A stretch of 64,000 nucleotides of DNA from Lepidodermella squamata (Eukaryota > Animalia > Gastrotricha). This document shows, piece by piece, positions 1-64,000 of the stretch; within the stretch, counting starts at the first letter, position 1, and every line of letters begins with the position of its first letter. Below the pieces are notes generated by a model, which was not told the DNA's origin, made no database searches, and worked only from the letters and a program-made list of their open reading frames with translations. A program made the position numbers and the translations under genes. The stretch is taken from positions 186,001 to 250,000 of the forward strand of contig JBLDXI010000026.1 in the NCBI GenBank assembly GCA_047495785.1, written 5' to 3'.

Positions 1-736
1 TTTTACTAGTTTTTGGGCCGGATACAGATTACAGATTTTTAGCTATAAGAGTACAACAACTTTATACCATAAAATAGACCCGTCCCATCTTATGGTTTAT
101 GTAGGTACAAGGTCATGAAATAAGGTCTTTACCGCATTTTAGCCGGCTTTGAGTCGAAAGTCACTGGATGCGAGAAAGCTAACGCTATCTTTCTTATGAT
201 TTTTCTGATAGAGTGTCCAAAAATATATGAACCAAGTCTCCGCAATTTCTCAGTTTCATCGATATGATCAGGCGACCACGAAATGGGACCCGTGGCTACA
301 TCGGTGGTCGCTATTCCAAGTTTCTAGAAGCTCAGATCTAAATAAATTTAATGTTTGCCTGAAAAAGCCTCGATCAGCCGCCTTAATGCTACTGAGCTCT
401 GAGGCCAGCCGGCCGCAAACGGCCGATAAAACCGAGTTTGCGCACCACTGCCCTATGACCAATATTGCTCGATGAACTATAGGACAATCAGAAAATAAAC
501 AATACAGGTGGTTTATCTCGCAGTTTCAGACGTCGCTAAAACGTCGCGACTCGCCAAAAAATAGAACGCTCGACAAGAGATAAGATAACACGGCTTGAAT
601 ATTGTACGAACAATTCTCAGATCTATTCGTCCTACGCTTGAAGTTATCAGAACTCCAGGTTTCGAATCATCAAGGTGGGTATTTAAGGCCGCGCAAAGCT
701 AACATTTAACTATTAGTTGAAATCCTTAGCTCAAAC

Positions 737-1657
737 ATGACTGAATTGCAGAAACCAAGCGATTTACCAGTAAAGAACCCGGCTAATCCGCCAAACGAAA
801 GCATTGATGACGAGGACTGTTGGTTTTCGATGACTGCTCGTCTTCGGATGAATGGCCGCTATGGCGTGTTCAGAATTTTCCAGGCTGTATGTTTCGAATA
901 GATTCTGGCCTATTCTTTTCAGAGCTGGAAAACTTGCAGAAATGGCGCACCAGGTGCGTAGGAATTTTTGGGAAAAGTAGGCAATTTTGGCTCAGGAAAC
1001 AGTCAAAAGTTGAAGGAAGTGGTAGTTTAGTAGGAAATTTCAAAATAAAATCGGCGCGTAGGAAATCCTGCAGGTTTTCCAGCTCTGATTCTTTTATATG
1101 CTTCAATTTCTGATTTATAGTCATACGAAGCTTTGGCAGCAATTATGTGTATCATTACAATCCTGGTTTATGACGAGAACAAGTGGTTCTACTGGTCTTG
1201 GCTGATAGCTTTACCGCTTATTACAATCATTTATCACCTCATTCAGCTTTGCCATCCAAAGAAACGAGTAACGAAATGCGGTTGCTTTGACGGCGGGTCG
1301 GACGCTGCCTTTGGAATCCTATATCTTCTTCATGGAGTCGCTCAATATCTGATATACTTGAAATACTACACAATGAATTCATCTGACAATATGTTCGGGC
1401 TCTTTGTTTTCCAGCTGGTGAGTCATCGGCGAAATTAACGCGGAATTTTCAACAATTTTCTGTTTTTTTAGGTGTCTGATGCTATCGTTGCCATCACCTA
1501 TCTTTTCTTCGCTGTTGATATTTTTTGCATCAATTTCGTCGAATGGGACAAAGCATACGGCTTCTGCTGTTGCGAAGTGAATGAATTGGATGAATCAGTC
1601 GATATGGCTATCACGGCGATCGCAATTCACAGCGCCAGCGGCATGCACTTTGGTTGA
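737..1657 (+). CDS. Small four-TM membrane protein, MARVEL-like (3 exons: 737-886, 1121-1417, 1472-1657)
   Basis: ATG at 737. GT-AG introns 887-1120 and 1418-1471 join the exons in frame. About four hydrophobic helices; the N-terminal 'YGVFRIFQA..ALAAIMCII' resembles the MARVEL TM1 pattern. Confidence 0.6.
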
Positions 1658-1679
1658 TAATATTCATATTACTCTAGGC

Positions 1680-2190
1680 GAAGCTCACATAATAACATAA
1701 TAACATAATAAGAAACCGCTTATTTAAGGGGGATTTTTTAATTTTTACTGTGAGCACCGAAGGTGCGAAAACCTTGCCCCGCCGAGAAACGCGAGCGCAG
1801 CGAGCATCACGGGGCAAGGTTTTCGCCCGAGCAAAGCGAGGGGACGCTGATTTCATCGAGCGAAGCGAGAAAAAGCACTTGAAACTCTTCGAGCGAAGCG
1901 AGATCACTTTTCTTGTTTCAGCATGAAATTCGTTCAAAAATGCCGTTTTCATCGTACAGTTTTAATGTTGATTTTTTAAAGTCGCATTTCACACCAGAAA
2001 ATCACCTATTATGTCACATTTTTCTATTTAAATTGCAGTTTTATCGGGAACGGTGAACGCTTCGCCTTGAGTAATATGTCTAATAAGGCCCACGGTACGG
2101 CTAGTTTCTCACATAATAAGACTCGGCTTCGCCTCGCCTTATTATGTGAGTTTTTCCTCGAAACTAGCCTTCCCTAGGGCCTTATTTATA
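1680..2190. mobile_element. Non-autonomous palindromic DNA element (Crypton/Helentron-like hallmarks)
   Basis: Hairpin gcgaaaaccttgccccg/cggggcaaggttttcgc at 1765-1826. Repeated cgagcgaagcgag motifs. Nested inverted repeats at 2082-2186 around a ctcggcttcgcctcg loop. Confidence 0.5.
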
Positions 2191-3256
2191 CATAATTGAA
2201 AATTATGTATTAATACTGGCATAAACGATTGCTAATAAACGCTGATCGATTTTATTAGTCGAACATTAGATTACTCTCACTGCCAATTTTTCACCTGCCT
2301 GCTTTTCATCGTACTGTAAATTTAGGGTTTCAGCACTGCATTCGAGGCTCCAGTATTATATAGATTTGTCAGTAGTTTTTCGACTTGCGCAGCTTTCGAT
2401 CTCTATTTTTCATCATCAAAACAAACTGTTATAATACCTACAGAGCACCATTTTATCAACCAATTTTCGAAAATTCGAAAATTGACTAGTGATATCAACG
2501 ATACTGAGCCGGTTTTACATGTTTTAATTAAAAATTCTGGTCTGCAGACCAGATGGAGAGTCCGAACGAGAAAAAACTGTCCGCTGGCGGTTATGATCTG
2601 GTTTTCGCAACAAATCACCTTCTGTAAGTTTCCGGGGTTAAACGCCTAAGATTTAACGAAAAACGGCATAAAAATGGCTTGTTTAGGCTTAGCGGATACA
2701 TCTAATTGAGCCATAATTAGACAAAATGACGCCGGCTGCCTTATTTAATGCTTGAAATGCTATCAGAAAAACACTAACAAAGGTGTCGTCGCCGGTGATA
2801 AAATGCGGAATTACGGGGATGAAGTTGCGCGCCGGGGAACTTGCGGTGCGCGGAGCGGCTACAACGCGAAAACGGGCCGCATCGCGCAGCACGCTTTTTC
2901 GTAGCAACAAAATTTTTATTTAAAAAAAATTATTAATATAATAAAATAAAAATATTTTTAAAAGGAAATTTAATTTTGTGCATAAAAATTTGCGGTAGCG
3001 CGCGATTTTCCAACGCGCGCGGCGGATGTTCGGTTTTAAAAAGAACACCCTGTATATTATCTCATTGCTGTCCGCCGTTAACAACGTCATCAGTTAAATA
3101 ATTCTTGGTTATGCTTAAAAATGGCTTCCACATAGGATCAAAATTGTCGTATTCGAATTACCGAATATTTTAGAATATTTTATTAGTTCTTGGATGAGCA
3201 TAATATCAAAAAGCATAAGTAAATCCTATAATCCAACCCAAAATTTCAAGTTTGGT

Positions 3257-5872
3257 TTATAATTGTGATGATTCTGGCTCCGCAGGAGGATCACATAGAT
3301 CGGGAGTCTTCGGGCACTGTTTCGCAGAATCCCATCGCTTCGATGTGCAGTCGAACTCCAAAGCCTGAATAACATTCCTGATTCGAAAATCTTCCAACTT
3401 GCACTTGACCCCAAAAGCATTGCAATACAGCTCATCGTTGTATTTCGGCAAGCCTTTCATCTTTCCAACAGCTGAATGGGGCTGTATCGCCATTTCTATC
3501 ATTGCAGGTAAGATGGCAATGCAGTTCAAACTATCCAGAGTCTTCAAGAATGCAGGGGTAAGGAATGCAGCAGACTTCCACGAGGAATTCCTAGCCCGAG
3601 CCAGTTTCACTACCTTGTAAACCTCGTGAGCATAGAGAGCACGGAGAATCTTTGCCAGCGATTGGTATGACGTCAGCTTCCTAGATTTTGCAATTGCAAC
3701 CATTGGGCCGATAAACCGCTGTACTCCAGTGTAACCAATGTTAAAAGTCAGGCTCGGATTCTTACAAGACTCCTTCTCTGCTATTTCAAGGGCTTTGAAT
3801 ACATCCTCAGCATATCCAGCGATGGCAGAGTTTGAAATGTGGACACTTCGAACGAGATGGCAGAAAGAGGTGATTGCAACTTCCAGTTTGTGTTCGTTGA
3901 TTTCCTGGCAGAGCTTCCATACTCCAGCAGCCAGTGTTTGAGCATAACTTTCGGACGTATTCGAAACTTTGTTCCTCATACCCACAGAAGCGCAATAGTC
4001 CAGCAAGTTTGGCGCATGCTTCTGAAGAAACACCTGAATTCTTGAATCTTCGAAATACGGAATGACATTGGTAATCTTTTCGTTAGACTGCGGAACAGTC
4101 AAGTGTTGTCGGTCACCACTCTGCTTAGCCGCGACAATCAAATCCGAAATACTCATGTAGCACCCAGGGAAAATCTTGTCAGCCTGCCAATGGGATGGAT
4201 CGATGAACTCGCCCATCGGTCCGTTGCAAGCAATGCCGACGATATTTATAAGCTCCAGAATTTCCATTCCCTCCATGGTGTCGAAAATTTCGGTATCACT
4301 GTGAAGCTCACACACAGCTTGAATGCCGGCTAGAGTCGTCGCGAAAGAGAAGAATGAGGGCATGTGACCGCTATCGTCGATGCCATCGAGTTCGGGCAAG
4401 TTGTCATGCATAGCTTTAACTTCGTCATGGAGATTTGCAATAATCTCAAGATCTTCAACTTCGATAGGGTCTTCCTCCTCATTTTCCATTTCCCAAGGGT
4501 ACTTAGCACGAGATGCTTGGTATCCACTCGCTATTTGGTCCTGATACATCATCTGCTGTTGGAAGCCATAATGCGGTTGTTGAACTGGAACGGGCATGGC
4601 GAGCTGTTGTCGTTGAAGATACGGAGTGTAATGTTTATGGCCTTTTCGCATCGAGGCAGCTTTCTGACTAGGAAATACCCCTTGTGAAATGTAACTCATC
4701 GCCCGAGCGACATAAGAGGATTGCTGCATGTAGACAGCCTGCTGAGCCGCACCAAGCACTCCAACACTGCTTTGCATATTGAAGATTTGTCTGAATTGCA
4801 AGGCCTGCCCGGCAAAGTTTCGTCGCACTTTGTTCTTGTAAAGCGCCAGGCGTTTCCGATACTCCCCGCTTTCGTCTTCTGGAGGCAGGGTCTTCTGAAG
4901 AGCGCCGAAAAAGTTGCTGAAGAATTCTTTCGCAGCTTTCACTTCCCGCTCAGCCTCGGGAAAGTTGGCAACTTGCAGAGACTTGATTTTGAAAGCTAAG
5001 GCTCTGAGTTTCGAGTCGAAGATTTTGAAGTTCTCATAGTTAAGTTGACCAGCTTGCTCGATTTGAATCGGCTTGCCATTCGCCTTCAGACCTTCTGGCA
5101 TTTTGTCGAACCAGAATACATTCTCTCCAAAAGCAAGGTGCACCTTATTGTGGCTTTTCAAAGACCATGGTAACAGTTTGGCGCCATGAGGGGTGGTAAG
5201 ACTAACCTCGCAACCAACGCCATCGTCGAGAAACAACCCCGCGATTCGATCGGCTAGTGAGTCATCCGTCGTTGTTTCCGAGGACACATCGATCAATCCG
5301 CTTCTCAGTGAGTCCTTGACATCGATCGTGCTGAACTGAAGTACACTAGCCAGGCCTCGGGTGTCTGGTTGAGAGTTGCTGGTGAAGTAACGGATCGCTT
5401 GAGAGTTGACAAGTCGTTGGGCGAATACTGGAGCTAGCTCCGAGGATTTCCTAACCGTAACCTCAATATCACCCAATTCACCGTCAGAGAACGTCAATAT
5501 TCGAATAGGCATATTCTCAGGGAATGTTTTGACCAGTTTAGCGAGCTCGTCAATGGCGTAGGACATGCTGGTAGCACACATATTATACAAGTCCAGGGTA
5601 GCAATGTCATCTACGGTTGTTTGGTACAACTTGGCCCTTGATTCGAAGGTGATTAGCGAGATCGGATCTTTGCCGCCGTAACCAACCATTTTCAGCGATT
5701 GAGGCACGACTCGTTCCGCTAATCGCTTCACATTTCCGCCCATCGATAGAGATACGTCCATAATAACGATTGTTGATATTACAGGAGCTCGCTCTACCTT
5801 CTCCGAGCGTTCAAATTCCATTTTTCCGACAAAACAGCCGTCGAAAACTGAATATACCTGCATAGCGGGCAT
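3257..5872 (-). CDS. Intronless 871-aa protein: N-terminal vWA domain, helical region, Q/P/Y-rich linker, uncharacterised C-terminal domain
   Basis: Uninterrupted ORF. MIDAS motif DVSLS, 'LITFES' and 'LTFSDGE' are typical vWA elements. Confidence 0.8.
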   Translation of the reverse strand: MPAMQVYSVFDGCFVGKMEFERSEKVERAPVISTIVIMDVSLSMGGNVKRLAERVVPQSLKMVGYGGKDPISLITFESRAKLYQTTVDDIATLDLYNMCATSMSYAIDELAKLVKTFPENMPIRILTFSDGELGDIEVTVRKSSELAPVFAQRLVNSQAIRYFTSNSQPDTRGLASVLQFSTIDVKDSLRSGLIDVSSETTTDDSLADRIAGLFLDDGVGCEVSLTTPHGAKLLPWSLKSHNKVHLAFGENVFWFDKMPEGLKANGKPIQIEQAGQLNYENFKIFDSKLRALAFKIKSLQVANFPEAEREVKAAKEFFSNFFGALQKTLPPEDESGEYRKRLALYKNKVRRNFAGQALQFRQIFNMQSSVGVLGAAQQAVYMQQSSYVARAMSYISQGVFPSQKAASMRKGHKHYTPYLQRQQLAMPVPVQQPHYGFQQQMMYQDQIASGYQASRAKYPWEMENEEEDPIEVEDLEIIANLHDEVKAMHDNLPELDGIDDSGHMPSFFSFATTLAGIQAVCELHSDTEIFDTMEGMEILELINIVGIACNGPMGEFIDPSHWQADKIFPGCYMSISDLIVAAKQSGDRQHLTVPQSNEKITNVIPYFEDSRIQVFLQKHAPNLLDYCASVGMRNKVSNTSESYAQTLAAGVWKLCQEINEHKLEVAITSFCHLVRSVHISNSAIAGYAEDVFKALEIAEKESCKNPSLTFNIGYTGVQRFIGPMVAIAKSRKLTSYQSLAKILRALYAHEVYKVVKLARARNSSWKSAAFLTPAFLKTLDSLNCIAILPAMIEMAIQPHSAVGKMKGLPKYNDELYCNAFGVKCKLEDFRIRNVIQALEFDCTSKRWDSAKQCPKTPDLCDPPAEPESSQL

Positions 5873-7137
5873 TTTTTGATTGATTCTATTTCATGAATAG
5901 AGAATAAAAAGCGTAATAAAGGTGTTTGTGTGAAACTCGTCTAATTATCGCAAATGTGGGAAGAGGTGCCCAACCCAACACACACTTACAAGCCACGCAT
6001 TTTTTATCGTAAATTAAAGATGAATCATTTTTAAGGTATAGTAAAATCAAACTACAATGCTTATCTTGTGGCAGGTAGCTTGCAGAGATAAAGACTGAAA
6101 GTGGGGAAACATCCCACATCCCATGTGCCGTAGACGTGAACAGCGAAAAAGTCCAAATTCTTCATAATTGAAAACTGATTTCAAAATTTCAATGAATTTT
6201 AGCGTTGCGTTGAAATTTAAAAGAAAGCAAAAATGATCTATTAACGTCGCAATCGATATTTTCAGTCACGCGACCGCTCTTCAACAAGCTCTTCATCAGA
6301 TTTTTCGAAATTTCGAACCAAGGACAGATAGGAAAATGTAGGCATCGCAAAGATTCGGAAAAACTTAGCCCTGGAATTGTTGTGGGGAATACAGGCATGG
6401 CACTAGCCATCTTTGCCAATGAGCTGAGGAGCCATAAGTGGTCTCAAGCTGTATCGGCAATTACCTATAAAGTCACACGTGATAGCTTCGATTTACACAC
6501 CTGCTTCACCATCTGGCGCAAATGCCGTTGGGAGTGCGCCTTTTGCTCGATAGCCTTCTCATTACGAAAAAGAAGCTCAAAACAAGCCTTATCTTTTGCG
6601 GAAATGTATTTGCAGTTAAATCGCTGGCTTCCTTACCCAGCTTCCATCTTTGTAGGATGTTGTGACTTGACGGATGTTTTGGTTTGGTTTGAAATTTCAG
6701 GCAAGCTTTTCACGCTTGGATAATTTTGCTTCAACTGAAATATTCTACAAATAAATAGATAGTAGATTCATAGATACGTACCGACTGTAGATACATCAGT
6801 GCATATAAATATGAGATATAAAAGCAACTTTTATCGCAGGAGCCTCGGATGGCTTGTTGATAACATCTCTCCACTAATAAAAACACAGCCCCTTCGCCAC
6901 TGTGGGTACGGGTTATCCTGGTCGGAATTAACCGGTCGTTCCAAGCGATTAAAAACTAAATTTACTGTTTTTCTTTTATAAATGTTTTTCCTATATACTC
7001 CTTTACAGATTTGATTTATTTTATAGGTCTCAAAAGTTTTTAATCAATCGATGCCATGAGGAATTTCCAGCCTCGATCTCACAGCTAAATAAGGGTTTCG
7101 AAAAACTGATCGAATTACCAAGGAAAGTCAGCAATAT

Positions 7138-7824
7138 ATGGATCGAATAATCGGCGGAGAAAAGCTGATTCTTGGAAGCTGGAAGCTCCCAGATAGAATG
7201 AGCATAGATGGAGAGTATTGCCGTTTGCAGCGGCTTATGCCTTCACATTGGGAAGCTGTTCACGAATTCATGCATGTACCTGATGCAGCTTCGCGTTACA
7301 AGTTCTCTTTCGGTCTGCCGCCGCTTACTGATCGACAAGCGTTCGATTCCTGGTTCGATGAGTTGGTTAATTCCAAAGAAGTCATTCCATACGTAATTAT
7401 CGATAGCGTAACAGATGAAATCGGCGGTAAAGCGTATCTAATGAGCATCAACGCCGATCATGGGACAATTGAAATCGGAGGAATAATTTTCGGTCCGAAA
7501 ATCGCGAAGTCCCGAATTTCAACCGAGGCAGTTTACCTTTTGGCTAGTTACGCATTGGACGACTTGAAATACCGCAGAGTTGTGTGGCGGTGCCACAACG
7601 CGAACGAAGCGTCGAAAAGAGCTGCCGCGAGATTCGGTTTCCAATTCGAAGGTGTCTTCCGCCAGGACATGGTTCATAACGGCGAAAATCGTGATACAGC
7701 TTGGTACTCGATCATCGACAAGGAATGGCCGGCTGTGAGACTGGCATTTGAAAAATGGTTGGATAAATCGAATTTCGATGACAAGGGCCAACAAATTCAA
7801 AGCATCGCCTCATTTCATGAGTGA
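7138..7824 (+). CDS. GNAT N-acetyltransferase, RimJ/RimL family (bacterial/fungal type), copy 1
   Basis: Intronless 228 aa with 'HGTIEIGGI', 'YRRVVWRCHNANEASKRAAARFGFQFEGVFRQ' and 'NRDTAWYSIIDKEWP'. Confidence 0.9.
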   Translation: MDRIIGGEKLILGSWKLPDRMSIDGEYCRLQRLMPSHWEAVHEFMHVPDAASRYKFSFGLPPLTDRQAFDSWFDELVNSKEVIPYVIIDSVTDEIGGKAYLMSINADHGTIEIGGIIFGPKIAKSRISTEAVYLLASYALDDLKYRRVVWRCHNANEASKRAAARFGFQFEGVFRQDMVHNGENRDTAWYSIIDKEWPAVRLAFEKWLDKSNFDDKGQQIQSIASFHE

Positions 7825-8487
7825 TTATTCAGAATAAAAATGTATAAAACAGTATTGTAAAATGTCACACAAAATTCGTGTCGACTTTTAATTTGCAGAT
7901 CATGCGTGATTCAAAATGCTCGAAAATAATCGATAGCTGCTTCAGAAGTATGACAAAACGCAATTACAGGTAACTTCTCCTTTCGGTAATTCATAAATTT
8001 TAAAGATTTTTTCGTCTCCGCAGTGCTCCATATTATAGCTCAGTTCGAAATTTCAGGAGAATTTGACTGCGGATGTCTACCGTGTTGCTTTGAAAAAGCG
8101 TCATGAGTCAACAGATCCGGGATCCCTCGATTTTTCGAGATGAAACCGCATGAAATCCCGGAGCTGATTGATACGAGATGCTTTTATTATTTTTTGCTAT
8201 GACCGAGGGCGAAATTTAAGTGAAGAAAAGTCGGCACGTGCCACTCGCCAGTATTTGATTTTCAGCTTCGAGAATTAGTAAAGTTGTAATTTTTTATTTT
8301 AATCTACCATAAAACAACCCTAATACGGTTTTTTATATTGAGATTATGGTGTACCTCACAGGCTTATATATTTTATCTATATTATTATTTATCTGACGTA
8401 GCATTCGTGCCACGTTTTCAGCTTACCACTGCGTATACAATCGTATTCCTCAGTGTAGTTCTGTAGTGGTTTTGTTCGTTAATTATA

Positions 8488-9186
8488 ATGAACACTGAAC
8501 AAAGCAGCGAAAATTTGGTCGCTGGAAGTTGGAAAATCCCCGAGCGAAAAATCATTGAAGGAAAATACTGCCGCTTGGAACCTTTATCTGCTCATCACTA
8601 CGATGCGGTTTACGAATTTATGCATGTACCTGATGCTGCGACCAGGTACCAATTCGTGTTTGGCTTGCCACCCGTTGACGATAGACAAGCTTTCGACGAA
8701 TGGTTCAATCGTATTTTAAACGCGAAAGATTTCCTTTCCCTTCCTTTTGTTCCTTATGTGGTAGTCGATAGAACAACTGGTGAAGTAGGCGGTAAGGCGT
8801 ATTTGATGAGTATCAACAAGGACCATGGTACCATTGAAATTGGCAGCATTTTGTTTGGCCCAAAAATAGCAAAAACTCGAATAGCAACAGAGGCGATTTT
8901 TCTATCGGCGCGTTATGTTTTCGACGAGTTGAAATACCGAAGATTCGAATGGCGTTGTAACAACGCGAATCAAACGTCAAAGAACGCAGCGCTCAGGTTC
9001 GGATTTACCCTGGAGGGTATTTTTCGCCAGGCTATGGTGCATAATGGGAAAAATCGAGATACCGCCTGGTTTTCAATCATCGACAAGGAGTGGCCGGCTT
9101 TGAAGGTTGCTTACGAAAAATGGCTCGATGACTCAAATTTCGATGATTGCGGCAAGCAGAAACAATCTTTGGCATCGTTCCGCTGA
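8488..9186 (+). CDS. GNAT N-acetyltransferase, RimJ/RimL family, copy 2 (tandem paralogue)
   Basis: Intronless 232 aa, collinear with copy 1; 'YRRFEWRCNNANQTSKNAALRFGFTLEGIFRQ' and 'NRDTAWFSIIDKEWP'. Confidence 0.9.
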   Translation: MNTEQSSENLVAGSWKIPERKIIEGKYCRLEPLSAHHYDAVYEFMHVPDAATRYQFVFGLPPVDDRQAFDEWFNRILNAKDFLSLPFVPYVVVDRTTGEVGGKAYLMSINKDHGTIEIGSILFGPKIAKTRIATEAIFLSARYVFDELKYRRFEWRCNNANQTSKNAALRFGFTLEGIFRQAMVHNGKNRDTAWFSIIDKEWPALKVAYEKWLDDSNFDDCGKQKQSLASFR

Positions 9187-9564
9187 TTTTTCTCAAACTT
9201 GATCGAAAAAATAAAATTAGGAAAAATTAGCAAATTTTTTCAAGTCCAAGGGTCGCGTCGAAATGTGTACTATTGACCTTTTCATGCCTGGCGGCGTCGG
9301 AAAATCCTCAGATAAGAAATAGATAAAGTCGAAAGAAATGGCCGACATAAAAAAAATCACCACTCGAACTTAGGAAATAAATGTGGTACTTAGTTTTCGG
9401 TTTTTAAGATTTTGGGCCTGTACATTTAATTTCGGTGGCTTTTAGGTTGGCCGCTGAGGAAAGAATACTGATTTATCACAATTTGAATGAATATTTGGTG
9501 TTTTTAATTTAGTTAGTTTTACTATAACCCCGAATTCAAAGATCAAACCGAAAATTAGCCAGTG

Positions 9565-9582
9565 ATTAATTAATTAATTAAT

Positions 9583-9625
<43 letters not shown>

Positions 9626-9627
9626 TT
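9565..9627. repeat. (TTAA)n/(TTTA)n microsatellite next to the carrier stop codon
   Basis: Directly visible tetranucleotide run. Confidence 0.9.
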
Positions 9628-10674
9628 AAAGACCCCCAACACGGTCTCGGCCTAGGACATGTTTAGCATACAAACCAGTTAATTGTTCAAGAAAAACAAG
9701 CATTAAAACAGTGTGAGGTCCAACGCGCAAGTAATAGGGCGTGAAGCCCTTCCAGAGCGCGACAATGCCCTCATTTTGGACAACGCGCCTCAGTACGTCA
9801 AACATGCCGCGATATTCGGGCCGGCCGTCAACAAATCGCATGTTTTGAATCCGAGTCTTGGCCATGTCGAAAGGCAGCGACGCGAAAGACGTAACCAAAC
9901 CACTGGTCATGCCGGCTCCAAAATGGGTTAAAAAATTGTCGTGGAAGTAACCGGTTGATAGGATAAATTCCTTAGCTTGGGAATAAGTAGCCAGTTGCGC
10001 GATATTTGTCACAACAGAGCGAACAACAGTCGGCCACATGCCCTGAAAAATTCATAATATTTGTCAAAAAATCGGCGCAAAATAATAAGATCCTAACCCT
10101 GAAAATGCCACCCGGACCTTCGTCAGCCACAATTCGATACAAAGCGTGGACAACGTTTCTATAATTTCGCCGTTGTTCGATCGGCAACCGGCCGTCAGTT
10201 GTCATTCGGATAAGGCAAACCTCGGCCGGATTACCAACAACTGCCCCAGCCCCGCCAGCGACAGCGGCTATCAAAAACTTTTCAAGGTAAGACGGCGGCG
10301 TCACTTGACCATCAGCTCCTTTTGTCGATAATTTTTCGAACAAGGCGGTGTAGACACCCAGCCGAGCTGTGGCGTAGGTGGCCTGACGTAGCCAACCGGC
10401 TGTCAGACCGGAATAAACCGCGCGAATTCCTTCATTTCTCGCCACTGAAGCTAGGAGATGAAATGAGGACTTGTACTCGCGATTTCGACTCCCAGCTCCC
10501 GACATTTGCATACGATTTTTCAGAACATCCATCGGGTGAACAAAACACGTTGCCATGCAGCTATTCGAAATTCGGTTTTAATTAGCTTGATTGAAATAAA
10601 CCAAATACTTACCCAGATAAGCCTCCTAACACAAATCTGGCTGCGGTTGGCATTTGCCCGTCAGTTTTAGCCAT
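9626..10674 (-). CDS. SLC25A11: Mitochondrial 2-oxoglutarate/malate carrier (exons 10674-10613, 10560-10098, 10042-9626)
   Basis: Three carrier signatures (PMDVLKNR, PAEVCLIR, PFDMAKTR). OGC-typical 'RQATYATARLG', 'RMTTDGRLP', 'QLATYSQAK' and 'WKGFTPYYLRVGPHT'. Two GT-AG introns. Confidence 0.92.
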
Positions 10675-11255
10675 GGTAATTTGCTTGTATTTACCTGCAG
10701 CTTATACGTTTGATTCAATAAAATGCGTACAAATTCACTTCAAGTAGGGCAAATATAACGTCCAGCCACACCGGCAGAATCGCCGTCACATGTCACCACT
10801 GTGTAGGTGGAGAGCAGAGGGCAACACGTTTTTTGCACCATAAAGAATACTTTTTTTCTCATATATCAGGTGTTTGGCTATACCTTGTTACGTTGTAATT
10901 GCCTTGTTGTCGTAAACTACGGCAGACATCCCTTCAAGAGCGATAAGAGCATCCACGTTTTCTTGTGATCATGTTTTAAAACATTGCTGACCTACGGCGA
11001 GGTCAACCTAAAGGGGTGCTGAAGTAATAAAAGGGGTAAATAAGGGGTAATAAAAAAAGAAATTCGGAAAATGTCGATCCTGAATCCATACCGACAACCA
11101 ATAATTCGTTAGGAAAAATAAATCTTGAGAAAAGTGCTGATTTTTAATGTTATCTTTCCAGGTGTCATCCAAAATTATCTTATCGCAAAAAACCGTAAAA
11201 AAACTACTTGAGAATGAGCGTAGTCTGAAACGAGTGTTTTTTTTATTATCAAAAA

Positions 11256-13649
11256 ATGGAGAATTCTTTTAGATTTCCTAGTTACCCAGTCGACGGCGAT
11301 GGACAAACGAGTGCATTTTCACATAGCGATGCGTAATTTATTCTTTTATTCTGTCAAGCAAGTCGGTGTCAACAACTTATTTTCAGTGATACAACGGCAG
11401 AAAGAAGCGGGAGTGTGACGATTATGCCTGAAATGGAAGATTTCGGATGGCCGAAAGATTCTCAACTCATGCCGCCAACCCACTTTTACCGCATCAAAAT
11501 CGTCGACGATGCTAATGGGCGAGAATCAGACGATACCGCTGATTTAGTCACCCCGGATTTGTGCCAAATGCTTGAAATGCGCCAATTTTACATGCAACAG
11601 GCTTTCCAATCTTTTTGCCCGACAGCAACCCGGTTTCTTGAGGCTATAAACAACCGTCAAGAATTCGAGCTTGCCGCAATGATTGAAGAATCGGAACATG
11701 ATCGATCGAGAAGCCAGACTCTTAATGATTTGATGGAGGAAATGTCACTAGAAGTTTCGGCCCATTCGTCGCTGAGCGCGTATGACGGCGAAAGCGTTTT
11801 CACGCCCGAAAAAGTTGCGATGAATTTTCGCTTTGAAAATGGTGTAGCTAAGGTTTTCACCGAGGGTGAAACTGAACCCATGCCGTGGCCACATCTCGAT
11901 ATCAAAAGTTTCACGGAGAATTTTACGAAAATAATTGCTCTAGCAGCGAATCACGAGGTAAAAAAACTATTTTTAAATTGATTAAGGAGGATTTTTTTCA
12001 TCATTTTTTGTAATTTTCTGCTGAAAAGGTGAAAACTTTCTGCACCCGTCGATTGAACTTGTTGGAGCAAAAATTCAAGCGCCACTGTCAGTTGAATTTT
12101 ATGAACGAAGCTGCCGAGCAGAAACGTGTTCCGCATCGCGATTTCTACAACGTTCACAAGGTCGATACGCATATCCACGCCGCTTCGGTCATGCACCAGA
12201 AGCACATGCTGAGGTTCATGCGAGACAAGTGCAAGTTGCGCGGTGATGACATTGTGTACCAGAAAAACGGCGTGCCGATGACACTGCGCGAAGTTTTCGC
12301 GTCGCTCAATTTAACGCCCCACGACTTGAACATCGACTCGCTTGATATGCGAACTGATCGAAACACGTTCCAGCGGTTTGATGTCTTCAATTCAAAGTAC
12401 AACCCTGTTGGCTCGAGTGTTTTGCGAGATATTTTCATGAAAACCGACAACTTTATCAACGGGCGGTATTTCGCCGAGTTGATTCGCGAGGTTTTGGAAG
12501 ATCTCGACGATGCCAAGTACCAGCACATCGAGCCGAGGCTATCGATTTACGGTCGATCGCCTCACGAGTGGGACAGTTTGGCGAAATGGGCCGTTAAACA
12601 CAAAATGCAATCGCCTCATCTGCGTTGGATGATCCAAATTCCTCGACTCTTGTAAATCCATCTTAAAATTTCAAATTATCGATAAATTGAATTATATTTT
12701 AGTGACGTGTATTTTGCAAATCGAACTCTGAAAAATTTCCAGCAATTTATCGACAATATTTTTGGGCCTATTTTTGAGGCAACCATCGAGCCCCAAAGCC
12801 ATCCGGAACTATTCACATTTCTTCAATATGTAGGTCCTATTGAAATTATTTTTTAAAAAAATTCAAAATTTTGTTTAGCTTTCCGGCTTCGACTCGGTTG
12901 ATGATGAGAGTAAGCCAGAGTACAGCACGCTTGAAGTTGCGTCTGGCATCTTACCTGAGGAGTGGAATTTCGGCGAAAGTCCGCCCTATGCCTACTACTT
13001 GTTCTACACATATGCAAATATTGTTGTCCTGAATCGGCTTCGAAAATATCGCGGCCTTAACACATTCACATTTCGGCCACATTGCGGCGAAGCTGGTAAC
13101 TGGAACCATCTTATCGCCGGCTTTTTATTGGCTGATAACATCAATCACGGCCTTCAGTTGAAGAGCTCCCCCGTCATGCAATATTTGTTTTATCTAACTC
13201 AGATCGGAATTTCGATGTCACCCCTATCGAATAATGGGCTATTTCGAGCCTATCACCGCAACCCCTTCCCTGAGTATTTTGCCCGGGGTCTGCCTGTTAC
13301 GCTGACCACGGACGATCCGACTCAGTTTCATTTAACAAGGGAGCCGTTGATAGAGGAATACAGTGTCGCTGCGATAATGTGGAAATTAACTTCGTGTGAT
13401 TTGTCGGAAATTGCGAGAAATTCAGTGCTCATTTCGCGATTTCCCGACGATGTGAAACGCGCGTGGATTGGGTCGAATTACCAGCGTGAAGGCTGTGCGG
13501 GTAATAACATAACGAAAACCAACCTGCCGAACATTCGAGTGGCTTTTCGACATGAAACCCTAGTCGAGGAGCTGAATTTCCTATTCAACTGCATCTTTAA
13601 GAAAGATCGGGCCGAGTTAAAAAATGACCCATCGAACGTACCCCAGTGA
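11256..13649 (+). CDS. AMPD: AMP deaminase (multi-exon)
   Basis: Motifs 'HRDFYNVHKVDTHIHAAS', 'FRPHCGEAG', 'SPLSNN' and 'TTDDPTQFH'. Short GT-AG introns near 11333, 11958, 12652 and 12830. Start codon inferred at 11256 (MENSFRF...). Confidence 0.93.
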
Positions 13650-14096
13650 TTTCGAAAGTATTTGAATCAAGTCTTGAAGTATTTTGTCATCAATCTGATT
13701 ACGAAGACGAGAAAATAATCGGCTGAAAAATAAAACAAAAAAATGTCTTTTTTTCGTTACAATTTTATTCGAAGTATTTACTTATCACTCACAACCACGA
13801 TACAAAAGTTTATTATTAAATTCAATTCTGCTCAGACTAATAGGAAAATTTTTACAAATTTCTTCATCATCTCACAAGTTTCTTTCTGAGCATTTTTCAA
13901 AATCAGTCAGAATTTTCGACAGTTCTGGTACCATCATCGCTTTTTCATTAGAATCGGGAAGTAATTACAGCGATTTTCAATCGCTAGCGAGAAAAAAAGT
14001 CGAATGATTTTCGTCAACTCGAACAGTCAGATCGCCGATCGATTTATCGACCACAGCCAGGTTTTCTTTTGATTCAACACCAGGTATAACAGTGAA

Positions 14097-14498
14097 TGTA
14101 GCGCGTGTCGAGCGGAATAAGAACAACTGTTTGCTTTAATAACTGGTTTATTGGTTAGGCCCGTATAACATAAAACAACCTAGTTTATAGTAATATAATG
14201 TTAATTAAAAGCAGGTTGACTAATAGGCTTAAACAGAGATAATCGATAAAGACGACAAGCATGAGTTCAGGCATTTGGTTGATAGTATTATTCGGTGGCG
14301 GAACAGTCGGCTTAAATAGCCACCTTTTGCGATTGTTGCGAAGGACTATATTGTCACAAAGGTTTTACGGCGCCCAGGCGCAAACATAGCTAGCGCGCGA
14401 TGCGTAGATCGCGTGCTGTAATAATAATAATAATAAATTATAATATTTTCATTTTAATCATTTTCATTTCGATAAATCACATCGACTTGCGCCCTACA
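14097..14498 (-). mobile_element. 3' LTR of an LTR retrotransposon, with polypurine tract at 14499-14514
   Basis: On the minus strand it begins TGTAGGGCG and ends CGCGCTACA (TG..CA, inverted termini). It is immediately preceded by AAAAGGAGGGGGTGA (PPT) and contains an AATAAA. Confidence 0.75.
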
Positions 14499-15716
14499 TC
14501 ACCCCCTCCTTTTCAAAAAGAGTGGTGGTCATAAAATCAGGCGCTAAAATTGAAATGTATAATACGTTGAATTACTTGTGATTAGTCAGACAGTGAAATT
14601 AGAGATATCGGGATTATCATCGATTGAAATTGAAATATTTGCATTGCATAATGTATAACGTAAAATATCAACGACCGGTGGACTTGAACTCATTGTTCTG
14701 CCACATTCTAAGGTTGTTTCGAAAAAAATCAGGTGATTATAAGTGTAAATATATATAGATCAATGCTGAATCAGATGAATTGTTGAAATGCCGAAGTCTG
14801 TACGCGAAACGCGATACGTTATCGACAAATTGTAGCAACTCAGCATAGTAGCGACCTAGCATGGTAGCGGGCAGTTTGATGTCGGGGCTGTACGCGAACC
14901 GCGATACATGGACATGAGCAACAACCTGGCAACACATAATAGCAGGCCAGTTTGATGCGGCGTGTTGTTTTCGTAGGTAACCGCTGCGCTCGTGGCAGTA
15001 AGGCAAGAACCAGATAGCGAGCCCGGGTCGGCGAATCTTGGTCGGCAAGATGACGGAAGGATGTTGGAGAGGATTGTGCATTGCCGCATGAAGGACCAAC
15101 GGGGAATAATTATGAAATCGACATTATTCAAATCAAAGCCAACATAATTTTGAGTTAATTCAAAAAAAAATTTGCGGAAAAAAAAAATAAACAGTTTTAG
15201 GAAAACTTCGCCGTCTCGACGCTTTGCTCGAGTTACCGAGTAAAGTAAAAGTTCAGGCTCGATGTCTCAATAATCGTGAGGCGTTCGGCTGAAATATATC
15301 AAGCGAGTGTCATATTCGACTGAGCACTGAGCAAAATATTCACTGAGCGAAAAAATTGAAATTCCTGTTGACTTGGTCCATGGTGCAAAATTCTAGGCTC
15401 CATACCACAGGATTGAAAGCTAGTGATGGGAAGGCAAATCGACAAGAGTGCTAATAACGTTTGAGCAACTTCTGAAAATCGACGAGGCTCACTGCTTGTG
15501 CGAAAAAGATTTACGCACAAAGCCAATTTGTTGAGAGTTGCAATAATTTCCTGGAAAATTTGAGTTCCTGAAAAAAACGTGCAAACATTGTACTACGCAC
15601 GGGAAAAATTGAATGGCAGGCAAAGCGAGAATTTACTATTAAAAGTGAATGGGAAAAATTAGGCACGTGCGTCGAAAAATTTACGCACGAAAAATGTGAA
15701 TCAATAAGCGTGATTC

Positions 15717-16460
15717 TTATAGCTCTTCGTCACTTGAGGGCGATGGGCTAAGTTTTTGCTTGAGCCCTTCGACCTGCTTAACCAGCCAAGTTCCTGCGGC
15801 ACCTAACGCTTTGACTGAGAGCATTCCTGAGTGGACTTGCGCTGCGGTTTCCTGAGCTTTCAGGCTAGGTTTAACTTGCCTTAGAGGCCTACCGTCGGCG
15901 CGAGTGCGGGCAGTGTGTACATGTGGTGTGTCGGTGGAGGATCCGGGTACAGGGTCGCCTCGCTGCATCTGTGCGGGGGTGGTTTCGATGACTTCGAGCG
16001 GCGGAGGGTCGTCGCTGACGTCGGTTTGCGGCGAGGGCGCGGCTGGCTCAGCTGCCATGAAGACTGGGTCGTTCAAAGGTTCTGGCTCTGGCTCCGGCAC
16101 TGGCACTGGCACTGGCGCTGGCACTGGCGCTGGCACTGGCGCTGGCACTGGCGCTGGCACTGGCGAGGCTCCAGGGGTGCTCAGATTGCTTGAGGAGCGG
16201 CGGCGCCTGTGACGAGACGCTGCGTCGGAAAGGCTTGATTCGGAGCTTTGCGTTGAATTGCTGGAAGTTGTCAGGGTTGAGCTTGCGACGGAATTCGATC
16301 GCGATCGTTCTAGACTGGTTTCTTCGAGGTCGGGAAGTTGCGATGGCTCATTCGTCGATTCCTGTAGCGGTTCGTTTTGGGGCCATGGAAAAATTGCTTT
16401 CTTCCATGTTTTGAACTTGCGTAACCGAACACGGAGTGTGTGTCGGCCATGGTGGCTCAA
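15717..16460 (-). mobile_element. Probable C-terminal tail of a Ty3/Gypsy pol (post-integrase low-complexity region), 5'-truncated
   Basis: Same strand as, and upstream of, the PPT/LTR. S/P-rich tail with a basic 'RTRADGRPLRQVKP' motif resembling Gypsy integrase C-termini. No RT or integrase core is left. Confidence 0.5.
16096..16164. repeat. 6/12-bp tandem repeat (ggcact/ggcgct) encoding (PAPV)n on the minus strand
   Basis: Directly visible. Confidence 0.9.
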
Positions 16461-16522
16461 AGGTTAGAGCCGTGCCTTCTCAGAAAGGCAGCCCGGGTTC
16501 AATCCCCGGGTACGACACTTTT
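16446..16522 (+). other. tRNA-like sequence (SINE head or tRNA pseudogene)
   Basis: A-box TGGCTCAAAGG, T-arm ccggg-TTCAATC-cccgg, anticodon-like stem gcctt/aaggc and a following TTTT. The acceptor stem does not pair and the anticodon loop is not 7 nt. Confidence 0.6.
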
Positions 16523-17712
16523 CGAGCACTCGTGTAGCGCGTTACAGTGAAGTAGTCCGGTTTCGGACTGGGGATTTTCTGAACAAAATCTACGGAAATA
16601 AAAAAATGTTTTTTATAAACTTGACATAAAGACAAAAAACATGATGATTTTTCTGCCAACTTCCCCCACGTCTTACGCCTTTTACGTTTTATTTCTCCCG
16701 CAGCTGTTCGCGATATCAGATCCGAACTTGCTGATCTCAGGTCTCTGCTAAGGCAACTTCAGGTGCTGAATGCTACAGCTGGACTCGGTGCTCATCTCGG
16801 CCTGATGCAACAAGGCAGCGGCCGAAATGCTGCGAAAAATGATTTTTAAAATAAGAGGAGTGTGATCGAAAAAGTAGATCGAATAATTCGGGTGGAGCTT
16901 CCACATGTGCCGGGAATGGAAATTCGAAGATACTAAAACATTTTGCTCAGCAGGAGGAAGATGATAATGAAGAAAACTGCCAAGAGATCCCCAAGTCTGA
17001 GCAACATACTCCTGTTCAAAAAAGAACTATGGCCTGAGTTTCCTCAGTGCCTAAATCGTTCTTACGATTCGGTTAATCAATCGAAAATTATTGCGATGGC
17101 CGATAAAGACTATGAGGCTGCAGTGGGTATCGTCAAAACATGGCCACACGTTTGAGCTTTTACAGTGAAAAGATTGTCTAGCCTGAGAAATAAAATGAGA
17201 GATGTGCTATTCGATAAATTCTTAAGCAATTATTGCCAATAAAATTTACAATTATTCCAAATTGCTAAAGGGAATTTTGAGGTGAGTAAGATGAAAGTAG
17301 CTTTATCTTTTAAATTCGATTCGATAGCGAAGAGGGCGAATTCGAGTTGAGTAGATCTCAATAGTTCAGTAGAGTTTAATTTCGTCTGACTTGTCTGGCT
17401 ACGACTCAGAAAATTTTTATGTATACCAGGGTAATCCGGAATCTTTCACCATCAGTCAATGCGTAAAAAGTTTGACATGATGGAAATTTACAAATTACCG
17501 ATTATTGATATTATTTTTGTTTACTTCAGGTGCACGATCTTCTCGGTATCTTTCCAGTATTAATAGTGCTGCGCGTAGAGGGTTAACTGGGCCGTTGAGC
17601 CGTAAAACCAGGGTATTAGGGTATCTTTTAGGATATAGAGTTGATCGTTTTCAAGTTTTTAACCATCGAAACATCCCTGACTGTTTATTAATTTGCTGTA
17701 TTTTGCTATCCA

Positions 17713-18153
17713 GTGATCTGCCTGAAACTGCGAAGACTTCAAAATCTGCTGACAGGTAGACCTGAAATATGCTCCAATGACAATTCTCGATTGCATAACA
17801 GTATTTCTATCACTAGGCCGGTTGAATCGAAGTCACGGCGCAAGGTTGACGTCGAATCAGTGCAAGCTGCCCCGCTTGCAAAAATACGTCGCGGAGAGCC
17901 CGGAACATCGCAGGCGGCTGAATTGGAGGAAGGTTCGAACGATGATCCATCCAACTTTTGTGGTGTCTGCCAAATCAAGTGGCTAGGCTGGCCAGCGCAA
18001 AAAGCTTTTCCCAAGTGGGGTCGCTGCCCTGCCTGCAACATATGGTTCTGTGGCGAATGTTTTCCGGAAGGTTCTGGCAAATGCCCAAAATGCCCCTACA
18101 ACGCCACGAAAGTCTCACAATGCCCAAAGCGTAAGAAGTCTCTCCGAAAGTGA
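17713..18153 (+). pseudogene. PHD-like Cys-rich Zn-finger fragment, probably the C-terminus of a transposon protein
   Basis: CGVC...CPACNIWFCGECF...CPKC pattern, located among transposon fragments. Confidence 0.5.
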
Positions 18154-18542
18154 CTGATGTCTGTCAATACACTCATGAGCTGACTCATATGTCTTCTTGT
18201 TTTCATTGGTTCACAGTCAGCCTTTGATTGGTCAAAAATTGTGCAAATAATAATGAACGTGAAGTATACTTATACTGTTGTTGTGCCTGCTATCAAAGTG
18301 TGTAACATTTCCGATAGCATCAAAAATGAAATATGTATCCAAGAAATACGAATTTGTTCGATTATTATCGCGATTATTTGACGTCTTAATGGCTAATCCT
18401 TCATTTCACTTGTATGGGCATTGCGGCATTGCGCTGGGCATTGCGCTGGGCATTGCGCACACAGCAAAACGATGATGATTGCGCACAACGATTCTCGAGG
18501 TGGGTTTGCGCAAATAAACATTAAATACTCATTGAGATAATC

Positions 18543-19040
18543 CACCCTCACTTCGTTGGCTGTTTGTTCCACTTCAAACAAGCTGTCATCCGGTGGATTC
18601 AGCAAAACGGTCTCATTGCGAACTACCTCGACAAAAACTCGTCGTTGCGTCAGTTGGCTAAGCGACTCATGGCGCTGCCTTTGGTGCCTACTCGTAAGGT
18701 GGCTAATGCGTTTCAGCTGATCAAACAGTCGGTACCAGCCCAAGATCGCGATCGTTGGTCTCGCTTCCTGGCCTACTTCGAGAGACAGTGGTTTACCACG
18801 GTCAAGCCAACTTACTGGAATGTCTCCGCTGAAGAAATGCGCCCTGACAACCACGTCGAAGGCTGAAACAACAAGATGGATCGGCTGGCTAGGAACATCC
18901 ACCTCAACATCTGGCGCTTCATTGCTGAAAGCCCGCGACAGAGCACAGCCGCCGGTCAATCGCCATGTTGAGCGGGCAACTTCGAACATCAAGGTCCTGC
19001 ATTCGCGTTACGAGACAGGCGAAATAGCTTTATTTATCCG
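18543..19040 (+). mobile_element. MULE/Mutator transposase fragment (pseudogene)
   Basis: 'GCLFHFKQAV...LMALPLVP...FLAYFERQWF...WNV...RPDNHVEG*NNK...HLNIWRFI', with an in-frame TGA at 18864-18866. Confidence 0.8.
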
Positions 19041-19124
19041 CTAATGCTTCGGTGATGCGAGGCCGGAAACGAGGGGCTCGCGTTCTTCCTTGCCCCGCTA
19101 TGACAGATCAGCATAGTATGAAGC

Positions 19125-19332
19125 AATTGGCATCAACGACGCTCTAAATGACAAGAAATGCCACTATTTCAAGGCCTTGGAGCCTACAGTTAGGTCAATT
19201 TACAATTACTTCTCGAAGTCTGCCGATAGGAAGAGTCGCTTTATGGAAATTGGGAAGGTTTTGGACGAGCCGACAATCGCAGTTAAGCGAATTCGTACTA
19301 TTCGCTGGCTCACGAGCGAGCACGTTTTTTAA
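19125..19332 (+). mobile_element. hAT (ZNF862-like) transposase fragment
   Basis: A frame absent from the ORF track reads 'INDALNDKKCHYFKALEPTVRSIYNYFSKSADRKSRFMEI...RIRTIRWLTS', matching the hAT region from just after CxxH to the RW motif. Confidence 0.65.
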
Positions 19333-20065
19333 ATAAAAAATAAAAACAATATTACGGAAACAAATAGTGTTTTCTCAGTTATGCTTGGGTCTAATTTGTC
19401 TTCTATCCGCAAGTGTTCTTTTCCTTCCAGCTTCGCTTATACGATGATGACGATGGTAATCTAACTAGATAGGTAGTCGAATCGCGTGACTTCCACTCAA
19501 ATTCTACTACGACTGGCATTGGGTTCATGCGTTTCGAAAACTATACCAAAACAATGTGGGGTAGGGTTGCGTGTTGAAAGGTTCAAATTTGTTCGTTAAG
19601 TTGAAGTCGAAAGCGGTCAGCGGTCGGGTGAAACGGGAAACGAGCCTCATAAATATGACATTGACATGTTTCCAGCCTGATTGCCCACGAGTGATAAAAG
19701 CTTCAATCGTAATTATCTATTGTCGTCCATAAAATCGTCAGATACACCCTGACCTGGTAGAAGTTTTAAATAGCAGTACTGACGCTATCGAAATGCAATT
19801 ACCGAAAAGAGCGAAAGCCTGAGTCATGTCTCAAAAACCTTTTTAAAAGCAGAAGAATCTGAAATCCAAGCGACAAAACTCGATCCAACGGCGGTTAGGT
19901 TACAGAATAATGTTTCGCTAATGACAAGCCGAGACTTGAAATTTTCGAAACGCGAAACTAATTAACCAGGTCCTATGTCCTAGGTGTTCAGTTACATCAA
20001 TTACGGGTTCAGTTCCAAGCTAGGCTTAAAATCCCGATTTAAAACAAGATAAAATGAGGAACTAC

Positions 20066-20310
20066 TTACTTTAATTCAGCAACTCGACCAAATATTCCCA
20101 AACAGCCACTGCGGAGTTGCAGAAGGGTCGTTTCAATAAAATTGCGGATCATATTAAGGTGGCCCTTATCAGGAGCAATTTGGACAGCGGGCAAATTAGG
20201 GCTGTTTCGATCAGCGCCGAGGCTTTCGAGGAATTCAACAATTTCAAGGTTGCCGTGATAGCAGCAGGGCGCAAGCAAGGTTGTCCCAACGTTTCAAATT
20301 GGCCATAATG
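20066..20310 (-). pseudogene. Degenerate ankyrin-repeat gene fragment
   Basis: 'HGNLEIVEFLESLGADRN' closely matches 'NGNLEMVVLLESYGADRN' in the neighbouring gene. Confidence 0.6.
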
Positions 20311-21324
20311 TAAACTTGGTCGTGGGTTGAAGTTTCCAGGTCACCACTTTCAGGTCACGCTGAATTAAAGGCGAAAATATTAAACGCAGATTTAAAAAAG
20401 GTAAATCATGCTCTGGTTTCCCCACTTATTACGCAGTATATCGGTTAGTTTCTCGAGATTCTAACGCTGATCTCGAACTTGTGTCAATATTTCACGCCAA
20501 AACTATCTCTAGAAAAAAATAGGTGGGAATTTTCTGCCATACGTGGATCTTTTTGAAGCCAAACGAGCTGCAACTACTCCGGGCTTCGGGAATTATTCGG
20601 AAGGTTCAGGGCTTTTACCAGCTGGATACGATTTCAAAACAGGCTAAGGCTAGAAAGAGCAGCCGGTTCGTAAAAGAAGGTCAGGAATCGCTATTAGACT
20701 CACCAAATTACATAGAAAACGATAAATTGTGTCACATTCTTAAGCATCAAATTTCCGGTCTGAAAACAGGCCAAATCGAATGAACATTTGGGAATAGCAA
20801 TCACATTTTAAGAGATACTGGTATTGAACGAAGCGAAGAAATGACGCCTATTTTTGCATTATCCCTATTTCCTATATATAAATAAATAAATATATAAATA
20901 AATAAATATATAAATATATTTAAATAAATGATGTTATTCTGTTTAGCATCCCCCATTCCTACTCGCTTCGCTACAATATTACTGACAACAATTTGACAAA
21001 CCCCACTTTTCACGTCATTTTTCACCGAAAACTTTCACGCTTTCCGCCGTTTACTGAGAAAAATTAAAAAATCCGTCATTCTCCGCGTTTCACTTATGTC
21101 GTATACTATGTATAGGTATTGCAAAAAAGCGTAATCTCACCTCATCCAATAGGAAGGCACTTCTCAGCTCGCATTGAGACGTGTTGAAATCTTTAACATC
21201 ATAATAACAGCCGCTACTAAACAAAAAACACATTTTCAATCCTAAATTCAAAATTGAATTGTAAATTTTATTAAACATTAAAAAACAGTAACAACACGAG
21301 ATCGAGGAATCGGGGGTAACAGAA

Positions 21325-23408
21325 TTAAGTTATCATCGATTCAAAATCACTCGAAAATTCATCCGAATCGATAGTTAACGCTACCCCGTGCAATAGGGAT
21401 AGCCATTCAACTTCGTCATAATCATCGGTAATTTCAGGCCTTTCGAAATTCGAGAAGTGAAGAAAAGATTTGCCGTCTGATGTAAGTAAGCCCACGACAT
21501 CAGGCTGTTTCGCGACAATTTTCCGAACAACCCGCGTGAAATAATGCGGCTGGTACATCATCGCCAGATGCAGTAGCGAAAACTTCTCCGCGCCAAATTG
21601 CAACGACAAATTAGCACCTTTTTCGATCAAGTACTCGATCAAGTCTTCGCCCTCCACTCTTCTAAGGATTGGCCGGCCAGAAATAGCAACGGCAATAGGC
21701 GTCAAAAAACTGCCACCAGCGGTCGGGCGATCAACATCTACGCCGAATTTATCAACCAAGAGCCTTACGATGAAAAAATCGCCGTATTCAGCCGCGAGAT
21801 GAATGGGGTAGTAACCGTCGCTGTTCGGTATATCTATAAATTCTGGTGCTAGCTCGAGGGCAAATTCCAGGGCACGAACGATAGGTTCAAAGTTACCGCT
21901 ATATTCGACACATGCCATTTGGAGGAAATTCTCGCCAGAATAAGTCTTAGCTCGAATATCAGCTCCTCGAGACAACAGGTATTGCGCTAACTTGAGATAG
22001 CCAGAAGAAATCGCGAGGGTAATAGGCTGTGTGCCGACGCTATCTGGTGTATTAACGTCAACTTTACATTCTTCCACTAGATATTTCACAACTTCAAGGC
22101 GATTGAAACAGCTAGCCCTATGGATAGGCTGACATTCGAGGAGAGAAATGTTGGCCGTCGCTAGGTCAGGCTGTTCCTTGAGGAAATGCAGGGCAATATC
22201 TTCAGCGTCATCAAGGCCAAGAGCGTGTGCAAGTAAGTGATCGCCGTCAATGGGCAAGTTCCGATCGGCGCCGTAGCTTTCGAGCAGGACCACCATTTCT
22301 AAATTGCCGTTAAACACTGCGCGATACAACAGGGTTTCATGTTCGTGTTCGTGGTTGAGAACAAGCTGCAGCAATGATGGAGGCGTCGCCTCGCAATACG
22401 TGGCGAGAGACTGTAGATCACCATCTTCGATTGCACTCAGAAACTTCCAATACGGATAAGGCAGCTAAATTGGAAAAAAATTGGGAATCAAATCAGTTCG
22501 TGAAAATCAACGAATTGTTCTAAAAATCGAAAGCAAAAACAAAATTATTTGCCTTGATATTAACGGCACTCTAAGTTTACCGAGCTCTAAATGTCCATGG
22601 AACATGGGTTTTATTACTTAGACGTCCTCAGATTAGCCGTCACTTTACAAATTACAGTGAAAGTTGTCTCGCGACCCGAGTCCGGTTTAGACTTGGGAAA
22701 TATTAGGGAAATATAACGTAAACTCTAGGATTTTTCACATTTAACGAACTTCAAAGTCATTTAAAGACGTACCTTTCTATATACATAATTGAACTACATA
22801 GACTCTAGATGCTAGATCCGGGATGATTGGCCAATTAAAAATTTAAAAAAATTTCGAGGCGTCTCATGACAGGCAGGTGCCTGCATTTTTCCCCAAATCC
22901 TCTACAAAATTGGCCTTTGTTATGCGTAAACCGGACTCAGACCCCAAAAGCCGTCCAGTTTAGAGTCCGGTTAGACAGTAAAATTGTAGTGTAAAGTCCA
23001 CACTTTTGGATCGAGCCACCCGAAAACGTCCGCTTTAGAAAACTTTCACTATACACGTCAACCTATAGAGCCGATATCGATTTTACAAATCAGCGCTTTT
23101 TTGGTATAAACAGTCTATTTATTTTTTCTACAATAAAAATGAGGGTAGCTCCATAAAAATTCCAGCGTTATAGGGATAAATTGTCGAAATCGCAAAAGTT
23201 TAGAAAAACTTTGAATCTCCAACTAAATATTTAGACCCTCTTCAAGGAAATAATTCCATAGCCTTATCCACATTGAAAAATACTCAAATTAGATGATACG
23301 AGATTTTCAACTTTTAGATTGCGAAAAAGTTCTAATTCGTAGATTATAGGGTTAGCTTACTTCATCTTCGTCGGGAAATGACTGATCACCGATTTTTAGC
23401 GGAGGCAT
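21325..23408 (-). CDS. Ankyrin-repeat protein 1 (exons 23408-23361, 22464-21325)
   Basis: Several ANK repeats (QPIHRA, QPITLA, YPIHLAA, SLLHLA). A 16-codon first exon MPPLKIGDQSFPDEDE is followed by a GTAAG donor and a phase-0 intron. Confidence 0.85.
22655..23051. mobile_element. Tc1/mariner-type MITE in the ankyrin gene intron
   Basis: TIR cagtgaaagttgtct / agaaaactttcacta (13/15 match), TA on both sides, internal gagtccggtt repeats. Confidence 0.5.
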
Positions 23409-23995
23409 CCCGTCCTGTATCAAGAATCGACCATTAACATTTGAAATCGTAAAACAAAAGCTTCAGCTCACCTTCTATCGGTTCTCAGACCTTGAAAGCA
23501 GGCGCCAATCTCCAATCTGTGATGATCGAATTTCAGGCGTGAAAATCTGAAGTCACAAGTATAGTTAAGTCATCTATAAAAAATAATCACGAATCAAAAG
23601 ATAATTAATCACGGCTCGGAATTTCGAATTTTAGATATGAAACCTAATGCTAAATTCGGGAATTATCGACATTGATCTTCGCAACCCATCGAGTTACCGG
23701 ATGATATGAAACGCAACACATCATTTTCAGAGTAAACTTTTACGATTTTTTATTATTGAAAAACCGAAAACAAAACGAGATAGATCAACATTTCGATACA
23801 AATGACATTAGCGATTACAATTTATTAAACACGAGTGAATTTGAAAGACAGGCGCTTCATTCAATCGACTCCATCCGGTAATTGAGGTCGGGAGGAAATT
23901 AGTCATTATTTATTGTCGGAAAATAGGAATTTCCCTTCAAGACACGAGGAAAAGAATCGTATTAAAAAATCGACAGCGACGCAAAAAATGCAAAC

Positions 23996-25947
23996 TTATT
24001 CGTCATCGATACTAGCGAATCCCAATTTTTCGATGTAACTTGGAAAAATACTATCTATTCTGGGATAATTAGACAAGTTCAGAAATGACAAGCCATCAGT
24101 GGTCAGGTGACCAACGATATCAGGCTGTTTCGCAATAATTTTCCGAATGACCCAGACAAAATTCGGCTGTTCCAACATCGCAGCGTGAAGCAGCGATAAC
24201 TGCCGCTTGCCGACTTTGAACAGCAAATTAGCCCCATTTTCAATAAAATAATCAACAATATCTACGGAGGCGAAAATTTCCGTGCCGGTAATTGAGCACG
24301 CGATCGGAATCAAATTACCATCGACGGTAGGACGATTGATGTCATCGCCGAATTTTTCTACAAGAAGTTGAACAACATGCATCCTTTGATAGTAAGCCGC
24401 CGAGTGAATAGGATACCAGCCATCTCTGTTCGGAATGCCAACCAATTCCGGGGCCAAGTTGAGAGCGAATGCGAGGCTAGGAATGACGTACTCTTGCGAA
24501 TTATCGCGAATAGTATATTCGAGAAAATTGAGGCCATCTTCGGTTTTCTCTCGAATATCAACCCCACGCGATAGGAGATACTTGGCAGTTTCGATTTGTT
24601 TCCAACAAATTGCAATGTGAATTGGCCTCGCGCCGTAGATATCCGCCGTATTTACATCGACACTGCATTCTTCAACCAGAAATTTGACGATCTCGACTCG
24701 CCCTAACGCACAAGCTTTGTGGATTGGCTGACAGCCCCAGCTGTTGCTGATTGTTGCGAGTTCGGGTTGTGTTCTCACAAAATGGCGAACGATATCGTCG
24801 GCAGTGACAACCCGTACTGAGAGAGCAGTGAATATGTAATGTTCGTCGGGGTGGCTGGGACAGGCTCTGTCAGCGCCGTTATTTTCGAGTACAATTATCA
24901 TTTCCATGTTCCCTTGAACAATAGCGTGATAGAGCAAGGTTCCGTTTTCATGGACGTGGTTCAGGACGAGTGGAACTAGGGAGGGCGGTGTTGCCTCGCA
25001 GCATTGCCTCAACACTTGCAAATCACCATCCTGGACAGCATTGAGAAACCGCCAATAAGGATACGGAAGCTGAAAAAAATAATCAAATTACAAAATTAGA
25101 CAACATTGGGCTAACTTAAAACTTGAAATAGAAAGCGTTTACACCGGATCTTTAAAACAAATTCAAGGTGTATTTTTTTTTAATTATTTTTGAAACTTGT
25201 TTTTTCGATGCTACATTTTGAGGCCTAATTTTAAATAAGTATGAGACGCATAATGAGCGAATATTGTTTAGCCTGAGTCGGCCGAATATCTCCAATCGAA
25301 TTATTTTGGCCGAATATCTCCAATCGAATTATTTTGCCGATATCGGTAAAATCAGGGATCGATAAATTGAAAATTCCCGATTAACTCATTAATGGAATTC
25401 TGGATTCTGATTTCAGATTAGTGATCGGTTGGCCGTATTGACTAAGAATTTCACATTTTGCGCAACATAAAATTCGATTATACATTAATACTAGTCGATA
25501 ATCCATCAATCGATAACCGAAACCAGCTCAGATCGATGGACCAATAATGATTGCCCAGACCTATCACTGAATCGCATCTTTGAAGTTTTCGGCTCAAACT
25601 CCTCCCACGATATATGGAATAAGAATTTATAGGCAGAAATTGCAACGGTTTGAATGATATTTTTGATTAGGAAGAAAAACATTAAAAATGATCGTGCGAC
25701 ATTTATCATGTCCAATAGTGTCTCTAAGCTCTGCGATGCTAATTTTTACATATCGGTTACTCCTGGGGTGCGAGCTAGCTAGCTCGAAAATGAAAACAGC
25801 GCTTACAAGAAATAGTAGTGATCAAGATTCAACTTAAGACTAAATACAAGTCTAAATTTTCCAATACGCCAATTAAAATCATTGGTAAAATGAACCTACC
25901 TCGCTATCAAAAGGAAACGAATAATGGTTAGTTTTCAATGGAGCCAT
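23996..25947 (-). CDS. Ankyrin-repeat protein 2, tandem paralogue (exons 25947-25900, 25069-23996)
   Basis: Collinear with gene 1 (LPYPYW..., EATPPSL, KQPD). First exon MAPLKTNHYSFPFDSE, also 16 codons. Confidence 0.85.
25278..25337. repeat. Two-copy ~29-bp tandem repeat ggccgaatatctccaatcgaattatttt
   Basis: Directly visible. Confidence 0.8.
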
Positions 25948-26951
25948 CAGATTAACAGTTCTATGCGAGAACGAGAAGAAAAATGAAGGTAAACATCGAA
26001 ATTTAGCTGCTGAAAACGCGATGGAAATCATTGGTCATGGTTGCACTAATTTCGCCCTAGTTTAAGGCGAATAATTTAAAGAACGAGCGGAGGATTGATG
26101 GAAAGTCGGTTAAAATTACATAACCGCTCAACACAAAGCAAGCGGGCGATCGAAAATTAGCACCAGAAACGGTGAGACTTATTACTTAAGCGTTGTTGGC
26201 TCTCGAAACTTTTGAAGATTTAATGTGTAACAGCGGATTTTACCGACATTATATACTAAAAGTGGGAATTAGTAACACAAACCTAAGCCATAAATAACGC
26301 ATTGCATAGCATCCAAGGAAATAAGAAGGAAAATCGGGTAGCTTTCAATAAGGTTAGTCCGATTAACGCTAGGGTCAAAGAAATCAGCGAAACATGACGC
26401 AACGGTTTTGAGAAAATGTCGCACAAATTGAGAACCTGGAAATCTGCTGTAGTATGTCTCGCATTTCTCATGGGCATGGCTCCTAATGAGGATTAGCTAG
26501 CTTAAACTGAAATAATTATACCAAGACGCGGGTGGGTATAATTTCTGCGCGCCTTACGCGCCTTTCGCGCGCATTATCAGGGAACGTTCGCGCTAATGCC
26601 GGCGCACTGGCGAGTAAACCTCCCTTAACTCCGTGCTTGTTTTTGAGTTTAAAGGTTGAAGTAGAACTAATATAAATTGGCTGGGCTAGCGCGAGCCAAA
26701 AAGCACATAGTAAAACTCTCAAATAGGAAAGTCAAAGTTGAAAAGAAAAAATCTGCCTTAATTACACAATTAATTACAATAATCAACGTCGATTTTTAGT
26801 ACGCTGAGACAATGTCTGTTTCGTTGCGATTTGTGGCAATTTGAGAGGTATGACCTCTGTTGAGCTCAAGGTATCCGCTTGAAAACATCTACGCTTATTT
26901 CAGGAGTGACTTCGACAAAGTTCCACGCTCACTTCCACGATGAATCTATTA

Positions 26952-27342
26952 CAGCGTGTCCCATAAGTAACGCAAACAAAGAAAATGAGGAGAAAAGTGA
27001 TCAGAAATTCTAAAATGAGAGGCGAAGTCATATCTCATGTCAAGAAAAATCGTAGACAAATTTTAAAATGCCATGAGCCATGAGAATAGTAATCAAGTAC
27101 CTATGTCACTTGTGAATGGGATTAAAATAATTCGAAGAAATTTGATTCAACCAGGTAAAAACCGAAAATCAACGAATCAGTTACCATTAGGGTTTTCAGG
27201 GTTTCCTCCGATGAGTTTTATATATTTTTCGTGAAAAAATCGTGTATAAAGGATAGAAGATTCTGTCAGTGGGATTAATTTCAAAAAATTAGTTCAATTT
27301 TCGTCAAATATTTGCAAAATTAGCAACTTATCGGACACGATC
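26952..27342. mobile_element. Probable Tc1/mariner-type MITE
   Basis: TA-cagcgtgtcccataagt ... acttatcggacacgatc-TA imperfect TIRs. Confidence 0.4.
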
Positions 27343-27812
27343 TACTTATAGTGGTTTGATTCAGCTTATAAAAAAAGGCGAGAGCTATGTAGCGGGCCGA
27401 TGTGATGCTACATTGTCAAGATTATAGTCCGCTCCGACCAATGAGATCTGCAAATCCATAGGATTACGAAAGCCGCGTCTGCAGGGAAACATTCAATTGG
27501 AAATTAGCAGGAATCGCAGCTATAAATCGGCAAGGACAGTAAGGAGGGATTACGCTTGAGAACTATGACTTCAAGAGATGAAAGCAAGGGGTCAGAATAT
27601 TTCCAGCGCTAAAAATTAGGTTCAAGCACTAAAATTAAGCGCCCTGGCACTAAATTTTTCACATTCTTTGTGATTTCGGCGTTTCCGGTTTTTTATTGAT
27701 ACTGATCAGATGCCCTCCCTGATCCTAGGATTTTTTATTTTAGTTGCATGGTGCCCTAAGCTACGTAGAAAAATGATCGAAGTTGGGTTCCAAGACGACT
27801 GGTGTCGGGATA

Positions 27813-27895
27813 TCACTGATTTGTAAAATCGATACATGAAATCGATATCGGCTCTATATGATGAAGTATAATTCCTAATGACCGATTAAAGCGAA
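27813..27895. repeat. Dispersed repeat (other copies at 61555-61640 and, inverted, 23064-23094)
   Basis: tcactgatttgtaaaat...gaaatcgatatcggctcta is shared between the copies. Confidence 0.75.
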
Positions 27896-28498
27896 AAAAG
27901 TTATAATAACAATAAATTGAGATTCTAGTAAGGACTAGAAAACTCGAAAACCCGTATTTAGGGGAAATCTAGGGCTTGAACCCTGAATTTGGGTTGCGCA
28001 CTTGGCACACCCAAAAGCAAGCTCTTCCTCATAGGCATTTAAAAAATTTCAACAGCCATTGTTTCGACTAGTAACACCGATGGAGTCTTGAATTTTGGCC
28101 AACATTTCAATGGACTTTCTTTCCTAGCCCTCAAATCAGGCTGATCAACAGGTAAAAACTTACCTCACTTCCGAATGCCTACGGAGGCTGAGACGGCAGG
28201 CGTAAAACATCATAGCTGAACAGCATCGACTTTTGCAAATGAAAACTAAATTTCGCAGAATTTCGGCAAAAAACGTTAAACACTAACGAATCGGAGAAAT
28301 TGGCTTTCCGCATTCACAGTTTTATAAAATCTAAGACGAAAACGTCAAGTACGATCAGATTTTATTCATTTTGCATAGTATAAAAAAGTAGGTATTTCCC
28401 TTCAATTGATATTCCAAGAAATTAATAATAAGCACAAATTGGTAATTTAATCATTATTTATATGGAATACATGGCACGGGGTAAAATTGCGCAAATTC

Positions 28499-30076
28499 TC
28501 AGTTCGGATTGGAAGAGAGCGAAGCTGATTTCTGTTCCAGCAGCTCTGCAACAGCCTCCTTATTTTCACTTCTTGCGTATTCAATAGGCGTGTTCCCGTT
28601 TTCATCAAGAACATTGATTAAATCTGGTTTTCGCTCCAGCAGCGTCTCAATCAAGTCCAGCTTATTTCGATCAACGGCGAGGTGGAGCAGCGAGAGAGAA
28701 TGCATCGTGACTTGGATGGTCAGATCAGCACCTTTTTCGATCAGATAATTAATAGCTTCTGTTGGCGTGTGCCGGCTACCAACTGCACACGCCAGGGGAG
28801 TCCAGTTACAGTCCTCGTTTTTAATATCAAAATCTTGACCACATTCTTCAACAAAAAATTTGAGTAATTCGACATGATTTCCTTCAGCAGCCGAGTGAAT
28901 GGGCATACAACAATTTCCATCTTCCAAATCAATTAATTCCGGCTCCATGCGATGTAGATACCGAACGATTTCAGTGAACCCCCAGTGAGCTGCCCAGTGA
29001 TAGGCAGTTCGGTTGAAATCGCCGTCTTCCGCAAAAAGATCAGCCCCATTTTCAGCTAGAAATTTAACAATTTCAAAATGACCACTCATCGCAGCTAAAT
29101 GAAGCGGAGTTCTCTCGTCCTCGCCTGTGATATTGACGTCACATTTTCCCTCGCCGATCAAGTATTCGACGATGTCTAGCATGCCGCGACACGCAGCCAG
29201 GTGAACTGGCGCGTTTCCGTCGGAATCAGTCATTTGAGCGAGATCAGGGCACTTTTCAGCGCAATATTTGACCAAATCTAGCGATCCTCGAGCACACGCC
29301 AAGTGCATGATAGTTTGATCATCATTTCCAACAGACTCAATCGGAACTTGTTTCTCCTCGATAAAATACCGAACGTACTCAATATCTCCAAGCATTGCAG
29401 ACAAATGAATCGCCATATTATCCTCATTATCCCGAATTTGAATCATCGAAGGAAAGCTCTCACTGAAGTAGGAAATTAGAGAATATTCCGAGGCATTGGC
29501 TGAGCAATGGAGCGCAGATCGACCTTCACGGTTCAAGGCATCGGGTAGCACGTTTTTTTCATCGATTAAATACGTCACAACTTCTAACTGGCCTCCGGTG
29601 GCAGCGCGGTGTAAAGCCGTATTACCAGCATCATCGCTGATCTCGAGCATATCCGGGTAAGATTCAACAAGCAACCTCACAATATCTAAATGGCCACGCT
29701 CGGCCGCAATGTGAATAGCCTGAGAAGAATTTTCGTCACTACTTTCAGCATAAGGATCAGCATTAAGTTCATCGATGAAATATTTGACGATTTCGACATG
29801 TCCATTAGTGACAGCTCGGATGAAGTATGTAAGTCCGCCAGCGTCCAAATGCTCCATTACAAGTGTGTAAGTAATGCTGCCGGGAGAAATGTCAGCCAGC
29901 AATTGACGACAAACGAGCAGATTTCCATTTTCTACAGCCCAGTAAAGCCGAGACAATAAATTAGCAACCTGCAATGGCATAAAGCATGAGAAATAACTTT
30001 GACAAATTAAACTTCTCAAACTTACGGTTTGAATATAATCAGGCAAGCGAATGCATGATTTCTCATCGGGCGGCAT
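28499..30076 (-). CDS. Ankyrin-repeat protein 3 (~13 repeats; probable in-frame 57-nt intron 29969-30025)
   Basis: Canonical ANK repeats (TALHRAATGG, TPLHLAAMSGH, TPIEYA). GTAAG...TGCAG intron after 17 codons. Confidence 0.9.
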   Translation of the reverse strand: MPPDEKSCIRLPDYIQTVSLRSLICQSYFSCFMPLQVANLLSRLYWAVENGNLLVCRQLLADISPGSITYTLVMEHLDAGGLTYFIRAVTNGHVEIVKYFIDELNADPYAESSDENSSQAIHIAAERGHLDIVRLLVESYPDMLEISDDAGNTALHRAATGGQLEVVTYLIDEKNVLPDALNREGRSALHCSANASEYSLISYFSESFPSMIQIRDNEDNMAIHLSAMLGDIEYVRYFIEEKQVPIESVGNDDQTIMHLACARGSLDLVKYCAEKCPDLAQMTDSDGNAPVHLAACRGMLDIVEYLIGEGKCDVNITGEDERTPLHLAAMSGHFEIVKFLAENGADLFAEDGDFNRTAYHWAAHWGFTEIVRYLHRMEPELIDLEDGNCCMPIHSAAEGNHVELLKFFVEECGQDFDIKNEDCNWTPLACAVGSRHTPTEAINYLIEKGADLTIQVTMHSLSLLHLAVDRNKLDLIETLLERKPDLINVLDENGNTPIEYARSENKEAVAELLEQKSASLSSNPN

Positions 30077-33000
30077 GATTTAAATTTAAAGAGGCAAATA
30101 CTATCAAAGATGAATATTGATAAATAAACTGCAGTTCGTTACAAAATGTCAGGAACAATAAATCAGATCCTGAAATAGTACTTGAATGCCGTGTCACTTA
30201 TTTCTGTCTTATGTCTTCATTAGTTCTAGGTTCCAGACTAGATACAGATTGGTGAAATACAGAAATATAACACGTTCCTCTCTTCGCTATCCTGATAAAA
30301 AGAGGAAAGCGTGCTCTTAACTGAAAAATCTCTGTTGGCAAAAGCAGGGACAAATCTGGAAAATCAGTTTAACGCATTAGCAGTTATCTCAGTAGCAAAA
30401 AGAAAAACAAGCGACCAACTGTTAAATTTCTATCATGAGCTTTCCTTTTCCAAGCAGCACAACTTCCGACAGCAGGCTTGGAGTCAAGTAAGTAAAGCAG
30501 GTAGCAGGTCCTCAGATACCTAGAATCATCTACTGATAATCCAACGGCCAACAGTACAACTGTTGATGCTTGAATGCATGGAACCGATTTGTTTAGTATA
30601 ATATGTCCAACACGACGTCGATTCAATCACACGAAAAGAAAGCGAGCAATTCAGATTTAAGACCATCTTATTATTATCCTATTATCTGACGGCGGACGGG
30701 TAGTTATTAGTTATCATCTTACTATTCACGTCCATTTTCGAAGATCAGGGAGTCATGCTCACAGTTCGCCAGTTTGAAAAAATGCACGATGATTGAGCCT
30801 CGTAAATAGTCATCATATCCAGCCTTATAAAGTCACAAGCTTCAAGCTTCCATTAAGAAATAAGTTAGGAGCTAGGTAGCCGCCATGCTAGTTTCACTCA
30901 TATCGCAACACGCAACGCGATTTTGCGGGAAACTGAATGATTGAAGCTTTGTTCAACTTGATGCCTTAGCTGGAAGCCGGGGGCACGATGCACCCGTCGA
31001 CGTGACCCGTCCGTCTGCGCGGGCGGCGGGCGCTGCATGTAACACCGCAAGCCGCATCACGAAAATGTGCAGTATGGTACCAGCGAAAACTAAAATTCAC
31101 CGCCAGACTAACGTAATGGGCGGGTTCGAGTACACGATTTCAAAAATTTCATTTTCGTTTTCAGCATTTTAAGAAAAATATTTAATTTAAAATAAATCAA
31201 TCTACAGCAATTAAGGCAAATTATTGAACATAATTTGTTGCATGCGAATTAAGCCTATTTCACGATCGTGGCGCAGCATAAGGTCATAACTCATTTCCCC
31301 TACCGCAAAAGGGCGCTTTAACCTCATTTTTAGCGAAATCAGCTAGAAATTTCCTTTCATGTTATTCCTTTCGATATACAGAAGATGCGCGGGCCCCAGA
31401 CCTTTCTTGATGGCTGACAAAGTCACGTCAACTTTTGTCAACTTGTCATTTTTCGATGAGCGCCCGTCAACTGCTTTTCGGCTGTAATGGTGCATCTGGA
31501 GCACATCTGGCATTGTGAATATTGATGCTTACGAGCCATATTCAAGCCCGAACCATCTCTACAATAGTTGCTCGTCGCTGAACACGACATTACGTTCATT
31601 CAATGCTCTGCTGACACTGCGCGATGTTTACACCCTAACCGTTCAATCTGTGTAAGTGTTGAATTCCTGTGCTTCTGTTTAACTGAGAGCCATATAGACG
31701 TCGCAAACGACCGAAGTTGTTGGGAAATTCTCATAAAATATTTCGGGTTTTATTAAGAAACAGACCGATTTAAGACCCTATCAACCTTTATTGCAACGAG
31801 TAAACATTGTTTCAAGCCACGTCAAGTGAGCTTAATGTCGGCGGTTTTCATGGATTCTTCCAGACTCTTCCTGGTTGATTAATTCAGATTTTAGTTTTGC
31901 AGAAAAAGGAAGCCTGTGTTTTTAAGCAGTTACAATAAAAAAACGAATCAGTTGCTCTAAAGTGATCGAATTGGTATTAGACTAGAATTTAGTATAATGT
32001 TCTTCTAATTTCGGTTTGCATTCCCGAAATGATTTCAGCTTGATCATTGACCATTGATCTCTCCAGCCGAATCCAGGAAATCTCCTGCTAAGGTAGATAG
32101 GAGAATCAATTGCTTGAGGCAGCTGCTCTTGTTGAACGCATTGCTGAGGCTGAGCAAACTGGGCTGGCTGAGCAAACTGGGCTGGCTGAGCATACTTCCG
32201 ATGCTGAGGGATTCCGGCTTGAAGATCGTACTGCGGAGGCTTAGCAGAGGCTGCGTAAAGGCAAGTAAGCTTGCCGTCAATATATGCCGGAGCTGGTAGT
32301 TGCTGCTGAACAGGTTGGTTGAAGGTTGAAGGTTGACGGGCATCTGCGCGCGGTTAAGCGACAGGCAGCTGAACAGCTTGATGTTTAATGAATGCTGCGC
32401 TTTTGGAAACAATTTCGTCGGTAAATCAGCCACGCCATCTCCTATCTTTTCAGTGAGGCCTGATGACAGCGTCTTCAGCTTCAGCTTGATGTTATCCGTA
32501 ACTCCGAGCTCATGCATGCGCGCTACCACCGGCGACAGCCTCACCGGCCCTGGTCCTCTGGGCAGAAGCGCGAACGGACAGAGCGATAAGCAGCGGCGGC
32601 TCGAGCAAACGGTCGTGGCGAAAGCGGATTTTATGGAAGGCGTTGGTGATACTCGGAGCAACACAGTCAAGCTGGATCGTAGCCGAACTAGCATTGAAAG
32701 CGGTGTCTCCAATAGGGCTGGCCATAGATTTTCAGAATCCCGCAAGGGTTTTAATATTTAAAGCATCAAAATAATCTATACAGAGGGTTAATAATGTTCC
32801 TTTGATGGTCATTTTGAGCAAAATGCTGTTAATTAATTTCAAAGTTGATAAGCTTGGCTCTTGGTTCCCAATTAAGATGAATAATGGAAAGGTAGTCCGT
32901 TGGGATTGGCATTGGCCAGAATCCGTTTTCAAAGATAGTTTTCAAAAACATCGAGGCTAACTTTAGTTGTTCATAAATAAAGGATACAATTTCGTTAAGT

Positions 33001-33328
33001 CGTCGTGTTGCATTTGAAAGGAGCCGCTTTATCATTGGAATATCATGTAAATATTATTCAATTAATATTATAACAAGGTACTGGCTGGCTCCTTTTAAAC
33101 GCGACGCGACGAAATCGGCAAGTCAGATAGTTTCTGGCGCAGTTTGCCCGTTCTCAATAGAGAGATAAACTAAAAAAGTCGCAGTTCCGACGTCCGATCA
33201 CAAAAGATCCTACTATCCGATACATCTCGAACAAGTTGTTTATTCTGCTCGGGCTAACTTATCGTGAGTGGGTTTGTAATTAAGATGGATAGCTTTGAAC
33301 AAGTTTCGAAGTCGGTAGATTAATTGAA

Positions 33329-33745
33329 AAACAACGGCTTAATTACCTAGGACATATAATAAGGATGGAAACGTATGTCGATGATAAGGGTGACCTGATA
33401 CCACCGGGGCCAGTATACGACCTTTACAGGTGGGTAGCGCCTAAGGAATGGCAAAGACCGGTGGGGAGAGCTCGAACTAGGTGGCTAGATTCGGTAGAAA
33501 GAAGTCTGAGAAGAGTGGGTCTTACAACCGAAAATATAATAAGGAAAAAAACTGACGGGTCCCGTGGAAGACCTCGTAAAGATGGTAGCAATATAACCGA
33601 AATTATCGAAATAACTGTTGACTGGACATTGACCGAAACAACTGCACTAGATCGAGACGAATGGCGTAAAATTGTCGAGACTTTGGAAAATTTTGAATTT
33701 TACAACAAAAGCAAGATACTTTCGGACGTGGAGGCGGGTGACTGA
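33329..33745 (+). mobile_element. RTE-type LINE 3' fragment (region C-terminal to RT)
   Basis: 'RLNYLGHIIRM...RPVGRARTRWLDSV...TALDRDEWRKIV' matches the RTE C-terminal consensus LxWxGHxxRM..GRPRxRWxDxV..AxDRxxWR. Confidence 0.75.
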
Positions 33746-33829
33746 TTCGTTTGGTTTGGTTTGCCTTCGCCTTCCTCAAAACCCGAAAGGGTATAGACAC
33801 TCAGTCGCGGGGAAGAGAAACAAATAAAT

Positions 33830-35120
33830 CATTTTCAGCTTTGAACAAGTTTCTTCTTGCTCCGAAGAGAGCTTGTGAAAAAGGGCGACAATGTTAAGTT
33901 TTTCTAAACGCAAAGTCCTGCTTCGCGAAGCACTTCGAAACGTTGTAAATTCTTATTAGCCAAGGCACGGGTTCGAATTAAAGCCCATTAACTCTTGTCC
34001 AAACAATGCGTCACACATATCATTGCGGGGATTCCTGGTCCGCTGGGTCCGGTAGATATTCAGCATTGTTTACGCGCGATAAGCTACGACAACCTATTTC
34101 AAAACTCCTAACGGTGTTTGATATAACGGCCCCTTAGAGACCTTAGGGAGAGCCTTGGAGCCTTGGAGCCTGGGAGCCTTAAAGCCGTAGATGCCAACAG
34201 GGTTTATCCGTGATTTTTGGCACCGTATTTAATAAAGGATCCAGCATCTATTCCGGAAAAGTCTCTAATGGCTTTTCATTGTAGCGCCCATAAATTGATC
34301 AAGAACGAGGCTAGTCATCAAAATCGATAGCAAAAACGTGAAGGTTTGACCTCTGAAGTTACCTCTGAAGAAGTTTCCACTTGAGAAAAGTTTTGCCAAA
34401 CGTAATCCTATCCTGCTTCGCGAATTACTTCGAAAGGCCGTTTATTAAAAGGTTTATTAGTCAAGGCACGGCGGGTTTTAATTGAGCGCGTCGATTGAAA
34501 AGCGATTGAAAAGCGGATGATCCCAGGCAGGCGTGTCATCATCCATGAGAGAAAGAAGAACGCTTTCAATATAAATTCAGCTATGAGTTAAGTTTTTCAG
34601 ATCAAAGGATCCAGCATCCAGCCAGGTCACGGCTCAGCACAGTCATTTCATCGTGAATCATCGTCAGACTAATATCTCGACAACATTCATTAAATGCTAG
34701 AATTACATAGTTGCCATTAATTGTTTCCGATACTTCAGCCAGAAAAAGTATTCAGAAAAAGTATTCAGAAAAAGTATTCATAAAAAGTATTCAGAAAGTA
34801 TTCAGCCAGATACTTTCAGCCAGAAATGTAGCGGAAGAACCTTGGAGCTTGGGAAGAAGTTTTGACTTGGGAAAATAACTTCCCCAAACTTATAATACTC
34901 TGCTTCGCGAAGTACTTCGAAAGCCCGTTAGTTAAAAGGCTTATTTTTTAACAAGGGCACACGAGTTGATTAAGCTCATTGATTAAAAAGCGTAGCCATT
35001 CCCGGGATGATCCCAGGCATAGAGGGTCATCATGTCTAAGAATCAGCTGAACGTTGCTATCTAAGACATTGCAGCTGAGCAATAAAGTTTTTCGGGTATA
35101 AGGAGGATTCCCGATACTTT
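33830..35120. repeat. Three diverged ~490-bp units containing internal 8-9 bp and 13-bp tandem repeats
   Basis: Core ctgcttcgcgaa(g/t)(c/t)acttcgaaa at 33918, 34413 and 34900. (cagaaaaagtatt)x~5 at 34740-34803. Confidence 0.75.
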
Positions 35121-35763
35121 AAGGGCATAAACTGAAGTTTCCATGTTCTCTGGAATAAAGGATTCAACTTCGTGAGGTTCTTCGGAACAGCTCTTCGTGT
35201 CTTAAAACTAGCCAAGTCCGGGCTCCGTAATTAAGATCGATAAATGAAATGCTTAGCCACTCCAATAAAAAGATGTTCAAGGTCTGTCAAACTCTGAGGG
35301 TAGTTTCCCCAGGTTTCCCACCGTAAAGGCTTTCAAAAAAATCGGGACCAACTAAAGGTTTTGAATGCTCGCAGCTCGCAATCGAGAATCTGCTGACCTC
35401 CTCAATGTAAGACTCTTGGAATCTGAGTCAAATATTCTTAAATATATTAAAGCAAACTATAAGGCTTTCCTAGTTGGATAAGTAGTCAGTTCTCTAGTTG
35501 GAAAGATTCTTAACTTGATTACGTAGCACGTAGCCTATCTAGTTAGGAATACCTTGAACCCCGAAATAAGAGGCGGAGCCGAAATACTCCCTCGATAGAA
35601 GTGCCCTGGTTAAAGGCACGTTCCCTTATCTAGGACTGTTTACGATCGAAAAGGGTTAACGCCCCTGGCGGTGCCAATTTTCGTCATTTTGGTACCAAAT
35701 GTTCGGCGAACAAAATAGATGACTGACTCATGTCGCCAAAGCCCCACGGAAACGTCGTAGAAT

Positions 35764-35950
35764 CGTTAGCGTCGTTGAATAACTCGGATTTAGGCTTGTT
35801 TACATCCGTTTCAAGGTGACGGGTGACAAGTAAAAAGTGGCGTTTTTTAACGTTAATGAAGAGGCAAAACAAAAGACTTTTTCCTTGTCACCCGTCACCT
35901 TGAAACGGATGTAAACAAGCCTAAATCCGAGTTATTCAACGACGCTAACG
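35764..35950. mobile_element. 187-bp foldback element (MITE-like) with 75-bp inverted arms
   Basis: Arms 35764-35838 and 35876-35950 differ at one base; GAAT directly flanks both ends. Confidence 0.7.
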
Positions 35951-38949
35951 GAATCAAGATTTTCGTCATTTATCGGCAAGCTAAACTAAGGGCCATTACG
36001 CTAAGCGCGTGCTAGGCTTTCCACTGGTACCTATTACGCAGCTCAACGATAATAACAACTCAATAATATAGCAAGTTCCAAGTTGGGAATTCACTATAAT
36101 GCGATTCAAGTTGAATTAATCATGTTCTTTGGAACCGAAACCGATGAAATCAATTGGTTCACCCAGGTAAAAGCGATCGAGACGAAGTGGGGTGACTTGG
36201 CCGCATGACTATTTCGCTCGAGAACCGTGACACGGAATGACACGGAAACCGTCGATTCCCGCAACAGGTGTCATTTGAAAGCGGTCATCGAGAGGAATCT
36301 GTTGTGAAAACTCGGTTGCCCTAAGGTCCGAAAATTCCGAGATATTAAGGCTTAAAATATCGAGACCTAAAATCGATTAGCTGGTGAGGCCAATTTATTC
36401 AAAAGGAAGACCACTTTTCGAATTCGGAAAAATGTACGCAGTAGCATAGGTGCCAAGTAATGTTCCCGTCAAATAAAATTCGGAGAAAATCTACCTTTTG
36501 CTGAAAAATCTGTGAAGTGCTTTAAGTCTAGAGGATGCAATTTTGCTAGTTTTTTCGAAAATTCACTTGAGAATAAGCGCAGCTGAAAAATTCTTTCGAG
36601 GAAAGGAAAGTAGACTAATTTGTAGCTTATTTTCGTCATTTTCCGAGGATGATTGGGCGAAAATTGACAGCGACCGACAATAAATCAATAAAAATCTTTT
36701 TTGTTATTTTAAACAATAATTTTGGCGATAAAGCATTGAAATTCACATGACTAGGTAGGGGTTATCGCGCTGATTCATTAGATATATTTTTCACCGGAAT
36801 CGCAATCGAAATGGGTCTAAAAGCGACAAAAATGACTTTTTCTTTGTCTAGAGTAACAGGCCTAAGCAGATAAAATGGTGTATGCTGGGTAAAAATAAGA
36901 AGAAAAGGCATGAAAAGGATGCGTCTGTTGGGATGAAAATGTTGTTTATGAGCAGCAGCTTCTTCATGGCGGCTTCGATTTGTGCGCATCTGGAGCCATT
37001 TATGCCGTAAACAACGCGCTTGCGCCGGTAACGCATCTACTTCGCAGTACATTCTTTGCAATAATGTGGCCGATGAATCACCTGCAATCTATATAAGAGA
37101 AGTACTGCGGCGGAACTAATTACCATAATTGTGTCGCGATTCGTGTGTTTGTTGACATTTGAACCAATCTCGGTGATGGCGCTGTATAAAACACGCCGAT
37201 ACCTGTTTTCAGCTCGAAAAAGCGATATTCCTAGCACAAGTTATTCACGAAATATAAAATCATCTTTTTCCTCCGCTGGATCGGGCTGAGTTATGACCTT
37301 ATGCTGCGCCACGATCGTTCTGCAATGGTTGCGAGGTTACAGCGTCGTTCAGTGCTACTTGCGGGTTATTTTTGCGTGCTTTTTCAAGCAACAGCCACAC
37401 CTCGTCTGTTTCTTTCCTGATAGTCTGCCTGTATTTGCGCCTGAAAAAAGAGTTACAGCTGATTCACCGCAGTTTGTTGCCAAGAGCCGGAGCTGGCACA
37501 GTTCCGTTGCCACACTTGCGGAACCGGCCCGGGCCTTGGGCTGTGCTAGCTGTCTAGCAAGATGTAGAATCGACTGCTGCCGCATTCAGCAAGTCATGCC
37601 ATGCAACCTCGTGCTACAATTTGCTAACTAGTGTAGGCTAACGGCTTGTTGATAGCGCGGTAACCACATTTACAGGATTTTGCGGGGCCTGGTGGCGGAT
37701 ATGGACCTAGATTGCTTTCCAGCTCGTTAATGAATCATTTCTGCCGCTGCTGCAACTGGAACCATCGATACTCACCAATAAAACAACACAAAGTTATACC
37801 CTCAATATTTTATTCAGAATCTGTAGTTCGCTACAATGAGGACGGCACATTCGTGCTCCTTTCAAAAAACTGTATAACGATTTAGTTGGAATGACCTTTG
37901 ACCCGAAACAGGGCAGATATGCAATGGTACGCAGTGGAGATAAAATTCCTATGCGCTATTCAAATATTGGAGGTGAATTATCGCGACAGTTGTGGACGGC
38001 GTCTGAGGAAGAACCTGAGAAGTACGAAAATGTTTCCGTTGTCGAGCTTCCTGCTTTACTGGAGAGCTACCCGATCAAAATCCGATCATGACCATGAAAT
38101 GTGGGCGGGAATTGTTTGCCTCTTCACAAAGTATTCAAACAGTCCGTGAATTGAGCACACGAAACACATAATGAACTTGAAAATTCGCGTATCGTCATAG
38201 CAGCGAGAGATAAAGTGCTATTTACCAAAATCATAATTCGCAGAAAAACAAATGAAACGTGTTAAGAGTGCTAAAACGAGTGCTAAACGTCTTTAAATTA
38301 AAAACGCATGTAGGGTGAGCACATTTGTTACATTTTTCAGAATATTTCTCGATTTCCACTTCATGACATCATTATCATTATAACTTGGCCGCAAAAACCG
38401 ATTTTTAGACTGGACGGTAGCCGCTCAACGTTGATAATATACTTGTAACACAAATTTTATACCAAAAACACAAGTTTAGTTCTCTATCAATAAGGTAAAA
38501 CTCCATTCAGGGAAATATTTCAGCCGAAGGGAGCCTGGGGCCCCGATAACTAACAAGTGCCAGGGTTGAACAATTGAACAGCCGAAATGGGCTCAAATTC
38601 CAGCTCAAAATCTAAGTTCTCAATGCGATCACCGGCATAAATCAATAATCGATCGAAGCATGAATCGGCCTACGCCGGTTGATCAAGGGTTCCTATATAT
38701 TCTCAGCAATGCAACAAGTCTTTTGCGAGTATTGTGTGGTTTCAGTGCTTTATAATTACGCTAACAGCGTCGAAGTTTGCGTGTAGTCGGAAAAAGCTGT
38801 GGCTTTAACTGGCTTTAATTATGTCCTGTTAATTAGTACCCTGGATCACCATGAGTATCACATTTATTTTATTTTGAATGCACATTTGTAGTTAATCAGC
38901 ACACAGTGAATACGTAGCTCATGTTGACGATTTATTTGCGATCCAAGTG

Positions 38950-41496
38950 CTAAACTTCCTGAGTGTTTCCTAACGCCGAGTCATGACTTCCTCTTCGACT
39001 ACCTTGGCGGCTGCCATTTTGACTGCCGTTTCGCGACGCTATCCGTTCAGCGATGCTGGAGCTGCTGTAACGCAGCGTCGAATTAAACAAATCTTTATTA
39101 CTTGCAGTGCTAGTCGCCAGTTTGGCAGCAACTTGGGCTACAATTGCAGCATTCAATTGTCGACTATTTCGACTGGTCGTCGAAGCATTAGATGCTGTGG
39201 AACCATTCGAATTGCGGCGATGATATGAGCTGAAGGATATAACAGCAATGCAAATTATTTCTATTTATGTACCCGATAAGAATTTGTTACTTGTAATCGT
39301 AAGGCTCGTCGTGGCTGTTTATGCTTTGAATACTGCCTTTGCTACCGCGCCTTGAGCTCGATTTCTTCCCTTTTGGCTTGTTAGCCTTGCTCTCAGTCTG
39401 AGCGAGCATATTTTTACGATTACGAACTACCGATGCCTTGCTGAGATCGAGCAGAGACCAGTCTTTGTTTCTCCCATACCATGGGTGATAAGTACCGGGT
39501 GGGGGGTAAATTCGGTTATCGAGTTCACCTGGGTGGTGAGCCAATCCCGCACTCGAGCTCGCTTGTGTTGTATGAGTTCCCGTTGCGTCATTAGACGAAG
39601 TCGTTGAGTTATTTTGGCGCGCTCCGAAAAAACCTTGAGAGTAAGCGTTTGCCGGATATGGCTCTTCATGACCGTGGGCAAAGTCCAAGCCGTCGATCTC
39701 AGCCTCACGATCCACTCGTAATAGATTGAACAGCTTCAGCAAAACGCAAAGCAAGTATGTCGTCAAGCCTGACCAAGCCGCTATGACACATACACCGCAT
39801 AGCTGCCACGCCAACATCAGTCCAGATTGGCGATTCCAAGCGTATAAAATTCCGCTATTAATTTTGAAAAATGCTAGGCCTATGCAACCAGCAAATCCTC
39901 CTCCCCAGTGAACTTCAAAATATAGACAAAGGGGTTTGGCCTTATCGATACATTGAGAAAGCGTTTTTACCTGGCACAGCTTCTACTGCGTCGTCAATTT
40001 GAGCTTTCCGCATCAACCACGACGTTGACATGTAAAAGAGGCCGGAAATGCAGCCGATGGTGAAAGCAGCCCATCTAATAATCATCAAGACTTCATTACC
40101 AACTCAAAACTTGGAAAAATGCTTACCCTTCGACGGCGTTACACTCGCAGCATGACGCGACACATCCGGCTAGACCGCCACATAATGACGGAATGATGAG
40201 CCAGCGTTTTGAAATTATCCGAGTGAGTAACATAGCTGCAAAGAAGAACTTGAGATATCGTTAGGGAAATTGAAAATCAACGAACTGGTCATGTATCCAC
40301 CAGCCGTACACAAAACTGTATTAGCAGCGGCTCGCGAAACTGCTTTGTTATCCTCAGGGTTTCCAATTGAAGTTTGGGACGCGGAATTGAAAGCCAAAAA
40401 TCCCGTGAAAAGAATCATTACACCAGTAGTGACATAAGTCAGGTTGTGAGCTGGTATTACATTTGCTTCACCATTAGGACGAAATCGGCCGATTCGAGGA
40501 CCCAAGAAAATTAGATAAACTGGAAAACCATGGTGGTTAGCATAGTCTAAAGTGATCGATTTGCTCTTACTCAATGTTGACGTCGCTCCGCAAATGTGAA
40601 CGATTCCCGACCCTGCAAAGTCCTGAAAAACATTTCAAACGACATCGACAAAGAGTATCATGGTTCTTGCCTCGTATCCAATGCCAACTTTTAGTTGCGA
40701 TTCGGTCGTAAAAAGATCAGCGCCTAACTTCAACCAGCCTTCACGATTCCAACCCCAACTAACCACGAATGGATAAATGCAAGTGGAAGCCCATAGTGAA
40801 TAAATGATATAGCCAACAAATTGTCCACGTTCAGCAATAGCTCCGGTTAGTATCGCCCCTGATGTGCAGGCGAATACGTACTGGAAAAACCAGCTGGCCT
40901 TGTCTATGTCTCCGTCAGGCGGATGATTTTTCCAGCCAAATCCTGTTGAGCCGACAAAGTGGGATAGGCTCACGCCGAAAGCTATAGCGTAACCGCAAAC
41001 CCAGAATCCTATTGCCTGAATAACTTGAATATGGAAGAGACATTAACTGGAAATGAGTTAATAATGAATAAATTACAGCTGTAAGTAGCGTTTTTCAGCA
41101 TAGCATTAGCTGCATTCTTGCTTCGTACCATACCAACCTCCAGCAACATGAAACCAGTGCTCATATCTGCGGAAGGCTAGGCTCGTTAAGTGATCGACCT
41201 ATCTTTGGTATTTACTTACAGAAAATAAAGTAACCCATCGCCAGCAAGAAAAATGCGTTAATGTTGAGCCGCAGTGGAACGATGTTACTCCACAGTTCAT
41301 CACTGAAATCAACCGAGTTGACGTAGTCATTGATAACTTGGAGCGTTGCGTTGTAGAATGGGCTTGAATTGGATGGGTTGGCTGCACCTGATGCATCGCG
41401 GCCATTTTCTTTCAGAGCAGCCCGAACTGCTCGGTCGATTTCCTGCCTTATGTAAGCTTGAATCTCTTCTGACAAAGCCATGCTAGTGTTCGACAT
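38950..41496 (-). CDS. amt: Ammonium transporter (Amt/Mep family), multi-exon, with a long C-terminal tail
   Basis: Spliced motifs 'GFMLLEVGMVRSKN', 'FQYVFA...GAIAER', 'DFAGSGIVH', 'LGPRIGRF', 'GFLAFN' and 'IDDAVEAVPVHWGGG'. Both pore histidines are present. Confidence 0.92.
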
Positions 41497-42121
41497 CTTC
41501 TGTAACGCTGAAAAACCTTGGTCAACGATAAAATTTATACAGATTATTTAACCGGTGTCAAACACATGTGTAATGTGGCTGACCAACTAACGAGCACACA
41601 CGACAAAAAATGAAATAACGAAAACCATCTGCATTCGTTCTACAACTGCTAGGAAGTACTATGTTAAGGAAAAAACGCTCGTAGTTGTGGCAATGAAGAC
41701 GTCAACATTATTTCATTTAAGCACTTTTCGTGTATTATTATGAGTGCAGGTAATTTTTAGCGCCTGTATAATTTTTTGAAACAGTCAAATTCATATTATG
41801 AACACAAATCCGTGCAGATTCAATGGCGTTGCGCCAAGCTTTTGAGTTCCAACAATTCTTCGAGTTTTTTCTGTCGCTTATGTTGTTAGGTTCCAACTGT
41901 GTAAGATGAACATACAATTTACATGACAATTTGTTGTGTTCAGCACCAACCGACAAAAATGTATAATTTCGATTAAAACAACGATCTGGAAAACATTATT
42001 GGCCTTAACCGACCAGGACCATAAATCTGACCAGCCGAATCTGTTGCTGTGTAATGTCAAGGTTTGTGTGATGCCTTTGGAGTGACACTCTGACAACGAT
42101 ATAGCCTCTGAATAGAGGTTC

Positions 42122-44193
42122 TACAGCACCCTGACGAGAGTGCTGATTAGGTTTCTCATTCTTTTCTCGAGTTAGCACATTCGTGAGCGAATTTCAGGCT
42201 GTCTGATGTCTGATTTCTGCTAAGACATTCTAGTTCCGAGGATATTACTATAAATAGTGGACGTGAACAAACTTTAGAGCTAATTATTAGTCGAAGTTGT
42301 TGGTAATGAGCGTGACATAACAAGCGTGACAGTCGTGACATAAGCGCGAGCCAGGAAGCTCTCGTGGAGCCGTGGCTATTTCACTAGAAAGTAATTGCCT
42401 AATTCGTGACTTGGCGATCGTCAGTTTGTAAAAACTGTTCGCTGGCTAATCTAGTAACGTGGGGCGGGGGGGGGGATTACCAATGCCTTCTCAAGCGATA
42501 AAGGAGCCAGCTAATTGAGGGAGCTGCACTGTCTTTTCGCTATAGATTCCATTATAAACTATAAATTCTTCACCAATCTCAAATTTGCACAATTTGGACA
42601 TAATAAAATTCGAGAATTTACCTTTAACCTTTAACCAGCTTTCATCCTCACCTAATTAATACCTGATTTACCTTTACCTACTTGTTCGAACGTCTGAGGT
42701 CTGCACACCTAATCAGCCACAGACATGAGGGCGTTTAAATAGTATAAAGGTTCTCAACATTGATGAGGAGTTCCATTCAGGCCGGCAGGGGTCGCTATGT
42801 GATAGCAATATCCTTAAAGCGCCTTAACTCGCTTTCCCTTTCCGACCATTCAGTTATATAATTAGGTCTTAACCCAGGCTTCATAGCCGTATTCCGCGCA
42901 TTCTAAGTTTCCTACCCGCCAGTTACCATTTAAAAGTGGAAAATCGTGCATGCTATACAATTGCAATTGAGCCTCCTTCATCGGAGGAAGAGAAGTTTCC
43001 CCGAGATGCTGTTGGGAAAACAAGAAAGAAACCATAGTTATTTGCAATGACTGCTATACATGGTTTCATCAGTCTTGAGAGGAACTTAACTAGAATATCG
43101 CACCGAGTCATCAACTCTATTTTGTGTTGTGATTGAGTGATGTTTTGCTGGGTTGGTGCCCTACTACTTTTGGTGCCCTTTTGGTGCCCTTTTCGAACTA
43201 ATGCCATGGACGTAATAGTGTTGATTCTGCCTGCAAAGTGACCTAGCAAAAAAGGCACGATGAACGTAGAATTCAGTACTATTCAGTTCTAACCAACCGA
43301 AATCCAGTATTTCCATGAAAAAACGATCTTGAAGAATTTATTCCCCTCATACAAGTGGTAAGCACAAAAATGCCAAGAATTCGACCTGTAGCTATGCAAA
43401 GGCAAGTTTGTCTGATTAGTTCTGGGTGATAGTGGCTATAAAAATATATCGTTATGTTATACAGCACCCTAATTAGTACCGTATTTAGTCAGGTGAGGTC
43501 TGATTAGGGCTCTCATTCTTTTCCTGTGTAAGCAAAAATGTGAGCCATTTCTTGGGCTGTTAGCGAAAATTTTTCCAGGTCCGAGAATATTAATGTCTAC
43601 TATAAATAGAGGATGCGAATAAACTCTCGAGCTAATTATTAGGGACAAAGTTGTTGATAATAATGACCGCCGTGACATAATCACGATCCAGGAAGCTCAC
43701 GTGGATTCATAGCTATCTCATTGGAAATTAATTGCATAACGCGTGACTTGGCGTAATACGTTGGTTAATAAAGATATCTCGCTGGCATAGCCATATAAGG
43801 AGGAGATAATTACCAATAATTTGTTTTGCCATCTCAAGCGATAAAGTAGCCAGATGATTGAGGGGCTGCGCTGTCTCTTCGCTATCATGCCCCAGATGAT
43901 TTACATTATAAATTCTTTCAAGATCGTTGAATGCCTCATCAATCTCAAATTTGAGAAATTACATTTTACCCATCTTTCTTCTTCACCTAATTTCCCTTCA
44001 ATGACTTACTAGCTGAATGTCGGGGGTTTGCGCTTCTAATCTCATACAGACCGTCGCTTTTAAATTTCCACAGACTCACTAAGTGCATGTGCAGTTCAAT
44101 TCGGGCCTGGGCAGGGGCAGCTATGCAGCAGACAATGTTATAGCAATCTCTTGAAAGTGCCGTAACTCGCTTTCCCTTTTTCGAGCAACCATT
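42122..44193. repeat. Diverged direct duplication of ~720 bp non-coding DNA (42122-42849 and 43459-44193)
   Basis: Collinear blocks: tacagcaccct, ctgattagg..ctcattcttt, gagctaattattag, ccaggaagctc, cgtgacttggcg, tctcaagcgataaag, taactcgctttcccttt. Confidence 0.8.
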
Positions 44194-44320
44194 AAGGGGT
44201 TGGGTGTTAATTAATTAGAAAGCAGGCAAAAACTGACCTATTAACTTCACTGGCCAACCCCTGTCAGTTGCATAAATCTTTTCTCATTTCTCATCAAATA
44301 ATTTCTTTTGCAGGTCCATC

Positions 44321-46676
44321 ATGCTAGCGAAATTTTATTTCATGGCCCTGTTAACCACGGTGTGTGGGACAGAAACATACTCTCAAGTTTCCCCAAGGAA
44401 ACCGCACACCATTTCGATGCTTTCTCTTGTCATGCTGACGGGCTATGAGCCGCGCGACAACCGACTGTGCATGGCATCGCAGCAAATGGTCGTCGACATC
44501 GTAAACACACGGAGAGACATTCTGCCGGACTATCACATAGATCTTGACTTTCAAAACGAAGGCCCAGTCGGCGGACAGTCTGTTCGATTATCAATTGAGT
44601 TCCTACGTCGGTTGGAAAACTCGAACACTATCCATGCGTCGCCTGTAATGTTGGGGCCGTTTCTATCAGCGGCCTGCAAGGCATGGGGCGCGTCGGCTAG
44701 CTACGTCAACTTGGTTATGATTGCTGGGTCTTGTACATCGCCGGCTCAAACTGCTAAGAGAAATTTGTATCCGAACATGTACCGCATCAGATCTCCAGCT
44801 GAACTGCATATCGTTGCAAGGCTGTACTTTCTCAAGAAAATGACAAAGGTACAAAAACTTGCGATTCTCTTCAACAGTGGAAACTCCTACAACTACGAAA
44901 CAGCAATGCTTTTCCAGAAAATTGCCGTTGCAAGTGGCATTCAGGTTCTAGCTTTTGAAGCATACAGCATAGATTCAAATGAAGAGATAGTCGCCTCGTT
45001 GAGGACTAAAGACGTTCGGATAATCGCAATGGAATCAGCTGAATCTGCTGTAGCGAACAGATTCCTCTGCCAAGCTCATAAACTGGGTATGCGAGGTGAC
45101 CGATATCAGTTCGTGTTCCAAATGCTTAGCTATGGAGATCTGCGCAACTTACCATTCGAATTATTCCAGGGCTGTGATCGGACAATGCTGCTTGAACAGT
45201 TCAAGGCATCAGTTTTCATCGGATCGCCTTTGGATATCCTGAAGCCAATGCAAGATCGCACCGCTATCGGCCACACTGTTGCCGAATTCGAGGAGCAATT
45301 CACGAAATACACTAATGGAACAATCACACCTGACTACGATTTTCGTCATCTTTGCTACGACCGCGTCTTAACCGGGATTATGCTTCTGAATGACACTGAG
45401 AAAGCCCTGAACCAGCGTAACATGTCCCTTCGAGATTACAGAACTAACCCGAAAGAAGTTATGCTCATCGCGAATCAAAGTGCGACGCAATTGGAGTTCA
45501 ATAATTTGAGATTTGGGAAGTTCAAGTACTCTAAAAGAGCTGAGTATGATTTCGAACCGCTAGTTTCGCCTAGTTGTTTCCTTCGTTGTTCGCTGTATTG
45601 ATACAGATGCTGTAGGTAACATTAGTTCTTATTCGTTGGAAGAAGTATTGCCCCTACCCAGGTCCTTCCCCGCCGATTCAGCAAAGCTTCTAATCAAACT
45701 AGGCTTTATTCCTGCTGATGTAAGCTGGGCAGTTGTAGGCGTGGCTGTTCTTATTGCTTTGAGTCAAATTGTGCTATGTGGTACAGGTGTATCGGCTAGA
45801 TCGGAGCCGTTGCGAACTTCTGTGACCCTGATTACGGTGTCGCTCATTTTCATCGATGCTGCAGCAATCGCTTTCGCTTCTCAAGGCAGCTCTGCTGTTT
45901 GTTTTGCTCAGATTGCGCTTCTAGCAACCGGAGTTTCCCTGCTCAATGGTTGTCTGACGAGTGTCGTGCTCACGGCATCGAAGGCTTTATCACGTGCAAA
46001 AGGCGTTGCGGGGAGAAGCGGTCATTCCAAGATATCGAATTCCTACACTGCATCTAATTTTGTTATCGCTAAGAAGAGTAGCAATCGTGATGTAAAAACC
46101 CCAAGCGATCCTAACACCTCCGTCAAGGATTGTCTTGTTGTTTTCAACGATAAAGTCACCGCGCTTCACGGAGTAGCGCTAGCAGCTGCATCCATCCTTG
46201 TAGTTGTTATATGGTTCTCTACTGATCCGCCAGTTGAGAAAGTAGAACGTCCCCAGGAATCACTTGCGAGTTATGACAGAAATTCAGACACGTTTCTCGT
46301 TACTCAAAAAATCAGCTGCTACTCAAATTACAATCTGCCGTGGATATTGGCTCTGATAATTGTCAATTCTGTGCTTCTATTGGTCGGCTTATTCAGTGCA
46401 ATATCTCTGAATAATTTCCTAAAACGAGTTAATGGCGGGGATCAACTAAAACTATTCATGATTGCCGAGGTGTTGGCAATCTCGCTATTTCTGTGTACAA
46501 TAGCGATTGTCTTCATTCTTGAATCGAATCCGAACGCGAACGCTCAAAGAATAGCTGCTGCACTCGCTTGCTTGGTATCCTCTTTTTCGATTGGTATAGT
46601 GGTCAACTTCAACAGTTTGAAGACAAAAATTAAAGCTCGCGCCTCGCGAGAGAGCATTCACCTTCGTGAGATCTGA
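44321..46676 (+). CDS. GABA-B-like class C GPCR (Venus-flytrap domain + 7TM), with a frame break near 45563-45615
   Basis: Signal peptide; 'VNTRRDILPDYHI', 'YPNMYRIRSP', 'FLCQAHKLGMRGDRYQF'; 'FPAD' before TM1 with no Cys-rich domain; seven hydrophobic segments including 'VIWFSTDP'. Confidence 0.75.
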
Positions 46677-47129
46677 TTTCGCAAATAACAAAAGAACTGA
46701 AAGAAAGAACTAAAATTATCATTTTTATTCTAAAATCAAATTGTCTTTGTGCTGCTCTGGACCAGCGTGCAGAGTAGGACTTACAGGTATTTAAGAAGGG
46801 TGGTTCTTACGGATTTTCATGGCCAATGGCTAGAATTCTCGAGCTGGTGAGCCTCCCCCTTTTTCCCCATCTGCACGACTTCGCACACTGATTTCGACTC
46901 CGTCATATTTATATGTTCATGAATATCAATGGTATTTTAGTAAATAACGGTTTCTATCGGGAGAAAAAAATCCTCTGAAAAACAGAACGTACTAGTCGTG
47001 CTTTCCCAAGGCTAGCTGATACCGTTAATTGAGTTATTTTTTATCGCACTCCAAAACTTTCATTTAAATGGACACACCCTACAAGCCATTGCCATAATTG
47101 CGAATCTATACCTTGAAAGTCACACGATT

Positions 47130-50100
47130 ATGGGTAAGTTTCTACTGACTGCTATGCTTTTTAGCGTGGCTGTTCAGTTCTCAACGGCTTTCCTTCACGA
47201 GTATACGGCTATCGATTACGAAATAATGATGAAAGCTCCAGACAGGGGGTCTGTTTATGGCCCATCTGACAGTATGGCATGGAAAATAACGGCTCAAACG
47301 GCGCCTAATAATTACGCCTGGTAAAAAGCAGTTTGTAATGTATGAATTTGTTGGAATCGTTCCCGTTGTAGCGTAACAGTAACGAATTTTAATCTGGAAG
47401 GATATGATTCACTGTCCATTTTCGATGGACATGACTCGACTTATCCTTTGCTCCGGCGCTGGTCAAAGTCGACTGACAACACGACAAATGAACTTATTTG
47501 CGGCAGTGGGCGCTATTTGTACATCTGGCTGTCATTCGGAGGCAATAGATACATAGCTGCCTATGACGCAATTACTTTCAATTACCAGGCGATTAACGTC
47601 ATAGAGTACCAAAACGATATTGTGTTTCGATACCCTGAATCAGGGTTACTCGTCGCACAAAGCGATGTCAGGTGACCACTCATGTTTCTATTTAGATTTA
47701 CTCTATTTTCTTCATTTAAGGTGGCTTTTCAAACCTCAAGGCGCTGGGAATAGCGAGAAAAAGTGGTTTGTATTAGATTGATCTCTATATCAAGTGTTAC
47801 GTGCATGATTTGCTTATAGCCTGCAGTTTGGTTACATAAAACTTCCCTCGGCTAAGAGTTCAGTTACTCTTTACGATGGTAATGACATCACAGGCAAGCA
47901 GTTATCTCAGGCATTGTGGAATGTGCCAGTTGGAACGCAAGAATACTGCTCAACAGGCCGTTACATGTTCATGCGATTGCTAACTCGTGAAGCAACGAAT
48001 TCGTCTGACTCCTTCTTCACTGCATCATCTTACTCGAGAAACGCCGTGACGGAGCCGCCAACGACAGCAGCGATGACGACAGCTCAATCTAGCAATTCGT
48101 CTACTCTAATTAATGAAGTCCTATCGTCGCATGCTAGTTTGACTTATCCAACCACAACTCCTTTCTACTATCCTAATGAGAACATAGGCTGGCGCTTCGA
48201 CACATACAAATTTAACGCGCTCCCAATCTGGTATGAATAAATCCTCATAAAATATATAAGAATTTGTTTATTTGATCTTAACGAATTTAGTATTGATATC
48301 GATTGGATTTACTTAGCTGCGGGCGATTTCATTACAATCTACGATTCGTATTACATCGACCCTTCGCGGGTGCTCGTTCGCTACAACGAGAGTAGTTACT
48401 GGAGGGGTCAAGGAGATTTCTGTTCCTCGGGCCGATACTTGTTCCTCCACTTCACATCAGACGCCAGATTCGAATATTATGGCTTCAAAATTCAACATTA
48501 CACTCGCGGCTGGGGAGAAGTCACAACGGTGCCACCAGCCACAACAACCACTCTCATGCAAAGCAATGACCCGAATATAACCGAGGTATATGCGAAATCG
48601 GGAGAATCAATCAAGTACCCATCTCACAGCGGAATGTACGGCCCAAACGAAAATCTTGCTTGGCGCTTCGATGCTAAGCGCTTCAACGGTGTTAATACTT
48701 GGTTAGTCATCAATATGAAAATTGAAAATATGATTCATCATAAATTTGTTTCCTTATCCAGCATAACTTTAGTGACAATCAAACTGAGTCCTATCGACAA
48801 TATAACTATTTTTGACGGATACAGCCATCTAAATACGCAAACCATTGTGAGATTCGTTGAAACATATGTTGGATCAGACGTTCGTTGGGAATACTGTTCA
48901 TCTGGCCGCTATTTGTTCCTGCAATTCAAGTCGGATGAAATATATGAGAGCTACGGCTTCAAATTATACGTCTATTACCCGAATAGCGACAGCACAATGC
49001 CCTCAACAACCCCTCGGCCGACCACAGCCATGATGACCACAACTGCAGCTGTTGGGCCCAATGTCACCGATGTTTACGACAGGCCCGGTGTAGCGATCTC
49101 GCACCCTCCTTATGGAGGTTACTATGGGCCTAATGAAAACTTTGCTTGGCGTCTAGACGCAGTTAGGTTCGGCTACTACAGATCTTGGTAAAGAAATCGC
49201 TTTTAAATTACCGCTTCTCAAATTAAAATATGTTTTGTCAAGTGTTATATTTGACAGAATTATGCTCAACTACATTGATAATGTTACGCTGTATGATGGC
49301 TACAACAATGACAACACAAGGGTTATCAGAAAATTTTCCAACGAGCGTGTGGATACGTCTTTCAGATGGAAATATTGCTCGAGCGGCCGATTTATGTTCA
49401 TTCAGTTCGAGTCAGATGCTTATTACCACGACTACGGCTTCAGGCTGTACCCGGACTATGATTACGGATACGACGAGACAACTACACTGCCGACCACTGC
49501 GAAAATAACTACGACACCAGTCGCAACAACAACCCCTCGACCGATTCAAACTCCCTGGCCTCGAGGAGCTGATCTTCTTGGATTTTGGCCGTTGGATGCC
49601 ACATCTCGGTTGAACGACGTCTCCGGTCGCTATCACAACTGTCAGCGTCAATGTGGCGGCTCTCCTAACACAGGCTACTCCGGACCTTTTGGTCAGGATG
49701 CGACTAGCCATACCAGGAGTAAAAGCTCAGATAACATCTTCGACGTAACAGTTCAGCCACAGAATTTCAACAGTCGACGAGCTATGACTGTGAGCATGTT
49801 TGTGAAGGTCCCCACCATCAATTCCGCAACAGGCGGCAACCTCCTCAATCTAACCGACGACTACGGAAAGAGCTACCTGAGCTTAGATTTGAAGGCCATC
49901 TATTCTCCAGCCTGGCACACTCAGCTGGTCATCAGTGGTCAGAACGGGGTGATCGGCACGTATGAAGTCTTCCGTCGTACCGATTGGTCTTTCTTTGCGG
50001 TGGTCATCGAAAACGACCAGTGGTCACCCTGCATGGTCTCCATTCACGGACCGTGGGGTCCCATATACGCTGCCACCTATAAGGCGAAATTCTGCGACAA

Positions 50101-51116
50101 TTTCCACCAAGCCCGGCGGGTTGTTGTCGGTTCGGCTTTGCAGACAGATATCGCATTATCTTGTGTTATGGTTTACGATACCGCTCTTCAGACGAACGAG
50201 GTACGCCAGGCTTATGAGGCTTGCAGAGCTGCTCATGGCACTGCGCCTTGTGGAGCTCCTCATATTCCTTTCCCGCCGATTCCTCAAGCAACTGGCACTG
50301 TGCCGAAAAACGGCCAGTTCCCATGGGTAGTGACGATTAGCAACTATAAGGGTTTCAAATGCGGTGGTGTAATCATCGACCCTTTCTTCATTCTGACTTC
50401 CGGCAACTGTGTTAATGGTGAAAGCACTTCAGGACTGACAATCCGAGTTGGAGACTTCAACACTGCTGTGACAGAAACAAACGAACGAACTCACTCCGCT
50501 TTGGAGTTGGTTACGCATCCGAAGTACAACAGCACGTTAGTTGCTGACATCGCCCTCATCAAGCTTAGCAGTGCGATAAACCTTGAGAATGCCTACGTAA
50601 ATACAGCTTGTCTACCAGATTTTAGCTTGACCGAAGGAAACTTTGCGCAAAACGAGACATATTTCTTTTACGGCTGGGGCGCTAATGGCCGTGTGTCGCT
50701 AGTGGACGTGAAAACGCCGAGATACGCCGCGGGTAGATTGTTCCAGAACGCAAATTGCAAGAATGCTTCCGAAGTGTCTAACAGCGAGATTTTCAACGCT
50801 TGCTTCCAAAGCAGTTTGGAGAAAATGAGGGACGTTCCGTGCGCCGGTGACGAGGGAAGTCCTGTTATGTTCCCATCTTCCGACATACTCGGCAACGACC
50901 TCTTGCAAACTGTGAGCTTGAATTACTTTGAAAGCCGTTAATTGTAAATCCTGTTTTCTATAGGTTGCGATCTTTTCTAGACGTAAAGCCAAGTGTCAAG
51001 CTGAAGATCCGGCTGTTCTCACTATGATTAGTCCTTACGTGAACTGGATTCGTCAAACGATCGGATGTTACATACCTGGGCTGAACAGTCCAGTAGTATG
51101 CCCACAGCCGCATTGA
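47130..51116 (+). CDS. Secreted protein A: signal peptide, 5 CUB-like repeats with Thr-rich linkers, LamG/ConA-like domain, catalytically inactive trypsin-like domain
   Basis: CUB motifs (YxPNEN..W, IYDG, CSSGRYLFLxFxSD...GF). 'LLGFWPLD...MTVSMFVK...WSFFAVV' LamG-like. Trypsin fold 'GQFPW..CGG..LTSGNC..DIALIKL..CAGDEGSP'. Last exon 50964-51116. Confidence 0.85.
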
Positions 51117-52029
51117 TCTTATAAACAATCATGATGGATTCTGCATTGAAGAGTGTTTATAATGCGCCCCGTTAAGTCTGCGACCTTTAGTTAATCGAAC
51201 GCTTGCCGTAGGAATAGACTTATAGCAGATATTTTAAAGCTACCAATGTGCGCAGTTTGCTGCTTCATAGTTCAATACATTATTATTCATCGAAGACCTT
51301 GGAAATAATGTGCAGTAAAAAGTGTACTTACGGGATTCAACGGAATTCAATCTGGATCCCTTGAGCAAAACTTCATGGGGATAAACTATGCACTATTGGC
51401 CTTCCAGCGGTATAAGATATGGCAGAATCGGAGCCTAAATGACTGCGCTGTGAATAAATAAACTCGGCTAAATATTTATGCCCCAAACAAAATTTTCAAC
51501 GAATTCGTTTAATAAGGAAATTTTTGTTATGACTTTTCAAATCATGTTATCCACTCTTGCTATAGCAAACTTCTGTCTTTAACAGCGCAACATAACACAA
51601 CGTGGCACAATCGTTTAGACAGGTAAGCAAGGAAAGTAAGCCAGCTAACCTGCCAGGGACCCAGAATTTTAGTAAAAAAAAGAGGGCTAAAAAATTAGTG
51701 CTTGAAAGGTGCCTTTCCTTTTCACATGATTTTTCGCCTCCGATTAGCCCAGCATAGAATAACTAGTTAGAGAATAACTCTAAGCCAATAAGGATAAAAT
51801 TCGAGCAAAGCCAACAATGGTTTGCGATCAGCGACAACGCAAAAATGACGCCCAAACAAAGGCCGAAAATAATCGCCGAAACTTGTTTTTGATTCCTTCG
51901 ACAGAGTGTTCGAGGCAACCGAGGTATTCGCAATCGGTCGTCCGGAACCGTCAGCAAGGAAACAACTGCTGAAGTATTGACTGAAGCACCAGTCGTCGTA
52001 CTTGAATCGAAGTGAACTAGACTTCATCC

Positions 52030-52299
52030 GATGCCAACAGTCGCATAACTTCGTCGAACGGAATTGGTTTCGTTTGGGAATGATGAGTTTTCATTTGTGA
52101 GGCGAGTGCGTCCAGCTTGGAACAGGCTACCATCTTCCGTCGTTAATAATTCGTATTCTTCATTCTTGAAATATGTTAAATGTATTACTGACTTGGAAAA
52201 ATTCACAATTTCTGTGGTGAGGCGCCATAACTTAACGTATTGTTAATTCCTAATTGCTAAATGTTGAAAGACAAATTGCAAAATAAAACAGTATCAGTA
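52030..52299 (+). mobile_element. CR1/L2-type LINE 3' fragment
   Basis: 'FSFVRRVRPAWNRLPSSVVNNSYSSF' matches the CR1/L2 C-terminal motif FFxxRVxxxWNxLP; it ends in an A-rich tail with short repeats. Confidence 0.6.
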
Positions 52300-53502
52300 T
52301 GAATGCCGCACGGTGGTCAACTCTACTGAAAGTTATAAATTTTATGGAAAATGGTCTTCAACTGAGGGGATGGGTGGTGAAGTGGTGATCATTCTTCGCT
52401 TGCTTTCGCCCTGTTTAAAACCGGAAACGGTAAAGGCGTATAGTCGTGCAGAGGTTAAGTTTCCTATTATTATTGTTATTGTTATTATTTACCCCGGAGA
52501 CCCAGTTCAGATAGCTGTTCCAACTCGCCGCGCGGTAGTTTAACAGGTGATCAGCCGTGTCTCTACCTTTGACAGCCAAATTATCGAGATAACAAGCTAC
52601 ATCCATCCGGTGTATCGGCTGTAATCATTTCCGTGATTTGCTGAAATTAACCCGGCGCTGACAGAAGTGGTGGGTACTTACCGCCAAACTTTGCTGAGAA
52701 ATCGGACCGAGCTTGATCTGATTATCCGCCAAATCGATTTGACTGCACATGTATCATCGCATTTTGTCGGGGTAAAAAAAATGACTGATGATATTCAAAA
52801 AAGAGGAAATAACGGTCGTCTTATCAGTTTCGGCATTAGCTCGAGTATACGTACTTCAAAACGCTCCTTGTAGTCGTCCCAAAGCTCAGCCCAGCTCAGC
52901 CAGTGGATTGAATGCGGCGAAGTAGCGGGACATCTTTGGTTCATTTTCGGCGATTAACTTCTGCATGATTTCGCCTTGTTCTCGATCACTGCTTAATTGC
53001 TAGCGTCTAGAGCCACAAGTTTTTCAAGAAAACTGGGTCAGTTTGTGTCGAGTAAGTTGGTGGGAGTGGGTGGGGTCCGTCATTTGAACTTGGTCAAGAT
53101 AACTACGTCGTAGTAATGCATTGGAGGCGGACCACTGACCTTCAAATGAGAAAGCACAGCTGGCGCCTAACCAGATTAAGCTACGTTCTCCCCCGCGCGC
53201 TTCATTCATATAGTGAAATGAACCTACGCCCAGCCCACTTGGGGACTCCGGGGACTCTGGACAACCCTACGCAGAAACAAACAAACATACCGGGACCGTA
53301 CCACCGCAATCGTCCCGGGCGTCCCTGGAGCTACTTCCATACTGTATTGGTAATATATCTCAGGGAAAATTCCCCTGGAAAAACAGAGTGTACCGGTGCC
53401 TTCTCACGCCAGCGCCGTTATCGGGTTATTCTCTGAGGACTATATAAATGGCCACCTTCCGTATCCATAATTATAATTGCGAATCTATAATATCCTAGTC
53501 AC

Positions 53503-55390
53503 ATGATTGTGATTAATTTCTTACTGACTGCTATGCTTTTTAGCATGGCTGTTCAGTACTCAGCGGCTGTCACTTACGAGTTGAAATCGAATGTCGAAAT
53601 CGCCAAAACAGTGAAGGCTCCCATTAAAGATTCGGTTTATGGCCCATCTCATAGCTTGGATTGGCGAATTGAGGCTGATGTTTCAAAAAATAATTACGCC
53701 TGGTAAGAGGCTTTTCTCTACGGTGTAGAATGACTTTGCAAAAATCATTTCGAATGTAGCATAACCGTGAGCAGTTTGTATCTGGAAGGCAGTGATTCAT
53801 TGTCCATTTTCGATGGATATGACTCAGGCTATCCCTTGCTCCGGCGTTGGGCATTGTCGACTGACAATACGACAAATGAACTTACGTGTGGCAGTGGACG
53901 ATATTTGTACATTTGGATGTCATTTGCCAGCACTAGATACATAGCGGCCAATGACGCAGTTACCTTTATTCACCAAGCGGTTACCGTCAACGAGTACCAA
54001 AATGATACTGTGTTTCGATACCCGGAATCAGGCTTACTCGCGCCACAAAGCGATGTCAGGTGACCACTCGGGCTTCACTTGAAATCTATTTTCTTATTTT
54101 TTTATTTAAGGTGGCTGTTCAGACCTCAAGGCCTTGGGAATGACGAGAAAAAATGGTTAGTTCTACATTTTAATTTCCATCGATGGGTGTTTGATGAGAG
54201 ATTTACTTACAGCCTGTATTTTGGTCACATAAAACTCGCCTCGCCTATGAGTTCAATTTCTCTTTACGATGGCAGCGACATTACACGCAAGCAAATAACG
54301 CAAGGCTTGTGGAATGAGCCATTTGGAACGCAAGAATACTGTTCTACAAGCCGTTACATGACCATGCGATTGCAGACGCGTGAAGCAACGGAATCCTCAG
54401 AATCGCTCTTCTTTACTGCATCATCTTACTCAAGAACACCCGGAATGGAGCCGCCAACTACGACAGCAGCCATGACGACAGCTAAATCCAGCTCAAATTC
54501 GCCTTTGATGGTTATAGAAATGCTATTTCCGGATGATAGATTGAAATATCCTAAACGCGACGGCTATTACGCTCCTAATGAAAACAAAGGCTGGCGCTTC
54601 GACGCCGAAAGATTCAAGGCGTACTCAATTTGGTATGACTATTTCTTACAATGAAACTATAGATTTAAGCCTTAAATTTACGAATTAAGCATCGACTTCG
54701 ATTGGATTTACCTAGCTGCGGGCGACTTCCTTACACTGTACGACTCGTACTCCATCGACCCTACTCGTGTAATCGCTAGCTACAAAGCGAGTAGTTACTG
54801 GACTCAGTACGGTTTCTGTTCCTCGGGCCGATACCTTTTCCTCCACTTCACATCAGACGAGAGATTCGAAAATTATGGCTTCAAAGCTCAATATTACACT
54901 CGTGGCGTGGGGGAACTCACAACGGTGCCACCAACCACTCCGACCCCTTCAACTGCACAGCCGATCACAGCAGCTCAATCTATGCTAATTACCGAAGTCC
55001 CATTTCCGAATGATAGGTTGCTTTATCCCATCTACAGCACCTATTACGCCCCTAACGAAAACGTAGCCTGGCGCTTCGATGCCTATAAATTTAACGCGCT
55101 TTCAACCTGGTATACGAATATATTCCCATAGAATTTTTGTATTTGATTTTAACGAATTTAGCATTGACTTCGAGTGGGTACTCCTAGCCGCGGGTGATTT
55201 CCTTACACTGTACGATTCGTACTCCATCGACCCTTCTCGCGCGCTCGTTACTTACAACTCCTCGAGTTCTATTTGGATTGAAGGCTACCAGTTCTGTTCC
55301 TCAGGCCGTTACATGTTCCTCCACTTCACATCAGACGAGAGATTCGAATATTTTGGCTTCAATTCTAAGCATTACACCCGCGAATATTGA
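53503..55390 (+). CDS. Secreted CUB-only protein B (4 CUB-like repeats), a truncated paralogue of gene A
   Basis: Exon-for-exon homologous to 47130-48510 with the same intron positions; stop codon at 55388-55390. Confidence 0.75.
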
Positions 55391-56799
55391 ATATCATGAT
55401 CATCAATAGTCGAGCTGGATCCTCCATGTTGAAGAGAACTTAGTTTAGAATGAACCCTGTTAAGGTTGTGGCTTACATTTAATCGAACAGCTTGCGGTGG
55501 GAATAAAATTATTGCCGCTGATATGCTATGAGTGTGTGATCAGAGGGGCTTAATTTTCTTAAAGCTGGCAATTTTGGCACAGTACTCGAGTTATGCTTCA
55601 CAGTGGTTCATCGGATCGTGTAGGAAATATAATATGTAAAGGGGCAAAAACTGACCCATCCCATGCGCCGGGCCTGGGGAGAGCAAGTGAAGCCATATAT
55701 ACAAGTGTTTATTAATGCTTTTATTTTTTTTTATATTAATGAATGGGAGTAAACAAAAGTTAGCGTATACAAGCGTATAGCGTATACAAAAAAGTTGGCA
55801 GAAGAAAAAGGAAGAATTGGTTAACAATGTTTACAAAGAAATTTGATGCTTTGCGTGCGAATTAGCATGTGTTTGTTGACTTGAAAGTAATTTAGGTTAA
55901 AGATTTTTCTCGCAATTCGTGGAATTTTGTAACGAAGCTACATCCGTTCGAAAGAGGAATCTCGCCTGTTTTTCAGTGCTATAACCCCACTGCCGTGCGA
56001 TCACTTAACCTAAATTTCTTGGACAAACTCGATGATCATATTAAGGTGATTTTGTGTTAACGATGCAGGCAACGGTCTCAAGTTACGACTCGTAATCTAC
56101 TACTTCAACTCGTAAGACTCTATTTTATACACCGTGGATTAAATGAGTTGAGGATTTCCCTGTATCTTGGAGACCAATTTCCATCAAGTTACGTTCAATA
56201 ATAAAATATTCGCGGAAAATAGCGATACATTATGAAAATAATTGATCATAGGTGGATAGCAAATCCTAATAACTTTCGCCAACTATTCAAACGTTTACCG
56301 CATTCAGTTGTTCTCTTGGATCTCATTACTAGTAAAGCCTGTGATCTTCGAAGAGATTTGTAGCGATTGTGATGCTGAAGTTCATGTCTTGCTCGTTGAT
56401 ATTGCCCGCTAAAATTTCGAAGTTGTAAAATTAAATGGCAGATGAGGATTTTTGCATGCATTCAATTTTACTCCGTTTCGACATTTCTTATCGAAAAACT
56501 CTAAAGAATCGAGCATTAGCGCAACGTGGTTCCAGCACAGCTGTTTTCTTTTCTAGTTGTAGTCACGTTGGCGCCAATTTCAAACATGACATTTTCACTC
56601 GTAGCACTGGTTACGTGAACTAAATAAGTAACTAAAGCTCTGATAATATTTTTTAGTGATTATTACCTTATACTCGGCATTTTTATCTACAACTGAGTTG
56701 CCTTTTATCAAACCAGCTGCTAATTAACGCAGCCAATTCTAACCTCGAGTTGATGTTCGCAATACGTTACTATATAATAAAGGAATAATCGATTAATTA

Positions 56800-59049
56800 A
56801 TGAATAAGCGTCGAAGAGCTAATGTGAGCACTTTGGCCTGGATTCTACAGTTAATTAGCCTGCGTCTGATATCATGTAGGTTAAAAAAGAAATTTAGTTA
56901 CCTTCTCGATTGTTCGACCCCATATTTTAGGTTCGCCTCTGTCTAGCGACCATAAATTGTGGCTGGACGAAGAGTGCCACCATAATACGACGTTTGACGT
57001 GACTGGAAGCCATGGAGCTATTCACTGCATGGATCTCACAGATGCTCAGAGCTGGCGGCTGAATGTTGCAGGCAACAAAACTATTCGGTAGCAACCTTCC
57101 CTCGAATTTCATCGATTTATAAATCAATATCGTTATAGATTCACTCTAGTCGAATTCTTCGCAGTACCCTGCGGCTCTTGTTCAGCAAAAAACACCGCTT
57201 GCGATTTGATTTCAATTTACGACGGCGCAAGTGTCAACCCGAAAGACCCGGCCTCTTTTCAGTCGCCTCTGCTACGAACATGCACCGCCCCGTCCAAGGA
57301 TGGCATTGGCGTAACTACGCTGTCAAACATGGCTTTCATCCGGTACCAACCTGGAACCGGCTCATTTCCAGAGTCTACGAACCATACTCGCAGTTTCTAC
57401 CTCAAATTTGAAGGTTAATTCTTCGATTTTATTAATTATTAAATATATATCTCTTATTTTATAGACATTGAGACTTCTGACGAATCTTCCAATGTCGTCA
57501 GCCAACGCCGTAGTAGTGATGCGAAAAGTATCGCTATAGCTGTTGCGATCGGAACCGGCGTTTTAGTTGTCCTAGGCCTCGCCCTCGGATTTTATTGCCA
57601 TTATTGCCGGAATAATCGGTTCAAAAACCGGCGGAAAAAGCCTCGAACGGTCGCAAGTACGGGCGATGAGCTCGAAGGCCTCAACACCGCCATCCCGCCG
57701 GCTTCAGCGCAAAAAGAGCAGATGATCATCCCAGCGCCTCGGAGGGCGTCACGGTCACACTCGACTGAAAACGGCCAATCAGTTCGTAAATTTTCGCTGA
57801 AATCGCAATCTGAAATCGCGTCGACAACTCGGAAATTATCGACACGCTCCAATGATCACCACGAAAATCACCAGCGACAACAGGATGAAGTGCTGTCCGC
57901 ATTAGCTCAGGATTCGTTTGACGGCATGGCGCCTAAGATCAGTGTGGCAAGTTCAACCGGCACGGCCGAGAATAGCATAATTATTAACGACGTTGTTTTC
58001 GATTTGCCGTTCAATCATGCGGAAATTCTACCTCAACAATTGCGTTACTCGAGCGAGCCGATCGGGATTGGGTCATTTGGAGTCGTGTACCAGGCGATCT
58101 ACATTCCGGCAAGGTCAGAAACGCCAGATGATGACCGGCCACCTCAGCGTAGAAAGGTTTTCATCCTTCTTTTAAAAAAAATCAAAAATATTTTTTCCTG
58201 GGCTTATTTAGGTTGCAGTTAAGAAAATGCGAATGTTGAACGAGGGTTATCGGCAGGCTTTAGAGGCCGAGCTGAAACTGCTGACCTATATTGGCCCTCA
58301 CACTTATATCGTCGATTTAGTCGGTGCCATAACTCAACCGGATGAAGAATTCAGCATTGTTGTCGATTATTGCGAACTCGGCTCGCTTCAACAATTTCTA
58401 GCCAATTTCGAACAAGTTGACCCATCGAACAGCATTTCAGCCCGACGGCCGCCTACAATAAATTCCGGCGATTTGCTGCTTTTTGCCGAGCAAATCGCTA
58501 ATGGGATGAGCTATGTCCACTTTCGAAAATGTGTTCATCGCGATTTAGCGGCCAGAAATATTCTGATAAATGCAAATTACGTGCCAAAAATTACCGATTT
58601 CGGCGTGGCTCGAACGCTGAACTCCCAGGCATTTTTCAACGTAAGGAAAATTCAATTTAAAAAATCGAAACAAATCCACCTTAAAATGTATTATTATTGA
58701 ATATTTTTTCTTAATTTAGACAAAAAATGAAGGCGATTTTCCGTGGAAATGGTGCGCCCTCGAGGTGTTGGAGGGTGAATTTTTCGAGCCGAAATCCGAC
58801 ATCTGGTCATTTGGCGTCCTACTCTGGGAAATGTTCGCGCTAAGCCGGAAGCCTTATTCCGACGTGACTCGCTGCACGAATGAGTTTATCGAAAGCTTGA
58901 AGAATGACATGCGCCTGCCGAAGCCGAGCAGTTCGACGCCGAAAACCGTCTACACATTGATGTATCAATGCTGGCGACGAATCCCAGACGATCGTCCGAT
59001 TTTCCCAGAATTGGAGCGAGCTTTGTTGAGTCTTCGCACTTCTTACTGA
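56800..59049 (+). CDS. Receptor tyrosine kinase with a single extracellular CUB-like domain
   Basis: Spliced model: signal-like exon 56800-56875; CUB-like exons 56931-57087 and 57139-57413 ('DLISIYDG'); TM 'IAIAVAIGTGVLVVLGLALGFY' followed by a basic stretch. Kinase motifs GIGSFG, VAVK, HRDLAARN, DFG, PWKW and SDIWSFG. Confidence 0.85.
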
Positions 59050-59556
59050 TTTAATATCAGCTGTTTACCTCTTTCTTCGTTTTTTCGTGTTATTTCTCGG
59101 CGATTTCAGACAAAAAAATTAATTTGTTTTTTATGACCTGATAAGAAGCTGTCGAGGAAAATAAAAAAAATAGGTTTAATCTGTATATTATTTTCTAATT
59201 TGACTTCTGTCGCGCCGGAAACCACGTGAATATCGAACCATGTCGGTGATGTTTCCAGAATAATATTTCGCATAACTCGAGTTCACACATAAAAGCGGTG
59301 TGTTTGATTTGCGATAACGCGCCGTAATTATGGGCATTAAATCGGGTGCATTTACCGCCTTAATTACGCCGTTATCTCCACACGTTTTTATTAGCCTAGC
59401 TGGCAATAAATAAGGGCGTGGATGGCAAATGGGCTGATAAAAAGCAATATGCTACTCTCAAGGCGACATCTTGAAATTGAAACATATGCTGTTTTTCTTC
59501 CCCCCATATATATATATCCGATTTAAAATTCCGCTAAATTTTTAGGGGTATATATT

Positions 59557-62500
59557 ATGAATTACCTATCGCTGCTGAAAGCTTTCGGCCTCTTGGCAGG
59601 TAAGGATCCTAATGAAAAATTGATGTCTCTTGAACTGTGCAATTTCAGCTATTGGCTGCGCTAATGGCTGTTTCATCGTTAAGATGGACGATGATGGCCG
59701 GGGTGGAACCATCCAACCTGTCCTAGATTCTGATGGCAACTACCTACCCAACCAGAATTGCTACTACACCATCTCGTTGCCTCTGGGAAGCCCATCTGAA
59801 CCTCTTGGCTTGAAGTATGACTCAAAACCGAAGTCAAACCTAAATTAATTACTTAATTAAACAGCTTGTGGTTCACATACATGGATCTTGAGATTGACGA
59901 CTCGTGGAGGCCGTGCAAAGCGTGAGTATATAATATCAGGAATTTTTATTAGTAATTATCATCAAATTTCAGTGAGAGCTATTCATGCGATGACGAGTGC
60001 AAGAAGACCGATCACGTCGTCATCACTGATATTGCCCTCAAGAAGGAGGTCACCCGCCGTTGCGGACGAAATATCCCGAACTACACCTACAAAACCGTGT
60101 CTTCTGCCGAAATTCTGTTCAAGACTGATCGCGTTTTCCAACGCACTGGTTTCACCCTCAACTTCCGAAGTGAGTTCCGCATCTTCATAATTCGACCTTG
60201 AAACTTGTTTTTTTCAGTTGATCCTGAGAGCGAACCCTGCCAACGCGTTACCATTGTCAGCTCTAAGGACGGTAAGGGTACCATCAGCTCGGCTACCAAA
60301 TGGAACGGCAACTACCGCCCGAACGAAAACTGCCGCTGGAAGGTGTCTGTTCCAAGCAGCTTCGAAAAAATCAAGATCACATTCACCAAGATGGAAGTCG
60401 ACGGTTCATGCTCTGCCGATTCGCCGACCTGCAACTGCCCGAAGGATTCCGTCACGATTTTCGGCGGTGATACCGAAGAAGGTATCAAATTTTAGCGAAA
60501 AAAAGATGATTTCCCCACGATTTTGTCTGTTTTCAGGCCCCCTTGTCACCACTCGTTGCGGATTCTCGATTCCGAACATGCGTTTCTTCACTGAATCCGG
60601 GCAAACTAACATGTTTGTCCAGTTCAAAACCGACGCCACGATCGAATACGGCGGTTTCACCCTGCAGTACGAGGGTTGCAACGAGCCTTGCGAAATCACC
60701 ACCCCAGCACCGATCCCGACTACGACCACGCCCGAAACTGTCCACCCCTACCCGCGTGATGACGCCCTCCTTGGTTTCTGGCCGATGGGTCAAAACAAGG
60801 GCCTTCGCGACGTCAGCGCCAACAAGCGCCACTGCGACCAGGCCTGCAAGGGCACGATCGATACCGCCGGAGTTTCCGGTCCATTCGGCGACCCGTCGAC
60901 CAGCCACCACGCCCCGGGCATGAACGAACCAGTCTTCTCCGTCTCGCACATTCTCGAGCCCCGCAGCTCCTACACCGTGTCGATGTGGGTCAACGTCCCG
61001 ACCAACGCTAAGGGCGGTCTTTTCTCGCTGATTTCCAACGACCAAGATCTTGCCGTAGACATTGAAACCGGCGCTGTTTCAGGCCGTCCGGTTTTGAAGG
61101 TTCGCGGCGGTGTTGACACGGCGAGTGACGTCTACGGGCCGTACGAAGCCATCCAGCCTAACACCTGGACGTACCTTGCGGTTCGCTTCGACGCTGTCTT
61201 GTGCACGCTGTCCATCTTTGGCCAGTTTGGTGAGCTCTACATGCCTAGCTACAAGTTGCGCTTGTGCAGCAACAAGAACGCCCTGTACTCACGAACTTTG
61301 TGGGTTGGAGCTACGAAGACCGGTGAGGAATCGTGGAGCTATTTGGACAGGTAACAGCTCATCTAATTATATATAAAAAAATATAAATATTTACAAAACG
61401 AAAATGGAATTCCCAGCTCTGAATTTAGGCGCTTTAGCCCTAAATTCTTTTGATTTTTCCGAATCCATTAAGGTACCCCTTTCGAAACCTGGATTTTATT
61501 AACACCTGGTAGCCTGAGACGCTATATGCTTATAACACAGCTGATATCGAAAAATCACTGATTTGTAAAATTGATAATTGAAATCGATATCGGCTCTACG
61601 GGCTGAGGTTTAGTTCGTCAAATGACCGCCGATTAGAGCAAAATACTCGCGATCTATTGGTTAGACTTGGCAATACAGCGTCTCATAAGCAGGGCGAAAA
61701 ATTCACGGAAAAAGGTTCAGAATTCCGAAATGAGCGGTTTTTGACTCGCCATAATATCTCATGTATCAATATTATGGCCAGAAAATTATTCCGAAAATTA
61801 CCGAACCAGTTACCATCGAAGTTTTCAATTTTTTCTTCGGTATCATTTAAATTTTTCGAAGAAACCTCGGATAAAAGATTGGAGATTCTCCCGAAATATT
61901 TTATTTGAAAAAAATTGTCGAATTTCTCAAAAAGTTTTAAAAATTAAAAAAACTGTGAGGAAATTACGGGACACGCAGTAAATAAATGGAAAAAATTGTA
62001 ATGAGGTCATGAAATTTGGATTACCTCAATTGATTCTGGAAAATCTAGTGTGAGCGCCTCAAATTTGGTTTTTTGTGAAATTTCAAGCGCCAAAATCTCA
62101 AAACCTTCAATTTCCGAGTTATTTAGAGGAATACAGATGTAATAATGAAACAAGATTCGAAGTAAATAATCATCGGAAAGACCGTTCCATACATAACCGG
62201 GTGTTTCTCGGGTTTTTTCGGTAAAATTTAGCTTTGCATGATAAAAGACAGACAAAAACCGACTGATGAGAAAAACCTCAATGGCTTGTTTTCATTTTTT
62301 CTGCCTAGTTCCGTCTCGGTTTCTTGCGTTATGTTGTACTCCGATGCGCTCCCAATTGAGACAATCCTACAAAACGCCGATACCTGCCGTATCCCGCACG
62401 GTTCTGCGGCCTGCGGCGCCCCGAAGATCCCGCTGCCGTCCATTCCGCAGACCTCCACCACCGTGCCAATGTACGGCCAGTTCCCATGGATGGCGTCGAT

Positions 62501-63270
62501 CCGCCTCAATGGCAAGCACATCTGCGGCGCCGCTGTTCTCGGCCGCTACTACCTTCTCTCGGCCGCCAGCTGCTTCAAGGATTCTCAAAACGTCGCCGAA
62601 TACGAGGTCCGCGTTGGCGAACACAGCTTGAGCCTGAAAGAGCAGTACGAAGTAATTCATGAGGTCAAACAATTCCAAATCCACCCAGAGTACAATGTTG
62701 TCGGCAACGATTTGGCTGTTGTCGAACTCTCCACGCCCATCGACTTCACCAACTTCTACGTCAACTCGATCTGCCTGCCCACCGATGAGGAGGCGAAGAA
62801 GCGCAGCGGCGACTTCTTCTTCTTCGGGTAAGGTTGCGGAAATTTCCGGAAAAATTAAGTAAAATTATTTAAATAGATGGGGCAAGAACGGCCGTACTGG
62901 TTCGACCAACGTTAACAACCCGCGTTACGTCTATGGTGCGATCACCCCGAACCAGGCTTGCTCCGACGCCTGGGGCAGCGAACAAGATCCGCAGCTCAGC
63001 GCCTGCTTCGAGGCCACGAACAACAAGAACGTTCCTTGCACCTTGGACGAGGGCGGTATCCTAATGGCCCCTGGCGACTTGACCACCGGCCCTGACGCCC
63101 GTTTGTACCCGGTTGGTATCTACAGCCGCCGCTACAGCAACGATTGCGAACACAAGGCCCCGGCTCTGTTCACGTGGCTGGAGGGTTACCTGTACGGAAT
63201 CCAGGAGAGAATTGCTTGCAACATCCCTGGCCACTTCTACCCGGAGAATTGCCCGATCAATTACTCCTAA
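59557..63270 (+). CDS. Secreted protein C: signal peptide, 2 CUB domains, LamG-like domain, catalytically inactive trypsin-like domain
   Basis: 'NYLPNQNCYY' and 'NYRPNENCRW...FKTDATIEYGGF'; 'LLGFWPM...YTVSMWV'; trypsin fold 'GQFPW..CGA..LSAASC..NDLAVV..CTLDEGG'. One ~960-nt intron (61350-62308). Confidence 0.85.
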
Positions 63271-64000
63271 TAAGCTCGCAAATAGACTTGTTTTATCAAT
63301 GACATTACTTCCCCATCCTAATAATATCACTAATAAGCGTTCATATTCTGAGATTCATATCTTCATGGATCGAAATAACAATTTATTTAGATGAAAGCCT
63401 TCAAAGCATTGCTTTATAAGCCAAGGTGAATAAATTCATATCGATCATCTGCAGTTTGAGGGTATGTTCAAACCGGACCGATTCTTGAGCAAATTTGTGC
63501 GTTAAAAAATAAAACGTCACGCGGATATCGGGTTTCATTGCTGCTGCTCAGGGGAACGGCAGCTTTTAAGTTTTTTGCCACGCTTTTCATTCACTCCTAA
63601 TCACCACGCTTGCCGATGGTAAAATTAGCCGTACATGTAATTACAGATACGAATATTAGTGAACACTTCAGCTAGCTCGATCGAATACAGACGCGTTTAA
63701 AACTATCACGGCTGCTGCTTACTTCCTGAAGTATCTATTTAAAACAGTAAATACCCTGACGTTTAACCATAACGGAACTTGGCAGGTGACTTGATACGGT
63801 ACAGTTACAGTATTTTTTTCAATTGTAGCCCAGTCGCTAATCTTAAGTCCATTCCTATTACATAGTAGCCCAGGTTTGAGGGGTCAAATCGGTACGAAAA
63901 CACAAAAAATGAACAATTCACCTAAAATTAATTTTCGATTTTTTTCAGAATTTCGAGGTTAAAATTTTAAAATGCCATGTCCGGGTTATTTTTTTCAATT

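What the first reader, a model, noticed from the sequence alone, without database searches (positions are those of the whole stretch)
47130..63270. Four-gene CUB cluster: two secreted pseudoproteases, a CUB-only derivative and a CUB receptor tyrosine kinase, a possible ligand/decoy/receptor module
Seen: four co-oriented CUB-domain genes within 16 kb. Gene A is 5xCUB-LamG-like-inactive trypsin, gene B is 4xCUB secreted, the RTK is CUB-TM-kinase, and gene C is 2xCUB-LamG-like-inactive trypsin. Known: inactive trypsin-fold proteins can act as RTK ligands (HGF-MET, MSP-RON) or as immune-cascade cofactors in arthropods, and CUB domains mediate protein-protein contacts. Inference: the locus may encode a lineage-specific extracellular signalling or recognition system. 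Clustering could equally reflect local exon shuffling.
Basis: partly seen in the sequence, partly recalled or inferred. Interest (0 to 1): 0.75.

Follow-up and report, generated by a model that had tools for sequence, protein, structure and literature searches.

The report
Conserved pseudoprotease–receptor kinase gene trio
Two secreted, catalytically dead protease-like genes flank a small cell-surface tyrosine-kinase receptor gene in this invertebrate (probably a gastrotrich), and the same three genes lie in the same order in a second, distant organism, so this orphan receptor has candidate partners that can be tested, although no binding has been shown.

Summary
Four intact, co-oriented genes with GT-AG introns of about 50 bp lie at 47130-63270.

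- **A** (1201 aa): signal peptide, 5 degenerate CUBs, a LamG/ConA-like domain and a dead trypsin fold (H57N, S195E).
- **B** (537 aa): signal peptide and 4 CUBs.
- **RTK** (648 aa): signal-like N-terminus, one divergent CUB, a transmembrane helix and an FGFR/PDGFR-like tyrosine kinase.
- **C** (798 aa): signal peptide, 2 canonical CUBs, a LamG-like domain and a dead trypsin fold (H57S, S195E).

New here: overlapping ENA metagenome contigs from another organism carry 7xCUB-LamG-pseudoprotease, then the RTK orthologue (40% identity, ectodomain included), then 2xCUB-LamG-pseudoprotease. All three are co-oriented, and the flanking genes are not shared. So the linkage A-RTK-C is old. B is absent there. 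It is a young copy of the 5' part of A, with dN/dS 0.44.

Close paralogues of A elsewhere in this genome have no such kinase beside them. The LamG-pseudoprotease family has no named relative in the databases searched.

Binding, co-expression and transcripts could not be tested. I put about 0.4 on a functional cassette in which secreted partners act on the neighbouring RTK. Regulatory or purely historical linkage remains a serious rival. This is a new variant of known kinds, of moderate to high interest. Earlier scan notes report other unusual RTKs in this genome, but not this trio.

The parts
47130..51116 (+). Gene A, 1201 aa, 8 exons: 47130-47320, 47372-47671, 47721-47765, 47820-48230, 48291-48701, 48762-49187, 49243-50911, 50964-51116. 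Signal peptide, 5 degenerate CUB units joined by Thr/Pro-rich linkers, a LamG/ConA-like jelly roll, and a trypsin-fold pseudoprotease (H57N, D102 kept, S195E, no R-IVGG activation site).
   Evidence: Model. Pfam Trypsin 2.5e-24 and CUB 3.5e-4. Local CUB profile. AF2 model and ConA-like matches at Z 17-19. Trypsin-fold Foldseek hits.
53503..55390 (+). Gene B, 537 aa, 6 exons: 53503-53702, 53760-54059, 54111-54155, 54213-54632, 54690-55109, 55162-55390. Signal peptide and 4 A-type CUBs. It is a copy of A's CUB1-3 plus an internal duplicate of CUB3, with a stop directly after the 4th CUB.
   Evidence: Model. No splice donor at the stop. DNA similarity to A runs from 36 nt upstream of the ATG into CUB3 (75.7%). 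68% aa identity, dN/dS 0.44, dS 0.48.
56800..59049 (+). Receptor tyrosine kinase, 648 aa, 6 exons: 56800-56879, 56947-57087, 57139-57413, 57465-58156, 58212-58640, 58720-59049. Signal-like N-terminus, one divergent CUB (about aa 36-165), a transmembrane helix (SIAIAVAIGTGVLVVLGLALGFYC), a juxtamembrane stretch of about 190 aa and a tyrosine kinase domain. The kinase motifs GxGxFG, VAVK, HRDLAARN, DFG and PWKW are intact. The activation loop has no tyrosine.
   Evidence: Sequence and model. Pfam. PDB best matches VEGFR/CSF1R/KIT/FLT3/PDGFR/FGFR. Best named database hits are FGFR1/2. CUB fold via the orthologue. The first exon and intron position are shared with the orthologue.
59557..63270 (+). 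Gene C, 798 aa, 7 exons: 59557-59599, 59649-59814, 59973-60169, 60218-60481, 60537-61350, 62309-62827, 62877-63270. Signal peptide, 2 canonical CUBs, a LamG-like domain and a trypsin-fold pseudoprotease (H57S, D102 kept, S195E, G193L). The 958-bp intron at 61351-62308 is swollen by interspersed repeats.
   Evidence: Model. Pfam CUB, Laminin_G_3 (3.3e-5, under the cut-off) and Trypsin. Repeats in the intron.
59050..59556 (+). RTK-to-C spacer of 507 bp. AATAAA lies about 110 nt after the RTK stop. An acceptor-like TTTTTAG lies 14 nt before the ATG of C.
   Evidence: Read directly from the sequence. No transcript data.
44321..46676 (+). Flanking class-C-GPCR-like gene (ANF_receptor and 7tm_3). 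At least two more ANF_receptor genes follow gene C, just beyond the window. This is context, not part of the conserved trio.
   Evidence: The ANF_receptor gene next to the trio in the other organism has its best matches on other contigs.

Best explanation
A, the RTK and C form an old, conserved three-gene cassette of extracellular signalling proteins.

A and C are secreted, single-chain, non-catalytic binding proteins: CUB arrays on mucin-like linkers, a LamG/ConA-like domain and a dead trypsin fold that carries the family-wide GDEG motif. The RTK is a minimal receptor with one CUB, a transmembrane helix and an FGFR/PDGFR-like kinase.

The most likely working model is that A and/or C act on the neighbouring RTK as ligand or soluble co-receptor. 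Their CUB or LamG-pseudoprotease surfaces would bind its single CUB, or a shared third molecule, and so promote receptor dimerisation. B is a recent truncated copy of A's N-terminal CUBs. If A binds through those CUBs, B would compete with it.

Shown: the gene models, the domains, the loss of catalytic residues, the orthology of A and of the RTK in a second organism with conserved order and orientation, and the young age and intactness of B.

Inferred: secretion, any physical contact, and the direction of signalling.
For: (1) The order A-like, RTK, C-like, all co-oriented, recurs in three overlapping ENA metagenome contigs of one other organism (GC 37-38%). Identities are 33-36% for A, 40% for the RTK over aa 20-646 and 34% for C over aa 3-747.

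(2) Orthology. A and its counterpart form a clade with 99/98 support. A, C and their counterparts form a CUB-bearing subfamily with 95/98 support. Best hits are reciprocal.

(3) The flanks are not shared. The three 149-aa genes upstream in the other organism have no match in this genome. Its ANF_receptor gene has its best matches on other contigs. No other flank similarity was found apart from ankyrin repeats.

(4) The RTK is a singleton. The nearest kinase in the genome is 38% identical, and its ectodomain has no paralogue. Yet ectodomain, transmembrane helix (VAIGTGVLVV...GFYC) and kinase are all conserved in the orthologue.

(5) All 13 family members aligned over the active site have lost H57 and S195, and most carry Glu at 195. 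The orthologues do too. This points to a constrained non-enzymatic surface.

(6) B has kept six exons and five splice sites intact at dS 0.48, with dN/dS 0.44.

(7) From established knowledge: trypsin-fold pseudoproteases (HGF-MET, MSP-RON), LamG proteins (GAS6-AXL) and CUB proteins (PDGF-C/D, neuropilin, SCUBE) all serve as RTK ligands or co-receptors.
Against: - There are no expression, binding or co-evolution data.
- Only one other organism shows the trio, and its distance from this one cannot be calibrated.
- Ligand and receptor genes are rarely linked in animals.
- The paralogues of A at C55:43315-47291, C26:~87 kb and C19:~58 kb have no RTK, B or C copy in the stretches fetched around them.
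- A and C lack the activation cleavage that HGF and MSP need.
- The RTK's CUB is supported only by a low-confidence model (pLDDT 55.6) and weak profile scores.
- The A/B CUBs are degenerate, which could mean relaxed function.
- B is absent from the other organism, so it is not part of any conserved module.
Confidence: 0.4

Rival explanations
1. The genes are linked but do not bind each other. The three genes stay together because they share regulatory elements or a transcription unit: a co-expression domain, or an operon in an animal said to use spliced-leader trans-splicing. A and C act as matrix, adhesive or recognition proteins independently of the RTK.
For: All genes are co-oriented and the spacers are short: 507 bp from the RTK to C here and about 0.9-1.4 kb in the other organism. 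An acceptor-like site lies just before the ATG of C. Earlier notes of the scan report a spliced-leader-like RNA gene in this genome (untested here). The A paralogues function without an adjacent RTK. Most of the roughly 15-20 LamG-pseudoprotease genes have no kinase nearby.
Against: The spacers are longer than in classical operons. The RTK has its own AATAAA signal. No transcript data exist either way. Regulatory linkage does not exclude binding.
Confidence: 0.3
2. The linkage is a historical accident. A and C are old tandem paralogues, an unrelated RTK gene happens to lie between them, and the arrangement has simply not yet been broken in the two lineages sampled.
For: CUB and tyrosine-kinase genes are each very numerous in this genome (at least 157 and at least 144 matches), so a chance adjacency can arise. 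Only two organisms are available. The proteins may evolve fast, which would make the organisms look more distant than they are.
Against: Both flanks differ between the two organisms while the three genes keep their order and orientation. Branch lengths between the orthologues are about 1.7-2.1 substitutions per site. The kinase exons are only 52-55% identical.
Confidence: 0.25
3. B is a decaying pseudogene rather than a secreted CUB-only protein.
For: B is a truncated copy that begins only 36 nt upstream of the ATG, so a promoter may not have been copied. dN/dS of 0.44 is relaxed. Two or three of its CUB units score at background against the CUB profile. It is absent in the other organism.
Against: The 537-codon frame is open, all five GT-AG introns and the junction cysteines are kept at dS 0.48, and dN/dS is below 1.
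Confidence: 0.25

Closest known systems
HGF-MET and MSP-RON (plasminogen-related growth factors and their RTKs)
   Same: A secreted protein whose C-terminal trypsin-fold domain has lost its catalytic residues acts as an RTK ligand.
   Different: HGF and MSP have PAN and kringle domains and must be cleaved at an R-V activation site. A and C have CUB and LamG-like domains, no kringles and no activation site (…PIPQATGTVPKNGQFPW…). MET and RON have Sema-PSI-IPT ectodomains, whereas this RTK has a single CUB. Its kinase matches VEGFR, PDGFR and FGFR best, not MET. The HGF and MET genes are not neighbours.
GAS6 / protein S with the TAM receptors (AXL, MER, TYRO3)
   Same: Secreted ligands that engage an RTK through LamG domains.
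   Different: Their layout is Gla-EGF-LamG-LamG, with no trypsin fold and no CUB. The LamG-like domain here belongs to the Laminin_G_3 / ConA-like type and matches Pfam only weakly.
CUB-bearing partners of class III/V RTKs: PDGF-C/D, neuropilins, SCUBE1-3
   Same: CUB domains on secreted or co-receptor proteins that modulate PDGFR, VEGFR or FLT3. Those kinases are the closest solved relatives of this RTK's kinase exon. SCUBE1-FLT3 is described in PMC10153537, and the SCUBE family in PMC10214685.
   Different: In those systems the RTK itself carries Ig domains, not a CUB, and none of the partners has a LamG-pseudoprotease module.
Complement and coagulation-type CUB serine proteases (C1r, C1s, MASPs, enteropeptidase)
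   Same: CUB domains N-terminal to a chymotrypsin-fold domain. Inactive enteropeptidase was the top Foldseek match (7wqx).
   Different: Those are active zymogens with EGF, CCP, LDLa or SRCR modules and an activation site. They have no LamG domain.
Arthropod serine protease homologues (masquerade, scarface, clip-domain SPHs)
   Same: Secreted S1A-fold proteins without catalytic serine that are used as binding or cofactor proteins.
   Different: They carry a clip domain, are usually S195G and are cleaved for function. They have no CUB or LamG and no linked RTK.
Other unusual RTKs of the same genome
   Same: I confirmed a 3xCUB-kinase gene at C2:~1985-1988.5 kb. Earlier notes report RTKs whose ectodomain is LamG-SEA-LamG-dead trypsin. 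If that is real, it is a 'Rosetta stone' fusion of the same two parts that are separate neighbours here.
   Different: The kinases are only 30-44% identical to this one. I did not verify the fusion family. None of the LamG-pseudoprotease genes closest to A lies next to a kinase hit.

Membership tests
S1A chymotrypsin-fold family (Pfam Trypsin, PF00089) | Sequence and fold of the two-barrel trypsin domain | tested here: met
   A 2.5e-24, C 5.4e-22; 14 of 15 family rows match; Foldseek probability 1.0 to plasmin, elastase, thrombin and others.
Active serine protease | Catalytic triad His57-Asp102-Ser195 and a freed Ile16 N-terminus after cleavage | tested here: not met
   A has H57N and S195E; C has H57S, S195E and G193L. 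No R-IVGG site. All 13 aligned paralogues that cover the active site, and both orthologues, have lost H57 and S195. These are pseudoproteases.
CUB domain (PF00431): genes C, A and B | Profile match to the ~110-aa CUB jelly roll with its conserved C3-C4 disulfide | tested here: met
   C: 1.3e-8 and 1.9e-4 per exon; 74.8 and 33.1 bits on the local profile. A and B: Pfam borderline (21.3 bits against 21.4); local profile 4-26 bits against a shuffle maximum of 10.4, with three units at background. The repeat pattern, the junction cysteine and the seven robust CUBs (27-63 bits; the seventh is split by an intron) in the orthologue of A support the assignment.
CUB domain: RTK ectodomain | Profile match or fold match to CUB | tested here: inconclusive
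   No Pfam hit for the exons or for the intron-free orthologue ectodomain. Local profile gives 11.9 bits here and 16 bits for the orthologue. The AF2 model of the orthologue ectodomain is weak (pLDDT 55.6), but its top 15 Foldseek hits, and nearly all of those listed, are CUB domains with TM 0.55-0.66. A CUB is likely, not proven.
LamG / ConA-like lectin superfamily (Laminin_G_3, PF13385) | Profile match, or a 13-14-strand jelly roll | tested here: met
   C scores 24.5 bits, under the 27.6 cut-off. A has no hit itself. 8 of 15 family rows match, best 1.8e-10. Residues 1-235 of the gene A model have pLDDT 70-88 and match ConA-like jelly rolls at Z 17-19 over about 200 residues, and pentraxin at Z 13-14. 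Met at superfamily level only.
Receptor tyrosine kinase | Signal peptide, single transmembrane helix and a tyrosine-kinase catalytic domain with HRDLAARN, DFG, the VAVK lysine and PxxW(M/C)APE | tested here: met
   The signal-like first exon is shared with the orthologue. It is weakly hydrophobic, and no dedicated predictor was available.
Receptor tyrosine kinase | Activation-loop tyrosine(s) for trans-autophosphorylation | tested here: not met
   The loop reads DFGVARTLNSQAFFNTKNEGDFPWKW here and DFGIARTINLENFFMGNNDSEHPWKW in the orthologue. Neither has a Tyr, and the FF is conserved. Regulation must differ from classical RTKs.
HGF/MSP-type growth factor | PAN and kringle domains; activation cleavage; MET/RON-type receptor | tested here: not met
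   No kringle or PAN in Pfam. No cleavage motif. The receptor is not MET-like. The analogy is one of function, not of family membership.
Ligand-receptor gene cassette | Physical interaction and co-expression of the neighbours | not testable with these tools
   No transcriptome, multimer prediction or experiment was available. Only conserved linkage was tested, and that test was positive.

The most novel reading that the evidence does not exclude
A and/or C are the cognate ligands (or obligate soluble co-receptors) of the neighbouring single-CUB RTK. This would be a pseudoprotease-to-RTK signalling system that arose independently of HGF-MET and is kept as a linked gene cassette in gastrotrich-like animals. 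B would be a newly evolved natural antagonist. The dead-protease-ectodomain RTKs reported elsewhere in this genome would be fused descendants of the same partnership.
Probability: 0.3. Interest if true: 0.8.

Novelty: new variant of a known kind. Interest (0 to 1): 0.58.

Why it matters
Orphan receptor tyrosine kinases are hard to match with ligands, and genomic linkage almost never helps in animals. Here an orphan RTK with a minimal ectodomain is flanked by two secreted pseudoproteases in two divergent organisms. That gives named candidates which can be tested directly.

If the link is real, it would be a second, independent case of a dead trypsin fold being recruited to RTK signalling, the first being HGF-MET. 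It would also be an example of how lineage-specific signalling systems are put together from CUB, LamG and S1A parts.

The work also documents a sizeable LamG-pseudoprotease family with an invariant Ser195-to-Glu/Gln change. That family has no annotated relative in the public databases searched.

Tried and rejected
- **B as the 5' end of the RTK gene:** rejected. B ends in TGA with no splice donor. The RTK has its own ATG and signal-like exon, shared with the orthologue.
- **Recent exon shuffling of CUBs between the four genes:** rejected. The RTK ectodomain has no paralogue, and A/B-type CUBs occur only in A, B and the C55 copy of A.
- **The same cluster repeated inside the genome:** not found. 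The stretches fetched around the C55, C26:87 kb and C19 copies of A hold no RTK, B or C copy.
- **Word-based protein search with A's LamG-pseudoprotease exon:** only two weak hits, both to the trypsin part.
- **ESM Atlas:** no usable hit.
- **Two scans of JGI metagenome contigs** (C-type and RTK-type patterns): no relative found.
- **Pfam on the RTK ectodomain,** both here and in the intron-free orthologue: nothing. PDB sequence search: nothing.
- **Literature searches** for CUB-RTK or CUB-LamG-pseudoprotease architectures: nothing relevant.
- **Verifying the LamG-dead-trypsin RTK fusion family from earlier notes:** the C31 locus I fetched showed a kinase but no clear LamG-pseudoprotease upstream, so this stays untested.
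- **The ANF_receptor gene as a fourth syntenic member:** rejected. The family has at least 55 copies, and the best matches lie on other contigs.
- **Joined (spliced) protein models:** these were assembled only inside local scripts. They were not sent to any remote search or fold tool. Remote searches used single exons, or the intron-free orthologue, by reference.


Full report
**What the sequence holds**

The window is eukaryotic, about 43% GC, with very short introns. I read the + strand from 46.9 to 63.4 kb frame by frame and tested every frame-preserving GT-AG join between neighbouring open segments. This gives four uninterrupted coding models:

| Gene | Length | Exons |
|---|---|---|
| A | 1201 aa | 8 |
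| B | 537 aa | 6 |
| RTK | 648 aa | 6 |
| C | 798 aa | 7 |

Most introns are 48-79 bp. Gene C also has one of 158 bp and one of 958 bp, the latter filled with interspersed repeats.

The spliced proteins were assembled only inside local scripts. Remote tools were given single exons, or intron-free orthologues, by reference. The joined models were never searched or folded remotely.

**Domains**

Pfam on single exons gives the following:
- Trypsin: A 2.5e-24, C 5.4e-22.
- PK_Tyr_Ser-Thr: 4.4e-29 and 2.1e-21.
- CUB in C: 1.3e-8 and 1.9e-4.
- CUB in A: borderline, 21.3 bits against a cut-off of 21.4.
- Laminin_G_3 in C: sub-threshold, 3.3e-5.

Each CUB in A and B is split by a phase-2 intron at a TG|GT site, and splicing creates the third CUB cysteine. 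That cysteine would pair with the Cys of the recurring CSSGRY motif.

I built a profile from 20 canonical CUBs of the same genome. It scores the spliced units from 74.8 bits (C CUB2) down to 4.4 bits. Nine of the 12 units lie above the best of 2400 shuffles (10.4 bits), and the RTK ectodomain scores 11.9 bits.

The LamG-like region is supported in three ways:
- Laminin_G_3 hits in 8 of 15 aligned family members, best 1.8e-10.
- An AlphaFold model of gene A's main exon, whose first 235 residues have pLDDT 70-88.
- Matches of that part to ConA-like jelly rolls at Z 17-19 over about 200 residues.

The rest of the model matches trypsin-fold proteases.

Both protease domains are dead. A reads LTSGNC / DIAL / GDEGSP, and C reads LSAASC / NDLAV / LDEGGI. 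Neither has an R-IVGG activation site.

The kinase keeps GxGxFG, the VAVK lysine, HRDLAARN, DFG and PWKW. Its best solved relatives are VEGFR, CSF1R, KIT, FLT3, PDGFR and FGFR, and its best named database hits are FGFR1/2 at about 30% identity. Its activation loop has no tyrosine.

**Family context inside the genome**

The assembly has 121.2 Mb in 151 contigs. That size, the contig number and the 43% GC fit the published Lepidodermella squamata assembly (122 Mb, 157 contigs, 43% GC; PMC11660948). I did not test the identity by sequence.

- CUB (at least 157 matches) and tyrosine-kinase domains (at least 144) are abundant.
- The LamG-pseudoprotease module has some 15-20 paralogues. In all 13 that cover the active site, H57 and S195 are lost, and position 195 is Glu, Gln or Met.
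- A has close copies at C55 (full length, 90% identity in the main exon), at C26:87 kb (70%) and at C19:58 kb (59%, with two in-frame stops). The stretches I fetched around them hold no RTK, B or C copy.
- A/B-type CUBs exist only in A, B and the C55 copy.
- The RTK is a singleton. The next kinase is 38% identical, and its ectodomain exon has no other match.
- Another gene, at C2:~1985-1988.5 kb, combines three canonical CUBs with a kinase. CUB-RTKs therefore recur in this animal.

**Gene B**

B is 68% identical to A's first 402 residues. The DNA similarity starts 36 nt before the ATG and ends inside CUB3. B's fourth CUB is an internal copy of its third. A stop follows directly, with no splice donor.

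With dS 0.48 and dN/dS 0.44, and with all splice sites intact, it looks like a retained, fast-evolving gene rather than a wreck. Expression is unknown.

**Relatives elsewhere**

The word-based search with A's main exon found only two weak trypsin-part hits, and the ESM Atlas gave nothing.

A profile of the family run against 1.84 billion representatives found full-length LamG-pseudoprotease relatives only among unnamed ENA metagenome proteins. One of them, P0009, matches gene C end to end (34% identity, C aa 3-747). Another, P0010, matches A's C-terminal half (36.5%).

Their contigs (L056, L057 and L058, which are more than 99% identical where they overlap; GC 37-38%) assemble into about 21 kb that carries, all on one strand:
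1. Three small 149-aa genes.
2. A 7xCUB-LamG-pseudoprotease gene.
3. After about 0.9 kb, a 595-aa RTK that is 40% identical to ours over aa 20-646. The match includes the ectodomain, the transmembrane helix (VAIGTGVLVV…GFYC) and the tyrosine-free activation loop.
4. Two small ORFs.
5. The 2xCUB-LamG-pseudoprotease gene.

There is no B.

A maximum-likelihood tree places A with its counterpart (99/98 support). It also unites A, C and both counterparts as one subfamily (95/98).

The flanks are not shared:
- The 149-aa genes have no match in this genome.
- The neighbouring ANF_receptor gene has its best matches on other contigs, in a family of at least 55 copies.
- Nothing else matches except ankyrin repeats.

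Two scans of JGI metagenome contigs found no further relatives.

**The RTK ectodomain**

In the other organism the ectodomain is not interrupted by an intron, so it could be handled by reference. Pfam finds nothing.

An AlphaFold model built on a three-row alignment is weak (pLDDT 55.6, pTM 0.53). Its top 15 Foldseek matches, and nearly all of those listed, are CUB domains (spermadhesin, TSG-6, PCPE-1, Neto2, MASP-1, neuropilin, C1r), with TM-scores of 0.55-0.66. I take the CUB assignment as likely.

The signal-like first exon and the position of its intron are shared between the two organisms.

**Interpretation**

This makes a functional tie plausible. In the favoured model, secreted non-catalytic partners act on a minimal single-CUB RTK, by analogy with HGF-MET, GAS6-AXL and the CUB-bearing partners of PDGFR, VEGFR and FLT3.

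It is not proof:
- Only two organisms are known.
- Their distance cannot be calibrated.
- Shared regulation or simple inertia would give the same picture.
- Other members of the family live without a kinase neighbour.
- The 'decoy' B is a recent, lineage-specific addition.

I give the binding-cassette model about 0.4, regulatory linkage without binding about 0.3, and historical accident about 0.25.

**Novelty**

All the parts are known domain types. I did not find CUB-LamG-pseudoprotease proteins, a single-CUB RTK or their conserved linkage in the papers searched or under any database name. I class this as a new variant of known kinds.

Earlier notes of this scan describe RTKs with a dead-protease ectodomain elsewhere in this genome. 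If they are real, they would be a fusion of the two parts that are neighbours here. I could not verify them.

Noticed in passing
window 44321-46676 (+); also C26:250337-252814 and 254344-256773, just beyond the window's end: The cluster sits inside a run of co-oriented class-C-GPCR-like genes (ANF_receptor plus 7tm_3). The family has at least 55 copies in the genome, many with in-frame stops.
   Followed up: partly
window 52086-52300 (in the A-B spacer): A ~215-bp element has copies that are 95-99% identical on more than ten contigs. It looks like a recently active small non-autonomous transposon. Older ~140-bp repeats lie at about 51345-51490.
   Followed up: partly
window 61351-62308 (long intron of gene C): Two interspersed repeat families (~115 bp and ~200 bp, 73-90% identical to many genomic copies) account for this one oversized intron in a gene whose other introns are mostly about 50 bp.
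   Followed up: partly
window 58596-58760 (RTK activation loop); L056:~3690-3760: The activation loop has no tyrosine in either organism, and a Phe-Phe pair sits where RTKs usually carry Tyr-Tyr. All catalytic motifs are intact. This suggests a non-canonical mode of activation.
   Followed up: partly
alignment A1 (paralogues on C7, C55, C19, C54, C1, C29, C11, C57): The whole LamG-pseudoprotease family keeps a strongly conserved VPC-x-GDEGSP motif (Ser195 to Glu, or Gln in one clade) and a GQFPW motif in place of the IVGG N-terminus. The former active-site region looks constrained rather than decayed.
   Followed up: partly
G000:C55:43315-47291: A full-length second copy of gene A (90% identical in the LamG-pseudoprotease exon, 59-90% in the CUB exons) lies on another contig. 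The 23 kb fetched downstream of it hold no B, RTK or C. An unrelated kinase hit lies 23 kb upstream, at C55:20018-20809.
   Followed up: partly
G000:C2:~1985171-1988460 (minus strand; L063): A separate gene combines three canonical CUB domains with a tyrosine kinase. CUB-ectodomain RTKs therefore arose more than once, or diversified, in this genome.
   Followed up: partly
L056:4391-4630 and 4943-5188 (the other organism, between the RTK and the C-like gene): Two small ORFs with signal peptides; the first has a Ly6-like start (…IDCYECGG…). They have no counterpart in the 507-bp spacer here.
   Followed up: no
window 7138-7824 and 8488-9186 (+); 11415-13649 (+); 21325-30076 (-): Two tandem GNAT acetyltransferase genes, an AMP deaminase gene (exon match 3.7e-97) and three ankyrin-repeat genes. 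These look like ordinary neighbours.
   Followed up: no
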